DNA of 64,000 nucleotides from contig OZ220696.1 in assembly GCA_965116495.1 (NCBI GenBank), forward strand, positions 1,075,493 through 1,139,492, written 5' to 3'. The position numbers were made by a program, and so were the translations under genes. The notes beneath the pieces were generated by a model. The model did no database searches. It saw only the letters and a program-made list of their open reading frames with translations, and was not told the DNA's origin. Positions 1-64,000 of the stretch are shown here, in pieces (within the stretch, counting starts at the first letter, position 1; each line of letters opens with the position of its first letter). This DNA is from Gammaproteobacteria bacterium. Lineage in GTDB: Bacteria > Pseudomonadota > Gammaproteobacteria > Eutrophobiales > Eutrophobiaceae.

Positions 1-316
1 GTGGTCAACGCCACGTTGTCGACACTCAGCCCCCAGCCGTATTCACGATTTAGCAGCTCAACCAGAGCGTTTAAAAATGCCTTGTTCCCCTGCGGCGGAT
101 CATAATCACCAACGACCCGGGCAAACTCGGCGGGCTTATCCAGCAGGCGCTGCATCCTGGCCCGGAAAAACGCCTGCACTTCGGCAATGTGCGCGGGATT
201 ACCACCGCCCAGCATCAATACCTCCTGCTCACCGGCCATTGCCTCCCCCAGGTCATCCATCAGCAGGATAATGCCGGAATGTTCTGAAAACCGTTGTGCA
301 AATTTTGAAAGTTTCA
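1..316 (-). CDS. Aminotransferase, N-terminal part (valine-pyruvate aminotransferase AvtA-like); continues beyond window start
   Basis: Reverse-strand translation from ATG at 316 reads MKLSKFAQRFSEHSGIILLMDDLGEAMAGEQEVLMLGGGNPAHI..., which resembles the AvtA N-terminus. No stop occurs before position 1. Confidence 0.55.
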
Positions 317-326
317 TAAATGTTAT

Positions 327-474
327 ATCCGCAGATTACGCAGATTAACGCAGATTAAAATCAATTCAATTTAAACCATTCGTACGTTCGAAAGATTAAA
401 TATTCATTCACATGAAAACTTGAATTACAGAATTAATACAAATTTATCTGCGTTAATCTGCGTAATCTGCGGAT
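327..474. repeat. CGCAGAT-iteron inverted-repeat miniature element, copy 1 (arms 327-355 and 446-474)
   Basis: ATCCGCAGATTACGCAGATTAACGCAGAT and its exact reverse complement flank a 90-bp AT-rich spacer between the glxK stop and the avtA-like start. Confidence 0.9.
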
Positions 475-481
475 AATTTTT

Positions 482-1630
482 TCATTTCAGTCCCTGCCCG
501 ATCAGTATGAGCCGGATGACCCGCTCTGCCGCATTGGCGATATATTCTCTTGAGTTCGCCAGCGCCTCGTCCAGGGGCATGTCTCTGGCAATAGCCGCTT
601 CCAGGCCGTTGATCCCGTGCTTGAACACCTCTCCGGCATCGTCCGCCAGTCCTCCGCCGATGGTGATCACGGGGACACCGTATTCACCGGCAAGCCGGGC
701 GATGCCCGCCGGTGTCTTGCCGAATGCCGTCTGGAAATCCACCCTGCCCTCACCGGTAAACACCAGGTCAGCCGAGCGCAGGTGAGTCTCGATGGAGGTT
801 GCCCTGCTGATGATTTCAATACCGCTGTCAAGTTCCGCCCCCGCAAATACATGCAGTCCGGCGCCCAGTCCGCCTGCCGCTCCGGCGCCCGGCATTGCAT
901 CCATGTCAATATCCATTTCCCGCTTAATCACACCCGCCAGATGTTTCAAATTGTCATCCAGCAACTTCACCATGTCCGCATCGGCGCCTTTCTGCGGCGC
1001 GAATACGCAGGCTGCACCGTTTTTCCCGGTCAGGGGGTTGTCAACGTCGCAGGCGACCAGGATCCGGGCTTTATCCAGTTTCGGGTGCCTGTCCTTCAGG
1101 TCCACGGACTCTATTTTATGCAGCATACCACCGGCGCCGTTCCGGTGGATAACGCTACCGTCCCCGGTGCGAAACACCACCCCCAGGGCCTGTGCCATGC
1201 CCACGCCGGCGTCGTTGGTGGCGGAACCACCAATTCCCAGGATAATTTTCTGCGCGCCCTTGTCAAGGGCGTGGCGAATCAACTCGCCTGTCCCGAACGA
1301 GGTCGTCCTTAACGGGTTCATGGTCTCGCCGCTGACTAGCGTTAACCCGGAAGCCGCCGCCATTTCGATGACCGCAGTGCTGTTATCCGCCAGCATCCCA
1401 TAGCCGGCCGTGACGTTTTGACCGGCGGGCCCTGTAACCTTACAACTGAGCAACTCCCCGCCGGCGGCATCAAGCAGCGACTGTACCGTTCCCTCCCCGC
1501 CATCAGCCATGGGTATCTTTATGCAGTCCGCGCCGGGCAGCACCCTTTCGATACCTGCTTCCATGGCCTCGGCAACCTCCATGGAGGTCAGGCTGCCCTT
1601 GAACGAGTCTGGTGCGAGAATTATCTTCAT
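482..1630 (-). CDS. glxK: Glycerate kinase (GlxK/GarK family)
   Basis: 382-aa ORF reading MKIILAPDSFKGSLTSMEVAEAM...GIGGSATNDAG, which is the typical glycerate kinase signature. Confidence 0.85.
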   Translation of the reverse strand: MKIILAPDSFKGSLTSMEVAEAMEAGIERVLPGADCIKIPMADGGEGTVQSLLDAAGGELLSCKVTGPAGQNVTAGYGMLADNSTAVIEMAAASGLTLVSGETMNPLRTTSFGTGELIRHALDKGAQKIILGIGGSATNDAGVGMAQALGVVFRTGDGSVIHRNGAGGMLHKIESVDLKDRHPKLDKARILVACDVDNPLTGKNGAACVFAPQKGADADMVKLLDDNLKHLAGVIKREMDIDMDAMPGAGAAGGLGAGLHVFAGAELDSGIEIISRATSIETHLRSADLVFTGEGRVDFQTAFGKTPAGIARLAGEYGVPVITIGGGLADDAGEVFKHGINGLEAAIARDMPLDEALANSREYIANAAERVIRLILIGQGLK

Positions 1631-1650
1631 ATTGCGATTTATGTATCAGA

Positions 1651-1727
1651 AAAAAGGGGACAGATTTATTTTTTCGGCAATAGCGCTGGTCGGTAAAATA
1701 TTTGAAAAATAAATCTGTCCCCTTTTT
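1651..1727. terminator. Hairpin with a long stem and flanking A/T runs, 3' of the DUF192 gene
   Basis: AAAAAGGGGACAGATTTATTTTT ... AAAAATAAATCTGTCCCCTTTTT forms a stem of about 18 bp with T-runs on both strands. Confidence 0.6.
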
Positions 1728-2183
1728 CTATCTATACACCTGGTAGGTTACGCGGTCACCAACGGTGATATCCCGTTTTTGTACCTGCCCGGCTTTCAGT
1801 TCCAGGACGGCTTTGACCCGGCCGTCCGACGGCATCACTTTAGTGGATTCCGGCTGTGCGTTCTCGACGATCTTGACGATGTATCCATCCGTATCGATAT
1901 AAATTATATCAAGCGGGATAAAGGTATTCTTCATCCAGATATTCAACCGTTGCGGTTTTTCGTTCAATAACAACATTCCCTGGTTTGCCGGCAAGCTTGA
2001 CCGGTACATCAGACCGATGCTTTTCAAACGCGGGTTATCGGCAACCTCAACCCGGTAATACAGGTTGTCATATTTCGTATTTATCGTCAGTGAACCTGAC
2101 TTGAAATGGGTCTGGCCGATACAGCTCGCGCTGATGAACAGCAGGAATAGAAGGCAACAGTCTCGACGACACTCTATTATCAT
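1728..2183 (-). CDS. DUF192 (COG1430) family protein
   Basis: 151 aa with an N-terminal hydrophobic segment and the TFIPLDIIYID motif typical of DUF192. Confidence 0.6.
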   Translation of the reverse strand: MIIECRRDCCLLFLLFISASCIGQTHFKSGSLTINTKYDNLYYRVEVADNPRLKSIGLMYRSSLPANQGMLLLNEKPQRLNIWMKNTFIPLDIIYIDTDGYIVKIVENAQPESTKVMPSDGRVKAVLELKAGQVQKRDITVGDRVTYQVYR

Positions 2184-2188
2184 TGATC

Positions 2189-2303
2189 AATTACGAATTA
2201 CAAATTACAAATTACGAATTAGGAATTACGAATTACGAATTACGAATTACGAATTGGGTTTTTAAGATTTTAATTCCTAATTCGTAATTTGTAATTCCTA
2301 ATT
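2189..2303. repeat. Heptamer tandem array (AATTACG/AATTAGG)n with downstream inverted array, locus 1
   Basis: About 10 direct 7-bp units at 2189-2257, a short loop, then inverted units at 2270-2303. Confidence 0.9.
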
Positions 2304-2765
2304 GATCTTCTTATTGTCTTCTTCACTCTTCGTTGCCCTGTTGTATCCGCTGTCCTGCCTGTTCAGGTTGACCGCGTGTTTCTGGCAATAAATATCGTAC
2401 ACTTTTTCCGGCGTAAGACCCGAGCATATCAGCGCGGAGACAAGAAAATGCAGTATATCGATTAATTCAACCCGGATATTCTGTATGTCGATATCATCCT
2501 TGCTCCACCACTTCCATAATAACTCTTCATCAAGCTCCAGTATCTCCTCGCGCATCGCCCTGGAATAGTTTGATAACCAGGTATTGGGCAGGTCATTGAC
2601 CTTGAGGCCGCCTTCATTGACCTGCGAATAGATGGTATCCATGGTCAGGGGATTCCCTGAAGTATCCTTGAGACCGTTTTTTTTGAAAACGTAATCGTTC
2701 AGTTCGGTCTGCATCCTGAAGATACGTTTGAGCATGTCGATCTCTGCAGATTTTTCAATATCCAT
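2298..2765 (-). CDS. All-alpha NTP pyrophosphohydrolase-like protein (dimeric dUTPase / MazG-like), start at internal ATG
   Basis: MDIEKSAEIDMLKRIFRMQTELNDYVFKK...EEILELDEELLWKWW...ELIDILHFLVSA. The upstream part of the listed 218-aa ORF is probably not translated. Confidence 0.4.
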   Translation of the reverse strand: MDIEKSAEIDMLKRIFRMQTELNDYVFKKNGLKDTSGNPLTMDTIYSQVNEGGLKVNDLPNTWLSNYSRAMREEILELDEELLWKWWSKDDIDIQNIRVELIDILHFLVSALICSGLTPEKVYDIYCQKHAVNLNRQDSGYNRATKSEEDNKKIN

Positions 2766-3190
2766 CGTTCGCGTCCCTATTTTTGACCGCCGGGAGTAAT
2801 TCGCCCCCCCGGGTAACAGGCCGAGGACAGATTTCAAATCTGTCCCCTTCTCTGCCCGAATTAGCGGGAGCCGTTGAATTGATTTGATTATTATTGCCAT
2901 TTTCGCTATTTTCGTACACACTATACAAGTAGTTTGCATATTTTCTCTGGTCAATTCAGTAATTCCGGTTGGTTTTTCCTGTATTACCTTGCTGAATTTG
3001 CAACACGTTAGGCGTCGGGAAACTCTTGTTTATTCAGAATTTCCCGCGAGGCAGGGATACGCCATCATGTGCTTTCGCAATGTGATTGGACATGTGGGAA
3101 AATCGAAAACCCGGGTTTTCGATCTTCATGTTCTGAAAATTCCGGGATGGAATTATTCAGGGATATTTTAATTTTTTCACGAGGTGATAT

Positions 3191-3394
3191 ATGGCAACTG
3201 GTACAGTTAAATGGTTTAATGAAACAAAAGGGTATGGATTTATCACGCCCGATGACGGAACGGCCGATGTATTCGTTCATTTTTCCGCTATACAGGCAGA
3301 TGGATTCAGAACTCTGAGCGAAGGCCAGACTGTTTCATTTGAGAAAAAGGCAGGAGCAAAAGGCGATCAAGCTGTTAACGTTCAAATGACTTAA
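3191..3394 (+). CDS. cspA: Cold-shock protein (CspA family)
   Basis: [35 protein letters not shown] is a canonical CSD sequence. Confidence 0.9.
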
Positions 3395-3399
3395 CCTGA

Positions 3400-3425
3400 C
3401 TGCCTGTTATCAGGCAGTTTTTATT
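3400..3425 (+). terminator. Rho-independent terminator after csp
   Basis: CTGCCTG-TTAT-CAGGCAG stem followed by a T-run. Confidence 0.75.
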
Positions 3426-3474
3426 ACACTACAACCATCCAGGCTTCTGGATTAGGGATAGAACCTTGAAAAGA

Positions 3475-3732
3475 ATGTTTGTTGGAAGTTTGCCTATGGA
3501 AACGACCGAAGCCGCCCTGACCGAACTATTTTCGGAATACGGAAAAGTCAGGGGCATTCAGCTTGCTACGGATGTTTTTTCCGGCAAATGCAAGGGGTTT
3601 GGTTTTGTCGATATGGAAGGACACGAAGCCAGGGCAGCGATTGAAGGACTGAACGGCAAGATGTACCAGGGCAAGTTCCTGCGCGTCAACTTTCAGGAAC
3701 CACGGGGAAAGAAAGGTAAAAGGCGCCGCTGA
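3475..3732 (+). CDS. RRM-type RNA-binding protein
   Basis: MFVGSLP... and KGFGFVDM match the RNP-2 and RNP-1 motifs. The C-terminus is basic and Gly-rich. Confidence 0.85.
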   Translation: MFVGSLPMETTEAALTELFSEYGKVRGIQLATDVFSGKCKGFGFVDMEGHEARAAIEGLNGKMYQGKFLRVNFQEPRGKKGKRRR

Positions 3733-3766
3733 CCAATATCGGTTGGTCACTCCCTTTACTTGATCC

Positions 3767-4423
3767 ATGAACATTGAGTTGATCAGTTTTGATCTGTGCC
3801 CGTTTGTGCAACGCTCGGTCATTACCTTGCTGGAAAAGGACATCCCCTTCAAGCGCACCAATATAGACCTGGCCAACAAGCCTGGCTGGTTTTTGCAGAT
3901 CTCGCCCCTGGGGAAAGTACCCGTACTGAAAATAGACGGCAACATCCTGTTTGAATCGGCAGTCATCAACGAATACCTGGATGAAGTTACCCCCCCGTCC
4001 ATGCACCCGGAAGACCCACTGCAAAAGGCCGTAAACCGGGCCTGGATTGAATTCGGATCGGAATTATCCAACCTGTCATTCAGGATGGTGATTACGGAGG
4101 ATAAGGACATTGTGGAACAATCCCTGCAGGCCCTGAGGGATAAATTCGAATTTCTGAACAAAAACCTCAACGCCGCCCCTTTCTTTAACGGCGCGGATTT
4201 CTCGCTGATCGACGCGGCCTATGCGCCTGTCTTTATCCGTATAGAATACCTGCTGAAGCAGGCGATCGCTGATGTGATCCCGCCGGGGTGCAGCCGGGTA
4301 CTGGCCTGGAGCAACGCCATCCTGGCGCGGCCGTCAGTCCGCGGCAGCATCATCGACCGCTTCACCGAACTGGCAACGCAAAGATTCAAGAAACGGGGCG
4401 GTATCCTGCTGCAAAACCTGTAA
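3767..4423 (+). CDS. Glutathione S-transferase family protein
   Basis: N-terminal thioredoxin-like CPF motif and GST-C-like remainder; 218 aa. Confidence 0.8.
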   Translation: MNIELISFDLCPFVQRSVITLLEKDIPFKRTNIDLANKPGWFLQISPLGKVPVLKIDGNILFESAVINEYLDEVTPPSMHPEDPLQKAVNRAWIEFGSELSNLSFRMVITEDKDIVEQSLQALRDKFEFLNKNLNAAPFFNGADFSLIDAAYAPVFIRIEYLLKQAIADVIPPGCSRVLAWSNAILARPSVRGSIIDRFTELATQRFKKRGGILLQNL

Positions 4424-4443
4424 ACCTGCAATTGATATTATTT

Positions 4444-4597
4444 ATCCGCAGATGACGCAGATAAACGCAGATTAAAAGACAATTCTTTATATGTGGATGG
4501 TGACCAGGTCGGATTTAATCAATAAAGTCTGAATTTGTCCGGGGCCTGTCAAGTTTTAATATCTTTTATCTGCGTTTATCTGCGTGAATCTGCGGAT
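4444..4597. repeat. CGCAGAT-iteron inverted-repeat element, copy 2 (arms 4444-4472 and 4568-4597)
   Basis: ATCCGCAGATGACGCAGATAAACGCAGAT and its reverse complement, sitting between convergent gst and cfa. Confidence 0.9.
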
Positions 4598-4612
4598 AAA
4601 TCAAGCGGTATT

Positions 4613-5842
4613 TTATGTATAGGCGTGCTTTTGCAGCACCAGGCGATAGCATTGCAGGCGGTTATGCAGGAAGCACTCAGCCGACCCCCACAAGTACAGC
4701 CGGAAGCGCCGGTAATCCGCCTCGCCGAACTTTTTGATGATGAATTCCCGGTTGGCATCGAAGCGTTTGGCCCAGTGGTCAAAAGTCAGGTAATAGCTGT
4801 ACCGATCATCCCATACTCCTTTCAAATCAAACGGCTTTGCGGCCAGGGATTTCAGAAAGTCGTGGAGCACGAAGAAGGAATGGTTGCCGGGATATATGTG
4901 TTGCGTAATAAAGGATGATATCTCATATTTCCGGGGTATGGCGCTGGCGTCGAGAAATACATAACCCCCCGGCTTGAGCAACCGGTCAAAACACTTCAGG
5001 ACCTCGGTATAGTTGGGCAAGTGCTCCATCACGCCCAGTATGGCGATGGCATCGAACTGTTTTTTGGTTTTGTATTCAAGGACGTCCATCAACCTGGTGG
5101 TGATAGGCAACTTCTGCACAGACGTCAGTTGCTGCATGAATTTAAGCGACTGCTCAGCAATGGTCAGGCCGGTCACCTTGATGCCTTTACGCGCCGCGAA
5201 TTCCGCAAACGAACCCCAACCGACTCCGACGTCCAGTACTTCACTGCCGGGGGTCAGCTTGCATCGTTCCAGGATAAAGTCCATTTTCCGGCGTATCGCT
5301 GCCGAGAGCGGTTCGTCAGGCGACTCGAATATGCCCTGGGTGTAACAGCGAAACTCCTCATCCAGGAACGACAGGTAAAATGAATGGTCCCGTTCGTAAT
5401 GGTGGCTGATTGCCGATTTGTTGACCGCGACCTGGCCCAGCAATACCGGCGCTATAAACCGCCAGAGCCACCTGAACAGGTGCCGGTCCTGACAATAATT
5501 GCGCAATTCATACATTTTGATGATATCGCCCTCTACATCGAACCAACCGTCGATATAGGCGTTCGCGATGACTCCTTCATCAAACGATACAATGGCGCGC
5601 AATCCCCTGGGGTCAGTCATCCTGAGCTTGAAACGCGGCGAACCCGTGCCTATCCTGTGTTCACTTCCGTCCGTGAGCACCGCGTCGAAACTGACCGGGC
5701 TTTTCCTGAACCGGTGGGAAATAAATCCCAGTAGCCGGGCTTCCCTGCGCTGCAGCGTTTTAATTTTTTTGCTTTCGACCGGACTCGCAGCTTCCGGAAC
5801 ACCTTGTTGCTCGTCGGCACGATCATTTAGAATAGATGCCAT
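4613..5842 (-). CDS. cfa: Cyclopropane-fatty-acyl-phospholipid synthase family methyltransferase
   Basis: 409 aa with the VLDVGVGWG SAM-binding motif and CFA synthase-like N-terminal region. Confidence 0.85.
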   Translation of the reverse strand: MASILNDRADEQQGVPEAASPVESKKIKTLQRREARLLGFISHRFRKSPVSFDAVLTDGSEHRIGTGSPRFKLRMTDPRGLRAIVSFDEGVIANAYIDGWFDVEGDIIKMYELRNYCQDRHLFRWLWRFIAPVLLGQVAVNKSAISHHYERDHSFYLSFLDEEFRCYTQGIFESPDEPLSAAIRRKMDFILERCKLTPGSEVLDVGVGWGSFAEFAARKGIKVTGLTIAEQSLKFMQQLTSVQKLPITTRLMDVLEYKTKKQFDAIAILGVMEHLPNYTEVLKCFDRLLKPGGYVFLDASAIPRKYEISSFITQHIYPGNHSFFVLHDFLKSLAAKPFDLKGVWDDRYSYYLTFDHWAKRFDANREFIIKKFGEADYRRFRLYLWGSAECFLHNRLQCYRLVLQKHAYT

Positions 5843-5949
5843 GATTCTTCATACCTCTGTTGCCCTCTGGTAAATTATCACTTATCCGGCAAACACGCAA
5901 AGGAATAAGACAACCGGATTAACCGGGATTATTGCGTTATCCTTCCTTC

Positions 5950-6681
5950 ATGAATGACCATCACAACAATATCAAACCGGATGAGGTCGAAAAATTCGAG
6001 CAACTGGCCCATGACTGGTGGAACATTGCCGGCCCGCTGCAAACCCTGCACGACATAAATCCGATCCGGTTGAATTATATCACCGACAATGCAAAGATCG
6101 ACGGCAGGCGCGTACTTGACGTGGGTTGCGGGGGCGGCATTCTGACAGAGGCACTGGCGCGTAGAGGCGCCAGTGTTCTGGGGCTTGACGCCAGCGAAGC
6201 CGTCATCCAGGCCGCCGGGCATCATGCACAGGAAAGCGGCCTGGAGATCGACTATATCACCGGGAGCCTGGAGGAATTCGCTACGGAAACCGCAAGCCGC
6301 TTTGACGTAATAACCTGTATGGAATTACTTGAACACGTGCCGGACCCGCAGGCGTTGTTGCGTTCCTGCGCCCTGTTATCAAGACCTGGCGGTCACTTGT
6401 TCCTGGCGACCATCAACCGCAATGTGAAATCCTACATCAGTGCCGTTCTCGGTGCCGAGCACCTGTTCGGCCTGCTGCCCAAAGGCACCCATGACTATGC
6501 CGGTTTCATCCGTCCTGCCGAACTGGACTGGTGGCTGCGCGAGGCAGGTTTCAAGGTGCTGGACATCAGGGGAATGCTCTACATCCCGGGGATCAGATAT
6601 TGCGCCCTGACAAACGACCCGGGCGTCAATTACCTGCTGCACGCACAACTTGTCGATCAGCGTCCGGGGTCCGACATCTAG
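5950..6681 (+). CDS. ubiG: Bifunctional 3-demethylubiquinone / 2-polyprenyl-6-hydroxyphenol methyltransferase UbiG
   Basis: MNDHHNNIKPDEVEKFEQLAHDWWN...LDVGCGGGIL matches UbiG. The ORF tool start is TTG 5932; ATG 5950 is preferred. Confidence 0.85.
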   Translation: MNDHHNNIKPDEVEKFEQLAHDWWNIAGPLQTLHDINPIRLNYITDNAKIDGRRVLDVGCGGGILTEALARRGASVLGLDASEAVIQAAGHHAQESGLEIDYITGSLEEFATETASRFDVITCMELLEHVPDPQALLRSCALLSRPGGHLFLATINRNVKSYISAVLGAEHLFGLLPKGTHDYAGFIRPAELDWWLREAGFKVLDIRGMLYIPGIRYCALTNDPGVNYLLHAQLVDQRPGSDI

Positions 6682-6723
6682 CAGGCACCTGCCCGACTAT
6701 TTTCCAAACCGGCTGACAATCGA

Positions 6724-7389
6724 ATGAACAGCAATGTCAGATGTATCCTGTTTGATCTCGACGGCACCCTGGTGGACACCGCGCCGGACCTCGCCAATGC
6801 GCTGAACCGGACGCTCGTCAATCACGGCAGGCAACCGTTAACGTTTGATGCAATCCGCCCCAGTGTCTCCCTGGGAGGTGTGGCAATGATAAAGCTGGGG
6901 TTCAACCTGGATGAAAGCGATCCGGATTTCACCCCCTTGCGTAATGAGTTCCTGGCAATATACCGGGACAACCTCTCTCACCACAGCCGCCTGTTCCCGG
7001 GCATGGAGCAGGTGCTGGCCGGACTGGATGAAATGAAGGCCTCCTGGGGTATCGTCACCAACAAACCCGGCTGGCTGACCAACCCGCTTATGGAGGCGCT
7101 GCACCTGGATACGCGTACTGACTGTATCGTCTCCGGCGACACGCTGGAACAGCGCAAACCGCACCCCGCGCAGTTGTTCCATGCCTGTGAACTACTGCAG
7201 CGCGTACCGGCAGAGACCTTGTACGTGGGTGATGCGCGGCGTGACATAGAAGCGGGGGTAAACGCCGGCATGACGACCCTGGTTGCCGCTTACGGGTACA
7301 TCGACACGAATGAAAATCCGGAAAACTGGGGCGCTGACGGGATGATAGACAGCCCGGAAGAAATCATGGCCTGGGTGAGTCCAGACTGA
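6724..7389 (+). CDS. HAD-family phosphatase (phosphoglycolate phosphatase Gph / MupP-like)
   Basis: ILFDLDGTLVDT HAD motif I; 221 aa; immediately downstream of ubiG, as in many gammaproteobacteria. Confidence 0.8.
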   Translation: MNSNVRCILFDLDGTLVDTAPDLANALNRTLVNHGRQPLTFDAIRPSVSLGGVAMIKLGFNLDESDPDFTPLRNEFLAIYRDNLSHHSRLFPGMEQVLAGLDEMKASWGIVTNKPGWLTNPLMEALHLDTRTDCIVSGDTLEQRKPHPAQLFHACELLQRVPAETLYVGDARRDIEAGVNAGMTTLVAAYGYIDTNENPENWGADGMIDSPEEIMAWVSPD

Positions 7390-7395
7390 CGGCAC

Positions 7396-8235
7396 ATGAA
7401 TCCGGAACAGTATTGCCGCAATAAAGCCGCCCCCGCCGGTTCAAACCTGTATTACGCTGCCTTGTATCATGATCCGCAAAGCAAGCGGATACTGCATGCC
7501 CTGTTTGCTTTTCACCAGGAACTCAGCGAGGTGGTCTATTCGTCATCAGACCCCGGCGCGGCGCGGGTCACCTTGTACTGGTGGTTTGAAGAGATAGGCA
7601 GACTGTTTTCCGGCGAGCCAAGGCACCCCGTTACCCAGGAGTTGTCTCAACCTGATAGCGCTGATTACCTGTCTCAAAAGGAAATGATGGGCTGTGTTGC
7701 GACTATGGCGCAGTTTCTTGATGCGCCTGAGAGCGGTCCTTACCAGGCCTGGCTGGCGCGCCACCACGCCGCCTCCGGTTATATCTGGAAAGCGGCAGGA
7801 CTGGCCTGTGGTTGCACAGACCCGGACAAGCTGGCCGTCCTGTCCAAGGCGGGTTGCTGTTACGGCGCATTTGAACTGCTGCACCACGTCAGACACTTCG
7901 CCAAACTCGGCCTTAATATACTCCCGACAGAACTATTGAGCAGTCGTAACATCAGCCTGGAAACACTCATCCGGCCGGAGTCCGGTGATAGCGGAACTGA
8001 GTTCTTCACAAAACTGTTTGAACTGGTGCAGAACGAGATAAAAACCTGCCTGACCAACCTGCAGGGAGAAGAAGCACACAAGCTCTTATTCTCCCATACC
8101 ATGCTGAAAATACTGGAGGCCCTGTGCAGGGAATACCAGTCCGCCCGCTCGCCTGTCACCCACACCCGCATTTCCTTAACCCCTGTCAGGAAACTCTGGA
8201 CAGCGTGGAGGACGGCCCGTAGATTACGCAGGTGA
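7396..8235 (+). CDS. Squalene/phytoene synthase family protein (both Asp-rich motifs degenerate)
   Basis: YYAALYHDPQSKRILHALFAFHQELSEVV...ARVTLYWWFEEI aligns with the isoprenoid synthase fold, but the DxxxD positions read HQELSE and ELLHHVRHF. Confidence 0.5.
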   Translation: MNPEQYCRNKAAPAGSNLYYAALYHDPQSKRILHALFAFHQELSEVVYSSSDPGAARVTLYWWFEEIGRLFSGEPRHPVTQELSQPDSADYLSQKEMMGCVATMAQFLDAPESGPYQAWLARHHAASGYIWKAAGLACGCTDPDKLAVLSKAGCCYGAFELLHHVRHFAKLGLNILPTELLSSRNISLETLIRPESGDSGTEFFTKLFELVQNEIKTCLTNLQGEEAHKLLFSHTMLKILEALCREYQSARSPVTHTRISLTPVRKLWTAWRTARRLRR

Positions 8236-8344
8236 ATGGCAGTTCCAGCCGCTTCCTTTACCAGTTTTTAGTAAGCATCAGCAAACCCGGGATCCAGCCG
8301 GTACAGATACCGGTGGCAACCATTGCATAAGTGAGGGTCTATCC

Positions 8345-8542
8345 ATGTGTCTGAAAATCACTACAGTCGGGAATTCAACCGGTGTCGTTTTGCCCAAAGA
8401 CCTGTTGGCGAGACTACGCGTCGGCATTAGCCGCTTGGACCAGGTTACATTTAAATCAACGGCATTTGGATTCAGTCCACGAACCGGGTGTGCCCCGGCA
8501 ACGCCGTCCGGCTTAATGCTGCCAGCGCAGCCTGACCCGTAA
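8345..8542 (+). CDS. Possible AbrB/MazE-family antitoxin-like small ORF (orphan, possibly decayed)
   Basis: The N-terminus ITTVGNSTGVVLPKDLLARLRV resembles the swapped-hairpin antitoxin motif, but the C-terminal half is not convincing and overlaps the 3' end of the ygfX-like gene. Confidence 0.25.
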   Translation: MCLKITTVGNSTGVVLPKDLLARLRVGISRLDQVTFKSTAFGFSPRTGCAPATPSGLMLPAQPDP

Positions 8543-8971
8543 CCGTCTCAGCGTTTGCTTGTCCAGGTTGTCATGGGTCAGTACGCAAGGATGGGTCCGG
8601 CCGGCCGTGTCCTTGAAGTGCAGTACCACTATCTGCGGGTGGACCAACGCGCCGGGCAGCAACCTGAGGTTGACGGCTTCGCAGTTGTCACTGAATAACT
8701 GCCATTGGTCGTGCTTGTCCAGCTTGAAGCAGATGTCCTCCGGAGAGAGAAATCGCGTTATGTAAATGCCATAATTGACCAGGACGCAGGTTCCGGCAAA
8801 TACCATGGCAATGGCCGGAATATCTGCCACGAACAGGCAGACAATCGCCCCTATATGCACCAGGGTATTAAAAATACCCACCCGTACAGAGCGCCGGTAA
8901 TGAATGAAAATCGGTAGTTCAAACGGGGCTTCCAGGCCGGTTACATCGGGCATCCCTTTCTTGCAATCCAT
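8513..8971 (-). CDS. YgfX/CptA-like inner-membrane protein (DUF1434)
   Basis: Two predicted TM helices, then a W..L and ...TLRRLRVRLRWQ C-terminal pattern similar to E. coli YgfX. The real start may be the internal MPDVTG at 8953. Confidence 0.45.
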   Translation of the reverse strand: MDCKKGMPDVTGLEAPFELPIFIHYRRSVRVGIFNTLVHIGAIVCLFVADIPAIAMVFAGTCVLVNYGIYITRFLSPEDICFKLDKHDQWQLFSDNCEAVNLRLLPGALVHPQIVVLHFKDTAGRTHPCVLTHDNLDKQTLRRLRVRLRWQH

Positions 8972-9074
8972 TATGTTTATTTACATACTGTATTTTTTCC
9001 TGTCGGAAAACACGCACGCGTACACGGTGATCCTGGACAAAACAGGATATTGAAGATTTTGATAACATAAGTCA

Positions 9075-9236
9075 ATGGCCAGACAAGAAACAGAGAAGCC
9101 GCAAAAACCGCCCCAGCCAGCCAGGCCGACAGAAAACAGCAAGGAGAACGAGTCCGGGGAAGTCGGCGGCCCTAAGGGACCGGAACCCACCCGTTACGGA
9201 GACTGGGAAAGAAAAGGCCGTTGTGTGGATTTTTGA
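9075..9236 (+). CDS. DUF1674 / SDHAF4-like small protein (53 aa; not in the ORF table)
   Basis: Manual translation gives [53 protein letters not shown]. The C-terminal TRYGDWE+KGR+C+DF matches the DUF1674 signature. Confidence 0.6.
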
Positions 9237-9279
9237 CTTTGCGTCCTGCATCTGAGACTCCGGCCCGGGATGGTGCAGG

Positions 9280-10245
9280 TTGATAGCGGGCCGGCTGGTT
9301 TTCGCGCTGTTGCTGATAGCGGCGCCCGCTGCAGTTCTCGCCGCTGACCGGACCCTGATCCTCGCCGCGTGGAATATCGAACACCTGGCGGCTGAAGACG
9401 GCAAGGGCTGCCGGCCGCGGGATGCTGCCGAATACGAGGCGATCGGGCAATACCTGGACCGCGCTAATGCGGACATTATTGCATTCCAGGAGGTAGAGAA
9501 CCTGCGCGCGGCAGAGAGGGTGTTCCCTGCTTCGAAGTATGATGTTCATATCTCACAAAGACCGTCCCGGAAATTTCCGGAATGCTACGACATCACCAAC
9601 GACAGGTTGATGCAGCGCACGGGGTTCGCCGTTCGCAAGGACATTGCCAGGCGCCTGGGTCTGCGGGCGGTTCGACAACCCGATGTACGCGAACTGCAGG
9701 GCACCCATGATTCCGGGCGCCGGGGCGTCCATCTTGTCCTGGAGCAGGTTGATGAAGGTAGCGCCGGGTCAATGCCGGCCGGGCCCCCATTGCACCTGCT
9801 TTCCATACACCTGAAATCAAGATGTACGCACCAGGCCATAACGGGCAAAAAAACCAGGCCGGATTGCGTCGTACTGCATGGGCAGGTTGACGCATTATCC
9901 GCCTGGATCAATGCCCGTGCCCACCTGCAACAGGATTTTATTATCGCCGGCGATTTCAACAGGCAGCTTGACCAGTTAAGCGACGAAGTGTGGGTACGGC
10001 TGGAATCCGGCGGCAAGAGCGGACCATACGTTGACCTGGAGAAAGCCCTTCAAGGGGTTGAACATCCACAGCCTTATAACCGGAAATACCCCTACGCCAT
10101 CGATCACATCATATACAACCAGGCCGTGGACAGCCTGTTGCTTGAGACAGAGGCGTTTTTTGACGTCGGGGCGGGCAGCTATTCGGACCACCTGCCTGTT
10201 TTTGCCACCTTTGATTTATCGGGCCCCGACGGTGGTATGAACTGA
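9280..10245 (+). CDS. Endonuclease/exonuclease/phosphatase (EEP) family protein, secreted
   Basis: Signal-like N-terminus, then LILAAWNIEHL...IIAFQEV... and a C-terminal SDHLPV, which fits the EEP fold. Start is TTG. Confidence 0.75.
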   Translation: MIAGRLVFALLLIAAPAAVLAADRTLILAAWNIEHLAAEDGKGCRPRDAAEYEAIGQYLDRANADIIAFQEVENLRAAERVFPASKYDVHISQRPSRKFPECYDITNDRLMQRTGFAVRKDIARRLGLRAVRQPDVRELQGTHDSGRRGVHLVLEQVDEGSAGSMPAGPPLHLLSIHLKSRCTHQAITGKKTRPDCVVLHGQVDALSAWINARAHLQQDFIIAGDFNRQLDQLSDEVWVRLESGGKSGPYVDLEKALQGVEHPQPYNRKYPYAIDHIIYNQAVDSLLLETEAFFDVGAGSYSDHLPVFATFDLSGPDGGMN

Positions 10246-10257
10246 AGCAGGCTATTC

Positions 10258-10330
10258 GGGGTCAGAGTAAAAATACCTGGTAGTACGGTAACACAATCTA
10301 CCGGGTTGACCGTATTTTTACTCTGACCCC
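10258..10330. promoter_or_regulatory. Perfect 19-bp inverted repeat (GGGGTCAGAGTAAAAATAC / GTATTTTTACTCTGACCCC) enclosing a 35-nt loop with an inner hairpin, between the EEP gene and sdhC
   Basis: Direct reading of the sequence; no T-run follows the hairpin. Confidence 0.7.
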
Positions 10331-10394
10331 AAGTATCAGGTATCAAAGAATAGTACGGTCTCGTATAATACGCCTTTTTCCGAGTGGGTAATTA

Positions 10395-10775
10395 ATGACG
10401 AACTCGCAAACTCCACTGTCGCCTTTTTTGCAGTACAGGCCGCAGTTGACATCGATGCTGTCCATCTCGCACCGCATCACGGGAGTGTTCCTGTGCGCCG
10501 GGGCGGTGTTGTTGAGTTGCTGGCTGGTGTCGGTTGCCGCGGGGGCGGAGGTATATTCCACGGTCAACCAGCATGTCACTGCCTGGTACGGTCAGGTTGT
10601 CGTTATCGGCTTTGTGTTCTCACTCTACTACCACTTGTGCAACGGCATCCGGCACCTGTTCTGGGATATGGGTATGGGGCTGGAAATCACAACCACCTAT
10701 CGTAGCGGCTATGCGGTGCTGATTACCACGATATTACTGACGATCATGACCTTCAGTGCCGGGAGTATCCCGTGA
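10395..10775 (+). CDS. sdhC: Succinate dehydrogenase cytochrome b556 subunit
   Basis: RPLSPFLQYRPQLTSMLSISHRITG matches the SdhC signature. Confidence 0.9.
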   Translation: MTNSQTPLSPFLQYRPQLTSMLSISHRITGVFLCAGAVLLSCWLVSVAAGAEVYSTVNQHVTAWYGQVVVIGFVFSLYYHLCNGIRHLFWDMGMGLEITTTYRSGYAVLITTILLTIMTFSAGSIP

Positions 10776-11143
10776 TCAGACGGCTCCTGTTTCCCCGGGC
10801 CGGAAGTACCGGAGAAAATATCCGGCGCTGGTGGTACCAGCGGCTTTCCGCGGTTGCCCTGCTGCCACTCTCGTTGTGGTTCATCTATGACTTGTCCGCG
10901 CTGGCGTCACTGGAATATACCGTGGTGCGGGATTGGCTGGCAACGCCGTCCAGCGTTGTCCTGTTCATCCTGCTCATTCCCACCCTGTTTTATCACGCCC
11001 AGTCCGGCATGCAGGAGGTCATCGAAGACTACATTGCAAGTGAGCAGCAAAAGATGGCGGCTGTATTCGTGGTGAAGTTTTTGGCAATGCTGTGCGCACT
11101 CGCTTCCATGCTGGCCGTAACGGCAATCCACCTGGGCCTGTGA
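10772..11143 (+). CDS. sdhD: Succinate dehydrogenase hydrophobic membrane anchor subunit
   Basis: 123-aa membrane protein between sdhC and sdhA; GTG start overlapping the sdhC stop. Confidence 0.8.
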
Positions 11144-11145
11144 TA

Positions 11146-12938
11146 ATGAGCGCAGCCTACCAGTTCATTCAGCATGAATACGATATTGTCGTGGTAGGCG
11201 CCGGTGGCGCCGGGTTGCGCGCCACCTTCGGCATGGCCGAGAAAGAGCTGAAAACGGCTTGCATCACCAAGGTCTTTCCCACCCGCAGCCACACCGTTGC
11301 GGCCCAGGGCGGCATGAGCGCGGCCCTGGGCACATGGGTGAAGACGACTGGCGCTGGCACATGTACGATACCGTCAAGGGGTCGGACTGGCTGGGTGACC
11401 AGGATGCCATTGAATATATGTGCAAGGAGGCTGCTGCTGCCGTGATCGAACTGGAACATTACGGCGTCCCCTTCTCGCGTACCACGGACGGCAAGATTTA
11501 CCAGCGTCCTTTCGGCGGCATGACGACCAACTTCGGTGAAGGCACGGCGCAGCGTACCTGCGCCGCCGCCGACCGCACCGGTCACGCCATCCTGCATACC
11601 CTGTACCAGCAGTCCCTGAAGCATAACGCCGAGTTTTTCGTCGAATATTTTGCCATCGACCTGATCATGGACGATGAAGGCGTGTGTCGGGGTGTCCTGG
11701 CCTGGGACCTGGAGAAGGGCGACCTGCACTGCTTTCGCGCCCACACCGTGGTCCTGGCTACGGGGGGGTATGGACGCGCCTATTTCTCCTGTACCTCCGC
11801 CCATACCTGCACCGGTGACGGCAATGCCATGATACTGCGCGCCGGCCTGCCTTTGCAGGACATGGAATTCGTCCAATTCCATCCTACCGGCATTTACGGC
11901 GCCGGGGTGCTGATTACCGAAGGAGTGCGCGGCGAGGGTGGCTACCTGACCAATTCGGAGGGTGAAAGATTCATGGAGCGTTACGCCCCCAATGCCAAAG
12001 ACCTGGCCTCCCGGGACGTGGTCAGCCGCTCCATGACCATGGAAATCCGGGAGGGGCGCGGGATTGGCCCGGAACGGGACCACCTCCACCTGCACCTGGA
12101 ACACCTGGGACCGGATGTGATCAACGAACGCCTGCCCGGGATCGCGGAGTCGGCCCACATTTTCGCCGGAGTGGACGTTTCCAGGGCACCCATTCCCGTC
12201 CTGCCTACGGTGCATTACAACATGGGTGGGATCCCGACCAACTACCACGGACAGATGGTCACGTTGAAGGACGGCAATCCCGACAGTATCGCCCCCGGCC
12301 TCATGGCCATCGGGGAAGCGGCCTGCGTATCGGTCCACGGCGCCAATCGTCTCGGCTCAAACAGCCTGCTGGACCTCATCGTGTTCGGCCGCGCCGCGGC
12401 CCTGTGTGCCGCCCGCGAAGTCAAACCCGGCGCTCCCCACAAACCCCTGGGCGCCGCGACGACAGAGCAGTCCCTGGCGCGCTTCGACCGCCTTCGTTAT
12501 GCCGGCGGCGGTATGCGTACTGCCGAGATCAGGAACAACATGCAGCGAACCATGCAGACCAACGCCGCGGTCTTTCGCAGCGGTGAGATCCTGGCGGAAG
12601 GTGTCGAAAAAATGGATGCTATTTACCATTCGTTTAACAATGTCAGCACGGCTGATCGTTCCCTGGTCTGGAATACCGACCTGGTCGAGACCCTGGAACT
12701 GGAAAACCTGTTACAGTGCGCGCAGGTAAGCATCCGCTCCGCCGCAAACCGCAGGGAGAGCCGCGGCGCCCATGCCCGGGAGGATTACCCGGAGCGGGAT
12801 GATGATAATTGGATGAAACATACCTTATCGTGGCTGGACCCCGATTCGGGCAGGGTGGATTTCGACTACCGGCCGGTACACCTGTATACCCTGACGGATG
12901 AGGTGGACGCAATCCCACCGAAAAAGCGGGTATATTAA
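11146..12938 (+). CDS. sdhA: Succinate dehydrogenase flavoprotein subunit, with an apparent -1 frameshift near 11331-11335
   Basis: The N-terminus [26 protein letters not shown]...[13 protein letters not shown] is in one frame. The remainder, [19 protein letters not shown]... to the end, is in the +2 frame (ORF 11259..12938). Confidence 0.85.
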
Positions 12939-12951
12939 TCCGCAGGGATAT

Positions 12952-13021
12952 ATCCGCAGATTACCCAGATATACGCAGATGAAAAAAATGAATCAAAAAA
13001 TAATCTGCGTTAATCTGCACC
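12952..13021. repeat. CGCAGAT-iteron inverted-repeat element, copy 3 (short spacer), between sdhA and sdhB
   Basis: ATCCGCAGATTACCCAGATATACGCAGAT ... ATCTGCGTTAATCTGCACCATCTGCGGAT. An extra partial ATCCGCAGG abuts the sdhA stop codon. Confidence 0.9.
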
Positions 13022-13075
13022 ATCTGCGGATAAAATAATATTTGTGTAAACTGAGGGTAAGCAAAGAGACTTGGT

Positions 13076-13858
13076 ATGGCGCAGCTTACGTTGCCAAAAA
13101 ATTCGAAAGTGATGCAGGGAAAAACATTTCCACTGGACGGCAACGTGACGCGGAAAAAAAACCTGCGGGTGTACCGCTGGGACCCGGATGCGGGTGACAA
13201 CCCGAGGATAGATACCTACGAGGTCGACCTGGAGAAATGCGGCCAGATGGTGCTGGACGCGCTTATCCATGTCAAGAATGACATCGACTCGACCCTGACC
13301 TTCCGGCGTTCCTGCCGTGAGGGCATTTGCGGTTCCTGCGCCATGAACATCGACGGCGTCAACACGCTGGCCTGCACCAAATCAATCAGCGATATCAGGC
13401 ACGATATCCGGATCTACCCCCTGCCCCACACCCCGGTCGTCAAGGACCTGGTCCCCGACCTGAGCCAGTTCTATGCGCAGTACGCCGACATCAAGCCCTG
13501 GATGCAGACCCGCTCCCCTGCCCCGGAGGAGAGCGAGCGGCTTCAGTCCAAGGAAGACAGGGAAAAACTCGATGGCCTGTACGAATGTATCCTGTGCGCC
13601 TGCTGCTCCACGTCCTGCCCGAGTTACTGGTGGAACAGCGACCGCTACCTGGGACCGGCAATTTTATTGCAGGCCTACCGCTGGATTATCGACAGCCGGG
13701 ACGAGAACACCGAAGATCGCCTGGGTGAACTGGAAGACCCGTTCAGCCTGTACCGGTGCCATACGATCATGAATTGCACCAATACCTGCCCGAAGGGCCT
13801 GAACCCCGCCAGGGCCATCGCTGAAATCAAGAAGGAACTTGCAAAGAAAATGCTGTAA
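13076..13858 (+). CDS. sdhB: Succinate dehydrogenase iron-sulfur subunit
   Basis: [28 protein letters not shown] and [14 protein letters not shown] are the three Fe-S cluster motifs. Confidence 0.9.
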
Positions 13859-13924
13859 TGACGCCTGTAAACAATAGCCCGCATTTCTCACCAGGCGGTG
13901 CGAAGATCGCTCAGGATTTTAGAT

Positions 13925-14150
13925 GTGCGCCCTCCATGGCGCACACCCTGCGGGTGTCCTGTGGACATCCAAATCTGCTCCTGGCAGATTTGTCCCGCCA
14001 GCGGGTGCCTGCGACCGAAAGCATAGCCGGCCCTGATGCGCCCCATCCTTGGGGCGCCCCCTGCGGGCGCTCTGCGAGCGTCCAAATCTGCTCCAGGCAG
14101 ATTTGTCTGGTTGAGGGACAAATCGGCAGGACAGCCGATTTGCACGGCGA
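13925..14150. repeat. Two tandem ~75-bp structured units, each with a GC-rich hairpin plus the palindrome AAATCTGCTCCWGGCAGATTT, followed by a CAAATCGGC/GCCGATTTG palindrome
   Basis: Direct repeats at 13925-13998 and 14036-14110 carry compensatory stem changes. A third unit lies at 54228-54280. Confidence 0.8.
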
Positions 14151-14244
14151 TAGCCGCCCGAAGGGTTGCGTCCAGGGATGGGCGCAATGAACACGTGCCC
14201 GTTGGCGGGAAAAAGACAAGCGAGGGCGCATCGCCTGGTGAGAA

Positions 14245-14592
14245 ATGCGGGCTGATACTGCACGGTTACGCTGGCGCTGCCGGCGCGGCACCCGGGAAAT
14301 GGACCTGCTGCTGCTGCGTTTCCTGGAACGGGACTATCCCCGTCTGGATGCCAGGGAACAATCCCTGTTCGGTTCCCTGCTGGATGAGTCCGATCCCGAT
14401 CTGTATGCCTGGATAACCGGTCAGGCCGAGCCGGCCAAACCCGACTACCTGCCCATTATCGCTAAAATCAATAACTGTTCACCCAGCGACTCTTCAAGCG
14501 TCATAGTGGACAGGCCTGCCCCGGCATACAGTAAGCCGGGGGATTATCCACTGTCCAGTGCCAGGGACGTTATGAAAATCAATGATCTCTGA
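14245..14592 (+). CDS. sdhE: FAD assembly factor SdhE (YgfY family, RGxxE motif)
   Basis: RLRWRCRRGTREMDLLLLRFLERDY...DPDLYAWITGQ aligns with E. coli SdhE. The C-terminal extension may not be translated. Confidence 0.75.
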   Translation: MRADTARLRWRCRRGTREMDLLLLRFLERDYPRLDAREQSLFGSLLDESDPDLYAWITGQAEPAKPDYLPIIAKINNCSPSDSSSVIVDRPAPAYSKPGDYPLSSARDVMKINDL

Positions 14593-15487
14593 CCTACCCG
14601 GCTTCCTCACACCGATCAGGATAGAAGGCGCGGACGCCGCCGGGTTCCTGCACGGGCAATTCACTACCGACGTCACCGGTCTTGCAGCCGGCCAGGCCGG
14701 ACTCAGCGCCTGGTGCGACCCCAAAGGCCGGGTGATCGCCACCTTCATCCTGGCGCGCCTGGATGACGTGTTCCTGTTACTGCTACCCGGCACAGTGAAA
14801 GAGGCATTCGTAAAGCGCCTGAAAATGTTTGTATTGCACGCAGACGTGACTATCGTTGACACAAGCAGTACGCAGCCATTGCAATACTATACCGGCGCGC
14901 TGGTGAAAGACGCTCAATCCCTCTTCCCCGGGTTGGCAAACATTGCGCCGCATTCAGCGCTACGCCATAACGACTATACCCTCATCACCTACCCCGCTGA
15001 TATCGCGATCATCCTGGCCGGCAGTAGAAAAACATCGTTATTAAGGAGAGCATACGAAACCTATTTCAGGGACCAGGGAGTACGCTTCCTGGAAAAAGCC
15101 TTTATCCGCCAAGACATCCCCTGGCTGGACGCGGAAACCAGCGCACGCTTCCTGCCCCAGGAACTCAACCTGGATACCCTGGAGGCCGTGTCATTCAGCA
15201 AGGGTTGCTACCCGGGCCAGGAGATCGTCGCCCGCCTGCGCTACCGCGGCGCAGTCAAACGGCGCCTGTGCCATGCGAGGACGGACAACAAAATCCGCCT
15301 GGAACCCGGCGCGGCGCTGAGGCCGGATGTAGAAGAAAGGAACATCGGTACAGTGGTGAACTCAATCATATCGAGTAAAGGCCAGGAATTATTAATCGTA
15401 CTGGAACGTCCGTTTATCGAATCCGGCAAGGTCGTCGCTGAGGATTTCCCGGATTGGTCCGTCGAATCGGTATCAGGTATAGAATAG
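14582..15487 (+). CDS. ygfZ: tRNA-modifying folate-binding protein YgfZ
   Basis: The KGCYPGQE signature and overall 300-aa architecture match YgfZ; it follows sdhE. Confidence 0.85.
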   Translation: MISDLPGFLTPIRIEGADAAGFLHGQFTTDVTGLAAGQAGLSAWCDPKGRVIATFILARLDDVFLLLLPGTVKEAFVKRLKMFVLHADVTIVDTSSTQPLQYYTGALVKDAQSLFPGLANIAPHSALRHNDYTLITYPADIAIILAGSRKTSLLRRAYETYFRDQGVRFLEKAFIRQDIPWLDAETSARFLPQELNLDTLEAVSFSKGCYPGQEIVARLRYRGAVKRRLCHARTDNKIRLEPGAALRPDVEERNIGTVVNSIISSKGQELLIVLERPFIESGKVVAEDFPDWSVESVSGIE

Positions 15488-15507
15488 TACCCACTCAATC
15501 CCCAATC

Positions 15508-15527
15508 TATGGGTGTCCTGGATTTGC
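15508..15527. repeat. Copy of the 20-mer ATGGGTGTCCTGGATTTGCG (related inverted pair at 58045-58102)
   Basis: Sequence identity to 58080-58102, ATTTATGGGTGTCCTAAATTTGC. Confidence 0.6.
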
Positions 15528-15565
15528 GTTACCCCGAGTAAGGTCCGCCTGTATAATGGCCGTTT

Positions 15566-16540
15566 ATGAAACACGGGAAAATCGTTGTAAGCGGGTTTGA
15601 CCCTGCGTGGTGGCTGCCTGGCGGGAATTTACAGACCCTGTGGCCGTATTTCTTTCGCCGTAAGACGCATGTGGACCTGGCCCGCGAGCGCCTGGAGTTG
15701 CCGGACGGCGACTTCGTCGATTTGAGTCTGACCGCGAATGCAGGCAACCCGATCGTAGCGGTTTTTCACGGTCTTGAAGGCTGCGTTGACTCCCATTACG
15801 TCAGACCGTTGCTGGCGGCCGTTGAAAAGCGGGGCTGGCACGGTGTGTTCATGCACTTTCGCGGCTGCAGCGGTGAGCATAACCGCCTGGCGCGCAGTTA
15901 CCACTCGGGAGATACCGCTGATATCGGGTTCCTGGTAGACCATCTGCACAGGCTCTATCCCGGCGTGCCCATCGCGGCAGCAGGTTATTCGCTGGGCGGT
16001 AACGCACTGTTGAAATACCTTGGAGAGGCAGACCGTAAGGGACAGGTTAATGCGGCGGCGGCCATCTCCGTGCCCTACGTCCTTGCCGAAGGGGCAAAAC
16101 GGCTCAAGGCCGGGTTTTCCAGGGTATACCAGCGCCGTCTGCTCGGCCTCCTGAAACGGAAAATCACCGGTAAGTTCAGCACCCGGGACTGTCCTTTTAA
16201 CCTTGGAGAGATCGCGCAACTGAATGATTTTTTCCGCTTCGATGACAGGATCACCGCTCCCCTGCACGGTTTCGCCGGGGTGATGGACTATTACACGCGC
16301 AGCAGTTCGCGTCCGTTCCTGAAATCCATCAACGTGCCATCCCTGCTGATCCACGCCCGGAACGACCCTTTCATGAGCGAAGACGTCATCCCGGAAGAAG
16401 ATGAACTGTCGGAATCCGTGCAACTGGAACTTGCTGAAACCGGCGGGCACATCGGATTTGTCAGCGGCATGGTGCCGGGTTATGCTTCGTACTGGCTGGA
16501 ACGAAGGATTATCGAATTTTTTGATGGGTATTTGTACTGA
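15566..16540 (+). CDS. Alpha/beta hydrolase, YheT family
   Basis: 324 aa with the GYSLGGN nucleophile elbow and the YheT-like N-terminal LQTLWP motif. Confidence 0.8.
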   Translation: MKHGKIVVSGFDPAWWLPGGNLQTLWPYFFRRKTHVDLARERLELPDGDFVDLSLTANAGNPIVAVFHGLEGCVDSHYVRPLLAAVEKRGWHGVFMHFRGCSGEHNRLARSYHSGDTADIGFLVDHLHRLYPGVPIAAAGYSLGGNALLKYLGEADRKGQVNAAAAISVPYVLAEGAKRLKAGFSRVYQRRLLGLLKRKITGKFSTRDCPFNLGEIAQLNDFFRFDDRITAPLHGFAGVMDYYTRSSSRPFLKSINVPSLLIHARNDPFMSEDVIPEEDELSESVQLELAETGGHIGFVSGMVPGYASYWLERRIIEFFDGYLY

Positions 16541-17012
16541 GCGACAATCTTACCTGGTTATAGCCCTGGCGTGCCTGTTGCTGCTGGGGTTCGGCTATTT
16601 CCTGCAATTCGTCCGGGGCCTGGACCCCTGCCCCCTGTGCATCCTGCAACGGGTCGCTTACATGGGAGTGGGGGTTGTTTGCCTTACAGGGTTCCTGCAC
16701 GGTTCCGCGGGCCGTATATACAGTGCACTGGCGCTGGTTTGCGCGCTGGCGGGCGCCGCAATTGCAGGCAGGCAGGTATGGCTGCAACACCTGCCGCCGG
16801 AACGGGTGCCGGAATGCGGCCCGGGGCTGGATTTTATTTTGCAGGCGTTTCCGATTTTCGATGCGCTTAAACTGATTTTCACCGGCTCGGGGGAATGCGC
16901 CGAGACCGTATGGACGTTCCTGTCCCTCAGTATCGCCGAATGGAGCCTGTTCTGGTTTTGCGCGTTGTCAGTCCTGCTCTTGTACCACCTGATAAAATTT
17001 GAGCGGGTTTGA
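16524..17012 (+). CDS. dsbB: Disulfide bond formation protein B
   Basis: 4-TM protein with CPLCILQR and a second Cys pair in the periplasmic loop. The internal ATG at 16524 overlaps the yheT stop. Confidence 0.8.
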   Translation: MGICTERQSYLVIALACLLLLGFGYFLQFVRGLDPCPLCILQRVAYMGVGVVCLTGFLHGSAGRIYSALALVCALAGAAIAGRQVWLQHLPPERVPECGPGLDFILQAFPIFDALKLIFTGSGECAETVWTFLSLSIAEWSLFWFCALSVLLLYHLIKFERV

Positions 17013-17029
17013 CTGGATTATGGTATGGA

Positions 17030-17168
17030 TGGCTGTTTGACTGGATTCCGGCTTCCGCCGGAATGACGGATTGACTTCCACCGGAATGACGGATTGACTT
17101 CCACCGGAATGACGGATTGGCTTCCGTCGGAGTGACGGATTGGCTTAACGGCGGAATGACGGGTTGGC
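17030..17168. repeat. Tandem array of about six 23-bp units (ACGGATTGACTTCCACCGGAATG) built on the GTCATTCCGG REP half-site
   Basis: Direct reading of the sequence; lies between convergent dsbB and ffh. Confidence 0.85.
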
Positions 17169-18527
17169 TTAACGGCGGAAACCGCGCTGCTGCATATTAC
17201 CGCCCATTGCGCGCATCATGTTTTCCATGCCGCCTTTTTTACTCAGCTTTTTCATCATCTTCTGCATCCGGTTGAACTGCTTCAACAGGCGATTGATATC
17301 CTGGATCTGGGTCCCTGAGCCGGAAGCAATGCGTTTTTTCCTGGAACCGTTGATGACGGCCGGAAAGCGCCGTTCTCCGGGCGTCATGGAATTAATGATC
17401 GCCTCTGTTTTTACCAGTTCCCGCTCCTGGCCCCCGATATCCGCAGGCATCTGCTGCATCCCCGGCATCTTGTCAAGCAGACCGGTCAGCCCCCCCATGC
17501 GCTGCATCTGCCGGACCTGGTCGCGAAAATCATCCAGGTCAAACCCCTTTCCCTTTTTCAGCTTCCTGGCGATCTTTTTCGCCTTTTCCTGGTCCGTTTT
17601 TTCCTCCACCTCCTCAATCAGGCTCAACATGTCGCCCATGCCCAGAATGCGCGAGGCAATCCTGTCGGGGTGAAATCCGGACAACTCCGAGGTTTTCTCA
17701 CCGGTACCCAGGAACAGGATAGGCTTGCCGGTGACATGCCGGACCGACAGCGCCGCTCCGCCCCGGGCGTCTCCATCCGCTTTCGTCAATATGACGCCGG
17801 TCAGGTCCAGGGCATCGTTAAACGCCCGGGCTGCATTTACCGCATCCTGGCCCATCATGCTGTCCACCAGGAACAGGGTATCAGTCGGGCTAAGCGCGCC
17901 ATGGATGTGTTGAATCTCCGCCATCATTTCATCGTCGATGTGCAACCTTCCGGCAGTATCGACAATCAGGACGTCGGCAAACATCGCCCTGGCGTGTTTC
18001 AGCGCTGCCTTGGCAATGTCTACGGGTTTTTGCTTCCCATCAGCCGGATAGTATTCCAGTTGATTTTCCTGCGCCAGTACCCGCAACTGTTCCAGGGCCG
18101 CAGGCCGGTAGATATCGCAACTGGCCACTACTACTGACTTGCCGTGCTTGTCCCGGCACCAGTTGCCCAGCTTGGCCACCGTCGTGGTCTTGCCGGCGCC
18201 CTGCAAGCCCGCCATCAGAATGACTGCGGGTGGCGGGACGCTTAAATTCAATGAGGCCTGTTCATCTCCCATCAAATGGACCAGTTCATCCTGCACAATT
18301 TTGACGACGGCCTGTCCCGGGCTGAGGCTGGCCGATACCTCCCGGCCCAGCGCCTTGCTTTCGACCCGCTCGAGAAACGCCTTGACGACCGGCAAGGCTA
18401 CGTCTGCCTCCAGCAAGGCCAGGCGTACATCCCGCATGGTGTCCCTGACATTATCTTCCGTCAGGCGCGCATGCCCTCTCAATTGCTGGATGATACGGCT
18501 GAACCGCCCGGTTAAATTTTCAAACAT
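17169..18527 (-). CDS. ffh: Signal recognition particle protein Ffh
   Basis: 452 aa with an N/G GTPase domain (GLQGAGKTT) and a Met-rich M domain. Confidence 0.92.
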   Translation of the reverse strand: MFENLTGRFSRIIQQLRGHARLTEDNVRDTMRDVRLALLEADVALPVVKAFLERVESKALGREVSASLSPGQAVVKIVQDELVHLMGDEQASLNLSVPPPAVILMAGLQGAGKTTTVAKLGNWCRDKHGKSVVVASCDIYRPAALEQLRVLAQENQLEYYPADGKQKPVDIAKAALKHARAMFADVLIVDTAGRLHIDDEMMAEIQHIHGALSPTDTLFLVDSMMGQDAVNAARAFNDALDLTGVILTKADGDARGGAALSVRHVTGKPILFLGTGEKTSELSGFHPDRIASRILGMGDMLSLIEEVEEKTDQEKAKKIARKLKKGKGFDLDDFRDQVRQMQRMGGLTGLLDKMPGMQQMPADIGGQERELVKTEAIINSMTPGERRFPAVINGSRKKRIASGSGTQIQDINRLLKQFNRMQKMMKKLSKKGGMENMMRAMGGNMQQRGFRR

Positions 18528-18547
18528 GTTGCCCTCTTGTTATATAT

Positions 18548-18696
18548 ATCCGCAGATGGCGCGGATTTACGCAGATTATATGTGAATTTTACCGGTAACA
18601 ATCGAAATCCGGCAGGCAATCTGACATCCGTTCACAATTCGAGTAAACTCGTTTTATTAAAACCGTTACGCAATATCATCTGCGCTAATCTGCGGA
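18548..18696. repeat. CGCAGAT-iteron inverted-repeat element, copy 4 (right arm shortened to two iterons), in the divergent ffh / ypjD region
   Basis: ATCCGCAGATGGCGCGGATTTACGCAGAT ... ATCTGCGCTAATCTGCGGA. Confidence 0.85.
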
Positions 18697-18703
18697 CTAC
18701 TAA

Positions 18704-19519
18704 ATGGAAACCGGCATTATCATCGTTATCGGCACAATTCTATTCTACTTACTGGTCACTGGCTGGTTGGGAAACAGAATATTTCGCCTGCACCTTACGA
18801 CGGAGGCATTTAACCACCCGATTGCCGCGCTTGCGGGCCTGGCGCTGTCAGGTCACGCCTTGATTCTCTACCAGGAAATCCTGGTCCATCAAGGCTTCAA
18901 CCTGGGCTTTTACCATGCCCTCTCCCTTGTATGCTGGGTAATTGCCCTGCTTGCCGTCCTGACGGGTCTGTTCAGCGCCATGATCAACCTGGTTGTCATC
19001 TTCTTCCCGATTGCCGCGCTTGCGCTATTACTGGAAATTGCCCTGCCAGTCGAAAATATCATCCCCGGCGGCATTGCTGCCGGACTGAAGATACATATCT
19101 TGCTGTCGGTAACAGCATACAGCCTGCTCACAATAGGCGCACTGCAAGCGCTGATCCTGGCCGTTGAGGAAACGCGGCTGCGTAAAAAGCAACCCGTGAA
19201 AGTCATGAATATCCTGCCTCCCATGCAAACCCTGGAGGAGTTGCTGGTGCAGATATTGACGATCGGTTTTTTTCTCCTCAGCCTGAGTCTGGCCACAGGT
19301 TTGATGTTCCTGCACGACATGCTGGGGCAGCATTTGTCCCATAAAGTGGTTCTATCCGTCCTGGCCTGGTTCATTTTTGCGGTTGTCCTCTGGGGAAGAT
19401 GGGCCCGCGGCTGGCGCGGCCGTAAACTGATCCAGTGGACCCTAGGCGGCTTTGCTTCCCTGTTGCTGGCGTATTTCGGTTCGAAACTCGTCCTGGAACT
19501 CATTCTCCAGCGAGTCTGA
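18704..19519 (+). CDS. ypjD: Cytochrome c assembly family inner-membrane protein (YpjD-like)
   Basis: 8-TM protein divergent from ffh, as in E. coli; CcsA-like C-terminal W-rich region. Confidence 0.75.
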   Translation: METGIIIVIGTILFYLLVTGWLGNRIFRLHLTTEAFNHPIAALAGLALSGHALILYQEILVHQGFNLGFYHALSLVCWVIALLAVLTGLFSAMINLVVIFFPIAALALLLEIALPVENIIPGGIAAGLKIHILLSVTAYSLLTIGALQALILAVEETRLRKKQPVKVMNILPPMQTLEELLVQILTIGFFLLSLSLATGLMFLHDMLGQHLSHKVVLSVLAWFIFAVVLWGRWARGWRGRKLIQWTLGGFASLLLAYFGSKLVLELILQRV

Positions 19520-19544
19520 CCGGCAGCGCGCGCGTGACCGGGAA

Positions 19545-19715
19545 TGAGTCACCGGCTGGATTCCGGCTTGCGCCGGAATGACGAGGGTTGCGCCGGAATG
19601 ACAGGGGTTGTGCCGGAATGACGAAAACGTCATGCCGGGCCTGACCCGGCATCTACTGGGTTCCGGCTTGCGCCAAATGGCTGGGGTTGCGCCGGAATGA
19701 CACTTGCATCCTCCC
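19545..19715. repeat. Array of GCGCCGGAATGAC REP-type units plus a GTCATGCCGGG...CCCGGCATCTAC palindrome
   Basis: Direct reading of the sequence. The reverse strand would encode the well-known spurious VIPAQAGIQ peptide. Confidence 0.85.
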
Positions 19716-19763
19716 ATTGAATAAGTAGACAATATCCGTCCACTCCAAACTGAGGCTATACCC

Positions 19764-21020
19764 GTGGACGATGTTTCACTTTACCTGTTATCCGGCTCTC
19801 TTATCCTGCTGATCGCCGTAGCCGCATTCTTTTCCGGTTCCGAAACCAGCATGATGGCCGTCAATCGCTACCGCCTGCGCCATCTTGCCGATGACGGGCA
19901 CAAGGGCGCCATGCTGACCGCCAACCTGCTGGAACGACCAGACCGCCTGCTGGGCCTGATACTGTTCTGTAATAACATCGTCAACTTCTATGTCGCCGCC
20001 CTCGGCGTGGTTATTGCGGTGAGGTTGATGGGCGATATCGGTTATGCGCTGGGGCCGGTGATACTTACCTTTATTTTTCTGGTATTGGCCGAGGCCGCGC
20101 CAAAAACCATGGCCGCATATCACCCGGAACGTTTCGCCTTTCCCGCGTCCTATATCCTGAGACCGCTGTCAGTCATCTGCCAGCCTTTCGTCTTGACAAT
20201 CAACTGGCTCGCCAACAACCTCCTGGCAATGCTGCGCTTCAAACTGGAAGAAGCACAGCAAACCAGCCTGTCGCGGGAAGAACTGAAGACCGCGCTTTCG
20301 GAAGCCGGCAAGATGCTCCCCTCCAGACACCTGGAAATGCTGCATGGCATCCTCGACCTGGAACAGGTCACGGTAGAAGACATCATGGTGCCGCGTGCTG
20401 AAATAACGGGACTGGATATCAACGATGATTTGACAGAAAATCTGAATTACGTCAGCCAGGGTTCCCATACCCGCCTGCCGCTATACCGGGACAGCCTGGA
20501 TGAGGTTATCGGCGTTATTCACGTACGGCGCGTCATACGCCTGTTGAAAGACACCAGTGAAATCACCCTGGAAGATCTGGAACAAATTGCTGAAGAGCCT
20601 CATTTCGTCCCGCTCAGCACGTCGCTGAACGCACAGTTGCTGAATTTTCAGCGGACTAAAAAACGCCTGGGATTTGTGGTTGACGAATACGGGACAATCC
20701 AGGGCCTGGTTACCCTGGCCGATATCCTGGAAGAGATAGTCGGCGAGTTCACGACGGACCTGCAGACCTACAGTGCCGACATCACCACCCAGGATGACGG
20801 ATCATTCATCATTGACGGCAGCGCAACCCTGCGAGAGATAAACCGGGAACTGGACTGGAAACTGCCGGCCAGCGGGCCAAAAACCCTGAACGGGCTAATC
20901 CTGGAACGGCTGGAGACCATGCCGGAACCGGGTACGACCCTGAAGCTTGATAACTTCACACTGGAAATTACCCAGGTAATGGACAACGCGGTGAAGTCGG
21001 TCAGGGTGAAACTGTTATAA
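19764..21020 (+). CDS. HlyC/CorC family transporter (DUF21-CBS pair-CorC_HlyC; YfjD-like)
   Basis: 418 aa with an N-terminal 4-TM DUF21, CBS region, and C-terminal transporter-associated domain. Confidence 0.85.
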   Translation: MDDVSLYLLSGSLILLIAVAAFFSGSETSMMAVNRYRLRHLADDGHKGAMLTANLLERPDRLLGLILFCNNIVNFYVAALGVVIAVRLMGDIGYALGPVILTFIFLVLAEAAPKTMAAYHPERFAFPASYILRPLSVICQPFVLTINWLANNLLAMLRFKLEEAQQTSLSREELKTALSEAGKMLPSRHLEMLHGILDLEQVTVEDIMVPRAEITGLDINDDLTENLNYVSQGSHTRLPLYRDSLDEVIGVIHVRRVIRLLKDTSEITLEDLEQIAEEPHFVPLSTSLNAQLLNFQRTKKRLGFVVDEYGTIQGLVTLADILEEIVGEFTTDLQTYSADITTQDDGSFIIDGSATLREINRELDWKLPASGPKTLNGLILERLETMPEPGTTLKLDNFTLEITQVMDNAVKSVRVKLL

Positions 21021-21026
21021 TCCGGG

Positions 21027-22769
21027 TTATGCCTTGACACTGACGGTGACGATATCCGCATCGCTGTACTGCTGGTGGCGCACCGATGAGGCAAAGTGGC
21101 GTAACAAGCGCAGGGAAATCTCGTGTTCGACGGCGTCTTCGGAGGCCTGCCTGCCGAGCAGAGCCATGCGATCCTCGATGTTGCCCGTGTCTGCGGCAGC
21201 GATAAATTCCAGCTCCGCCATCCCGTTATCTTCCCAGGCCACCAGCAGCAGGCGGCGTTTTTTATCCGCCTCCGCATCATCATCCAACCGGCACAGTATC
21301 AACAGGGTCTCCTCAGCGACCAGGCATAAGCGATCGGCCGCCTCCGCGCTCCAGCCCTTGCCCGAGGTGAACCCACCCAGGAATTCCTTGATTCTGTCCA
21401 GGGCACTCATGTCCATATCAGTCTCTATACGGCGCCGGCGCGGGCCCGTAAGGTTCAGAAAAACCGTCAGCAGGATTGCCGTTAGACCGCCGGCCGTCAT
21501 ACCGTTACCAAGCAGGTCCCTCAGCCAATCGTTCAGGTAATCCGCGAAAAACATATCGTTCTGGAAACCTGAACCCACCCAGAATGAGACCCCCACCAGT
21601 ACCGCCTTGCGATAACCGACACCATCCTGTATGACGACCTGCATTCCGAGTACGAACAGAACACCCAGGATCACAATCAGGTAAGACCCGATTACGGGGT
21701 CCGGTATCGCCAGGAACAGACCGATCAACTTGGGTAGAAACGCCATTATCAAAAACAGTATTCCGACACAGGCGCCGACGCGCCGGGCAGCAACTCCGGT
21801 GATCTCCACGAGTGCGATACTGGAGGAATAGGTGGTATTGGGCACAGTGCCTGCAAACCCCGACAACAGGTTGCCCAGACCATCGGCAGCGACTGCGCCC
21901 TGCACGGTGCGGAAATCGGTGGCGCGCGGCTTGCGCCATGCCACTCTCTGAATCGCGACGGCATCGCCAATGGTTTCAATAGCGCCCACCAGGGTCACGA
22001 ATATGAAGGCCGGCAACAGCGTCCAGAAAACAATGCCGAACTCCAGGTCGAAACCCGGCCAACTGGTTGCGTCCGGGAGCCCGATCCAGGACGCTTCCAG
22101 TACCCGGTTTACGTCGTAAAGACCGAACCAGGCAGCGACGAAACAGCCTGTGACTATCCCGATCATCGGCGCCCAGAGACGCAACACCCCCGTGGCGCAA
22201 AATATCAATACCAGGGTAGCGACGAAAGTCGCGATTGCACAGGCAGGCGCTGCCACAGCCGGTGTTCCGGCCGGTGCCTGAGTCAGCATATCAAAGGCAA
22301 TCGGCATGATGGTGACCGAGATCAGCATAATGACGGTACCGGCAACGGCCGGTGTAATGAGCCGCCGGAACAGGGCGAGACGCTCGGAGAGAGCAAACTG
22401 AAACAGTGATGAGATGACGACCAGGGTCGCGAGCATCCCCGGGCCGCCTTCAGCCAATGCAGTGACACAGACTGCGATAAATGCACCGGAAGTTCCCATA
22501 AGCAGGGGATATCCCGCGCCGACCCGTCCAAGCCGGACTGCCTGTATGACCGTAGTCAGACCGCTGACGGCAAGTGCGGTAAAGACGGCCCATGTCAGGT
22601 AAGCTTCACTCTCGCCGGCTGCCCGGACGATGATCGCCGGAGTGAGTACGATGCCGCCTATGATGAGCGCGGCATACTGGAAACCAAGACCCAGAGAAAG
22701 TGCGCCAGAGAGACGTTCATCAGGTTCATAGCGGATATTCTGATTGACCGGGGCTGTTTCTGTTTGCAT
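21027..22769 (-). CDS. NCS2-like permease with an extra ~140-aa C-terminal cytoplasmic domain
   Basis: N-terminal LGLGFQYAALIIGGIVLTPAII and about 12 TM segments; the C-terminal soluble domain has no recognisable family. Confidence 0.5.
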   Translation of the reverse strand: MQTETAPVNQNIRYEPDERLSGALSLGLGFQYAALIIGGIVLTPAIIVRAAGESEAYLTWAVFTALAVSGLTTVIQAVRLGRVGAGYPLLMGTSGAFIAVCVTALAEGGPGMLATLVVISSLFQFALSERLALFRRLITPAVAGTVIMLISVTIMPIAFDMLTQAPAGTPAVAAPACAIATFVATLVLIFCATGVLRLWAPMIGIVTGCFVAAWFGLYDVNRVLEASWIGLPDATSWPGFDLEFGIVFWTLLPAFIFVTLVGAIETIGDAVAIQRVAWRKPRATDFRTVQGAVAADGLGNLLSGFAGTVPNTTYSSSIALVEITGVAARRVGACVGILFLIMAFLPKLIGLFLAIPDPVIGSYLIVILGVLFVLGMQVVIQDGVGYRKAVLVGVSFWVGSGFQNDMFFADYLNDWLRDLLGNGMTAGGLTAILLTVFLNLTGPRRRRIETDMDMSALDRIKEFLGGFTSGKGWSAEAADRLCLVAEETLLILCRLDDDAEADKKRRLLLVAWEDNGMAELEFIAAADTGNIEDRMALLGRQASEDAVEHEISLRLLRHFASSVRHQQYSDADIVTVSVKA

Positions 22770-22882
22770 TATGAAAATTCTGTATTTGTAATTTATATGG
22801 GATTATGACAGTGTTGTCGGGGCCACAAAGACGAAAGCAGTCTAACACCTGACCGCCATACAACCAACAGCCGGAAGAGCCT

Positions 22883-23569
22883 ATGGATAAAACGAAAATC
22901 ACATTGCTGACAATTGTCATCGTATTGGTGGTGCTGTTTTTTGTTTTCGACCTGGGCCAGTATTTCAACCTGGAATACCTGAAGGAGAAGCAGGCCGTCA
23001 TGGATGCCTATTATGAGCGGGAACCATTAACAACAGCCGTCTCCTTCTTTTTCCTGTATGTCATCATTACCGGCCTGTCCCTGCCGGGGGCAGCCATCCT
23101 TACCTTGGCCGCCGGCGCCATTTTCGGTGTGCTCTGGGGAACCATAGTCGTGTCCTTTGCTTCCACCATAGGGGCAACGCTCGCATTCCTGGTCTCACGC
23201 TACCTGTTCCGGGAAGCCATACAAGGACGTTTTGCCGACAAGTTAACCGCCATCAACAGGGGGATTGACGAGGAAGGCGCATTTTACCTGTTCACCCTGC
23301 GCCTGGTGCCCATATTCCCGTTTTTCATCATCAACCTGGTGATGGGCCTGACTACCATCAAGGCGTTGACCTTCTTTCTCGTCAGCCAGGTCGGGATGCT
23401 GGCCGGGACTGTCGTTTACGTGAACGCCGGTACCCAGATTGCGAAAATTGAACAACTCAAGGATATCGCATCACCGGAGTTGATATTGTCTTTTGTGCTG
23501 CTGGGCATCTTCCCGCTGTTGGCGAAAAAAACAGTCGATTACCTGAAAAAACGTAAAATCCGCAGATGA
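22883..23569 (+). CDS. TVP38/TMEM64 (DedA-like) family membrane protein
   Basis: 228 aa with a characteristic ...LRLVPIFPFFIINLVMGLT core; next to a pyridine nucleotide-disulfide oxidoreductase, which is a common pairing. Confidence 0.8.
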   Translation: MDKTKITLLTIVIVLVVLFFVFDLGQYFNLEYLKEKQAVMDAYYEREPLTTAVSFFFLYVIITGLSLPGAAILTLAAGAIFGVLWGTIVVSFASTIGATLAFLVSRYLFREAIQGRFADKLTAINRGIDEEGAFYLFTLRLVPIFPFFIINLVMGLTTIKALTFFLVSQVGMLAGTVVYVNAGTQIAKIEQLKDIASPELILSFVLLGIFPLLAKKTVDYLKKRKIRR

Positions 23570-23654
23570 CGCACTCCTGCCTAAAGCATGCAGAGGCATG
23601 GATTAACGCAGATTTTTTTGGAATGATTTCGAATTGTATTGGCCATTCCTGCAC

Positions 23655-23686
23655 CTCTTCGTCATTCCCGCGCAGGCGGGAATCCA
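23655..23686. repeat. REP-type palindrome CGTCATTCCCGCGCAGGCGGGAATCCAG
   Basis: Direct reading of the sequence. A solo CGCAGAT-arm remnant (GATTAACGCAGAT) lies at 23593-23606. Confidence 0.85.
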
Positions 23687-23738
23687 GTAACCAAACAGTC
23701 GCCTTTCAGGCGACACTTTATCACCAAGATCTGCGCGC

Positions 23739-25091
23739 ATGAGTGAATACGACTATGATTTGTTTGTGATCGGCGCCGGGTCCGGCGGCGTACGCGCTGC
23801 GCGCATGGCAGGCGGGTTCGGCGCCCGGGTCGCCATCGCCGAAGACCGTTACCTGGGCGGCACCTGCGTCAATGTCGGCTGTATCCCGAAAAAGCTGTTT
23901 GTGTATGCCTCACATTTTGCCGAAGATTTTCATGATGCGGCGGGTTATGGCTGGCATGTCGCCGGACCTGTTTTTAAATGGGATGAGCTTCTACATAATA
24001 AAAATAAAGAAATCAGTAGATTAAATAGTATATATAAGAATTTACTGGAACGTAACGGAGTGCGCGTGTTTGACGGCAGGGCCGAACTTGGCGGACCTAA
24101 TACCGTTCGTATCAACGGCGAGAGCGTCAGCGCGCAGCGGATACTGGTGGCAACGGGTGGTTGGCCGCATATCCCGGACATCCCCGGCAAAGAATACATT
24201 ATCTCATCCAACGAAGCTTTTTTTGTTGAGTCCTTACCAGCCAGTGTGGTGATCGTGGGCGGCGGCTATATCGCGGTCGAATTTGCCGGCATCTTTCACG
24301 GCCTTGGCGTGGACACTACCCTGGTATATCGCGGCGACCTGTTCCTGCGGGGATTCGACGGGGAGATGCGCGGGTTTCTTGCAGAACAGATGCGTCAGAA
24401 AGGAATCAATCTGCTCTTCAACACCCGGATAGATAGCATAGACAGGCAAAACGGCTGCTACCTGGTGAACTCCCCCGATACCGGGACTATAACAACTGAC
24501 CTGGTCATGTATGCCACCGGACGGCGGCCCAACACGAACGGTCTGGGGCTGGAAACGGCCGGGGTGCAACTCAACGATAAAGGCGCCATAGTGGTCGATG
24601 TCGAATACCGCAGTTCGACCCCTTCCATTTACGCCATCGGCGATGTAACCGACCGGATGAACCTGACCCCCGTCGCCACAGCAGAGGGAACGGCACTGGC
24701 CAACAACCTCTATAACAACCAGTCAAGACGCGTCGATTACCGCGCTATCCCCACCTGCATATTCAGCCAGCCCAACCTGGGCACCGTGGGCCTCACCGAG
24801 GAACAGGCCCGGCAGGAATATACAAACGTCGAAATCTACAAGTCCAGGTTCACCAACCTGAAACACACCTTGACCGGCAACAGCGAAAAGACATTGATGA
24901 AGATCATCGTCGACAAGGACACCGACAAGGTCCTTGGCGTACACATGGTCGGCGCAGACGCTGGCGAGATTATCCAGGGCATAGGTATCGCCCTCAAGGC
25001 CGGCGCCACCAAAGCGACATTCGACGCCACCATCGGTATTCATCCGACCGTAGCGGAAGAGTTTGTTACGATGCGCGAACCTGCGGCATAG
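23739..25091 (+). CDS. gor: Glutathione-disulfide reductase
   Basis: [13 protein letters not shown] redox-active disulfide and C-terminal HPTVAEE dimer-interface motif; 450 aa. Confidence 0.85.
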
Positions 25092-25235
25092 AACATATAC
25101 AGGTTAGAATCCCTGACGGCCAATCAAATACCCCCTGTTCTACCGTTCCAGTTGTCCCTTATCGCAACTGCCGGTGCGCATTTCTTTCCGATCCATTGCC
25201 CTTGTATGCTTTATGCAGGATGCGTCATCTGGGGA

Positions 25236-25270
25236 TTAAGGAACCTCTGACATAATCAGAGGTTCCTTAA
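25236..25270. terminator. Perfect 15-bp stem hairpin (TTAAGGAACCTCTGA-CATAA-TCAGAGGTTCCTTAA) at the 3' end of the NmrA-like gene, between convergent genes
   Basis: Direct reading of the sequence. Confidence 0.75.
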
Positions 25271-26130
25271 TTATTCTTTTCAAAAAATGTGGAGTAGTCC
25301 CGGAAGAACCGGCGCAGTGTTATGGGCGCCCTGCCCGTTACCCGGGTGTAGTTATCGGTGAGCAATGCGCCGCGGCCTTGTGCGGTCAGTTCGAACATCT
25401 CCGAGACGGTCTCCACGTACCAGTCGTCGGGGACCCAGCGCGCCAGCGATTGTTTGAATTCCTCTGCCGGAACGTTAACATAACTGATTTCCCTGCCCAT
25501 CACTTCGGATAACTGCACCGCGATGTCGTGGAACGAGACCAGTTCGAGCCCCGTGATCTCGTAGGTTTCACCATCGTGACCTGAACCGGTCAATACATCC
25601 AGGATAAAGCGCGCCACGTCGCGCACGTCGATAATGCCCACCTCCCCGTCACGCATCGGCATGTAGAATTTATCCTCCGCCACGATGGTGCCGGTAATGT
25701 GAAGCATGTTCTGCATGAAGAAATTCGGACGTACCAGGGTATAGCCCAGGCCGGATTCCCGTATATATTGCTCGGCATCGCCGTGGTAGCGCTTCAGCAG
25801 TGATGTTGAATTCGAATTCGCCCCGTTAGCCGACATTTTCACAAGGTAACTGATCTCAGCGGCCCGGGCCGCGTCCACAAAGCCTTTTTCCAGCTCCAGT
25901 TGCTCCCTGGCGTTCGCCATCAGTAAAAATGCCTTGTCACAACCCTGCATGGCTTCCTTGACGGTAGCCGGGTCCCCCAGGTCACCGCAGACCACCTCGA
26001 CGCCGACAGCCGTTAGTGCACCTGCCTTGCCCGAATCCCTGATCAAGCCCCTGGCTTGAAGCTTATATTCAGGCAGGAGTTTTAAGATTTCCGTGCCGAC
26101 CGCGCCGGTCAGTCCTGTGAATAAAATCAC
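25267..26130 (-). CDS. NmrA-like / atypical SDR NAD(P)-binding protein
   Basis: N-terminal ILFTGLTGAVG Rossmann motif; 287 aa. Confidence 0.75.
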   Translation of the reverse strand: MILFTGLTGAVGTEILKLLPEYKLQARGLIRDSGKAGALTAVGVEVVCGDLGDPATVKEAMQGCDKAFLLMANAREQLELEKGFVDAARAAEISYLVKMSANGANSNSTSLLKRYHGDAEQYIRESGLGYTLVRPNFFMQNMLHITGTIVAEDKFYMPMRDGEVGIIDVRDVARFILDVLTGSGHDGETYEITGLELVSFHDIAVQLSEVMGREISYVNVPAEEFKQSLARWVPDDWYVETVSEMFELTAQGRGALLTDNYTRVTGRAPITLRRFFRDYSTFFEKNN

Positions 26131-26154
26131 TATTTAATTCTCCGCTGGTAAAGG

Positions 26155-26422
26155 TAGTACTCTTTCAACTTAATATTGACATGTTCAGCGGGTCGGGAAG
26201 CGGTTGAGCGCAAGGCACGCCGCGCCGGGAATGGCGCGCCCTTGCCAAGCGGTGTAACGCCGCGGGCGACCGCTTCCCGGCCCGCCCGCAGGGAGCCACA
26301 CAGCGACGCCAATACGGCGTTGCAGCCCTTGACAAGGGCGCGCCATTCTCTGCGGGCTGCGCCTTGTCTTGACGCCGCTGTGTGGCTCTGAACATGTCAA
26401 TATTAAGTTGAAAGAGTACTAG
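26155..26422. repeat. 268-bp element: perfect 34-bp terminal inverted repeats enclosing a 200-bp, >70% GC, internally self-complementary core
   Basis: TAGTACTCTTTCAACTTAATATTGACATGTTCAG at 26155-26188 is the exact reverse complement of 26389-26422. The core has nested complementary blocks such as GGGAAGCGGT/GACCGCTTCCC and GAGCCACACAGCG/CGCTGTGTGGCTC. Confidence 0.85.
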
Positions 26423-26423
26423 C

Positions 26424-28039
26424 AGTCTGTCGGACTTGGGCGCTGCGATTATCTTTGCGGACCACTTTTCAGGTCTTTTTGTCGCGGCAAGGCGCACGTG
26501 CATGTTGCCTGAACCTATACATGTACATTATGGGGATGTACAGACCTCACCAGGCGCCTGTCCTGACCGGGTAAACACCCACTGCCCCCTGCATCAGGCC
26601 AGCTGCATGTTATGCAGGCGTTTACAGTTGTAGGCCAGGGCCAGTAACTGCCACTCACCGGTCACCTTCTCATGGCCGCGCAGGAGAAACTGCCGGAACC
26701 CCAGGGCCTGCTTCATGATACCGAACACCGGCTCCACGGTCTGCTGCCGCAACCGGTAGCTGGCCCGGTTGTCCGCCTGTGATAACTTCTCTTGCATCGC
26801 CACCAGCCAGGGCGCTTTCGCCGGCTTGGGCTTGGCCGCCTGCGCCGGGTCCGGCAACGGGCGGAAGTCATGCCGCCGGCGCCGGTCCTCCGTCCCCACC
26901 GCCACCAGCACGTCTATCTCCCGACCGGTCAGCGCAGCCACTTCTGTCTCCGTCGCATAGCCGTTGTCCGCCAACACCTGGGCAGGGGTCCCCAACGCCG
27001 CCGGCACCGAGTCAATGTCAGCGACCAATTCGTTGCGGTCGCTGGCGCATTGGCTGACCCGCGTCCCCAGCACCAACTGGCTGCCGTCCGCATCCACCAC
27101 CGCCTGCGCATTGTACGCCTGCCGGTACTCACTGCGTTTGTTCTTGCGCATCAGGGAACTGTCCGCATCCGTCAGGTTCACCTGGGTGTCCTCCGCCGGG
27201 GTGTCTTCCGGCGGCTTGATAGGGTGCCCCTTGGCCCGGCCCCGACGCTTCTCACGCGCCGCCACCTTGCGCTCGTACTCGGCCTGGTCCGCCTGCGCTT
27301 GCGCCTTGGCCTGGCGCTCCAGACGTGCGCAGGCCGCATCCAGTTGCGTCGCCAGCGCCTCCCGCCGCGCCAACGCCTTCGGCAACTGCTGCGGGTCCGC
27401 CGCGTCCTGGCTGTCCGCACGCTCCGCTTCGGCCAGCAAATCCTTGACCTCACCCCGCAACTGCTCGCGTAATTCCACCGCCCGGTCATAGCGGATACTG
27501 CGCCGCTTGCTCGCAGCCGCCTTCACCTTCGTCCCGTCCACACTCACCCGGCCCACCGTCAACAACTTCAATTCCTTCGCCAGCAATAACACCTCCACAA
27601 AACCCGCCTGTACCGCCTCAAGGTTCTCCCGCCGGAACTTGCAAATCGTGTCATGGTCCGGGTGCGTGTTCGCCGTCACGTAACGCACCCCGATATCCCG
27701 GTACGTCGCTCGCTCAATCCGGCGCGAGGAAAAAATACCGTTCGCATAACAATAAATCAGCAACGCCAGCATGATACGCGGGTGATACTGTGCCGACCCC
27801 GTGCCCCGGGTGTTCACCACAAACTGACTCAAAGGCACCCGTTCCACCGCTGCCACGACAAAATGCGCCAGGTCATCCTCGGGTAGCCACTCGCGTAAAT
27901 CCGGTGGTAACAGGTAGGGTTGGTTACGGTCACTTTGCACAAAGTTTTCCATCGAAGCAGCCTCTATCGAACAGCGTGTGGTATCATCAAATCGTGTCGT
28001 CTATTATACCTCTATCCCAGCCCTAAGTCCGACAGACTG
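26424..28039 (-). mobile_element. IS1182-family (IS5 superfamily) insertion sequence with ~20-bp imperfect terminal IRs and a CTAG target-site duplication
   Basis: IR-L is CAGTCTGTCGGACTTGGGC; IR-R is GCCCCTAAGTCCGACAGACTG. CTAG occurs at 26420-26423 and 28040-28043. Confidence 0.85.
26594..27952 (-). CDS. IS1182-family DDE transposase
   Basis: 452 aa with an N-terminal HTH region, a central Ala/Arg/Glu-rich coiled coil, and a C-terminal DDE domain (VLADNGYATE...). Confidence 0.85.
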   Translation of the reverse strand: MENFVQSDRNQPYLLPPDLREWLPEDDLAHFVVAAVERVPLSQFVVNTRGTGSAQYHPRIMLALLIYCYANGIFSSRRIERATYRDIGVRYVTANTHPDHDTICKFRRENLEAVQAGFVEVLLLAKELKLLTVGRVSVDGTKVKAAASKRRSIRYDRAVELREQLRGEVKDLLAEAERADSQDAADPQQLPKALARREALATQLDAACARLERQAKAQAQADQAEYERKVAAREKRRGRAKGHPIKPPEDTPAEDTQVNLTDADSSLMRKNKRSEYRQAYNAQAVVDADGSQLVLGTRVSQCASDRNELVADIDSVPAALGTPAQVLADNGYATETEVAALTGREIDVLVAVGTEDRRRRHDFRPLPDPAQAAKPKPAKAPWLVAMQEKLSQADNRASYRLRQQTVEPVFGIMKQALGFRQFLLRGHEKVTGEWQLLALAYNCKRLHNMQLA

Positions 28040-28140
28040 CTAGGTTGGTTTACTGGATTCCAGCGTGCGCCAGAATGACGGTATTATTTATTTTGACTAT
28101 TTTTTTACCTTGGCAATTGTACCCTGATATAGTTTGCAGC

Positions 28141-28899
28141 ATGAGAAAATTATTTTACCTGGCAGTGCTGCTCTGGTTCCCCGGAGCGCATGCACAGTCC
28201 ATGAACGTCGCGGTCGCATCCAACCTGACCCATACGATTAGCGAAATCAGCAAGGTTTTTTTTCTGGATGAGGGAGAAAAGGTCAACCTGACTTTTGGTT
28301 CATCCGGGAATTTTGCCAGGCAGATCGTACAGGGTGCGCCTTACAAGGTCTTTATTTCCGCCGGCAAACAGTACGTGGACTTCATCCGGGACAAGGGCCG
28401 GGAGACAATCGGCTTCAAGGCGCTGGTTCATGGCCGCCTCAGCTTGTATATCCCGGAAACATCGAAACTGGAAAAGCAGGCGACACTGGCCGATGCGCTG
28501 AAGACGATTCAATACGGCGACTTCCGCAGACTGGCTGTCGCCAACCCGGAACATGCACCCTATGGCCAGGCTGCCAGGGAAGCGCTGGTCAATGCAGGTG
28601 TATGGGTTGTTAACCACAAAAAGCTGCTGTTTGGTGAAAATGCAGCGCAGGCAATGCAATTCTGCCTGTCCGGAAGCGTAGACATGTGTATCATTCCCAG
28701 TTCTTTTCTGGTGCTGGAACAATTCTCAGGCAAGGGAGACAATTTCACGATCCCGCTGAAGTGGCACCCTCCCATCACTCAATACGCTGTTTTGCTCGAT
28801 AACAGCGATGAACAGGGCGTGCGCTATTTTAACTACCTGTCGTCCGCGTCCAGTGAAGCCATTTTCAGGAAACACGGCTACATCTTGATTGAGAATTAA
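28141..28899 (+). CDS. modA: Molybdate ABC transporter substrate-binding protein
   Basis: Signal peptide MRKLFYLAVLLWFPGAHA followed by the ModA-like VAVASNL...SSG fold; start 96 bp downstream of the IS end. Confidence 0.85.
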   Translation: MRKLFYLAVLLWFPGAHAQSMNVAVASNLTHTISEISKVFFLDEGEKVNLTFGSSGNFARQIVQGAPYKVFISAGKQYVDFIRDKGRETIGFKALVHGRLSLYIPETSKLEKQATLADALKTIQYGDFRRLAVANPEHAPYGQAAREALVNAGVWVVNHKKLLFGENAAQAMQFCLSGSVDMCIIPSSFLVLEQFSGKGDNFTIPLKWHPPITQYAVLLDNSDEQGVRYFNYLSSASSEAIFRKHGYILIEN

Positions 28900-29056
28900 G
28901 AATTAGGAATTACGAATTACGAATTGGGAATTGGGAATGACTGTACATGGCGGGGTTCTGTTTATCGAGATGGCCGTACCAAATCAGCACCGCTCAGAAC
29001 TTGTGTTAGAGTAACGTGTCCCCAATTCGTAATTCCTAATTCGTAATTCGTAATTC
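28892..29056. repeat. Heptamer array hairpin, locus 2: forward (GAATTAA/GG/CG) units at 28892-28939, inverted units at 29020-29056
   Basis: The array begins inside the modA stop codon and ends 8 bp before the modB ATG. Confidence 0.9.
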
Positions 29057-29064
29057 AAATTTAT

Positions 29065-29736
29065 ATGGACTGGCAAGCCCTAAACGTTTCCCTGCTTCTC
29101 GCCGCGCTGACTGCGCTAATCCTGACACCCATCGGAATCCTGGTCGCACGCAAGCTGGCCTGGTCGCAATTCCCCGGACGCAATTTCGCCCAGGCCCTGG
29201 TTGCGCTGCCATTGATATTGCCGCCGACCGTATTAGGCTTTTACCTGATGATCAGCCTGGGAGAACTGTCACCCATCGGCAGGTTGTATGAGGGAATAGC
29301 GGGTGAGTCCCTGGTATTCTCGTTCGAGGGTATCCTGCTGGCATCGATTATTTTCAATATCCCGTTCGCCGTCCAGCCGGTACAACGCAGTTTCGAGTCA
29401 ATACCGCTCAATGTGCGCGAGGCGGCCTGGTGCAGCGGTCTTTCCGGCTGGCAGACATTCTGGCGCATCGAACTGCCCCTGGCGTGGCCGGGGGTTATCT
29501 CTGCCGCCATCCTGACCATTGCCCATACCCTGGGCGAATTCGGGGTGGTCCTGATGGTGGGCGGTAACCTGGCCGGTGAAACCCGCACCGTCGCCATTGC
29601 CATCTATGATCGCGTCCAGGCTTTCGATAACGCCGGCGCCGCAACCATGTCCGCGGCACTGCTCGTGATTTCGCTTGTCTCCATCACTCTGATCTACTTC
29701 CTGACTGACCGGGCAGGTAACCATGGCCGACGCTGA
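29065..29736 (+). CDS. modB: Molybdate ABC transporter permease
   Basis: 223 aa with 5 TM segments and an EAA-like loop. Confidence 0.85.
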   Translation: MDWQALNVSLLLAALTALILTPIGILVARKLAWSQFPGRNFAQALVALPLILPPTVLGFYLMISLGELSPIGRLYEGIAGESLVFSFEGILLASIIFNIPFAVQPVQRSFESIPLNVREAAWCSGLSGWQTFWRIELPLAWPGVISAAILTIAHTLGEFGVVLMVGGNLAGETRTVAIAIYDRVQAFDNAGAATMSAALLVISLVSITLIYFLTDRAGNHGRR

Positions 29737-30826
29737 TTCCATCCACGTCAGGCTTGAACAGACCGACCCGATCCCGCTGGACGTGTCCCTGACCTGTAAC
29801 ACGGGAGAAATTCTGGTCATCCTGGGTCCGTCCGGCAGCGGCAAAACGACCATACTGAGGGCCATCAGCGGCCTGTACACACCGGAATCGGGTAATGTGC
29901 GCTGTAACGGGGAACAATGGCTGGATACCGCAGCGAATACTAATCTGCCGGTGCAGCAACGGCACATCGGTATGGTGTTCCAGCACTACGCCCTGTTCCC
30001 ACATAAAACGGCAGTGCAGAACATTATGCTACCGTTAGCCGGGACAGGTAATAAACAGCAACGGGCTGTTGCTGAAAACCTGTTACGCACCATGAACATG
30101 GAGGGTCTGGGAAAACGTTACCCGCACCAGTTATCGGGCGGACAGCAACAGCGGGTTGCCCTGGCCCGGGCACTGGCGCGCGACCCCGGGGTATTATTGC
30201 TGGACGAGCCCTTTTCCGCTGTGGACCAGCAGACACGCAGGAAACTGGTACGCGAACTGGTAAGTTTGAGACGGCGCTTCAAACTGCCCATAATTCACGT
30301 TACCCACGACCTGAACGAAGCGCGGCGTATTGCCGACCGGCTGTGCATCATCCACCACGGGAAAACCCTGCAAATTGATACCCCGGACCAGGTCATGAAC
30401 CATCCCGATAACGCCGATATCGCCTCACTGATCGGTCACTATAATATATTCAAAGGCAAAGTCATCGCGCACGATCATGATGCGGAAACAACTCGTATCG
30501 AATGGCATGGCCATACCCTGACAACACGCTATCGCCCCGAGTTCGAACCCCATGTGGAAATAGACTGGGTCATCCCGTCAGACAGCATTATCCTGCACCG
30601 CCGAGACAGGCCGTCCAAGGGAGAACGGGAGAACCCCGTCAAAGGCCGGATCGATGAACTGCTCCCCCTGGGAGAGAACGCCTCGCTCACCATTGCAACC
30701 GAACAGGACCAGTCACTCTACCTGTCAGTGCCGACCCACGTCGCCCGCCGCAACCGCCTGGCCCAAGGTGGTGATGTCACCGTCTCGCTATTGGCCGAGC
30801 GTATTCACCTGATGAAAAAAATATAG
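29723..30826 (+). CDS. modC: Molybdate ABC transporter ATP-binding protein with C-terminal TOBE domain
   Basis: Walker [24 protein letters not shown] signature, C-terminal Mop/TOBE region. Confidence 0.85.
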   Translation: MADADSIHVRLEQTDPIPLDVSLTCNTGEILVILGPSGSGKTTILRAISGLYTPESGNVRCNGEQWLDTAANTNLPVQQRHIGMVFQHYALFPHKTAVQNIMLPLAGTGNKQQRAVAENLLRTMNMEGLGKRYPHQLSGGQQQRVALARALARDPGVLLLDEPFSAVDQQTRRKLVRELVSLRRRFKLPIIHVTHDLNEARRIADRLCIIHHGKTLQIDTPDQVMNHPDNADIASLIGHYNIFKGKVIAHDHDAETTRIEWHGHTLTTRYRPEFEPHVEIDWVIPSDSIILHRRDRPSKGERENPVKGRIDELLPLGENASLTIATEQDQSLYLSVPTHVARRNRLAQGGDVTVSLLAERIHLMKKI

Positions 30827-30831
30827 CGATC

Positions 30832-31533
30832 TCATTTCTCCTCTTGCTCTTCCATTCTAGCCTTTGAAAGTGCAGACGCCAACAGTCCTGCCGGAATAGC
30901 GACTATCCCTAAGCCAATCATTAAAATGAGAAAAGTAAATATTTTTCCTCCCGCTGTTATGGGATAAACATCACCATAACCTACTGTTGTTAAAGTGGTC
31001 ACTGCCCACCATAAGCTATGGATAATACTTTTGAACGCTTCCGGCTGAGCCTCGTTTTCGCAATAATAAATGCCCACAGCTGATAAATATAAGAGCATCA
31101 CAGTTACCACGCCGAAAATAGCAATCTCTTCTTTTGCAATTACAAACGCCCTGGTAAATCTCCGAATAGCCTTGCCGGATCGGAAAAATTTCATAAGCCG
31201 AATAATCCGTAGCCATCGGAGATCAATGCTGAATGACAGGAAAAAGAAAAGATAAAAAGGGATGATCGCTATCAAATCGATGAGTCCATAAATACTCAGT
31301 ACATAACCGAGTTTCCTGTCAGCCACATAAAATCTAAGAAAATATTCAACGGTAAATATGATTACTATGACTACTTCTGTAATATGAAGTAATTTTCTGG
31401 CGCTGGCTCCAAGATCAGGTAACGTTTCTATGGAAAACGTGATAACAGAGAACAAGATCAGTGATTGCATAACCAGATCGAATATACGACCCGCTTGAGT
31501 ATCGTTTCTCTCAACTATCGACTTTATATTCAT
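30832..31533 (-). CDS. Voltage-gated K+ channel (6TM, Kv-like)
   Basis: S4 segment LRWLRIIRLMKFFR and TVGYGD selectivity filter. The gene is ~39% GC against ~57% GC flanks. Confidence 0.85.
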   Translation of the reverse strand: MNIKSIVERNDTQAGRIFDLVMQSLILFSVITFSIETLPDLGASARKLLHITEVVIVIIFTVEYFLRFYVADRKLGYVLSIYGLIDLIAIIPFYLFFFLSFSIDLRWLRIIRLMKFFRSGKAIRRFTRAFVIAKEEIAIFGVVTVMLLYLSAVGIYYCENEAQPEAFKSIIHSLWWAVTTLTTVGYGDVYPITAGGKIFTFLILMIGLGIVAIPAGLLASALSKARMEEQEEK

Positions 31534-31629
31534 AATTGGCTTCTTTTAACTCTTGCCCGCCGTATCCACCTTTGTTAAAGGCACAACAATATTTTTAATA
31601 ACGAGGGGCGGGGCTTAATCAGAGATTCC

Positions 31630-33240
31630 CTAAGTCGTTTTGACGGTCGGCACCGCGGCCAGCAGGTTTTTCGTGTACTCATGCTGCGGGGATGCCAACA
31701 CCCTGCCAGTAGCGCCCTGCTCTACTATCCTGCCACGGTACATTACTGCCACGTCATCGGCAAAGCTGGCAACGACGCTGATATTATGGGTGATGAACAG
31801 GTAGGCCAGTCCCAGTTCCTTCTGCAGGCCTGCCAGCAACTCCAGTATGCGCGCCTGGACCGTTACGTCCAGGGCGCTGGTCGGTTCATCGCATACCAGT
31901 AATTTCGGCCTGACGGCCAGCGCCCGGGCAATGCAGATGCGCTGCCTCTGCCCGCCGGAAAACTCGTGCGGGTAACGGTATTTAAATCCAGGTTCAAGCC
32001 CGACCTGGGTGAGCAGTTCATCGACAACAGCCTGCCTTTCCCCGGTAGTTTTACCGCGCCCGAGGGAGAGCATGCCCTCCTCGATAATATCCTTGACCAT
32101 TATCTGCGGGTTCATGGACGAGAACGGGTCCTGGAATACCACCTGCATGTGCGCGCGCTGCCGGCGCAATTGCGACGGTGACAGGTCGAGCAGGTTGTCA
32201 CCGGCCAGGTAGACCGTCCCCGCTGCAGGTTTCAGCAGTTGCAGGATGCCTTTGCCCAGGGTCGTCTTGCCGGAACCCGATTCGCCCACGACGGCCAGGG
32301 TACGTCCCTGTTTAAGTTCCAGTGATACCCCGTCCACGGCGCGCAGGTAACCGGCAGTACCGCCGAAGAAACCCGTTTGCGTGGGAAATTGCACTTCCAG
32401 CCCGGACACCCTGAGCATCGGCGTGCCTGGTACCGGCGGTTTTTCCATGCGCCTTGCCCGGGCGTCAGGCAGGGAAGCAAGCAGGTTTCTCGAGTAGGGG
32501 TGCTGCGGTTGGTCGAAGAATTGACGGGTTGGACCGGTTTCCACGATCCTGCCTTCGTTCATGACGGCAACCCGGTCCGACACCCGGGACGCCACGGCAA
32601 GGTCATGGGTGATAAACAGCATGGCCATTCCCATATCGCGCTGCAGCTTTTTCAGCAGTTCCAGCATGCGCGCCTGCGTTGTAACGTCCAGTGCGGTAGT
32701 CGGTTCGTCGGCAATGAGCAACTCGGGTTCCCCGGCCAGGGCGATCGCCAGCATGACCCGTTGCTTCATGCCGCCGGAAAACTGGTGCGGGTAGTCATCA
32801 ACGCGCCGTGCGGGTTCCGGAATACCCACCGCTTCCAGTACTTCAATCACCTTCCCCCGGCGCACTTTCCCGCGCAGTCCCCGGTGCTGCTGCAAGCTCT
32901 CCCCTACCTGTACTCCCACCGTCAGTGCCGGGTTGAGGGAGGTCTGCGGTTCCTGGAATATCATGGCGATATGACCGCCGCGGAAAGCGCGTATGCTTGT
33001 TTCAGGCAGCGTGAGAAGATCGGTGCCGTTGAACAATACGGAACCGCTGATCTCGGCCGACTTCGGCAACAGGCGGGTAATACTCAGCGCAGTGACGGAC
33101 TTGCCGCTGCCCGATTCTCCCAGCAAGGCAAGGGTTTCCCCCGCCCGGATGCGAAAGTCCACACCAGCCACTGCCTGTACCGGGTGGCCGTCACCGGCAA
33201 ACCTGACATTCAGGGAATTAACGTCCAACAGCGCTGTCAT
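31630..33240 (-). CDS. yejF: Peptide ABC transporter ATP-binding protein with two fused NBDs (YejF-like)
   Basis: Two Walker A sites ([16 protein letters not shown]) and two LSGG signatures; 536 aa. Confidence 0.85.
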
Positions 33241-33260
33241 ATTGAGAATTATGATTATTT

Positions 33261-33426
33261 ATCTGCAAATTACGCAGATTATCGCAGATAAAAATACAAA
33301 TTTATTATTGAAGTTGTCTGGTTCAGATATGGTTAATTTAAACCTGATTTTATCCGGAAGCTGAAAAACAGTTAATCAGTAAATTTTTTTATAATTTAAT
33401 CTGCGATAATCTGCCTAATCTGCGGA
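33261..33426. repeat. CGCAGAT-iteron inverted-repeat element, copy 6, in the divergent yejF / yejA region
   Basis: ATCTGCAAATTACGCAGATTATCGCAGAT ... ATCTGCGATAATCTGCCTAATCTGCGGA. Confidence 0.85.
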
Positions 33427-33432
33427 CAAATA

Positions 33433-35205
33433 ATGAAAATAATCACGTACAAGCTGTGCCTGCTACTGAGTATATCGGTGAGCCTCATCCACGTGGTGGG
33501 TGCCCAGGAATATCCCCGGCCCGGATGGCAGGAGCAAATGTCGCCTCTGGCCAGCCCTGATGCCTACCCAGGCGGGGAATTCTCCTTCTGGTCAGGGCCT
33601 TTCCCGAAGAGTTTCAATTACTACCTGGATAGCACGGTGACATCCAGCCGGCTGTTCAATCTCCTGTTTGAAAAACTGCTTACCGTCAACGGTTTAACCC
33701 TGGAATTCGAACCCAGCCTCGCCGCTTCGTGGTCCGTCTCAAGGGACCGCACCACCTTTGAGTTCAGGCTGGACGACCGGGCCAAGTGGAGCGACGGCGT
33801 TCCCGTCAGCGCCCATGACGTCGCCTGGACCTATGATGCAATCATGGACCCGAAAAACCTGACCGGACCCCACAAGATTGCCTTTGAGCGGTTTTACCGG
33901 CCGGAGGTCATTGACGGGCAGACGGTCCGCTTCAAGGCCAGGGAAGTTCACTGGAAAAACCTGTTGTCGCTGGGAACGTTCCATGTACTTCCCTCCCACG
34001 TATTCAAGGACCTGGATTTCAACAAGATCAACTTCGAGTTCCCTGTCGTGTCGGGTCCGTATTCAGTTGAATCGGTACGGGAAGGCATTACGCTGACGCT
34101 GAAACGCCGCACGCAATGGTGGCAATGGGTCCGGGCAAGCACCCGTGGGATTGCCAATTTCGACAGGCTGAAGTTCCGCTTCTTCACCGAGCGGGAAAAC
34201 GCGTTTGCCGAGTTCAAGACCGGCAACCTGGACTATTACCCGGTTTATACCGCCTCCCGCTGGGCGACGGAAACCACCGGTGCGGCATACGACAACAACT
34301 GGATCATCAAGCAGGAGGTGTATAACTATAACCCCATCGGCTTCCAGGGGTTTGCCATGAACCTGCGGCGGGCCAAGTTTGCCGACCTGCGGGTCCGGCT
34401 TGCCCTCGCCCACCTGCTGGACCGGGAGCGGATGAACCAGGCGATCATGCACGAAGCCTACTTCCTGCACCGGTGTTATTTCGAAGACCTGTACGACGGG
34501 CAGACACCCTGCCGCGGGCCGGAAATACGTTTCGACAAGGATGAAGCGAGACGCCTGCTGGAAGAAGCCGGCTGGATAGTCGATAAGGACACCGGTTTGT
34601 TGGAAAAAGACGGTCAGCCGTTCATCATCCACTTCCTCACCCGCAGTCCGACATCGGATAAATTTCTGGCCATCTACCAGGAAGACCTGAACGATGTCGG
34701 AATACAGCTTAAGATCGTCAGGAAGGACTGGGCCGCCTGGATAAAGGACATGGATGAGTTCAACTTTGACATGACCTGGGCGGCCTGGAGCGCATCCCTG
34801 TTCAAGGATCCGGAATCCCTGTGGCATTCGAAGGAAGCCGACCGTGCCGGCGGGCAGAACATCACCGGTTACAAAAACGCCGAAATCGACGCCATGATTG
34901 ATACGTTGCGGACGGAATTCGACATCCGTAAACGCCATGACATCATACGGCGCATTGACACCATCCTGGCCAATGATATCCCCTATGTCCTGCTCTGGAA
35001 CCTGAATTACCGACGCCTGTTGTACTGGAACAAGTTCGGCACCCCGGAGACCGTGTTAGCGAAGTTCCTGGGGGAAGAAGGCGCTTACCTGTTCTGGTGG
35101 TACGACGAGGATTCAGCCGCCGACCTGGAATACGCGCGCGAGACAGACGAACCCCTGCCCGGACGTGATGAGATTGTCGTGTTCGACGAGATATTTCAGC
35201 AATAA
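33433..35205 (+). CDS. yejA: Peptide ABC transporter substrate-binding protein (SBP family 5, YejA-like)
   Basis: 590 aa with signal peptide and family-5 SBP fold. Confidence 0.8.
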   Translation: MKIITYKLCLLLSISVSLIHVVGAQEYPRPGWQEQMSPLASPDAYPGGEFSFWSGPFPKSFNYYLDSTVTSSRLFNLLFEKLLTVNGLTLEFEPSLAASWSVSRDRTTFEFRLDDRAKWSDGVPVSAHDVAWTYDAIMDPKNLTGPHKIAFERFYRPEVIDGQTVRFKAREVHWKNLLSLGTFHVLPSHVFKDLDFNKINFEFPVVSGPYSVESVREGITLTLKRRTQWWQWVRASTRGIANFDRLKFRFFTERENAFAEFKTGNLDYYPVYTASRWATETTGAAYDNNWIIKQEVYNYNPIGFQGFAMNLRRAKFADLRVRLALAHLLDRERMNQAIMHEAYFLHRCYFEDLYDGQTPCRGPEIRFDKDEARRLLEEAGWIVDKDTGLLEKDGQPFIIHFLTRSPTSDKFLAIYQEDLNDVGIQLKIVRKDWAAWIKDMDEFNFDMTWAAWSASLFKDPESLWHSKEADRAGGQNITGYKNAEIDAMIDTLRTEFDIRKRHDIIRRIDTILANDIPYVLLWNLNYRRLLYWNKFGTPETVLAKFLGEEGAYLFWWYDEDSAADLEYARETDEPLPGRDEIVVFDEIFQQ

Positions 35206-36248
35206 TGGAACGCACCCACTACATCATCCGGCGCCTGCTGCTCGTCATCCCCACATTCATCGGCATTACTTTCGTCTGTTTCGCCCTGTGCCAGTTCATC
35301 CCCGGCGGGCCGGTGGAGCAGGCGATCATGGCGATGCGCGGGATCGGTGATGGATCCGTCGATGCGGCTGCGGCCGCCGGGCCAAGCGGGATCTCTCCGG
35401 AACAGCGCAAGGCCCTGGAACAGCATTTTGGTTTCGACAGGCCGCTCGTGAAGCGTTATTGGAAATGGCTGGTTGCCGACCGCATCGGCATGGCCGTCGA
35501 CTCCTATAAGTACCCGAACAAGACCGTCCTGCAACTGATCATCGAGCGATTTCCGGTCTCGCTGATCTTCGGACTGACCGGCTTCTTCCTGACCTACCTA
35601 ATCTGCATCCCCCTAGGGATAGCCAAGGCCGTCAAAAACGGTTCATGGTTCGATGTAAGCAGCAGTATCCTGGTGTTCATCGGCTACGCCATCCCCGCGT
35701 TCGCCTTCGGCATGCTGCTGAAGATGTTCCTGTCCGGCACCACGGAGGGGCTATGGGATATCTTCCCCGTCAGCGGTTTTACCTCGGAGAATTTCACCGA
35801 ACTGTCAACGGCGGACAAGGCCAGGGACCTGTTCATGCACATGTTCCTGCCGGTCACCTGCTACATGATAGGCAATTTCGCAGTCCTTACCCTGCTCATG
35901 AAGAACAGCCTGCTGGAACAGATCAGCCAGGATTACGTGCGCACGGTGCTGGCCAAGGGCGCCACCTTCAACAGGGCCATCTGGGGCCATGCCTTCCGTA
36001 ATTCCCTGATACCCATTGCGACGGGATTCGGCAGCATCTTTACCCTGATTTTCGCCGGATCGGTGCTGATAGAAAAAGTCTTTGAAATACCCGGCATGGG
36101 CCTGCTGAGCCTGGACGCCATCGTCAGCAGGGATTATATGGTGTTCATGGGCATACTGGCTTTGACTTCCATTCTCGGACTCATCGGCAGGATCTTCTCC
36201 GATGTCTGTTACATGTTCATCGATCCAAGGATACATTTTGATGTCTGA
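35205..36248 (+). CDS. yejB: Peptide ABC transporter permease (YejB-like)
   Basis: N-terminus MERTHYIIRRLLLVIPTFIGITFVCF; BPD permease domain. Confidence 0.85.
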   Translation: MERTHYIIRRLLLVIPTFIGITFVCFALCQFIPGGPVEQAIMAMRGIGDGSVDAAAAAGPSGISPEQRKALEQHFGFDRPLVKRYWKWLVADRIGMAVDSYKYPNKTVLQLIIERFPVSLIFGLTGFFLTYLICIPLGIAKAVKNGSWFDVSSSILVFIGYAIPAFAFGMLLKMFLSGTTEGLWDIFPVSGFTSENFTELSTADKARDLFMHMFLPVTCYMIGNFAVLTLLMKNSLLEQISQDYVRTVLAKGATFNRAIWGHAFRNSLIPIATGFGSIFTLIFAGSVLIEKVFEIPGMGLLSLDAIVSRDYMVFMGILALTSILGLIGRIFSDVCYMFIDPRIHFDV

Positions 36249-36261
36249 TCTCTCAATTCCG

Positions 36262-36296
36262 TCATTCCGGCGAATGCCGGAATCCAGTGAGATACA
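36262..36296. repeat. REP-type palindrome CCGTCATTCCGGCGAATGCCGGAATCCAG
   Basis: Direct reading of the sequence; between yejB and yejE. Confidence 0.85.
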
Positions 36297-36404
36297 GCGT
36301 CGACTGCAGGACGACCCGTTGTTTCACTGGATTCCGGGTCCGGCCCCTGGTTACTACGTGCAGGGGCAGGCCCGGCATGACGAGCAAAGAGGAGGTCCTG
36401 TTCC

Positions 36405-38003
36405 ATGTACGGAATGACGGCAAAATGGTTCGATCCCATCACGCGCAAACGCCTGCAGCGGTTTCGCGAGTACAGGCGTGCGTATTATTCCCTGCTCATC
36501 ATCGTTTTCCTGTACCTGACAAGCCTGGTTGCGGAGTTGCTCTGTAATGACCGTCCCCTTTTCGTACACTACGAGAACCAGTCCTATTTCCCCGTCCTGT
36601 CCTTCTACCCCGAGGATACCTTCACGGGCAACGGCCTGTTGACCCGTCCGGATTACAAGACCATCAACACCTCTCCCGCGTTCGCCGGAAACGATGATAA
36701 TTTCATGGTCTTCCCGCTGGTGCCTTTCGGGCCGCAGGAGATCATCCAGGCCTCCTCTATCCCGGTTGATAACCGGGTGGAAGTCCTTGTACAGCGGGAA
36801 CCGCGGGTCGCTTCCGTCAATATCGACGCCGGCTTCGTTGTGCGCCGCCAGCAGCGCTCGGAGTGGTTTTTCACACCAGCTGACAGGCCCGTGGAGGGAC
36901 TGGATTTTCTCGGCAGCTACGACATCCCCGAAGCTTTCAAGGAAGCCGTCGCGCTGCGTTTTGCCAATCAACCAGCCCCGGCCTGGTCTTATTCATACCC
37001 GTCTGGCGAGGCCGAAAAACAGGTCATTCTGAGCCTTTCCCCCTATAAACCGCGCAATAGAATTCCGCGAACCGTCAGGATATTGTTGCGCGAAGCCTTG
37101 CAGCAGGACCTGGAACAGAAATGGATATACACACCTGAAGATGGACAACTCGCTACCGGTGGCGGCTTGTGGGATGCATTCTCCGACGGCCACAGGGATG
37201 AGATACTGGCACAGGCAAAAGCGCGCCTGCTCGCACCCGTCGCCACCCTGCGCCTGGAGCACGACGGCGTGAACTACCGGATAAAATTCATCAAGGAAGA
37301 CGTGCGCTTCCCCTTCCGCCCGATCGGTCCTCACCTGTTCGGACTGGATGACAGCGGCAGGGACGTACTGGCGCGCATCTTCTACGGCTTGCGCACGTCC
37401 CTGAACTTCGGCCTGTTGCTGGTCATCACCTCGATGGTTATCGGCACGGTAATCGGCGCCATCCAGGGCTATTACGGCGGTAAAATCGACCTCACCGGCC
37501 AACGCCTTACCGAGATCTGGGAAGCGCTGCCGTTCCTGTACGTGCTGATACTGCTGGGTTCGGTGTACGGCCGCAGTTTCGTCCTGCTGCTCATCGTCTA
37601 CGGCCTTTTCAACTGGATAGCCATCTCCTATTACATGCGCGCCGAGTTCCTGCGCCTGCGCAACCAGCAGTTCGTCGAGGCTGCCCAGTGCCTGGGCCTG
37701 CCGGACCGGAAAATCCTGTTCCGTCATATCCTGCCCAACGCGCTGGTGCCGTTGACGACGTTCTTCCCCTTTTCCCTGGTCGGCGCCATCGGCACCCTGG
37801 CCGCGCTGGATTACCTGGGGTTCGGACTGCCGCCGCCGACCGCAAGTTGGGGGCAACTGCTGGCGCAGGCCCAGGGACAAGCCTACTGGTGGCTGATCCT
37901 GTACCCGAGCCTGGCCCTGTTCCTGGTGATCCTGCTGTGCGTATTCGTCGGCGAGGGGGTGCGCAATGCCTTCGACCCCAGGAAGTTTACCCGGCTGGAG
38001 TGA
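36405..38003 (+). CDS. yejE: Peptide ABC transporter permease (YejE-like) with a ~190-aa insertion in the periplasmic loop
   Basis: N-terminus WFDPITRKRLQRFREYRRAYYSL and C-terminal permease core both align to YejE. The central residues ~110-300 are extra. Confidence 0.8.
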   Translation: MYGMTAKWFDPITRKRLQRFREYRRAYYSLLIIVFLYLTSLVAELLCNDRPLFVHYENQSYFPVLSFYPEDTFTGNGLLTRPDYKTINTSPAFAGNDDNFMVFPLVPFGPQEIIQASSIPVDNRVEVLVQREPRVASVNIDAGFVVRRQQRSEWFFTPADRPVEGLDFLGSYDIPEAFKEAVALRFANQPAPAWSYSYPSGEAEKQVILSLSPYKPRNRIPRTVRILLREALQQDLEQKWIYTPEDGQLATGGGLWDAFSDGHRDEILAQAKARLLAPVATLRLEHDGVNYRIKFIKEDVRFPFRPIGPHLFGLDDSGRDVLARIFYGLRTSLNFGLLLVITSMVIGTVIGAIQGYYGGKIDLTGQRLTEIWEALPFLYVLILLGSVYGRSFVLLLIVYGLFNWIAISYYMRAEFLRLRNQQFVEAAQCLGLPDRKILFRHILPNALVPLTTFFPFSLVGAIGTLAALDYLGFGLPPPTASWGQLLAQAQGQAYWWLILYPSLALFLVILLCVFVGEGVRNAFDPRKFTRLE

Positions 38004-38010
38004 TTGACCC

Positions 38011-39684
38011 GTGAAATCGTCTGAAAAACTGTTGTCCGTCAACGACCTTACGGTGCATTTCGACACCGACGAGGGCGTTGTCGAGGCGGTCAACGAGGTC
38101 AGCCTGGACATCCGGCGCGGCGAGATCGTCGGATTGGTGGGAGAGTCCGGATCCGGCAAGACCGTGACCGCGCAGAGCATCCTGCGCCTGGTGCCGCGCC
38201 CGCCGGCCCGTTTCGTCAGGGGCGCAGCAATTTTCAACAACGAAAACCTGCTGGCTCTGCCCATCGATCGCCTCAGAAAAATACGCGGCGCTGAGATCAG
38301 CATGATTTTCCAGGAACCGATGACTGCACTCTCGCCGCTGCACAGGGTCGGCCGGCAACTCAGCGAATTGCTGCGCTTCCATACCGACCTGGACCAGGAA
38401 GCGGCCTGGAAACTCGGTACGGAATGGCTGGACAAGGTGGGACTACCGGAGCCCGAGGAGCGCATGTCGTTCTATCCCCATCACTTGTCCGGGGGCATGC
38501 GGCAGCGGGTCATGATCGCCATGGCCCTGATGCTGAAACCGCAATTGATCATTGCGGACGAACCCTCAACCGCCCTGGACGTGACGGTACAGGCACAGGT
38601 TTTCAGGTTGCTGATGAGCATGAAAGATGAGGACACGTCCATGCTGCTGATCACCCATGACCTGGCGGTCGTCTGGGAGGTGTGCGACCGGGTCTACGTC
38701 ATGAAAAACTCCAGGGTGGTCGAACGCGGCGCGATCGAACCCATATTCAAAGCGCCTGCCCATGCCTATACCCGTTCGCTGCTGCAAGCGGTGCCGCGGC
38801 TGTACCAGGCCGGGGAAGAGGAAAGGAGAACGGCAACAGGAAGAAAGCAGGTAGAGGATACCGGGGATGGATTAATCAGGACGAAAAACCTGCGCGTCTG
38901 GTTCCCGGTGAAAAAGGGACTGTTCGCCCGCACGGCCGGGCACGTCAAGGCAGTCGATGATATCGACCTTTCCATTGCCGCAGGATCGACGGTGGGCCTG
39001 GTCGGTGAATCGGGTTCGGGCAAAACCACCCTGGGGCGAGCTATCATCGGCCTGCAACCCATCAACGACGGTAGTATCGTCTTCGAAGATACTGAAATCG
39101 GCGGCCTGAAGAAGAACCGCATGAAACCCTGGCGCCGTAACCTGCAGATGATCTTCCAGGATCCCTATTCATCGCTGAACCCGCGCATGACAGTCATGGA
39201 CATCCTGACGGAAGGCATCAAAGAGCACGGCCTGCTGGACATGCCGAAACAGGACAAGGCCGTACAACTGCTGGAAGAGGTCGAATTGAGGGCGGACATG
39301 GCCAACCGTTATCCGTTTGAGTTCTCCGGCGGCGAACGCCAGCGTATCAGTATCGCCCGGGCGCTGTCGCTGGAGCCGAAGTTCATTGTCTGCGACGAGG
39401 CCGTCAGCGCCCTGGACGTGACCATACAAGCGCAGATCATCGACCTGCTGCGCCGGCTGCAGGCGCGCCACGGCATCACCTACCTGTTCATCTCCCATGA
39501 CCTGAGCGTCGTCCGGCAACTGTCCGAACAGATCCTGGTGATGCACCAGGGCAGGATCGTGGAACGCGGCAGGACGGATGACGTCATCTTCAACCCGCAG
39601 CACGAATATACCCGCACACTGCTGGACGCCGTCCCCGTCCCCGGCGATATCGAGCGCCGCCGGCGCATGCGGGGCAAAAAATAA
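38011..39684 (+). CDS. Second peptide ABC transporter ATP-binding protein with two fused NBDs (YejF paralog)
   Basis: GESGSGKT occurs twice with two LSGG signatures; 557 aa. Confidence 0.85.
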   Translation: MKSSEKLLSVNDLTVHFDTDEGVVEAVNEVSLDIRRGEIVGLVGESGSGKTVTAQSILRLVPRPPARFVRGAAIFNNENLLALPIDRLRKIRGAEISMIFQEPMTALSPLHRVGRQLSELLRFHTDLDQEAAWKLGTEWLDKVGLPEPEERMSFYPHHLSGGMRQRVMIAMALMLKPQLIIADEPSTALDVTVQAQVFRLLMSMKDEDTSMLLITHDLAVVWEVCDRVYVMKNSRVVERGAIEPIFKAPAHAYTRSLLQAVPRLYQAGEEERRTATGRKQVEDTGDGLIRTKNLRVWFPVKKGLFARTAGHVKAVDDIDLSIAAGSTVGLVGESGSGKTTLGRAIIGLQPINDGSIVFEDTEIGGLKKNRMKPWRRNLQMIFQDPYSSLNPRMTVMDILTEGIKEHGLLDMPKQDKAVQLLEEVELRADMANRYPFEFSGGERQRISIARALSLEPKFIVCDEAVSALDVTIQAQIIDLLRRLQARHGITYLFISHDLSVVRQLSEQILVMHQGRIVERGRTDDVIFNPQHEYTRTLLDAVPVPGDIERRRRMRGKK

Positions 39685-41315
39685 TGAGCTGGACAGGTCG
39701 AACCGGGTTAGTGGCCAGCCTAGTTTCGACATTATTGCTGGCTGCCTCATGCGGCTTCAATTACGAAACGAATGTAGAGAGCGGTGCGCGTGAGGGGATA
39801 TTACATATCGGTAATGGCGACGAACCCCGGGAGCTTGATCCCCATGTCGTAACCGGCCGCATCGAGTCCGACCTGTGCCTGGCGCTGCTGGAAGGCCTGG
39901 TCGGCTGGCATCCCGAAGGAAAGCGCTTGATCCCCGCCGCCGCCAAATCCTGGGAGCAAAGCGAAGACGCCAGAACATACCGGTTCCACCTGCGTGAAGA
40001 CGCAAAATGGTCCAACGGCGACCCGGTAACGGCCACGGACTTTGTCTATTCATGGCGCCGGGCGCTGCTGCCTGCCCTGGGCAACAACTATGCTTATATG
40101 CTGTATTACATCAGGAACGCGGAAAGGTTCCACCAGGGGGAAATAACGGATTTCTCCCGGGTGGGCATCACGGCGCCCGATGACCTGACCCTGGTGGTCG
40201 AACTTGAGAACCCGACGCCATTTTTCCTGCAGTTACTGACACACATGAGCTATTATCCCGTCCACCAGGCGACTGTCGAAGCGTTCGGGGCCGCGGATGA
40301 ACGCGGCACGCGCTGGACCCGTCCGGGGAACCACGTGGGGAACGGCCCGTTCAAGCTGAAGGAGTGGGTGCTGAACCGCAGCATCGTCGTGGAGAAGAAC
40401 GAATATTACTGGGATGCCGGTGCGGTGAAATTGAACCAGATCGTCTTCTACCCAGTCCAGAATGCGACCACGGAAGAACGCATGTTCCGCGCCGGCCAGT
40501 TGCACATCACCACTAATATGCCGGTTGACAAGATAGCGCACTACCGGCAGGAAAGACCCGGCACCCTGAAAATCTCACCTTATTTATCGACCTACTACTA
40601 TCTCTTCAATACTACCGTTGCGCCGCTCGACCGGGTAAAGGTCAGGCAGGCCCTGACCATGTCCATCGACCGGCAACAGGTAGTAGATAAGATCACCAAG
40701 GCGGGAGAGATCCCGGCCTTCAGCTACACCCCGCCTGATACCAACGGCTACACGGCAACCGCGCGGGTACGCTATGACCTGGAACGCGCCAAGGCCCTGC
40801 TCGCGGAAGCGGGCTATCCTGGCGGGACGGGTTTTCCCGGCCTGGAGTTAATGTACAACACCTCCGAGGGGCATCGCCGGATAGCCATAGCCATCCAGCA
40901 GATGTGGAAGACCAACCTCAACATCGACGTTACGCTGACGAACCAGGACTGGAAGGTATACCTGGATAAACGCGATGAGAAAGACTACCAGGTAGCGCGG
41001 GCCGGCTGGATTGGTGATTACCTGGATCCCAATACCTTTCTCGATATGTACACTACAAACAGCGGCAATAACGACACGGGCTGGTCGAACCGGCGCTACG
41101 ACGCACTGATAGCACTGGCCGGCGCAACCACGGACCAGGAACGCCGCTTCACCCTTTTCCAGGATGCCGAATCCATCCTGATGACCGAGTTGCCTATCAT
41201 GCCCATCTACACGTACGTCAGCAAATCACTGGTCTCACCGGACGTGCGCGGCTGGTATCCGAATATCCTGGATATCCACCCGTTTAAATATATTTCCCTG
41301 GTGTCAGGAAAATGA
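39684..41315 (+). CDS. Second family-5 substrate-binding lipoprotein (OppA/DppA-like)
   Basis: Lipobox LLAASC; 543 aa. Confidence 0.8.
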   Translation: MSWTGRTGLVASLVSTLLLAASCGFNYETNVESGAREGILHIGNGDEPRELDPHVVTGRIESDLCLALLEGLVGWHPEGKRLIPAAAKSWEQSEDARTYRFHLREDAKWSNGDPVTATDFVYSWRRALLPALGNNYAYMLYYIRNAERFHQGEITDFSRVGITAPDDLTLVVELENPTPFFLQLLTHMSYYPVHQATVEAFGAADERGTRWTRPGNHVGNGPFKLKEWVLNRSIVVEKNEYYWDAGAVKLNQIVFYPVQNATTEERMFRAGQLHITTNMPVDKIAHYRQERPGTLKISPYLSTYYYLFNTTVAPLDRVKVRQALTMSIDRQQVVDKITKAGEIPAFSYTPPDTNGYTATARVRYDLERAKALLAEAGYPGGTGFPGLELMYNTSEGHRRIAIAIQQMWKTNLNIDVTLTNQDWKVYLDKRDEKDYQVARAGWIGDYLDPNTFLDMYTTNSGNNDTGWSNRRYDALIALAGATTDQERRFTLFQDAESILMTELPIMPIYTYVSKSLVSPDVRGWYPNILDIHPFKYISLVSGK

Positions 41316-41540
41316 CGAATTAGGAATTACGAATTACGAATTACGAATTAGGAATTACGAATTACGAATTACGAATTACGAATTACGAATTACGAATTAG
41401 GAATTAGGAATTAGGAATTAGGAATTACGAATTAGGAATTAGGAATTAGGAATTAGGAATTAGGAATTAGGAATCATTAAGTTGGCAAAATACTTCACTA
41501 ACCTAGAATTCGTAATTCCTAATTCCTAATTCGTAATTCT
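41316..41540. repeat. Heptamer array hairpin, locus 3: ~22 forward GAATTAC/GG units at 41316-41474, inverted units at 41504-41540
   Basis: Starts on the base after the SBP stop codon and ends 12 bp before the permease ATG. Confidence 0.9.
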
Positions 41541-41552
41541 CTAGATAATAAT

Positions 41553-42485
41553 ATGTTCAAATTCATACTCAAACGCTTGTTGCAAGCGATCCCGGTACTG
41601 CTGGTTGTCAGCGTCATCACTTTCCTGCTGATCCATGCGGCGCCCGGCGGGCCGTTTGCCGAGGAGAAGGCGGTCCCACCGGAAGTGCTCAAGCACCTGA
41701 ACGAACGTTACAAGCTGGACCAGCCTATTTACGTTCAATTTTATGACTACATCAGCCATGCCATTAAGGGAGAGCTGGGACCCTCCTTCAAATATCCCGG
41801 CAGGTCGGTAAACGAGATCATCGCCGCCGGTTTCCCTGTCACGCTGGAACTGGGTTGTTACGCCCTGCTGTTCGCCCTGCTCATCGGTATCGGCAGCGGG
41901 GTGTGCGCGTCGTTGAACCCGAATACCTGGCAGGACTACGTCCCCATGACGTTTGCCACCATCGGTATCTGCCTGCCCGCATACGTACTGGGCCCGTTGC
42001 TGGTGCTGGTCTTCGGCATCTGGCTGGAGTGGTTGCCCGTGGCCGGCTGGGGGCTGATCCCGGGGGACAAGATTCTACCCTCCGTTACCCTGGGTTCGGT
42101 GTATGCCGCCTACATCGCCCGGCTGAGCCGGGGCGGGATGCTGGAAACCCTGTCCCGGGATTTTATCCGCACCGCACGGGCCAAGGGCATGCCCGAGGCG
42201 GTGATCATATTCCGTCATGCCATGCGGGTCGGCCTGTTGCCGGTAGTGTCCTTCCTTGGACCGGCGCTGGCGGGTCTGCTCAGCGGTTCCTTCGTGGTTG
42301 AAACCATTTTCCAGGTGCCGGGCCTGGGCCGCTACTTCGTACAGGGCGCATTCAACCGGGATTACACCCTGATCCTGGGCACCACCCTGTTATTCGCTTC
42401 CCTGATCATCGTCTTCAACCTGATCTCCGACGTGATGCTGGCATGGCTGGATCCCAGGGTAAGGCAGGAGACCGTCCATGGGTGA
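41553..42485 (+). CDS. Peptide ABC transporter permease (OppB/DppB-like)
   Basis: 310 aa BPD permease. Confidence 0.85.
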   Translation: MFKFILKRLLQAIPVLLVVSVITFLLIHAAPGGPFAEEKAVPPEVLKHLNERYKLDQPIYVQFYDYISHAIKGELGPSFKYPGRSVNEIIAAGFPVTLELGCYALLFALLIGIGSGVCASLNPNTWQDYVPMTFATIGICLPAYVLGPLLVLVFGIWLEWLPVAGWGLIPGDKILPSVTLGSVYAAYIARLSRGGMLETLSRDFIRTARAKGMPEAVIIFRHAMRVGLLPVVSFLGPALAGLLSGSFVVETIFQVPGLGRYFVQGAFNRDYTLILGTTLLFASLIIVFNLISDVMLAWLDPRVRQETVHG

Positions 42486-43365
42486 GCAGCAAGGGTTAAT
42501 CCCGGAAAGCACCCGGAATATGGGGATCAGTACCTCACCACGCCAGGACGCCTGGCGCAGGCTGAAAAAGAACAAGGCGGCCATGTTTGGACTGGTGGTG
42601 CTGGGGGCGCTGATAGCCCTGTCTCTCCTGGCCCCCTGGATTACTCCCTATTCCTATTCTGCACAAAACCTGGAATTAGGCCCGAGCTCCCCTTCCGCAC
42701 AGCACTGGCTGGGCAGCGACCTGTTCGGTCGCGACCTGTTGACGAGAATAATCTATGGCAGCCGCATCTCGCTCGCGGTGGGTTTCGTTGCCACTGCCGT
42801 GGCGTTGCTCATCGGCGTGACCTGGGGCGCCGTGGCCGGTTACCTGGGGGGACGCGTCGATGCCTGGATGATGCGTACCGTGGACGTACTGTATGCCCTG
42901 CCCTTCACCATTTTCATCATCCTGCTGATGGTGGTGTTCGGCAGCAACATCATCCTGCTGTTCCTGGCCATCGGCGCCGTTGAGTGGCTGACCATGGCAC
43001 GCATCGTGCGCGGCCAGGTGTTACACGTCAAGCAGAAGGATTTCGTTGAGGCAGCCGTCAGCCTGGGTCTGTCGCGTTTCCAGATCATCAGAAAGCACGT
43101 GATCCCGAATATCATGGGAACGGTGATAGTGTACGCCACCCTCACCGTACCCAATGTCATCCTGCTGGAATCTTTCCTCAGCTTCCTGGGCCTGGGTGTT
43201 CAGCCCCCGCAAAGCTCCTGGGGCCTGCTTATCTCATACGGGGTTGAGACCATGGAGGAATACCCCTGGCTGCTGATCTTCCCCGCGGCAGTACTGTCAC
43301 TGACCCTGTTCTCCCTCAACTTTCTCGGCGACGGCCTGCGCGACGCCCTGAGTGAGAGGTTATAA
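42478..43365 (+). CDS. Peptide ABC transporter permease (OppC/DppC-like)
   Basis: 295 aa BPD permease, overlapping the upstream permease. Confidence 0.85.
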   Translation: MGEQQGLIPESTRNMGISTSPRQDAWRRLKKNKAAMFGLVVLGALIALSLLAPWITPYSYSAQNLELGPSSPSAQHWLGSDLFGRDLLTRIIYGSRISLAVGFVATAVALLIGVTWGAVAGYLGGRVDAWMMRTVDVLYALPFTIFIILLMVVFGSNIILLFLAIGAVEWLTMARIVRGQVLHVKQKDFVEAAVSLGLSRFQIIRKHVIPNIMGTVIVYATLTVPNVILLESFLSFLGLGVQPPQSSWGLLISYGVETMEEYPWLLIFPAAVLSLTLFSLNFLGDGLRDALSERL

Positions 43366-43381
43366 TCAACAGAAAAAATAA

Positions 43382-43534
43382 ATCCGCAGATGACGCAGAT
43401 TACCGCAGATAAAAATATAAAAGATCAGGAGACTTACAAAATTCTTGGGGCGGCAATGGCTGTACATAGAGAACTGGGACATGGTTTTCTTGAGACTTGT
43501 TTTTAATCTGCGTTAATCTGCGTCATCTGCGGAT
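43382..43534. repeat. CGCAGAT-iteron inverted-repeat element, copy 7, carrying a 28-codon GxxExxY-family gene fragment (43420-43506) in its spacer
   Basis: The arms are perfect 29-bp inverted repeats. The spacer translates to KDQETYKILGAAMAVHRELGHGFLETCF* and ends exactly at the right arm. Confidence 0.8.
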
Positions 43535-43612
43535 AAATCATCTGCAGATGTACAATTACACTGATGCATGGCAAAATAATCCCATGTGTATCAGGATAAA
43601 CAAGGGGTAAGT

Positions 43613-44398
43613 ATGGGGCTGTTGACAGGAAAACGCGCGTTGATTGTGGGGGTGGCCAGCAACCGTTCGATTGCCTGGGGGATTGCCAAGGCGATGCACC
43701 GGGAAGGAGCGGAGCTTGCGTTTACCTACCAGAATGAAAAACTGCAGGGGCGGGTTGAGAAGTTCGCCGCGGAAGCAGGGTCGGACATTACGCTACCTTG
43801 TGACGTAGCCGATGATGCCGAAATTAACAACGTATTTACCCGCCTGGCTGAATACTGGCCGCACCTGGATATCCTGGTTCATTCCGTCGCTTTTGCAGAC
43901 CGGGAGCTGCTCGAAGGGGATTACCTGGACAGTATTACCCGGGAGGGTTTTCTCAAGGCCCAGGACATCAGCGCCTACAGTTTTGCCGCACTGGGTCAGG
44001 CGGCCCGCCCGCTGATGCAGGGCCGGGACGGCGCCATGCTCACCCTGACCTATATCGGTTCGGTCAGGGCCATGCCGAACTACAACGTGATGGGGATCGC
44101 CAAGGCCAGCCTCGAAGCCAACGTGCGTTACATGGCCGCCGACCTCGGGCCGGAGAGTATCCGCGTCAACGCCATCTCGGCAGGTCCTATCCGCACCCTG
44201 GCGGCCTCCGGCATCAAGGGCTTGAGGGGGTTCCTCAACCATGTCGAGCGGGTTACGCCCCTGCGCAGGAACGTCACCATTGAAGAGGTGGGCAACGTGG
44301 CCGCGTTCCTGTGTTCCGATTACGCGTCCGCCGTTACCGGGGAGATCACCTACGTCGATTGCGGTTACAGCGTGACCGGCAGTGAGGGGAAGGAGTAG
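43613..44398 (+). CDS. fabI: Enoyl-[acyl-carrier-protein] reductase (NADH) FabI
   Basis: [44 protein letters not shown] is nearly identical in pattern to E. coli FabI. Confidence 0.9.
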
Positions 44399-44464
44399 TT
44401 TCAGACTGGTTTCCGTTTCTGAATAGAAAATTTTATCTTACTGAATATCAAGGGTTATTTATCC

Positions 44465-45670
44465 ATGACAAATAATAACTGGTTGTTATGGGCGTTGCTC
44501 ACCGCGGCCATTTCCGGCATATTCTGCGGCTGGTTCTTCGGTCAGTCGATGCTTGCCATTGAATGGGTCGGAGAGTTGTTCCTGGATGCCCTGAAAATGG
44601 TCATCATCCCGCTCATCGTCGCCGCGGTCATCAGCGGTATCGCTTCCCTGGGTGGGGCTTCAGGCGGGCTGAAACGGCTGGGCGGGCTGACCGTGCTGTA
44701 CTATTTCTGTACCACTGCAATCGCCGTCCTGCTGGGACTGATTATCGTGAACATCATCCAGCCCGGCGCCGGTATCACCGAAGTGAGTCAGGTGGTTCCG
44801 GACCGTGTCAGCGGTAAGGAAGAGACCGGGATCGTGGAGATCATCCGTTCACTGATAGGCGACAACATCGTTGCCTCGGCGGCTGAAACCAAGCTGCTGG
44901 AAGTGATCGTGTTTTCCATCCTGTTTGCCGCTGCCCTGACGACGGTCGGGGAACGGGGAAAGCCCCTGGTCGCTTTCTTTGAGGGCATGAATGACGTGAT
45001 GATAAAAATCGTCGTCTGGATCATGTATTTTGCCCCCATCGGTATTTTTGCCCTGATCTCATCAAAGCTTGGCGATAGCGGCGGCGGCGAACATTTCTGG
45101 CGGGAAATCCTGGGAGTGGGCAAATACATGCTGACGGTCATCGTCGGTCTGACCCTGCATTTTTTCGTGTTGATGACGATCCTGGTTGTCGTCAGCCGGC
45201 GCGGACGCCAGTTCATCACCACGATGTCCAAGGCCCTGGTAACCGCATTCGGCACCGCCAGTTCAACGGCAACCCTGCCCCTGACGATGGAATGCGCACT
45301 GGAAGCCAACGTGGATAAACGAGCGGCCAAGTTCGTCCTGCCCCTGGGCTCCACGGTGAACATGGACGGCACCGCCCTGTACGAGGCAGTAGCCGTGATG
45401 TTCATCGCCCAGGCCTACGGCATCCACATGACGCCGATGGACCAGGTACTGATTTTTATCACCGCCACCCTGGCCGCGATCGGCGCGGCAGGCATCCCCG
45501 AGGCCGGCCTGGTCACCATGGTAATCGTATTGACTGCCGTGGGTCTGCCCATGGAAGGTATCGGCCTGTTACTGGCCGTAGACTGGTTCCTCGACCGGCT
45601 CAGAACGACGGTAAACGTATGGGGCGACAGCGTCGGGTCGACCGTGGTTGAAAAGCTCTGTTTTAAATAA
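44465..45670 (+). CDS. Dicarboxylate/amino acid:cation symporter (DAACS, GltP-like)
   Basis: 401 aa with the typical SDF-family hairpin motifs. Confidence 0.8.
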   Translation: MTNNNWLLWALLTAAISGIFCGWFFGQSMLAIEWVGELFLDALKMVIIPLIVAAVISGIASLGGASGGLKRLGGLTVLYYFCTTAIAVLLGLIIVNIIQPGAGITEVSQVVPDRVSGKEETGIVEIIRSLIGDNIVASAAETKLLEVIVFSILFAAALTTVGERGKPLVAFFEGMNDVMIKIVVWIMYFAPIGIFALISSKLGDSGGGEHFWREILGVGKYMLTVIVGLTLHFFVLMTILVVVSRRGRQFITTMSKALVTAFGTASSTATLPLTMECALEANVDKRAAKFVLPLGSTVNMDGTALYEAVAVMFIAQAYGIHMTPMDQVLIFITATLAAIGAAGIPEAGLVTMVIVLTAVGLPMEGIGLLLAVDWFLDRLRTTVNVWGDSVGSTVVEKLCFK

Positions 45671-45692
45671 CCGCCCTGATATCAGGATGTAT

Positions 45693-45840
45693 ATCCGCAG
45701 ATGACGCAGATTAACGCAGATGGTATACAATTAGTTCTGTTTACTCTGAACACTCCTTGTGTTTCGTCATGTTCTGTTTAAGCGCATGTATTAAAGTTTT
45801 GATATCTTTTCATCTGCGTTAATCTGCGTCATCTGCGGAT
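45693..45840. repeat. CGCAGAT-iteron inverted-repeat element, copy 8 (perfect arms), between convergent genes
   Basis: ATCCGCAGATGACGCAGATTAACGCAGAT ... ATCTGCGTTAATCTGCGTCATCTGCGGAT. Confidence 0.9.
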
Positions 45841-45863
45841 AGATCATCCACGGCATTTCCCGG

Positions 45864-47768
45864 TTACAGCGTTTGCTCATAAACTGTGATATCGGCATCT
45901 GCTTTCAGGTTGTTGTTGTATTCCGTCCAGGTCGATGTAATGTGAGCCTGCAGTATTTGGCCGCGTAAGGCCTCCAGTTCGTCTTCTTCTATCGTATCCG
46001 GGTCCACCCGGGTAACGGAATGGACGATGACCACCGTGTAATCCCCTGTTCCCAGGGAGGCCCCGTCGTGGAGCGGTTTCCCCGCCTCGGGTATACCCGC
46101 CCTGAACGCGGTACGTAATACGGCCCGGTTGATAGTTTCATCATCCTGGGTAACACCTGAGGCAGTTTTCCAATCCAGGGGAAATTCCAGGACCAGCTCC
46201 TCTTTTGACTTTCCCTCCTCCAACTGTTCAAGGATTGTCTCGCCCCGTTCCCGGGTACGGTCCCTGGCCTGCTCATATTTGATCCTGGTGACGATTTCAT
46301 CCCGTACATCCTCAAGTGGCTTTTTCATGGGAGAACGGTGTTCCAGCACGCGTAAAACCAGGTAACGATCATTGTCCAGTTCGAGCAGATCGCTGTTGTT
46401 CTCTTGCAGCAGCACTTCATCACTGAACGCCGTTGAAACCACACCCGGCTCTGCAACAATACCCACCCCGGGGTCTTCCCGGCTGATATAGTCACTGGTT
46501 TGCACATCCAGCCCCAATTCTTCGGCCGCCACCTCCAGGGTATCGGGGCTTTCATAAGTCAACTCCGCCAACCGGTCCGTCAGTTCATACAGTTGTTTGG
46601 CGGCCTTCTCTTCTCTCAGGTCCTGCTCCACTTCTTCCCGCACGCCGGCCAGGGTGGCCTCGCTACCGCCCTGTATCTCATCCACCGCCATGATATGAAA
46701 CCCAAAGCGTGATTGCACCGGTTCGCTGATTTCGCCGGGCGCAATGGAAAAGACGACCTCATCGACTTCCGGCTCCAGTACGCCTTTTGTGAGGAAACCG
46801 AATTCGCTGAATTCAACAGCGCCCTCATACTTTCCTGCGTGGTTAACCGCGACGTCCTGCATTTCCTCACCTTCCCTGACCAGCGCATACAATTCATCGG
46901 CTTTCGCTCTCATCTCATCGGCGATTGCCTCGGAAGGTTCCTCAGGCAGCTTGACAATGATTTGTTTCACCTTGCGGGTTTCCGCCACCTCGTAATTATG
47001 TTGATTTTCACTGAACCAGGATTCCAGTTCCCCCTCTTCCAGGTAGACCTCTTCGGCTATCTTTGCCAGGGACAGGACCAGGTAGGCAATCCTGACTTTT
47101 TCCGGTTCCATGTACCGGTCCTTATTCTCGTACCAGGACTGAACCTGCTCGTCGGTTACCTGTATGGTTTCCTTCAGTTCATCAGAGGACAAAACCGTAT
47201 AGGAGAAATCCCGGGTTTGATGCACAATGCTGGAGTACGCGGCAATCTCCGGTTGCGTGACGAAATCCGTTGCAAACATCGAATTGCGCATTTGTTCTAC
47301 TGCCATATCCTGTTGGATCCTGGCCAGGAAACCTGCAGGGGTCAATCCACTTCGATTAGCAGCCAGTTCAAACTGCGCCATGTTAAATCCTTGATCGTCG
47401 TTGAATGTAGATACCTGGCGGATAACCTGCCATACCTCTTCTTCACCCACGTATAATCCGGCTTTCCTCCCGGCCTGCTTCAGCAACTCAGTCCGTATCA
47501 GGTCTTCCGTCGCCTGTTGCTTTATCAGGGGCTCCGCCTCCTCTTCCACCGGAGCGCCCGATATGGACTGCCACTGCTGGCGCATATCCTGGTAGGCGCG
47601 CTGATAGTCTGCAAGGCTTATTTCTTCACCATTGACTTCAATGGCAATCACCCCGCCTGACTGTTCAAAATAATAATTGATACCCCAGAACGCGAAAGGG
47701 ATGATCATGATGGTGAAGATAACCACGGCCACCCAGCCTTTCACCTGGTCCCTGATCGTTTGTAACAT
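45864..47768 (-). CDS. ppiD: Periplasmic chaperone / peptidyl-prolyl isomerase PpiD
   Basis: 634 aa with an N-terminal membrane anchor, SurA-like domains and a parvulin domain; downstream of lon as in E. coli. Confidence 0.85.
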   Translation of the reverse strand: MLQTIRDQVKGWVAVVIFTIMIIPFAFWGINYYFEQSGGVIAIEVNGEEISLADYQRAYQDMRQQWQSISGAPVEEEAEPLIKQQATEDLIRTELLKQAGRKAGLYVGEEEVWQVIRQVSTFNDDQGFNMAQFELAANRSGLTPAGFLARIQQDMAVEQMRNSMFATDFVTQPEIAAYSSIVHQTRDFSYTVLSSDELKETIQVTDEQVQSWYENKDRYMEPEKVRIAYLVLSLAKIAEEVYLEEGELESWFSENQHNYEVAETRKVKQIIVKLPEEPSEAIADEMRAKADELYALVREGEEMQDVAVNHAGKYEGAVEFSEFGFLTKGVLEPEVDEVVFSIAPGEISEPVQSRFGFHIMAVDEIQGGSEATLAGVREEVEQDLREEKAAKQLYELTDRLAELTYESPDTLEVAAEELGLDVQTSDYISREDPGVGIVAEPGVVSTAFSDEVLLQENNSDLLELDNDRYLVLRVLEHRSPMKKPLEDVRDEIVTRIKYEQARDRTRERGETILEQLEEGKSKEELVLEFPLDWKTASGVTQDDETINRAVLRTAFRAGIPEAGKPLHDGASLGTGDYTVVIVHSVTRVDPDTIEEDELEALRGQILQAHITSTWTEYNNNLKADADITVYEQTL

Positions 47769-47891
47769 TCAATTTCTCCGTCGTCATTCCGGCGCAAGCC
47801 GAGCAGTGGCACATGGATGTGCCGTTAACGGAGCATACGACGCAAATCCAGTAATTACATCGTCGCCCCTGGCGACACATTATAAAATGTT

Positions 47892-47969
47892 TGGCGGAGT
47901 GGACGGGACTCGAACCCGCGACCCCCGGCGTGACAGGCCGGTATTCTAACCAAACTGAACTACCACTCC
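47892..47969 (-). tRNA. tRNA-Asp (GUC)
   Basis: GGAGTGGTAGTTCAGTTTGGTTAGAATACCGGCCTGTCACGCCGGGGGTCGCGGGTTCGAGTCCCGTCCACTCCGCCA is near-identical to E. coli tRNA-Asp. Confidence 0.9.
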
Positions 47970-47975
47970 ATTACC

Positions 47976-48051
47976 TGGTGGGTGCTGAGGGGCTTGAACC
48001 CACGACCTCCGCCTTGTAAGGGCGGCGCTCTCCCAACTGAGCTAAGCACCC
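47976..48051 (-). tRNA. tRNA-Val (UAC)
   Basis: GGGTGCTTAGCTCAGTTGGGAGAGCGCCGCCCTTACAAGGCGGAGGTCGTGGGTTCAAGCCCCTCAGCACCCACCA. Confidence 0.85.
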
Positions 48052-48127
48052 GGCAGGCATATTATAACAAAAAAAGATACTTCTTGAACATTTACAATCT
48101 GTATGCACCAGGGCTATCTCAAAGTCG

Positions 48128-48245
48128 GTATACGCCCCGCTGTCATTCCGGGCTTGATCCGGAATCCAATGAAAACGTAATGTTTTATAAACAATGATTG
48201 ATTGTTTGACTGGATGCCGGGTCAAGCCCGGCATGACGGTCGGGG
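48128..48245. repeat. REP-like palindromes (GTCATTCCGGGCTTGATCCGGAATCC ... ATGCCGGGTCAAGCCCGGCATGAC)
   Basis: Direct reading of the sequence, in the lon-tRNA intergenic region. Confidence 0.8.
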
Positions 48246-48293
48246 ATCAAGTCCGTAATGCAGAATAGCGGGTAGCTATATCCCGACTGTTCC

Positions 48294-50705
48294 TTAATGC
48301 GGCAGTATTACTTCCTTGCCTTTATCGGGCGTGACTGTTTCCTGCTCTACGATACCGGTATCTTCCGCTTGCGGACGAGGCATGTGGTGTAATGCAATTT
48401 CCAGCACTTCATCGATCCAGCGCACCGGCTTGATCTCCAGGTTCTGCTTGATGTTCCTGGGTATCTCGACCAGTTCACGCTCGTTCTCGAATGGGATCAG
48501 GACCGTCTTAATGCCGCCGCGCAGGGCTGCCAGCAATTTTTCCTTGAGACCGCCGATAGGCAATACTTCGCCGCGCAGGGTAATCTCGCCGGTCATGGCG
48601 ACACTTGCGCGCACCGGGATATTGGTCAGGGCCGACACCAGCGCCGTACACATTGCCACACCGGCACTGGGACCGTCCTTTGGCGTGGCGCCTTCCGGAA
48701 CGTGAATATGAAAATCACTCTCCTTGTAAAAATCCACGTCGATCCCCAGGATCTCACTGCGGGTCCGCACAACGGTACGCGCTGCCTCGATGGACTCCTT
48801 CATCACGTCACCCAGGTGGCCGGTACGGATAGCTTCGCCCTTGCCCGGCACCACCGTTGCCTCAATGGTCAGCAAATCACCGCCTATTTCAGTCCAGGCC
48901 AGTCCGGTTACCTGCCCTACCCGGTCCGCTTCCTCGGCGCGGCCGTAACGGAATCTTTTGACGCCGATCAATTTTTCCAGCTTTGACGGCGTTACGGACA
49001 TTCGTTTCAACTCCGCCTTTTGCAGTAACCGGGTCACCACCTTGCGGCAGATATTAGCTAATTCCCGCTCCAGGTTGCGCACCCCGGCCTCACGGGTGTA
49101 GTAGCGGATTATCTCCCTGATTGTTGCATCACCGAGATTGATTTCCTCGCGCTTCAGGCCATTACGTTCCAATTGCTTCGGCATCAGGTAGTTACGGGCG
49201 ATATTTATCTTTTCATCTTCCGTGTAGCCGGAGATACGGATCACTTCCATACGGTCCAGCAACGGCGGCGGGATATTGAGGCTGTTGGCCGTTGTCACGA
49301 ACATCACCTCGGACAGGTCGTAATCCACTTCCAGGTAATGATCGGCAAATGTGTGGTTTTGCTCGGGGTCAAGGACCTCCAGCAGGGCCGAAGCCGGATC
49401 GCCGCGAAAATCCATGGCCATCTTGTCCACTTCGTCCAGCAGCATCAGGGGATTTTTCGTTCCGACCTTGGCCATGCTCTGCAATATCTTACCCGGCATG
49501 GAACCGATATAGGTGCGCCGGTGCCCTCTTATTTCGGCCTCATCGCGCACTCCGCCCAGAGACATACGGATGAATTTCCTGTTCGTGGCCCGGGCAAGGG
49601 AGCGGCCCAGGGAAGTTTTTCCCACGCCCGGCGGGCCGACCAGGCACAGTATCGGGCCTTTGGGTTTTTTCACCCGTTGCTGGACAGCCAGGTATTCAAG
49701 GATACGTTGCTTGACCTTATCCAGGCCGTAATGATCCGCTTCGAGGATTTGCTCCGCCTTGTTGATATCCCGCGAGATCTTGCTGCGCTTCTTCCAGGGA
49801 ACGTTTACCAGCCAGTCGATGAAATTCCTGACCACCGTCGCTTCGGCAGACATGGGCGGCATCATCTTCAACTTGTTCAATTCGGCGTCCGCTTTCTTCC
49901 TGGTGTCCTTGGGCATGCCCGACTTGGCAATTTTCGTATTCAGTTCTTCCATCTCGTTGGGCGCTTCTTCCATTTCCCCCAACTCCTTCTGGATCGCCTT
50001 CATCTGTTCGTTCAGGTAGTATTCCCGCTGGCTTTTTTCCATTTGCGATTTTACCCGCCCGCGAATACGCTTTTCCACGTTCAGCAGATCGATTTCCGTT
50101 TCGATCAGGCTGATCAGGTATTCCAGACGTTCGCGCACGTCCGTTTTTTCCAGCACAGCCTGTTTTTCTTCAATCTTGATCGACATGTGCGCCGCAATGG
50201 TATCGGCCAGGCGCGAAGGGTCGTCAATACTCGAGAGTGAAGACAGGATTTCAGGCGGTACCTTCTTGTTCAGCTTCACGTATTGCTCGAACTGGCTCAA
50301 GGCGGGCCGTAACAGTATCTCAACAGCCCGTTCAGCCGATGTTTCCTCTTCGAGCAGTTCCGTACTGGCAAAAAACATGGAATCGGTTTCGATGTAATCG
50401 ACTACGCGGGCGCGCTGGGCGCCTTCCACCAGCACCTTGATAGTGCCATCGGGCAACTTCAATAGTTGCAGGATATTGGACATCGAACCGATGTTGTAAA
50501 TCTGATCAATGCCCGGGTCGTCTTCACCGGCGCTCTTCTGGGCAACCAGCAGGATCTGTTTGTTACTGGCCATGGCAGTGTCCAGTGCCTTGATGGACTT
50601 CTCCCGTCCTACGAACAGCGGTATCACCATATAGGGATACACCACCACGTCGCGCAACGGCAGAACGGGATAAACGTGCAGCTGGGGTTTGGAATCAGTC
50701 GACAT
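48294..50705 (-). CDS. lon: ATP-dependent protease Lon
   Basis: 803 aa with an N-terminal LON domain, GPPGVGKTS Walker A, and C-terminal protease with the PKDGPSAG catalytic-Ser motif. Confidence 0.95.
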   Translation of the reverse strand: MSTDSKPQLHVYPVLPLRDVVVYPYMVIPLFVGREKSIKALDTAMASNKQILLVAQKSAGEDDPGIDQIYNIGSMSNILQLLKLPDGTIKVLVEGAQRARVVDYIETDSMFFASTELLEEETSAERAVEILLRPALSQFEQYVKLNKKVPPEILSSLSSIDDPSRLADTIAAHMSIKIEEKQAVLEKTDVRERLEYLISLIETEIDLLNVEKRIRGRVKSQMEKSQREYYLNEQMKAIQKELGEMEEAPNEMEELNTKIAKSGMPKDTRKKADAELNKLKMMPPMSAEATVVRNFIDWLVNVPWKKRSKISRDINKAEQILEADHYGLDKVKQRILEYLAVQQRVKKPKGPILCLVGPPGVGKTSLGRSLARATNRKFIRMSLGGVRDEAEIRGHRRTYIGSMPGKILQSMAKVGTKNPLMLLDEVDKMAMDFRGDPASALLEVLDPEQNHTFADHYLEVDYDLSEVMFVTTANSLNIPPPLLDRMEVIRISGYTEDEKINIARNYLMPKQLERNGLKREEINLGDATIREIIRYYTREAGVRNLERELANICRKVVTRLLQKAELKRMSVTPSKLEKLIGVKRFRYGRAEEADRVGQVTGLAWTEIGGDLLTIEATVVPGKGEAIRTGHLGDVMKESIEAARTVVRTRSEILGIDVDFYKESDFHIHVPEGATPKDGPSAGVAMCTALVSALTNIPVRASVAMTGEITLRGEVLPIGGLKEKLLAALRGGIKTVLIPFENERELVEIPRNIKQNLEIKPVRWIDEVLEIALHHMPRPQAEDTGIVEQETVTPDKGKEVILPH

Positions 50706-50779
50706 ATCAGTTGTTAATCGATGAGTATGCTCCTACTAATGGGGACGCCGGGCACGGATTTCAAGTCCCGGGGCTGACA

Positions 50780-52066
50780 CTAATCCGCATCAGAAGCTGC
50801 CTTCGGCAATTCCCCGCCTTCGTAGATCATCAACGGCTTGGTCTCTCCTGTAATCACACCCGCGTCGATAACAACCTTCGTGACACCGTCTGTAGAGGGC
50901 AGGTCGTACATGGTATCAAGCAGCACGTTTTCCATGATCGAGCGCAGGCCGCGGGCGCCGGTTTTTCTTTCCATGGACTTTCTGGCAACACTGCGCAACG
51001 CATCATCACGAAATTCAATTTCACAGCTTTCCATGTCGAACATGCGTTCATACTGCTTGGTCAGCGCATTCTTCGGTTCAACCAGGATCTTGACAAGTTG
51101 TTCTTCATCCAGTTCATCCAGGGTCGCGACCACCGGCAGACGGCCGACAAATTCAGGGATCAGGCCATACTTGATTAAATCTTCGGGCTCGACAGTCTGT
51201 ATCAGGGCGCTCGCGCTCTTCCTGTCCGTCAGGCTCTTCACTTCAGCGGAGAACCCGATGCCAGCCTTTTCCGAGCGTTCACGGATAATTTTGTCCAGTC
51301 CCGAAAACGCGCCACCGCAAATGAACAGGATATCCGCCGTATTCACCTGCAGGAATTCCTGTTGCGGATGTTTGCGACCCCCCTGCGGCGGAACTGACGC
51401 TACCGTACCCTCAATGAGCTTCAGTAAAGCCTGCTGTACCCCTTCGCCGGAGACATCGCGGGTAATCGACGGATTGTCGGACTTACGGGAAATTTTGTCT
51501 ATTTCATCTATGTAAACGATACCCGTTTGCGCCTTTTCCACGTCGTAATCACATTTCTGCAGCAGCTTCTGGATAATATTCTCGACGTCCTCTCCAACGT
51601 AACCGGCCTCGGTCAGTGTAGTGGCATCGGCAATGGTAAACGGCACATTGAGCAAGCGCGCCAGGGTCTCAGCCAGCAGGGTCTTGCCACTGCCGGTGGG
51701 GCCGATGAGCAGAACGTTACTCTTGGCCAGTTCTACATCGGACTTTTTCACGCCCTGGTCGAGACGCTTGTAGTGGTTGTATACGGCAACCGACAGAATT
51801 TTCTTCGCGATATCCTGTCCGATAACATATTCGTTCAGAATATCATTGATTTCACGGGGAGTCGGCAAGGTGCTGGCAGCACCGGAAATCGATCTCTCCT
51901 GGATTTCCTCCCAGATGATATCGTTGCATAACTCGACGCATTCATCACAGATGAATACGGAAGGACCCGCTATCAGTTTACGCACTTCATGCTGGCTTTT
52001 GCCACAGAACGAGCAGTAAAGCAGCCTGTCGCCTTCGCCGGCCTTACCCTGTTTATTGCCGCTCAT
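50780..52066 (-). CDS. clpX: ATP-dependent Clp protease ATP-binding subunit ClpX
   Basis: N-terminal C4 zinc finger [11 protein letters not shown]...[12 protein letters not shown] Walker A; 428 aa. Confidence 0.95.
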
Positions 52067-52130
52067 AACTTACCCTGAATAATATTGATATTAATTGTTA
52101 ATGCTCCTCACGGAACCAGTTTGACGCATC

Positions 52131-52757
52131 CTATTCTGAATTCGGCGCGGACAAGCGGGTTGACAGAACCGCGTCAACAAGCCCATAGTCCTTCGCCTCC
52201 TGCGAACTCATGAATTTATCACGCTCCGTGTCCTGCTGTATTTTATCAATAGATTGTCCTGTATGTGTAACCAGAATCTGATTCAGTCTCTCACGCGCCT
52301 TTAAAATTTCCCTTGCATGGATATCTATATCGGTTGCCTGTCCCTGAAAACCTCCCAGGGGTTGATGGATCATAACCCGGGAATGGGGCAGGCAAAAGCG
52401 TTTGCCCTCGGCGCCGCCGGCCAGTAACAGTGCCCCCATGCTGGCCGCCTGGCCGACACACATGGTACTGACATCCGGTTTGACAAACTGCATGGTATCG
52501 TAAACGGCCAGACCTGCGGAGACTGATCCGCCCGGGGAATTAACGTAAAAATGGATGTCCTTGTCAGGGTTCTCAGATTCCAGGAACAACAACTGGGCAA
52601 CAATCAGGTTGGCTACGTGGTCCTCGACGGGCCCCACCAGAAATATCACCCGTTCCTTCAACAAACGGGAATAAATGTCATAGGCGCGCTCGCCACGGGA
52701 GGTCTGTTCCACCACCATGGGCACCAGGTTGAGGGCCTTTATATCTGAGTCATGCAT
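52131..52757 (-). CDS. clpP: ATP-dependent Clp protease proteolytic subunit ClpP
   Basis: [23 protein letters not shown]...GQAASMGA matches ClpP. Confidence 0.95.
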
Positions 52758-54075
52758 TTTGGTTAGTCTGCCCTTTATTCATCAGTTCGTCAAACGACAG
52801 GGACAATTCCTTTACCTTGCTCCGGGTGGTAATCCAGTTAATCACCTCATCTTCAAGGGCCAGGGACTCAATTTCAGCCAAGTGTTGCTTGTCATTGTAA
52901 TACCAATTGATCAAAGCTGCAGAATCTTCATAGCTTTGCGCTCTTTTTTCAATGATTTCCCTGACTTTTTCCGGGTCCGCCCGTAATTCCTGTGAGCTGA
53001 TAATCTCTGCCGTCAACAGTTGCAACGCGACCTGGCGCCGGGCTTTACCTTTCAGTTCATCAGACTCCGCGATTTGTGAGAAAACCTCACTGGAGATGCC
53101 GCGCTGTTTCATATCGTTGGCGAATAATTCCTGCATGCGCTTGACTTCGGCGTTTACCAGGGCATTGGGCACTTCAATTTCGTTGGCTTCATACAGCGCC
53201 TGCATAATCGAGTCCCGGAAGCGGGTGCGGGCGGCCACCTCGACTTCCCGTTCCATGTGCGCGCGAATTTCCTGCCTGAATTTCTCCACATCTCCCTCCT
53301 GTACGCCAAATGCCTCGAAGAACACGGCATCAAGTTCAGGCAGCACGGGTTCCGCAACATGGTTGACCTGCACTTCGAAGACCACCGGTTTGCCGGACAA
53401 TTCTTCATGATTATAATTCTCCGGAAAAGTCAGGTCCAGGCTGCGCGACTCGCCGGCAGATGCGCCAATCAACCCCTCCTCCAGGCCCGGGATATACCTG
53501 TTCTCACCGATTTCAATCTCCGCGTTTTCCGCCTTGAGGTTATCGGATGTCTCGCCGTCAACCTCACCCTGGAAATTGACATTAATCCTGTCACCCTCCT
53601 GCGCAGATCGCTCCACTACCTCGAAACTGCGTCGTTGCACGCGCAGCTTCTCTATCATGTCGACGACGTCAGCATCAGTGATGTCGCAAGTCGGCTCTTC
53701 TATTTCAAGGTCTTCTACCGGATTGAGTTTAAATTCCGGCATCACCTCAAACGTGGCGGTGTATGACAGGCCGCCACCGACTTCCTCCCGCAACGGATCG
53801 ATCAACGGCGCGCCCACGGGCTTCAGTTCTTCCTGTGTCACCGCCTCGTAAAAAGATGACGAGACCAGCTTCTCCACCACCTCCCTGCGCACCTGGGAAC
53901 CAAATCTCTGTTTGATCACGCGCATGGGCGCCTTACCCGGGCGGAATCCCTGTATCCGGCTGGTTCTACTCATGGACTTGAGCTGTTCTTCAACTGCAGT
54001 TGAGATGCGTTCCTCCGGCACATCAACGGTGACGCTTCTCTCAAGCGGGCCGGTTGTTTCAACTGAAACCTGCAT
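52750..54075 (-). CDS. tig: Trigger factor
   Basis: 441 aa starting [17 protein letters not shown], with ribosome-binding GFRPGKAP motif. Confidence 0.95.
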
Positions 54076-54105
54076 ATATCTTTATCCCCATTATGATATT
54101 TGAAA

Positions 54106-54190
<85 letters not shown>

Positions 54191-54227
54191 TCCACAGCTT
54201 GATCCGATATTTGATGCGCGCCTTCCC

Positions 54228-54280
54228 TCGCACACAGGGCGCCCCCCGGACGCCCAAATCCGCTCCTGGCAGATTTGTCA
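54228..54280. repeat. Third copy of the structured unit from the sdhB-sdhE spacer (GC hairpin plus AAATCCGCTCCTGGCAGATTT)
   Basis: Aligns to 13925-13998 and 14036-14110 with compensatory changes in stem 1. Confidence 0.75.
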
Positions 54281-54372
54281 TTATACATCAGCCCGGCTCT
54301 CTCAATAGGCCGCTTGTAACCACCGGATTTTTGTTGCTGTTGTCAGGCTGGCAGGACAACGGGAAGACTTAT

Positions 54373-54696
54373 TCAGAGACATTCTTCGGCGAACGATGTA
54401 CAGGTCCGCACGCACTTCTGGGATACTACATCCTCGGCAGGGCTGACCAGGACACACTCCTCACCCCACCGGGAACAAACGGTCATACAGCGGCTGTTTT
54501 CGCTATTTTCCTCAACCGCAGCAGGAAGTTGCAGGCTGGCAGGTTCGGCGCCGGATTGAACTTCGCTGTCTTCATAATCCAACGCGAGTATCAACGGAGC
54601 AGGAGTTGACTGCAACTCCAACGACGCTGCGTAAACGAACGAGGTGGCAATTACCAGGGCAGGTAGAAAAGGCATACAGACAACCCGTTTTTTCAT
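54373..54696 (-). CDS. Small secreted protein with duplicated C-x3-C-x6-C motif
   Basis: Signal peptide MKKRVVCMPFLPALVIATSFVYAAS, then CMTVCSRWGEEC...CVRTCTSFAEEC. Nothing in the sequence points to a known family. Confidence 0.45.
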   Translation of the reverse strand: MKKRVVCMPFLPALVIATSFVYAASLELQSTPAPLILALDYEDSEVQSGAEPASLQLPAAVEENSENSRCMTVCSRWGEECVLVSPAEDVVSQKCVRTCTSFAEECL

Positions 54697-54843
54697 AAGG
54701 CAATTATGACAATAATAGTATAGGACTGGCAAGAGAAAAAAAGTTCACCCCCCTGCGTTATTTTCCACCCGCTACACGCATAATACCCAAATCGCCAATT
54801 TTGCCCTAATATATATATACTACCTACACAATTTTCTTACATC

Positions 54844-55227
54844 ATGGACAACAGGCTATATTTTATTTTCGGCGACCTGATCTCAAATATCAGCGCAGGG
54901 GTCCTGCTCGCTCTCTCAGCCGCCTTGCTGGTCAGCACCGGTTGGAATATGTTCATCGCCATGGCCGTGATGATGCTGCTTGGCATGGTACTGGGCCTGT
55001 TCCTGTCCCTGGCACTGAGTATCCTGTTCGGGGCCATGGAAATCATGGTGCCGGTCATGCTGACCGGCATGTTCAGCGGCATGTTCAGCGGCATGTGGCT
55101 GGCAATGGCAGATGTGCGCATCCTGCAACTGGTCTACCTGGGAGCGGTCACCGGGTTTGCCGTGACCTGCATCATCTGGTCCGTCAACGTACGGCTACGC
55201 GGTATCCGGACAGAGGAAACCAGCTGA
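54844..55227 (+). CDS. Small polytopic membrane protein (about 4 TM, Met/Gly-rich MFSGMFSGMW repeat)
   Basis: Hydrophobic 127-aa ORF immediately upstream of, and overlapping, a methyltransferase gene. Confidence 0.45.
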   Translation: MDNRLYFIFGDLISNISAGVLLALSAALLVSTGWNMFIAMAVMMLLGMVLGLFLSLALSILFGAMEIMVPVMLTGMFSGMFSGMWLAMADVRILQLVYLGAVTGFAVTCIIWSVNVRLRGIRTEETS

Positions 55228-55229
55228 CA

Positions 55230-55847
55230 ATGGTCGACCTGGCCACACAAACCAAATGGGACAAGGCTGCCTCCAGCCTGGACCTGATGACCGGCTACGG
55301 CGAATTGAAACGCTGGCTCCCGTTCAAGACCCGGCTGTTCGGCCACATGGAACCGGGTAATATCCTATTCGCATCCCTGGGTACCGGACTGGATATTTCG
55401 GCATTCCCGCCAGGCATGTCGGTTACCGCTGTCGATATCAGTCCGGAAATGTTGAAACGGGCGCAACCTCGTGTCGAACAATACGAGGGAGAAATCAAGG
55501 CTGAACTCATGGATATCCATGAACTGGCGTACCCGGACAACCACTTCGACCAGGTATTTACATCCTGTACGTTCTGCTCGGTACCTGATCCTGTCAATGC
55601 GTTAAAAGCACTGAACCGCGTGTTGAAACCGGGTGGCAGGCTTTACATGTTCGAACATACCGGCAGCCGCTATTTCCCTTTCAAATACATGATGGATTTC
55701 ATGACGGTCATTACCAGCAAAATCGGCCCAGACATGAACAGGACCACCGTGGACAACGTCAAGGCAGCCGGATTTGCAGTCACGGAAGTGAACAACCTGT
55801 TCCTTGATGTTGTCAAAACCATACAAGCGATTAAACCACTCAATTGA
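55230..55847 (+). CDS. Class I SAM-dependent methyltransferase
   Basis: 205 aa with GTGLDIS motif I-like and VLKPGGRLYMFEH motif; start ATG 55230. Confidence 0.75.
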   Translation: MVDLATQTKWDKAASSLDLMTGYGELKRWLPFKTRLFGHMEPGNILFASLGTGLDISAFPPGMSVTAVDISPEMLKRAQPRVEQYEGEIKAELMDIHELAYPDNHFDQVFTSCTFCSVPDPVNALKALNRVLKPGGRLYMFEHTGSRYFPFKYMMDFMTVITSKIGPDMNRTTVDNVKAAGFAVTEVNNLFLDVVKTIQAIKPLN

Positions 55848-55877
55848 CCAGCCGAGAACCGAATTAACCGGATAACC

Positions 55878-57287
55878 ATGCGCCAGTTGCTTGCAGTTTT
55901 TGTTGTTATGTTGGCAGCGGGACTGCTTCATGGAGAGGCGCGCGACAAGGCAATACTGCTCAGTGTCAATGACGCCATCGGCCCGGCCATCGCGGATTAC
56001 ATCGAACGCGGCCTTGACAAGGCAAATGATGCCGGCGCGGAAATCGTCATCATTCAACTGGATACGCCGGGCGGCCTGGACCTGTCAATGCGCAGTATTA
56101 TCCAGGCCATCATCGCCTCTCCCGTGCCGGTCGCCATCCATGTAGCGCCTTCCGGCGCGCGTGCCGCCAGCGCCGGCACTTACATGCTGTATGCCACGCA
56201 TATTGCGGCCATGGCGCCGGGCACCAACCTGGGCGCCGCTACCCCCGTGCAGATGGGCGGCCTGCCCGGCATGGACCCGCCGGAAAAACCTGCGCCTCCC
56301 GGTGCGCCGGACGATAACGCCGGTACTGAAGAAGCGGACCAGGACGGGGCGGCGCCGGAAAACCCGCTGGCCAATGCAGATGCAATGACGAAAAAAATAG
56401 TAAACGATGCCGCGGCTTATATCCGCAGCCTGGCCGAAATGCGTGGGCGTAACGCGGACTGGGCGGAACAGGCCGTGCGGGAGGGCGTCAGCCTGTCCTC
56501 CGAGCAAGCCCTGGAAGCCGGCGTGATCGACATTATTGCCGGGGATACCGCTGACCTGCTGCAACAGGTGAACGGCAGAACGGTGTCCTTGCAGAGCGGA
56601 GAACGGACGCTGAACACCAGTGGCCTCATAGTGGAAGCCATTGAGCCTGACTGGCGCAACGAACTGCTGGCTATCATTACCAATCCGAATATCGCCTATA
56701 TCCTGATGCTGCTGGGAATTTACGGTTTGTTTTTCGAACTGGCCAATCCCGGATACGTCCTGCCCGGGGTCATCGGCGCTGTCTCGCTGTTGCTGGCACT
56801 GTACGCGCTGCAGGTCCTGCCGGTGAATTATGCCGGCCTGGGACTGATGTTCCTGGGGATTGCGCTCATTGTCGGTGAACTGTTCATGCCCAGTTTCGGC
56901 ATCCTGGGGATAGGCGGCATTGTTTCCTTTGTCCTGGGTTCCATCCTGCTGTTCGACCGGGACAGCGGCAATATTGCCGTGTCAATGCCCTTGATCATCG
57001 CGGTCTCCGTGTTGTCATCGGGTTTTTTCCTCATCGTGATCCGGTCCCTGTACGCCTCCAGGCTCCGTCCCGTGGTAACCGGCGCCGAAGAACTCATCGG
57101 CGCGATGGGCCAGATCGCGGCCGATTTCAGCGGTAAGGGCACCATTTATATCCATGGCGAACAATGGAACGTCCGCTCGGACACACCCATGCAGGGCGGG
57201 GACGATGCCCGCGTTATCGGCAGGGATGGCCTGATTTTGCAAGTTGAACCAGTAGCCCGTACTTCTCACCCGGAGGATTCTTCATGA
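55878..57287 (+). CDS. NfeD-family membrane-bound ClpP-class serine protease
   Basis: Signal peptide, ClpP-like domain (IIQLDTPGG...[19 protein letters not shown]), TM segments, and C-terminal OB-fold. Confidence 0.85.
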
Positions 57288-58039
57288 TGACTTATCTCTA
57301 CATACTCGTCGGCCTTGCCATCCTGTTGCCCATGTTCATCAAGATCCTGCGCGAGTACGAACGCGCAGTGGTCTTCACTTTCGGCCGGTTCACGTCGGTG
57401 AAAGGACCGGGGCTGATCATCATCATCCCGTTCGTGCAACAGCTTGAGCGGGTGGAACTGCGCACCATCGCCATGGACGTGCCGAGCCAGGACGTCATCT
57501 CCAGGGACAACGTGTCGGTCAAGGTCAACGCAGTGCTTTACTACCGGGTGATCGATCCGGAACGCGCCATCATCCAGGTGGAGAATTTCCATGAAGCCAC
57601 CAGCCAACTGGCGCAAACCACTTTGCGCGCGGTGCTGGGCAAACACGAACTGGACGACATGCTATCGCAGCGGGAACGGCTCAATAACGATATCCAGTCA
57701 GACCTGGACAAGCAGACCGATGCCTGGGGCATCAAGGTGGCCAACGTGGAGATCAAGCACGTCGACCTGGACGAGAGCATGATCCGGGCCATAGCCAGGC
57801 AGGCGGAGGCAGAACGCGAGCGGCGCGCCAAGATCATCCACGCCGAAGGCGAACTGCAGGCCTCCCAGAAACTGCTGGAAGCCGCCACGGTACTCGGCCA
57901 GAACAACAACAGCATGCAGTTGCGCTACCTGCAGACCCTGACCGAGATCGCCGGGGAGAAAAGCTCCACCATCGCCTTCCCCATCCCGATTGATTTCCTC
58001 AAATCATTCCAGTCGATTGGCAAGACAGATAGCGATTAA
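57284..58039 (+). CDS. SPFH/band-7 (stomatin-like) protein, operon partner of NfeD
   Basis: 251 aa SPFH domain, overlapping the nfeD stop. Confidence 0.85.
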
Positions 58040-58044
58040 AGAAC

Positions 58045-58102
58045 AATTTGGGACACCCGCAAATTTCGGAAAAGTAGCAATTTATGGGTGTCCTAAATTT
58101 GC
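58045..58102. terminator. Inverted pair of the AAATTTGGGACACCC / GGGTGTCCTAAATTT 22-mer forming a hairpin between convergent genes
   Basis: Direct reading of the sequence; a related single copy is at 15508-15527. Confidence 0.55.
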
Positions 58103-58123
58103 CCAACTGGATCCCGCCCCCGG

Positions 58124-59662
58124 TCAGGGCTGCATCCGGCCGGCGACGTGGGACGCCCAGGCCGCAATACTCAGCGAGGGCGGCACGCCGACCGGTTGCG
58201 GGAACACGGACGCATCCGCGATATAAAGGCCGGGGTGCCCGTGCACCCGGCCTTCACCATCGACCACGCCTGCTGCCGGGTCATCGCTGATGCGGCAACC
58301 GCCCAGCGCGTGGGCCGTGAAGACATTTTTGCCGTCAAACCTGACCGGGCGGCCCGATTGGGCAGCAAGCGATTCAAACGCATTGATGGTGGCGGCATAG
58401 CTGGGTGAACCGCTCATGGAAAACGAAAATTTCATGCGGCCCTTGTGCATCCGGATCTCGCCGTCGGCCGCATCCTGCGACATGGCCACCACGTCAAATG
58501 CCCGGCCGGCTTTTGCCCGTGCCCTGGCGTGGAGGAATCCGGGTACGGGAGGCGTATCCCCGCCGGCGAGAATGATATAGCAACTGTTCTCATGCCCGGC
58601 GATCTTGATGCGGCCGTGGACGGGCGGCCCCGCTACGGAATTGCGGGAACCATCCCCCGGGACCGGCCAGGAACCGATCAGGTCGCCGTTCACGCCAAAA
58701 CCTTTCCCCAGCCCCGGCAGTTCGCCAAGGCTGCCCGCCTGGCGTGACTGCAGCAACAGGTAGTTGGTATTCATGGTGCCGGCCGCCAGGACAACCCTGG
58801 GCGCGCTGAGTGTGAGATCTTCCTGTTTCTGCAGACCATGCACCAGCAGGCGGTAGCCCTTGTCCCGGTCACGGCAGATTTCCCGGACTTCGTGCAGCGG
58901 CTTTATCACCAGGCCTTTCTGCAGTGCGGGCAACAGGTAAAGCGCATCCACGGTCGATTTGGACCCGTCCGGGCTGCCGAACATGCCGTGATCCTTCTGG
59001 AAATCCATCGGCATACGCACAACGCCTTGCTCATCGGTTAGCGGTCCCGTGACACGCGCCGTCTCAGGGTAGAGGACGGCCATGGGCGGCTGCTCGCCGA
59101 CACCCAGCGGCGTGAAGTGGTACACGCCTTCCCAGGCGTGATCGGTATGGTTCGGCACGCGCCTGGCATCAGCCGGCTGGGTGCCCTTCAACTCTTTCCC
59201 TACCCGGTTGTAATGGGAAGCAAGAACCCCATCGTCCAGTCCGTCAGCACGATTATTCCAGAATCCTTTGGGGGGGCTCTCCAGCGTGGCGGCCCAGATG
59301 TGGCTGCCCCCACCCACACCGGACGTACAGACAGCTTTGACGCCCTGGCCGACCCACACATCCAGGAAACCGGTTTTGTTCAACCTGATCCCGGACTTCG
59401 GCCCAACCGGCAGGTGCAACGAGCGCAGCACGCTCGTCATGCCGCCGCTGCGGGGCAACGGCCGGGTGTCCGTGATACCGGCTTCCCGCACAGGCACCGT
59501 CTCGCGCCAGGGACCGCGCTCAAGCAGCAGTACCGACATCCCGGCATCCACCAGCCGCGCTGCGGCCACGGATCCGCCGAAGCCGCTGCCGATGACGATG
59601 ACGTCCGCATCGGCATGAAATTCCCTGTTATTTTCTGTCACCACCCGATCTCCGCGTTTCAT
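58124..59662 (-). CDS. GMC-family FAD-dependent oxidoreductase
   Basis: N-terminal DVIVIGSGFGGSVAA Rossmann motif; 512 aa; GMC-like C-terminal domain. Confidence 0.8.
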   Translation of the reverse strand: MKRGDRVVTENNREFHADADVIVIGSGFGGSVAAARLVDAGMSVLLLERGPWRETVPVREAGITDTRPLPRSGGMTSVLRSLHLPVGPKSGIRLNKTGFLDVWVGQGVKAVCTSGVGGGSHIWAATLESPPKGFWNNRADGLDDGVLASHYNRVGKELKGTQPADARRVPNHTDHAWEGVYHFTPLGVGEQPPMAVLYPETARVTGPLTDEQGVVRMPMDFQKDHGMFGSPDGSKSTVDALYLLPALQKGLVIKPLHEVREICRDRDKGYRLLVHGLQKQEDLTLSAPRVVLAAGTMNTNYLLLQSRQAGSLGELPGLGKGFGVNGDLIGSWPVPGDGSRNSVAGPPVHGRIKIAGHENSCYIILAGGDTPPVPGFLHARARAKAGRAFDVVAMSQDAADGEIRMHKGRMKFSFSMSGSPSYAATINAFESLAAQSGRPVRFDGKNVFTAHALGGCRISDDPAAGVVDGEGRVHGHPGLYIADASVFPQPVGVPPSLSIAAWASHVAGRMQP

Positions 59663-60549
59663 TACCTGTTCGCATAATGTAGAAAGTTCAATACATGTTC
59701 AAGCAAAATTCCCGGGATCTCCTCCGGGATGAAATGGCCCGACGGCAGTCCGGTCCCTTGCACGTCACCGGCCACTTTTTCCCATTCCTGCAACGGGTTA
59801 AACAACTTTCCTATAACACCTTCCGTGCCCCATAACACGAGCAGGGGGCAGGTTATCCTGTTTCCCGCAGCCCTGTCCTGTCGGTCATGCTCCAGGTCGA
59901 TACCGGCGCTGGCCCGGTAGTCTTCGCAATTCCCGGCAGCGGTACCGGGCAGTCTCAGGCAACGCAGGTATTCGGCAAATGCCTCGCGGGTAAACGAATT
60001 CTCTCCCGCACTGAGCCGGTATAACATGTTGCGCAGGTAGTTTTCCGGGTCTGCCGTAATCAGTGTTTCAGGCAACGGCGCCGGACGTATGAGGAAAAAC
60101 CAGTGCCAGTATGCCCTGGCGAATTCCTCCGTGGTCTGCTCATACATGGACAGGGTTGGGGCAATGTCCAGCAGGATCATCCGGTTGACGGTTTCAGGGT
60201 GATCGATCGCCAGCCTGTGAGAGACCCGCGCGCCCCGGTCATGTGCCAGGATGTCGAAGCGGTCAAAACCCAGGGAACTCATCAACCCAACCTGATCCCG
60301 CGCCATTTCGCGTTTTGAATACGGGTGGTTCTTTTCCGATGCAGGGGGCTTGTCGCTGTCGCCATAACCTCTCAGGTCCGCGGCAACCACCGTGAAATGT
60401 TCTGTGAGCTGTCCGGCGACCTTGTGCCACATGACATGGGTTTGCGGGTGTCCGTGAAGCAGCAACAGGGGCGGCCCCGCACCCCCGATACGGTAGTGAA
60501 TGTTAACACCGTTAACAGGTTGAGACGTCCGCTCGAAATGGGCAAACAT
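59662..60549 (-). CDS. Alpha/beta hydrolase (epoxide hydrolase / haloacetate dehalogenase-like)
   Basis: LLLLHGHPQTHVMW and DLRGYGDS motifs; 295 aa. Confidence 0.8.
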   Translation of the reverse strand: MFAHFERTSQPVNGVNIHYRIGGAGPPLLLLHGHPQTHVMWHKVAGQLTEHFTVVAADLRGYGDSDKPPASEKNHPYSKREMARDQVGLMSSLGFDRFDILAHDRGARVSHRLAIDHPETVNRMILLDIAPTLSMYEQTTEEFARAYWHWFFLIRPAPLPETLITADPENYLRNMLYRLSAGENSFTREAFAEYLRCLRLPGTAAGNCEDYRASAGIDLEHDRQDRAAGNRITCPLLVLWGTEGVIGKLFNPLQEWEKVAGDVQGTGLPSGHFIPEEIPGILLEHVLNFLHYANR

Positions 60550-60908
60550 GGTTTGGATTATTAATTTATGTGGGGTTGCCTGCTGTCATTGGGTTGACAA
60601 ATATTTATTTTAAAATTGACAATTAATTGACAAATCATCAGGTTGCACATATCAATAGGCCAGGGTTGCGCGGATGAGGTTTTCCGGGTGTTTAAAAACC
60701 AGTACCCGGAAATCTCCATAAAAGTAACGCATACGAACAGTGTTGTAAACGCAATGATACAACATGTAAAAGTACAATAAGCTACCGAACTCGCCTTGTC
60801 GCAAGCAGGCTGGAGAGGGATTTTGATGGGCCGTCAGGGATTCTGAATACGAATGTAAGTTACTGTTTTTTCTAACTTATTGAGAAATTATGCTTAATAT
60901 ATCCCACG

Positions 60909-61064
60909 CTATTTCCAACAATACCGTTGGGTATAGACAGGAACATACAGCTCGGCGATGGAAGTCAGTGCGGCCCAATCTGAGCGATAGCTCTCCTGAT
61001 GCTCAAGGACAAGGCGCACGGACAGTTCTTGGATCTCCAAGGGATAGCGTTTGTGATTGTTCAT
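60909..61064 (-). pseudogene. IS3-family transposase OrfA N-terminal (HTH) remnant, 51 codons
   Basis: Manual translation MNNHKRYPLEIQELSVRLVLEHQESYRSDWAALTSIAELY... resembles IS3/IS911 OrfA (RYSPEFKREAVRLVLEQGYS...) and then stops prematurely. Confidence 0.5.
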
Positions 61065-61131
61065 TACTCCATCCTCTCAAGAAATGGAGTCTCCGGCAAT
61101 TCCCGGGCGGTTTATGGGGCAGGTTGTCGGC

Positions 61132-61797
61132 TTAGATCAGCCCCTGTTCGGCCACGGACGTCACGGTCTTGTTCCCGAGGTGGTCCAGCACGCGCACGTC
61201 CACCAAGGCCAGTGCCTGGGTCAGCTTCAGCGTAATCTGCCGGTCGGCCTGGCTCGGTTCGGCGATGCCGGAGGGGTGGTTGTGCGAAAAGATGATGCCC
61301 GCCGCATTCAGCTGCAGGCAGCGCTTTACCACCTCGCGCGGGTACACGCTGGCGCCGTCGATGGTCCCGGTGAACAGAATCTCGTTACTGATGATGCGGT
61401 GGCGGTTGTCCAGGAACAGGCAGGCGAACACCTCGTGCTCGAAGCGGCACAACCAGGCCCTGAGGCAGTTCTTGGTCTTGTCCGGGTTGCTTAAGACCGG
61501 GCGGACGCGCAGTTCCGCCTCCAGGTAACGCCGGGACAACTCCAGGGCCGCTTCGAGTCGCGCCGTGAGGGTCTTGCCGAGGCTGCTGTCCCGGGCGTTG
61601 TCGATGAGGCCTCTTATGCCCTGGTATTTACTGAGCTGCCCCCGTATTTTGTCGAAAGACCGGGGCGATACGAAGAGGCTGATGAGTTCGGTATCACTCA
61701 AGCTGTGGGGACCGGCATGCCGCAGTTTGTCACTCGGTGAGAGTTCACCGCGCGTGCGCAGCGTGCAGGATACAGGTTGGAACAGGGGATATTGCAT
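61132..61797 (-). CDS. radC: RadC-like JAB/MPN domain protein
   Basis: EVFACLFLDNRHRIISNEILFTGTIDGASVYPREVVKRCLQLNAAGIIFSHNHPSGIAEPSQADRQIT contains the JAMM motif. GC ~60% within AT-rich flanks. Confidence 0.85.
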   Translation of the reverse strand: MQYPLFQPVSCTLRTRGELSPSDKLRHAGPHSLSDTELISLFVSPRSFDKIRGQLSKYQGIRGLIDNARDSSLGKTLTARLEAALELSRRYLEAELRVRPVLSNPDKTKNCLRAWLCRFEHEVFACLFLDNRHRIISNEILFTGTIDGASVYPREVVKRCLQLNAAGIIFSHNHPSGIAEPSQADRQITLKLTQALALVDVRVLDHLGNKTVTSVAEQGLI

Positions 61798-62515
61798 GGG
61801 AGTCTCTACTGTGGTTCAGTGACACCGGTGGTCACGGGCCGTTGCAAGGCGTAGCGTGATCAACCGGGCCGGGGTCTCTTGCTGGCACCGACTATGGAAT
61901 GCGTCACTGCCGCAGCGCCGGATGGATGAAATGCACTGTGTTGGCGTGTTATTTATTCATCAGGGAAAATCACACATCCGGCAGGACACATTCCTGAACT
62001 GTTTATGTTATTGGATAACCCAGAACCAGCTGCTGTCCGCCGCTGTGGGGGATGTAAGGTTTGGGCCGAGAGCACGTCCGCGGAGTAGACGTGCGTCTTG
62101 AGCACCAGGGTGGGATTGATGCGGTGTTGGTCAGGCTGGATGAATTGCTTAATGCCGAATGGGTCCAGTTGCATGTTGCAGGGGACATGCCAGCCGCGCT
62201 CCTGGCTAAGATGCAATTGCCCACCAGTTCATTAGCGTTGATGCAGCTTTTAGTGCCTCACGGACCTTCGTCTCATCAAATACCGGGGGTGTAATAGCAG
62301 GAATCGGAAGGCGAAAAGAAGCAGAGACCATGGTCTTTATTACGGTAATTTCGGCCAATTCATTTGTTACATAGCGGACAAATCTATTTGTTGACAACAG
62401 CTCTACATGCTCAAATCGTTAGTGTAATAACAGGCCGGTTCGGAATCTGTTACAGGTGCATCGTGCGACCTCATTCCGCATAACCTGCAACGATGTTTGG
62501 TTATGGCCGATTCAG

Positions 62516-63361
62516 CTACGAAATCAGCTTGGTAACCGTCTGATTAAATTTGCGTCTGAACTTTGAAGCACGACCAGTAACTTGTTTGTCAGTGATTGAC
62601 TTAGGGACCACATCGCGCAGTTCCCCATTCGATGGTACGCGATTCAGTTTCTTGACACCATCAGCACACAAGGTAAACACAGTATAACCTATCGGAGATT
62701 CGGGACGGGTTTGACATTCCTTGTTTTTTAATGCTTGCATAGCAACCTCCTTAGACACCCATTTTTCTGGTAGATTTCCACCGCGAGGCACGAATACTTC
62801 ACCCTTCGGTGCTTTGATAGTCGTCGTGTTAGTTATAGTAACTATATTTCTTCCCACAGTGATATCTCTGAATTCTTTTTGAGGTGGTTTCTGCTTCCAA
62901 CGCACACGGTAATTGTTGATGTCATCAGGTTGCAATTCGTTACATTCTTTCCACCTCTCCTCAAACCAATGCAAGATACCCTGCCCTTTCTTTGTTTCGA
63001 GAACGGTCTCCTCGTTATTTTTGAAGCCCCCCTCCGTTAGATTCGCGCTACCGACCCATGCAATTAATGATTTGCCCCGGAAGATGTAAACCTTTGGATG
63101 AAACAACATGCTGTCCCTTTCAGCAAAACGTAGTTCTCCGATATTAGCCAACCGCTCCAGAGCATGAGGTTCAGTAGCATTTCCAAAGGTGCCAACCATA
63201 GCGCGAATACGTTTCGAATGATCTTTTTTCCACCTTTCAAGAAGTTGCAAGGCAGTCCCCGAGGTGGTCCAGGCGACGGCGATGTCAATCTGATCAGTAT
63301 GCTTCAGGTTGTCCTGAAATCTTTCCAGTAGCTTTTTCGTCGTCAGGAACATAAAGGTCAA
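62516..63361 (-). CDS. PLD-family (single HKD motif) nuclease-like protein
   Basis: HPKVYIFRGKSLIAWVGSANLT matches HxK(x)nGSxN. 281 aa with an extra ~120-aa C-terminal region; low GC. Confidence 0.55.
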   Translation of the reverse strand: MTFMFLTTKKLLERFQDNLKHTDQIDIAVAWTTSGTALQLLERWKKDHSKRIRAMVGTFGNATEPHALERLANIGELRFAERDSMLFHPKVYIFRGKSLIAWVGSANLTEGGFKNNEETVLETKKGQGILHWFEERWKECNELQPDDINNYRVRWKQKPPQKEFRDITVGRNIVTITNTTTIKAPKGEVFVPRGGNLPEKWVSKEVAMQALKNKECQTRPESPIGYTVFTLCADGVKKLNRVPSNGELRDVVPKSITDKQVTGRASKFRRKFNQTVTKLIS

Positions 63362-63550
63362 GTGTGTTAATAATCATCTTTATAAATAAAACGATGCTAG
63401 GCGCATATTGTAAACTTGAGGCTCATTTATTCACGTTTTCTCGACCCACTGTAGTTCTGCTGACACCGAAATGCTCCACGGCTTCCACCATAGTGTGCAC
63501 TGTGCAACCTGGCTCCATTTAGTTCTCTCAGAGACACGATTAAAACTTCA

Positions 63551-63967
63551 TCAATTACAGAGCCGGCCCCATATCATCTGCACATTTGCTCCTTTCTCGT
63601 CGTTTAGCCTGTCAATTTGCCTTCGTGCTTCCTGCTGGGCCCAATCCGCCCAAGCTGACCATGGAGGCAAAAAGAACCATCCTCCTGTTTTATCCCCCAC
63701 GGCCGTATAACATTCTCTGGTAACTGGCAGAGCGGTTAACAAACAGACAAGCGCTGCCCGTTTTTCGTGATCGTCTTCCCGTTCAAATTCTGCTTGCCAT
63801 TCTGTTTTCTCTCGCCTGCTAAGGCATTCTATCCGATGCACGATTTTTTTTTCAATCGCCCTGTCATAAAGCCAGTCAAATTTCTCGTTCCGTTTGATTT
63901 TCGGCATTGGATTATAAGTATCCTCACTCAGACATACACCCAGATAACCATTGGGAAAAGCTTCCAC
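63551..63967 (-). CDS. Hypothetical protein, N-terminally truncated by the window end
   Basis: The listed start is GTG and there is no in-frame stop between 63968 and 64000, so the ORF continues upstream out of the window. No recognisable family. Confidence 0.4.
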   Translation of the reverse strand: MEAFPNGYLGVCLSEDTYNPMPKIKRNEKFDWLYDRAIEKKIVHRIECLSRREKTEWQAEFEREDDHEKRAALVCLLTALPVTRECYTAVGDKTGGWFFLPPWSAWADWAQQEARRQIDRLNDEKGANVQMIWGRLCN

Positions 63968-64000
63968 GATTGCACTGTCAGGCCGGATTTGAGGGTAAGC

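Follow-up and report, generated by a model that had tools for sequence, protein, structure and literature searches.

A probable tRNA-Lys island end with independent modules and a single-HxK PLD-superfamily nuclease in a gammaproteobacterial genome

Positions 60844-64000 of the 64,000-nt stretch of gammaproteobacterial DNA analysed here (the window) are, with a probability that we put at roughly three in four, the attR-proximal end of a ~10-kb island seated in the 3' end of a tRNA-Lys(CTT) gene, inside which the modules are independent of one another. What had been a vague "low-GC island" is now defined by its att site, by the boundaries of its modules and by the history of each module. The integrase and attL of the window genome we infer only from 95%-identical sister DNA. 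The island is of an ordinary kind, with one mildly unusual gene among its passengers, and co-location at this locus does not mean a shared system. Every feature that the initial annotation had listed (a TTGACAA triplet, an IS3 fragment, a RadC gene, a PLD-family gene and a last, truncated ORF) was found where it had been placed, and the layout of this end of the window is as follows.

60594 to 60633, minus strand: three TTGACAA repeats (TTGTCAA on the hydrolase sense strand), at -45 to -84 from the hydrolase ATG
60827 to 60843, minus strand: attR core GAATCCCTGACGGCCCA, exact match to the tRNA-Lys(CTT) 3' end; right-hand island boundary
60844 to 60950, no strand: spacer at the island end, from attR to the IS3 remnant, colinear with the sister genome
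60951 to 61112, minus strand: IS3-family remnant with terminal inverted repeat, 5' UTR and the first 38 OrfA codons (tblastn, DNA identity, phrog_9928)
61132 to 61797, minus strand: island-borne RadC paralogue, JAB/JAMM, 221 aa (PF04002, TIGR00608, alignment)
61798 to 62131, minus strand: conserved 5' leader of the radC unit (alignments of copies, indel against the sister)
62132 to 62452, no strand: spacer without a supported gene (searches negative, sister locus likewise without a called gene)
62453 to 62477, no strand: terminal inverted repeat (TIR) remnant of a palindromic (MITE-like) element on the downstream PLD flank, 20 of 25 nt as in the L002 copy
62516 to 63352, minus strand: single-HxK PLD-superfamily nuclease, 278 aa (Pfam, AF2, Foldseek, PDB profile search)
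63382 to 63524, no strand: degenerate palindromic element of ~125-140 nt (TIR GGGGTCAGGTCGCAnAATGCACACT) upstream of the PLD gene, 90% identical to L001 958-1102
63551 to 64000, minus strand: 3' 149 codons of a 225-aa DUF429-related gene (frame open to 64000, match to P0172)

The att site and the sister island

The initial annotation had proposed a search for att-like direct repeats, and one was found in the 17 nt at 60827-60843, which match the tRNA-Lys 3' end exactly where 0.03 such matches are expected by chance. The same 17-mer forms the tRNA-Lys 3' end adjoining the integrase in L032 of the sister genome (3251-3267) and in the related locus L011, and a further copy marks the far end of the sister island (L032 12552-12568). 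Window and sister locus (L031/L032) align colinearly at 91-95% identity; core homology joins window 54276-60843 to L031 19270-12704 (91%), and the island end joins 60822-61112 to L031 11556-11266 (90%). The features of the sister locus are, in order, cysS, tRNA-Pro/Arg/His/Lys, integrase, AbiEii, a MobC/NikA-like gene, a PIN-like gene, a DUF429-like gene, PLD, the IS3 stub, att and hydrolase. The sister island reaches ~7 kb past the position equivalent to 64000, to a P4-type integrase (Arm-DNA-bind_3, Phage_int_M and Phage_integrase domains) beside tRNA-Lys, which bears out the expectation that mobile-element DNA, here the integrase and further cargo, continues beyond the window.

Island content varies between related genomes. 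In L011 the cysS, tRNA-Lys and integrase (94.6% identical) recur alongside other cargo, a radC unit among it, and the sister genome has an additional 1.17-kb att-flanked segment and lacks radC. An empty attB site was not found among the related loci compared. A P4-type tyrosine integrase would insert such an island into the tRNA-Lys(CTT) 3' end, and site-specific recombination at integration would duplicate the 17-nt core, leaving attR at 60827-60843; the cargo carried into the window would be independent selfish or accessory modules and not a single system. Whether the island can be mobilised is uncertain because no relaxase is present in it.

Composition had served as the first sign of an island, and a drop near the hydrolase gene is indeed seen, from a GC content of 0.55-0.65 in the core genes to 0.40 at 60550-60826. 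However, this low-GC stretch lies upstream of the hydrolase gene, which is on the minus strand, and not downstream as had been stated; moreover, comparison with the sister genome moves the island boundary from 60550 to 60843/60844, and 60550-60826 is core intergenic DNA outside the island. Inside the island, GC stands at 0.45 in 60844-61112 and 0.45-0.49 in 62089-64000, and the radC unit, at 0.60-0.62, is above its surroundings. The three TTGACAA motifs (plus strand, 60594, 60616 and 60627, spaced by 22 and 11 bp) are genuine, given that no 7-mer recurred three times within 45 bp in any of 2000 local dinucleotide-preserving shuffles. Their assignment to the island does not hold: all three recur ahead of the orthologous hydrolase in the sister genome (L032), in conserved DNA that the core homology spans, and they probably serve the hydrolase/GMC-oxidoreductase operon as an operator or promoter array.

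The PLD nuclease and its cassette

The PLD gene encodes 278 aa counted from an ATG (281 aa if an upstream TTG is the start), and its product matches PLDc_2 at 4e-9 and RE_NgoFVII at 6e-7. It has one HxK...GSAN motif, confirming the description of a single-HKD protein, and the extra C-terminal region that had been remarked upon is present as ~110 aa (residues 170-278), lineage-specific and lying beyond a PLD domain that takes up the N-terminal ~165 aa. AF2 confidence follows the same division, with pLDDT > 90 for residues 1-165 and < 50 for 171-278. Across 45 homologues H85, K87, S102, N104, E115 and E119 never vary, the catalytic H, K, N and E among them. Foldseek ranks SauUSI first (2e-10), with NgoAVII, NucT, Zucchini and Nuc at ~1e-6; a PDB profile search likewise gives SauUSI at 2e-8, and the best PDB matches overall are SauUSI, NgoAVII, NucT, Zucchini, Nuc and BfiI. 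A grouping with phospholipid enzymes had been named in advance as grounds for abandoning a nuclease reading, and this outcome did not occur: the protein, with its PLD alpha/beta fold and catalytic HxK/GSxN motif, falls in the nuclease clade, nucleases being the top matches in both sequence and structure and lipid enzymes ranking lower in the Foldseek list. Both halves, the orphan C-terminal region included, are under purifying selection: comparison with three relatives gives dN/dS of 0.13-0.18 in the N-terminal part and 0.20-0.41 in the C-terminal part.

Nuc and BfiI, with a single HKD motif per chain, form homodimers with one active site. By analogy with these two, the N-terminal HxK domain would dimerise into one active site and would cut DNA without metal ions, and the 110-aa C-terminal region would most likely sense the target, as in modular PLD restriction and END nucleases; this last role is drawn purely by analogy. 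For the C-terminal region, no homologue was found beyond its own cluster among 1.84 billion representatives, and a check for a B3-like pseudobarrel of the BfiI/NgoAVII type returned the same low-confidence model and similarity only within that cluster. The full protein had no homologue among phages or plasmids.

Several named classes were considered and set aside. A SauUSI-type Type IV enzyme is rejected at 278 aa with only a PLD domain detected, no helicase/ATPase and no DUF3427, and a BfiI/NgoAVII-type Type IIS restriction-modification system is rejected with no adjacent cognate methyltransferase in seven loci checked; no methyltransferase adjoins the PLD gene in the window, L001, L002, L031, L033, L034 or L036. 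END nucleases, defined by a PLD N-terminal domain joined to an inactivated EndoIII/Ogg-like (HhH-GPD) C-terminal sensor, do not take in the window protein, which does share their lack of a conserved partner gene, its neighbours differing in every context examined. Relatives of the protein swap C-terminal domains, and those of ~400 aa have a glycosylase-like all-alpha C-terminal domain and resemble the recently described single-gene END defence nucleases. Because no methyltransferase is nearby, we infer that the protein is most likely a solitary, single-gene, restriction-like nuclease, either modification-dependent or otherwise directed at foreign DNA.

The gene lies in a 1.07-kb cassette bounded by remnants of a palindromic repeat. 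Between 62476 and 63524 the cassette is 86-92% identical in L001 and L002, where the neighbours are unrelated; homology with L002 stops at 62456 and with L001 at 62476. In L001 a second, inverted copy of the palindromic element lies at 2019-2153, and partial copies are found in L002, L031 and the window. The L001 element folds (z = -7.4) and the window copy does not fold (z = +1.4). A 31-aa "HTH" mini-ORF (63423-63518) falls inside the upstream element of the window. Because its flanking repeat is degenerate, the window cassette is probably no longer mobile.

From these observations one may tentatively propose, as a reading that we consider unlikely in its full form, that the 278-aa protein is a new single-gene defence nuclease of the END/SauUSI type with a novel C-terminal DNA or modification sensor, and that its cassette moves between defence hot spots by means of inverted palindromic repeats. 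If true, a cassette bracketed by inverted repeats would be a mode of mobilisation not described for defence nucleases. Alternatively, the gene may be a selfish, homing-like or cassette-borne mobile nuclease with no part in defence, moved by the palindromic repeats or by its own cutting. The inverted 125-140-nt copies flanking the L001 cassette and their partial counterparts elsewhere are in keeping with this, as are the occurrence of the cassette in four different contexts at 86-97% identity and a relative that sits alone between dsrM and dsrK, inside a dsr operon. However, no transposase was identified for the repeat, which is itself rare (the PLD flanks and one other site in 744 kb), and relatives are found among toxin-antitoxin (TA) and defence genes, as defence genes are. 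Related END nucleases are, moreover, experimentally defensive (PMC12191111), and we regard a purely selfish nuclease as quite improbable.

Decay and independence of the neighbouring modules

The 51-codon ORF at 60909-61064 (minus strand) that had been taken as a mark of past transposition is real. Over the first 38 residues it is 74% identical (tblastn) to OrfA of an intact IS3-family element in L007 (11043-12265; OrfA of 103 aa and OrfB of 300 aa), the OrfB of which is among four neighbourhood ORFs matching rve, rve_3 and HTH_21. The ORF also matches phrog_9928 at 1e-9, and at the DNA level the remnant shares 84% identity with IS ends in L003, L006 and L007. Only ~160 bp with a single inverted repeat persist, OrfB and the second end being gone, and the same remnant is found in the sister genome; it is dead, the remainder having been deleted, and is no element able to transpose.

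Searches with the adjoining RadC gave PF04002 at 9e-38 and, above its cutoff, TIGR00608 at 151 bits. Its alignment shows an intact JAMM motif (E...HxHx7Sx2D; EHEV...HNHPSGIAEPSQAD) and the deletion of two residues from the conserved DHLVVGD motif, given which the window copy may be inactive. The N-terminal 90 aa are divergent (PF20582 at only E = 0.012). Eight copies of the window type, at 87-90% identity, are present in OZ242265.1 of a related genome, and the housekeeping radC is a different, syntenic gene, 69% identical (L012-L016). Identity with housekeeping RadC (a YicR/UPF0758 orthologue) was accordingly rejected on the multi-copy type, the divergent N-terminus and the separate syntenic gene. 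The island gene is a chimera that derives from the lineage's own housekeeping radC, to which its JAB half is nearly identical. The unit at 61113-62088 is missing in the sister genome as a 976-bp indel; ~45 nt from the start of the leader remain there, joined to the IS3 end. The earlier view of radC as a mosaic insert therefore stands through this indel; its foreign origin by GC does not, the JAB half being so close to the lineage's own gene. Other copies of the unit have a partner, ORF155 (155 aa), that is absent in the window, and an IS3 insertion 20 bp past the radC stop codon removed it. A leader block of ~80 nt is almost invariant among 10 copies; an Rfam search of the leader gave no match even at E <= 5, and the leader alignment contains no covariation supporting a structure. 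Islands of this family typically carry the radC unit (leader and JAB-domain RadC), and the window unit is a decaying extra copy. With 8 island-borne copies that stem from the host radC and a nearly invariant leader, it offers a tidy example of host-gene recruitment by an island.

Upstream of the leader, family searches with a 63-aa ORF (62206-62397) gave no match, and the sister locus has no called gene between PLD (L031 10001-10837) and the 51-codon IS3-remnant ORF (L031 11314-11469). The last ORF, described as cut by the window end, is indeed open to 64000, and it matches the C-terminal 149 aa of P0172 (225 aa) at 100%. Of 311 homologues found, a few carry PF04250, and some are named "predicted nuclease with RNAse H fold" by JGI; the gene encodes a putative nuclease of a predicted RNase H-fold family. 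An orthologue of 272 aa adjoins PLD in the sister genome, and half of the DUF429-like gene lies in another context in L035.

Such features might be taken to mean that the region is decaying junk with non-functional island-remnant genes: IS3 survives only in part, ORF155 and two residues of a conserved motif are gone from the radC unit, the MITE-like repeat is degenerate, there are gene-free spacers, and the DUF429-like protein, at 225 aa, is shorter than its 272-aa sister counterpart. Yet PLD has an intact ORF whose dN/dS against three relatives is 0.13-0.41, RadC keeps its JAMM motif and the ORFs are uninterrupted, and we find wholesale decay highly improbable.

Both PLD and JAB proteins are recurrent in defence settings. 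It had been supposed that a single multi-gene defence or anti-defence system, made up of PLD, RadC and the last ORF, extends past the window, and the three genes are indeed adjacent on the same strand, with PLD and the DUF429-like gene neighbours in the sister genome too. However, radC is missing between those two genes there, the sister keeping PLD without it; PLD lies beside unrelated genes, with neither RadC nor the DUF429-like gene, in L001, L002 and L036; radC units occur in nine loci that all lack PLD and the DUF429-like gene; and the half gene of L035 stands in other surroundings. The suggested PADLOC check matched no defence system: PADLOC-DB 2.0 gave only weak PLD-domain matches (REase_II, ZacB, PbeA and DrmC; E 6e-6 to 4e-2) and nothing for RadC, the DUF429-like protein or other island proteins except AbiEii in the sister locus. 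A single system is largely refuted by this variation in gene neighbourhood, and we allow it only a very slight chance. Finally, that PLD is a lipid-metabolism enzyme of the cardiolipin or phosphatidylserine synthase type in ordinary core DNA, as a generic PLDc_2 match and lipid enzymes lower in the Foldseek list might suggest, is next to impossible and is rejected by the structural and profile ranking, with a single HKD in just 278 aa, nucleases as top matches, a match to the NgoFVII restriction enzyme N-terminal domain and a place inside an att-bounded island.

Comparison with known systems

The IS3 remnant is like IS3-family insertion sequences in that an intact OrfA/OrfB (rve) element of a related genome has homologues of its OrfA N-terminus and terminal repeat, and unlike them in being only ~160 bp, without OrfB and without a second end. 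The radC RNA and STAXI motifs lie upstream of radC and anti-restriction genes in ICEs (PMC5587801). The leader described here is similarly a strongly conserved non-coding sequence right upstream of a mobile-element radC, but it differs from those Rfam motifs in having neither an Rfam match nor covariation support.

The island as a whole recalls CP4-57, CP4-6 and CP4-44 of E. coli K-12, which are P4-integrase tRNA islands with the RadC paralogues YfjY, YkfG and YeeS. Salmonella SGI2 variants are likewise P4-integrase, tRNA-inserted islands with RadC paralogues (PMC3401170). Shared with this type are a tyrosine integrase by a tRNA gene (here by way of the sister locus), direct repeats of the tRNA 3' end, variable TA, restriction and RadC cargo, and the presence in one genome of several related islands that each carry a RadC. 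In contrast, the RadC here is full-length (221-223 aa) and a chimera with a JAB half nearly identical to the host-lineage radC, its partner is an uncharacterised 155-aa ORF and not a TA gene of the CbtA/CbeA type, and the island is small, at ~10 kb.

The PLD protein was compared with the PLD N-terminal-domain restriction enzymes END-PaCF1, SauUSI (7CLG), BfiI (2C1L) and NgoAVII (4RCT) (PMC12191111; PMC7913695). [quoted passage not shown] The window protein differs from these enzymes in a 110-aa C-terminal region that has no confident fold and is not recognised as iEndoIII, EVE or helicase, and in a cassette flanked by palindromic repeats. Neither the PLD nor the radC finding alters current concepts, and the PLD nuclease is the sole part of research value, as a member of the clade that takes in the END nucleases, with an orphan C-terminal region, and a cheap candidate for testing sensor-domain swaps on a common nuclease. 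Its HxK PLD domain is closest to that of SauUSI, its gene is solitary with no linked methyltransferase, its family swaps C-terminal domains, and its ~400-aa relatives share with END nucleases a glycosylase-like all-alpha C-terminal domain.

Boundary of the island and the neighbouring core operon

The end of the window belongs to a known kind of island that carries one variant gene, a nuclease of the PLD superfamily. The ORFs, domain matches, drop in GC and TTGACAA triplet listed in the initial annotation are all present, and every gene of 59662-64000 lies on the minus strand.

Features of the window end
59662-60549, minus: alpha/beta hydrolase gene (Abhydrolase_1 at 1e-27)
60909-61064, minus: 51-codon ORF whose first 38 codons are IS3 OrfA
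61132-61797, minus: RadC (PF04002 at 9e-38; TIGR00608 at 151 bits, above cutoff)
62516-63352 from ATG, minus: PLD-family gene (PLDc_2 at 4e-9; RE_NgoFVII N-terminal PLD domain at 6e-7)
Frame open up to base 64000, minus: last ORF, cut by the window edge
GC content: 60550-60826, 0.40; 60844-61112, 0.45; radC unit, 0.60; PLD cassette, 0.45; rest of window, 0.55

Close to the window's other end is another low-GC stretch (2001-4000; 0.45 vs an average of 0.55).

The boundary of the island was defined with a sister genome (ENA ERZ21861969, a contig of 4.62 Mb; loci L031 and L032), which was reached through a member of the PLD-protein cluster.

Correspondence between the window and sister locus L031
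54276-60843: L031 19270-12704, 91% identity
60822-61112: L031 11556-11266, 90% identity
61113-62088: no counterpart in L031
62089-63998: L031 11263-9355, 95.5% identity

The sister order begins with cysS, the tRNA genes Pro/Arg/His/Lys(CTT), a P4-type integrase (Arm-DNA-bind_3, Phage_int_M, Phage_integrase) and AbiEii, continues through several small ORFs (one MobC/NikA-like), a PIN-like gene, a DUF429-like gene and the PLD gene, and ends with an IS3 stub followed by the block of hydrolase, GMC oxidoreductase, Band_7 and NfeD genes also found in the window. The final 17 nt of tRNA-Lys, GAATCCCTGACGGCCCA, have a second copy where the sister island ends distally and occur only once in the window, as an exact match at 60827-60843 (minus strand), which is attR. 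The island accordingly starts at 60844, just past attR, rather than at 60550 as initially proposed; the reading of the region as a mobile element stands, now anchored by the att site. We infer that the island would extend ~7 kb beyond the window edge. The sister genome also holds a second, mismatched att copy enclosing an extra 1.17-kb segment that the window lacks (L032 12552-13742), with a 288-aa ORF for which no family match was found; the segment looks like the remnant of a tandem or miniature second island.

Elsewhere in the window, at 25107-25123 (plus strand), lies another att-like copy, GAATCCCTGACGGCCAA, with one mismatch to the tRNA-Lys 3' end and ~12 nt of flank resembling that of attR. 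It directly follows a pyridine-nucleotide disulphide oxidoreductase gene (23739-25091), with an IS5/IS1182-type transposase gene (26594-27952) 1.5 kb away, and may be a scar left by a further integration or by a rearrangement.

The TTGACAA triplet (60594, 60616 and 60627), which had been counted as an island component, sits in core DNA (60550-60826) and belongs to the neighbouring operon. The sister genome retains all three motifs ahead of its orthologous hydrolase gene, with a variable spacer between them, and none of 2000 local shuffles placed any 7-mer three times in a 45-bp span. On the hydrolase sense strand the motifs read TTGTCAA, have a phasing of 11 and 22 bp, lie 45-84 nt before the ATG and probably form an operator or promoter array of the hydrolase operon; a promoter and terminator scan was uninformative, its matches being at or below shuffle expectation. 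The proximal TTGTCAA is in addition one arm of an inverted repeat whose other arm is a TGACA downstream of it (60567-60600; TTGTCAAcccaaTGACAg on the hydrolase sense strand), and the array therefore mixes direct and inverted half-sites.

A PLD nuclease carried on a cassette

The PLD gene encodes 278 aa, of which residues 1-165 are predicted by AlphaFold2 with pLDDT above 90 and residues 171-278 with values below 50. The top structural and profile matches are to the nuclease domain of SauUSI, followed by NgoAVII, NucT, Zucchini, Nuc and BfiI, and residues H85, K87, N104, E115 and E119 are invariant in 45 homologues. Lipid enzymes rank lower, and the proposed placement of the protein in a nuclease clade is thereby upheld. 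An exhaustive search of 1.84 billion representatives returned no homologue of the C-terminal region outside its own cluster, other than spurious repeat proteins, and Pfam and PDB profile searches gave no match to any of the C-terminal domain types. By its dN/dS (0.20-0.41 vs 0.13-0.18 for the N-terminal domain), the C-terminal region is nevertheless under purifying selection. The protein, with a C-terminal region that is swapped and uncharacterised, is best read as a sister of the END-type nucleases, single-gene defence enzymes with a PLD N-terminal domain. A defence function is putative. PADLOC gave weak domain-level matches only, and the gene is the one variant of the island worth a simple experiment.

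Homologues are rare, numbering only 48 among 5.8 billion proteins. Those above 85% identity are shared over the whole 278 aa, and the remainder over the first ~170 aa only, with one of two other C-terminal types (proteins of ~366 aa and ~400 aa). DNA homology to two further loci, L001 (92%) and L002 (87%), is confined to 62456/62476-63524, with unrelated neighbours. In L001 the gene lies between inverted copies of a 125-140-nt palindromic element (terminal inverted repeat GGGGTCAGGTCGCAnAATGCACACT), the downstream copy of which folds with z = -7.4; partial copies occur on both sides in L002, and the window and sister share a degenerate upstream copy (window 63382-63524, z = +1.4), with a remnant of the terminal repeat downstream in the window (62453-62477). 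The shared DNA in unrelated contexts, together with the flanking repeats, indicates that the PLD gene is a cassette that has moved between contexts, perhaps by a mechanism involving these repeats, for which no transposase was identified. A 31-aa "HTH" ORF (63423-63518) was rejected as a gene, being merely part of the palindromic repeat, and a divergent ~270-aa neighbour in L001 and L002 was rejected as a conserved partner because the two neighbours are unrelated to each other. The repeat is not tied to the cassette, since L015 (19163-19242) has a pair of inverted copies of its 25-nt terminal repeat, separated by only ~30 nt, in a neighbourhood that lacks a PLD gene.

Other relatives likewise occur singly, in varied contexts. 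One of the ~400-aa END-like form (P0019) stands alone between dsrM-like and dsrK-like genes in the dsr operon of a sulfur oxidiser (L034 4161-7188), another sits among PIN/Phd and TacAT toxin-antitoxin genes, and another adjoins an AAA_15/AAA_21 ATPase gene. The same dsr operon has a Uma2-family endonuclease gene between dsrC and dsrM; both are insertions of single nuclease genes into an otherwise conserved operon. No methyltransferase adjoined the PLD gene in any context examined, a phage database contained no PLD homologue, and plasmids gave matches at the level of the N-terminal domain only.

The last ORF corresponds, at 100% identity, to the C-terminal 149 aa of P0172, a 225-aa DUF429-related protein. 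Its family comprises 311 matches, of which a few carry PF04250 (DUF429) and some bear the JGI name "predicted nuclease with RNAse H fold"; the window fragment and its sister orthologue themselves matched no model of Pfam or PADLOC. The PLD, RadC and last ORFs had been taken as one system, a proposal that fails because the DUF429-like gene adjoins PLD solely in this island lineage and radC is absent from the sister. One metagenome scan, made with a 25-mer taken from the end of the window, yielded a single 4.7-kb contig, L035 (LXNI01007346.1). At 1233-2498 it is 94-95% identical over the PIN-like gene and the N-terminal half of its DUF429-like neighbour (window 63909-63998), and its divergence in the middle of the latter gene marks a recombination breakpoint there.

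The radC unit and the IS3 remnant

In a genome scan, one related MAG chromosome (OZ242265.1, 4.5 Mb) proved to carry eight RadC copies, 87-90% identical in amino acids, their units having diverged to 80-89% DNA identity; further copies occur in other MAGs. The repeated unit measures ~2 kb (~9570-11650 in each of L003-L011; window part 61113-62131) and consists of a ~430-nt leader, radC, a conserved 155-aa ORF for which no family was found, and a tail. A full-length TIGR00608 match and host-like GC suggested a housekeeping gene, an explanation rejected given the eight paralogues in one genome and a separate radC group (69% identity) that is syntenic across five MAGs and represents the housekeeping copy. 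In alignment, the island RadC hardly differs from the housekeeping RadC of the lineage from ~residue 95 on and is divergent over its first ~90 residues; it is thus a chimera, which accounts for the host-like GC.

An ~80-nt block of the leader is almost invariant, conserved far above the coding sequence. The leader contained no Rfam radC or STAXI motif (gathering threshold and E <= 5), and RNAalifold gave no covariation support for a structure. The strand opposite the block has a short conserved ORF (MK[R/C]TVLACYLFIR...).

Adjacent to the unit, 60951-61112 shares 84% identity with the termini of an intact IS3-family element found in several related loci (L007 11043-12265; OrfA 103 aa, OrfB 300 aa), the OrfB of which is one of four ORFs in the neighbourhoods with matches to rve, rve_3 and HTH_21. 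The stub is also in the sister genome and therefore predates the split of the two. The window copy of radC shows two kinds of degradation: the IS3 end adjoins it 20 bp past the stop codon, so that the 155-aa ORF is gone, and in its RadC alone the conserved DHLVVGD motif is two residues short, with the JAMM motif intact. In the sister, the first ~45 nt of the leader are kept and fused directly to the IS3 inverted repeat; the simplest history would be deletion of the unit there, the direction of the indel being unproven.

At least four copies of the unit have a P4-type integrase beside a tRNA gene no more than a few kb away, and that of L011 occupies the same cysS/tRNA-Lys site as the sister island, with an integrase 94.6% identical. 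Islands of this family thus carry the radC unit as a regular passenger. The CP4-type islands of E. coli follow the same pattern, with RadC as cargo of a tRNA/integrase island. Variants of Salmonella SGI2 likewise carry radC as island cargo (PMC3401170), and the island described here resembles both in this respect.
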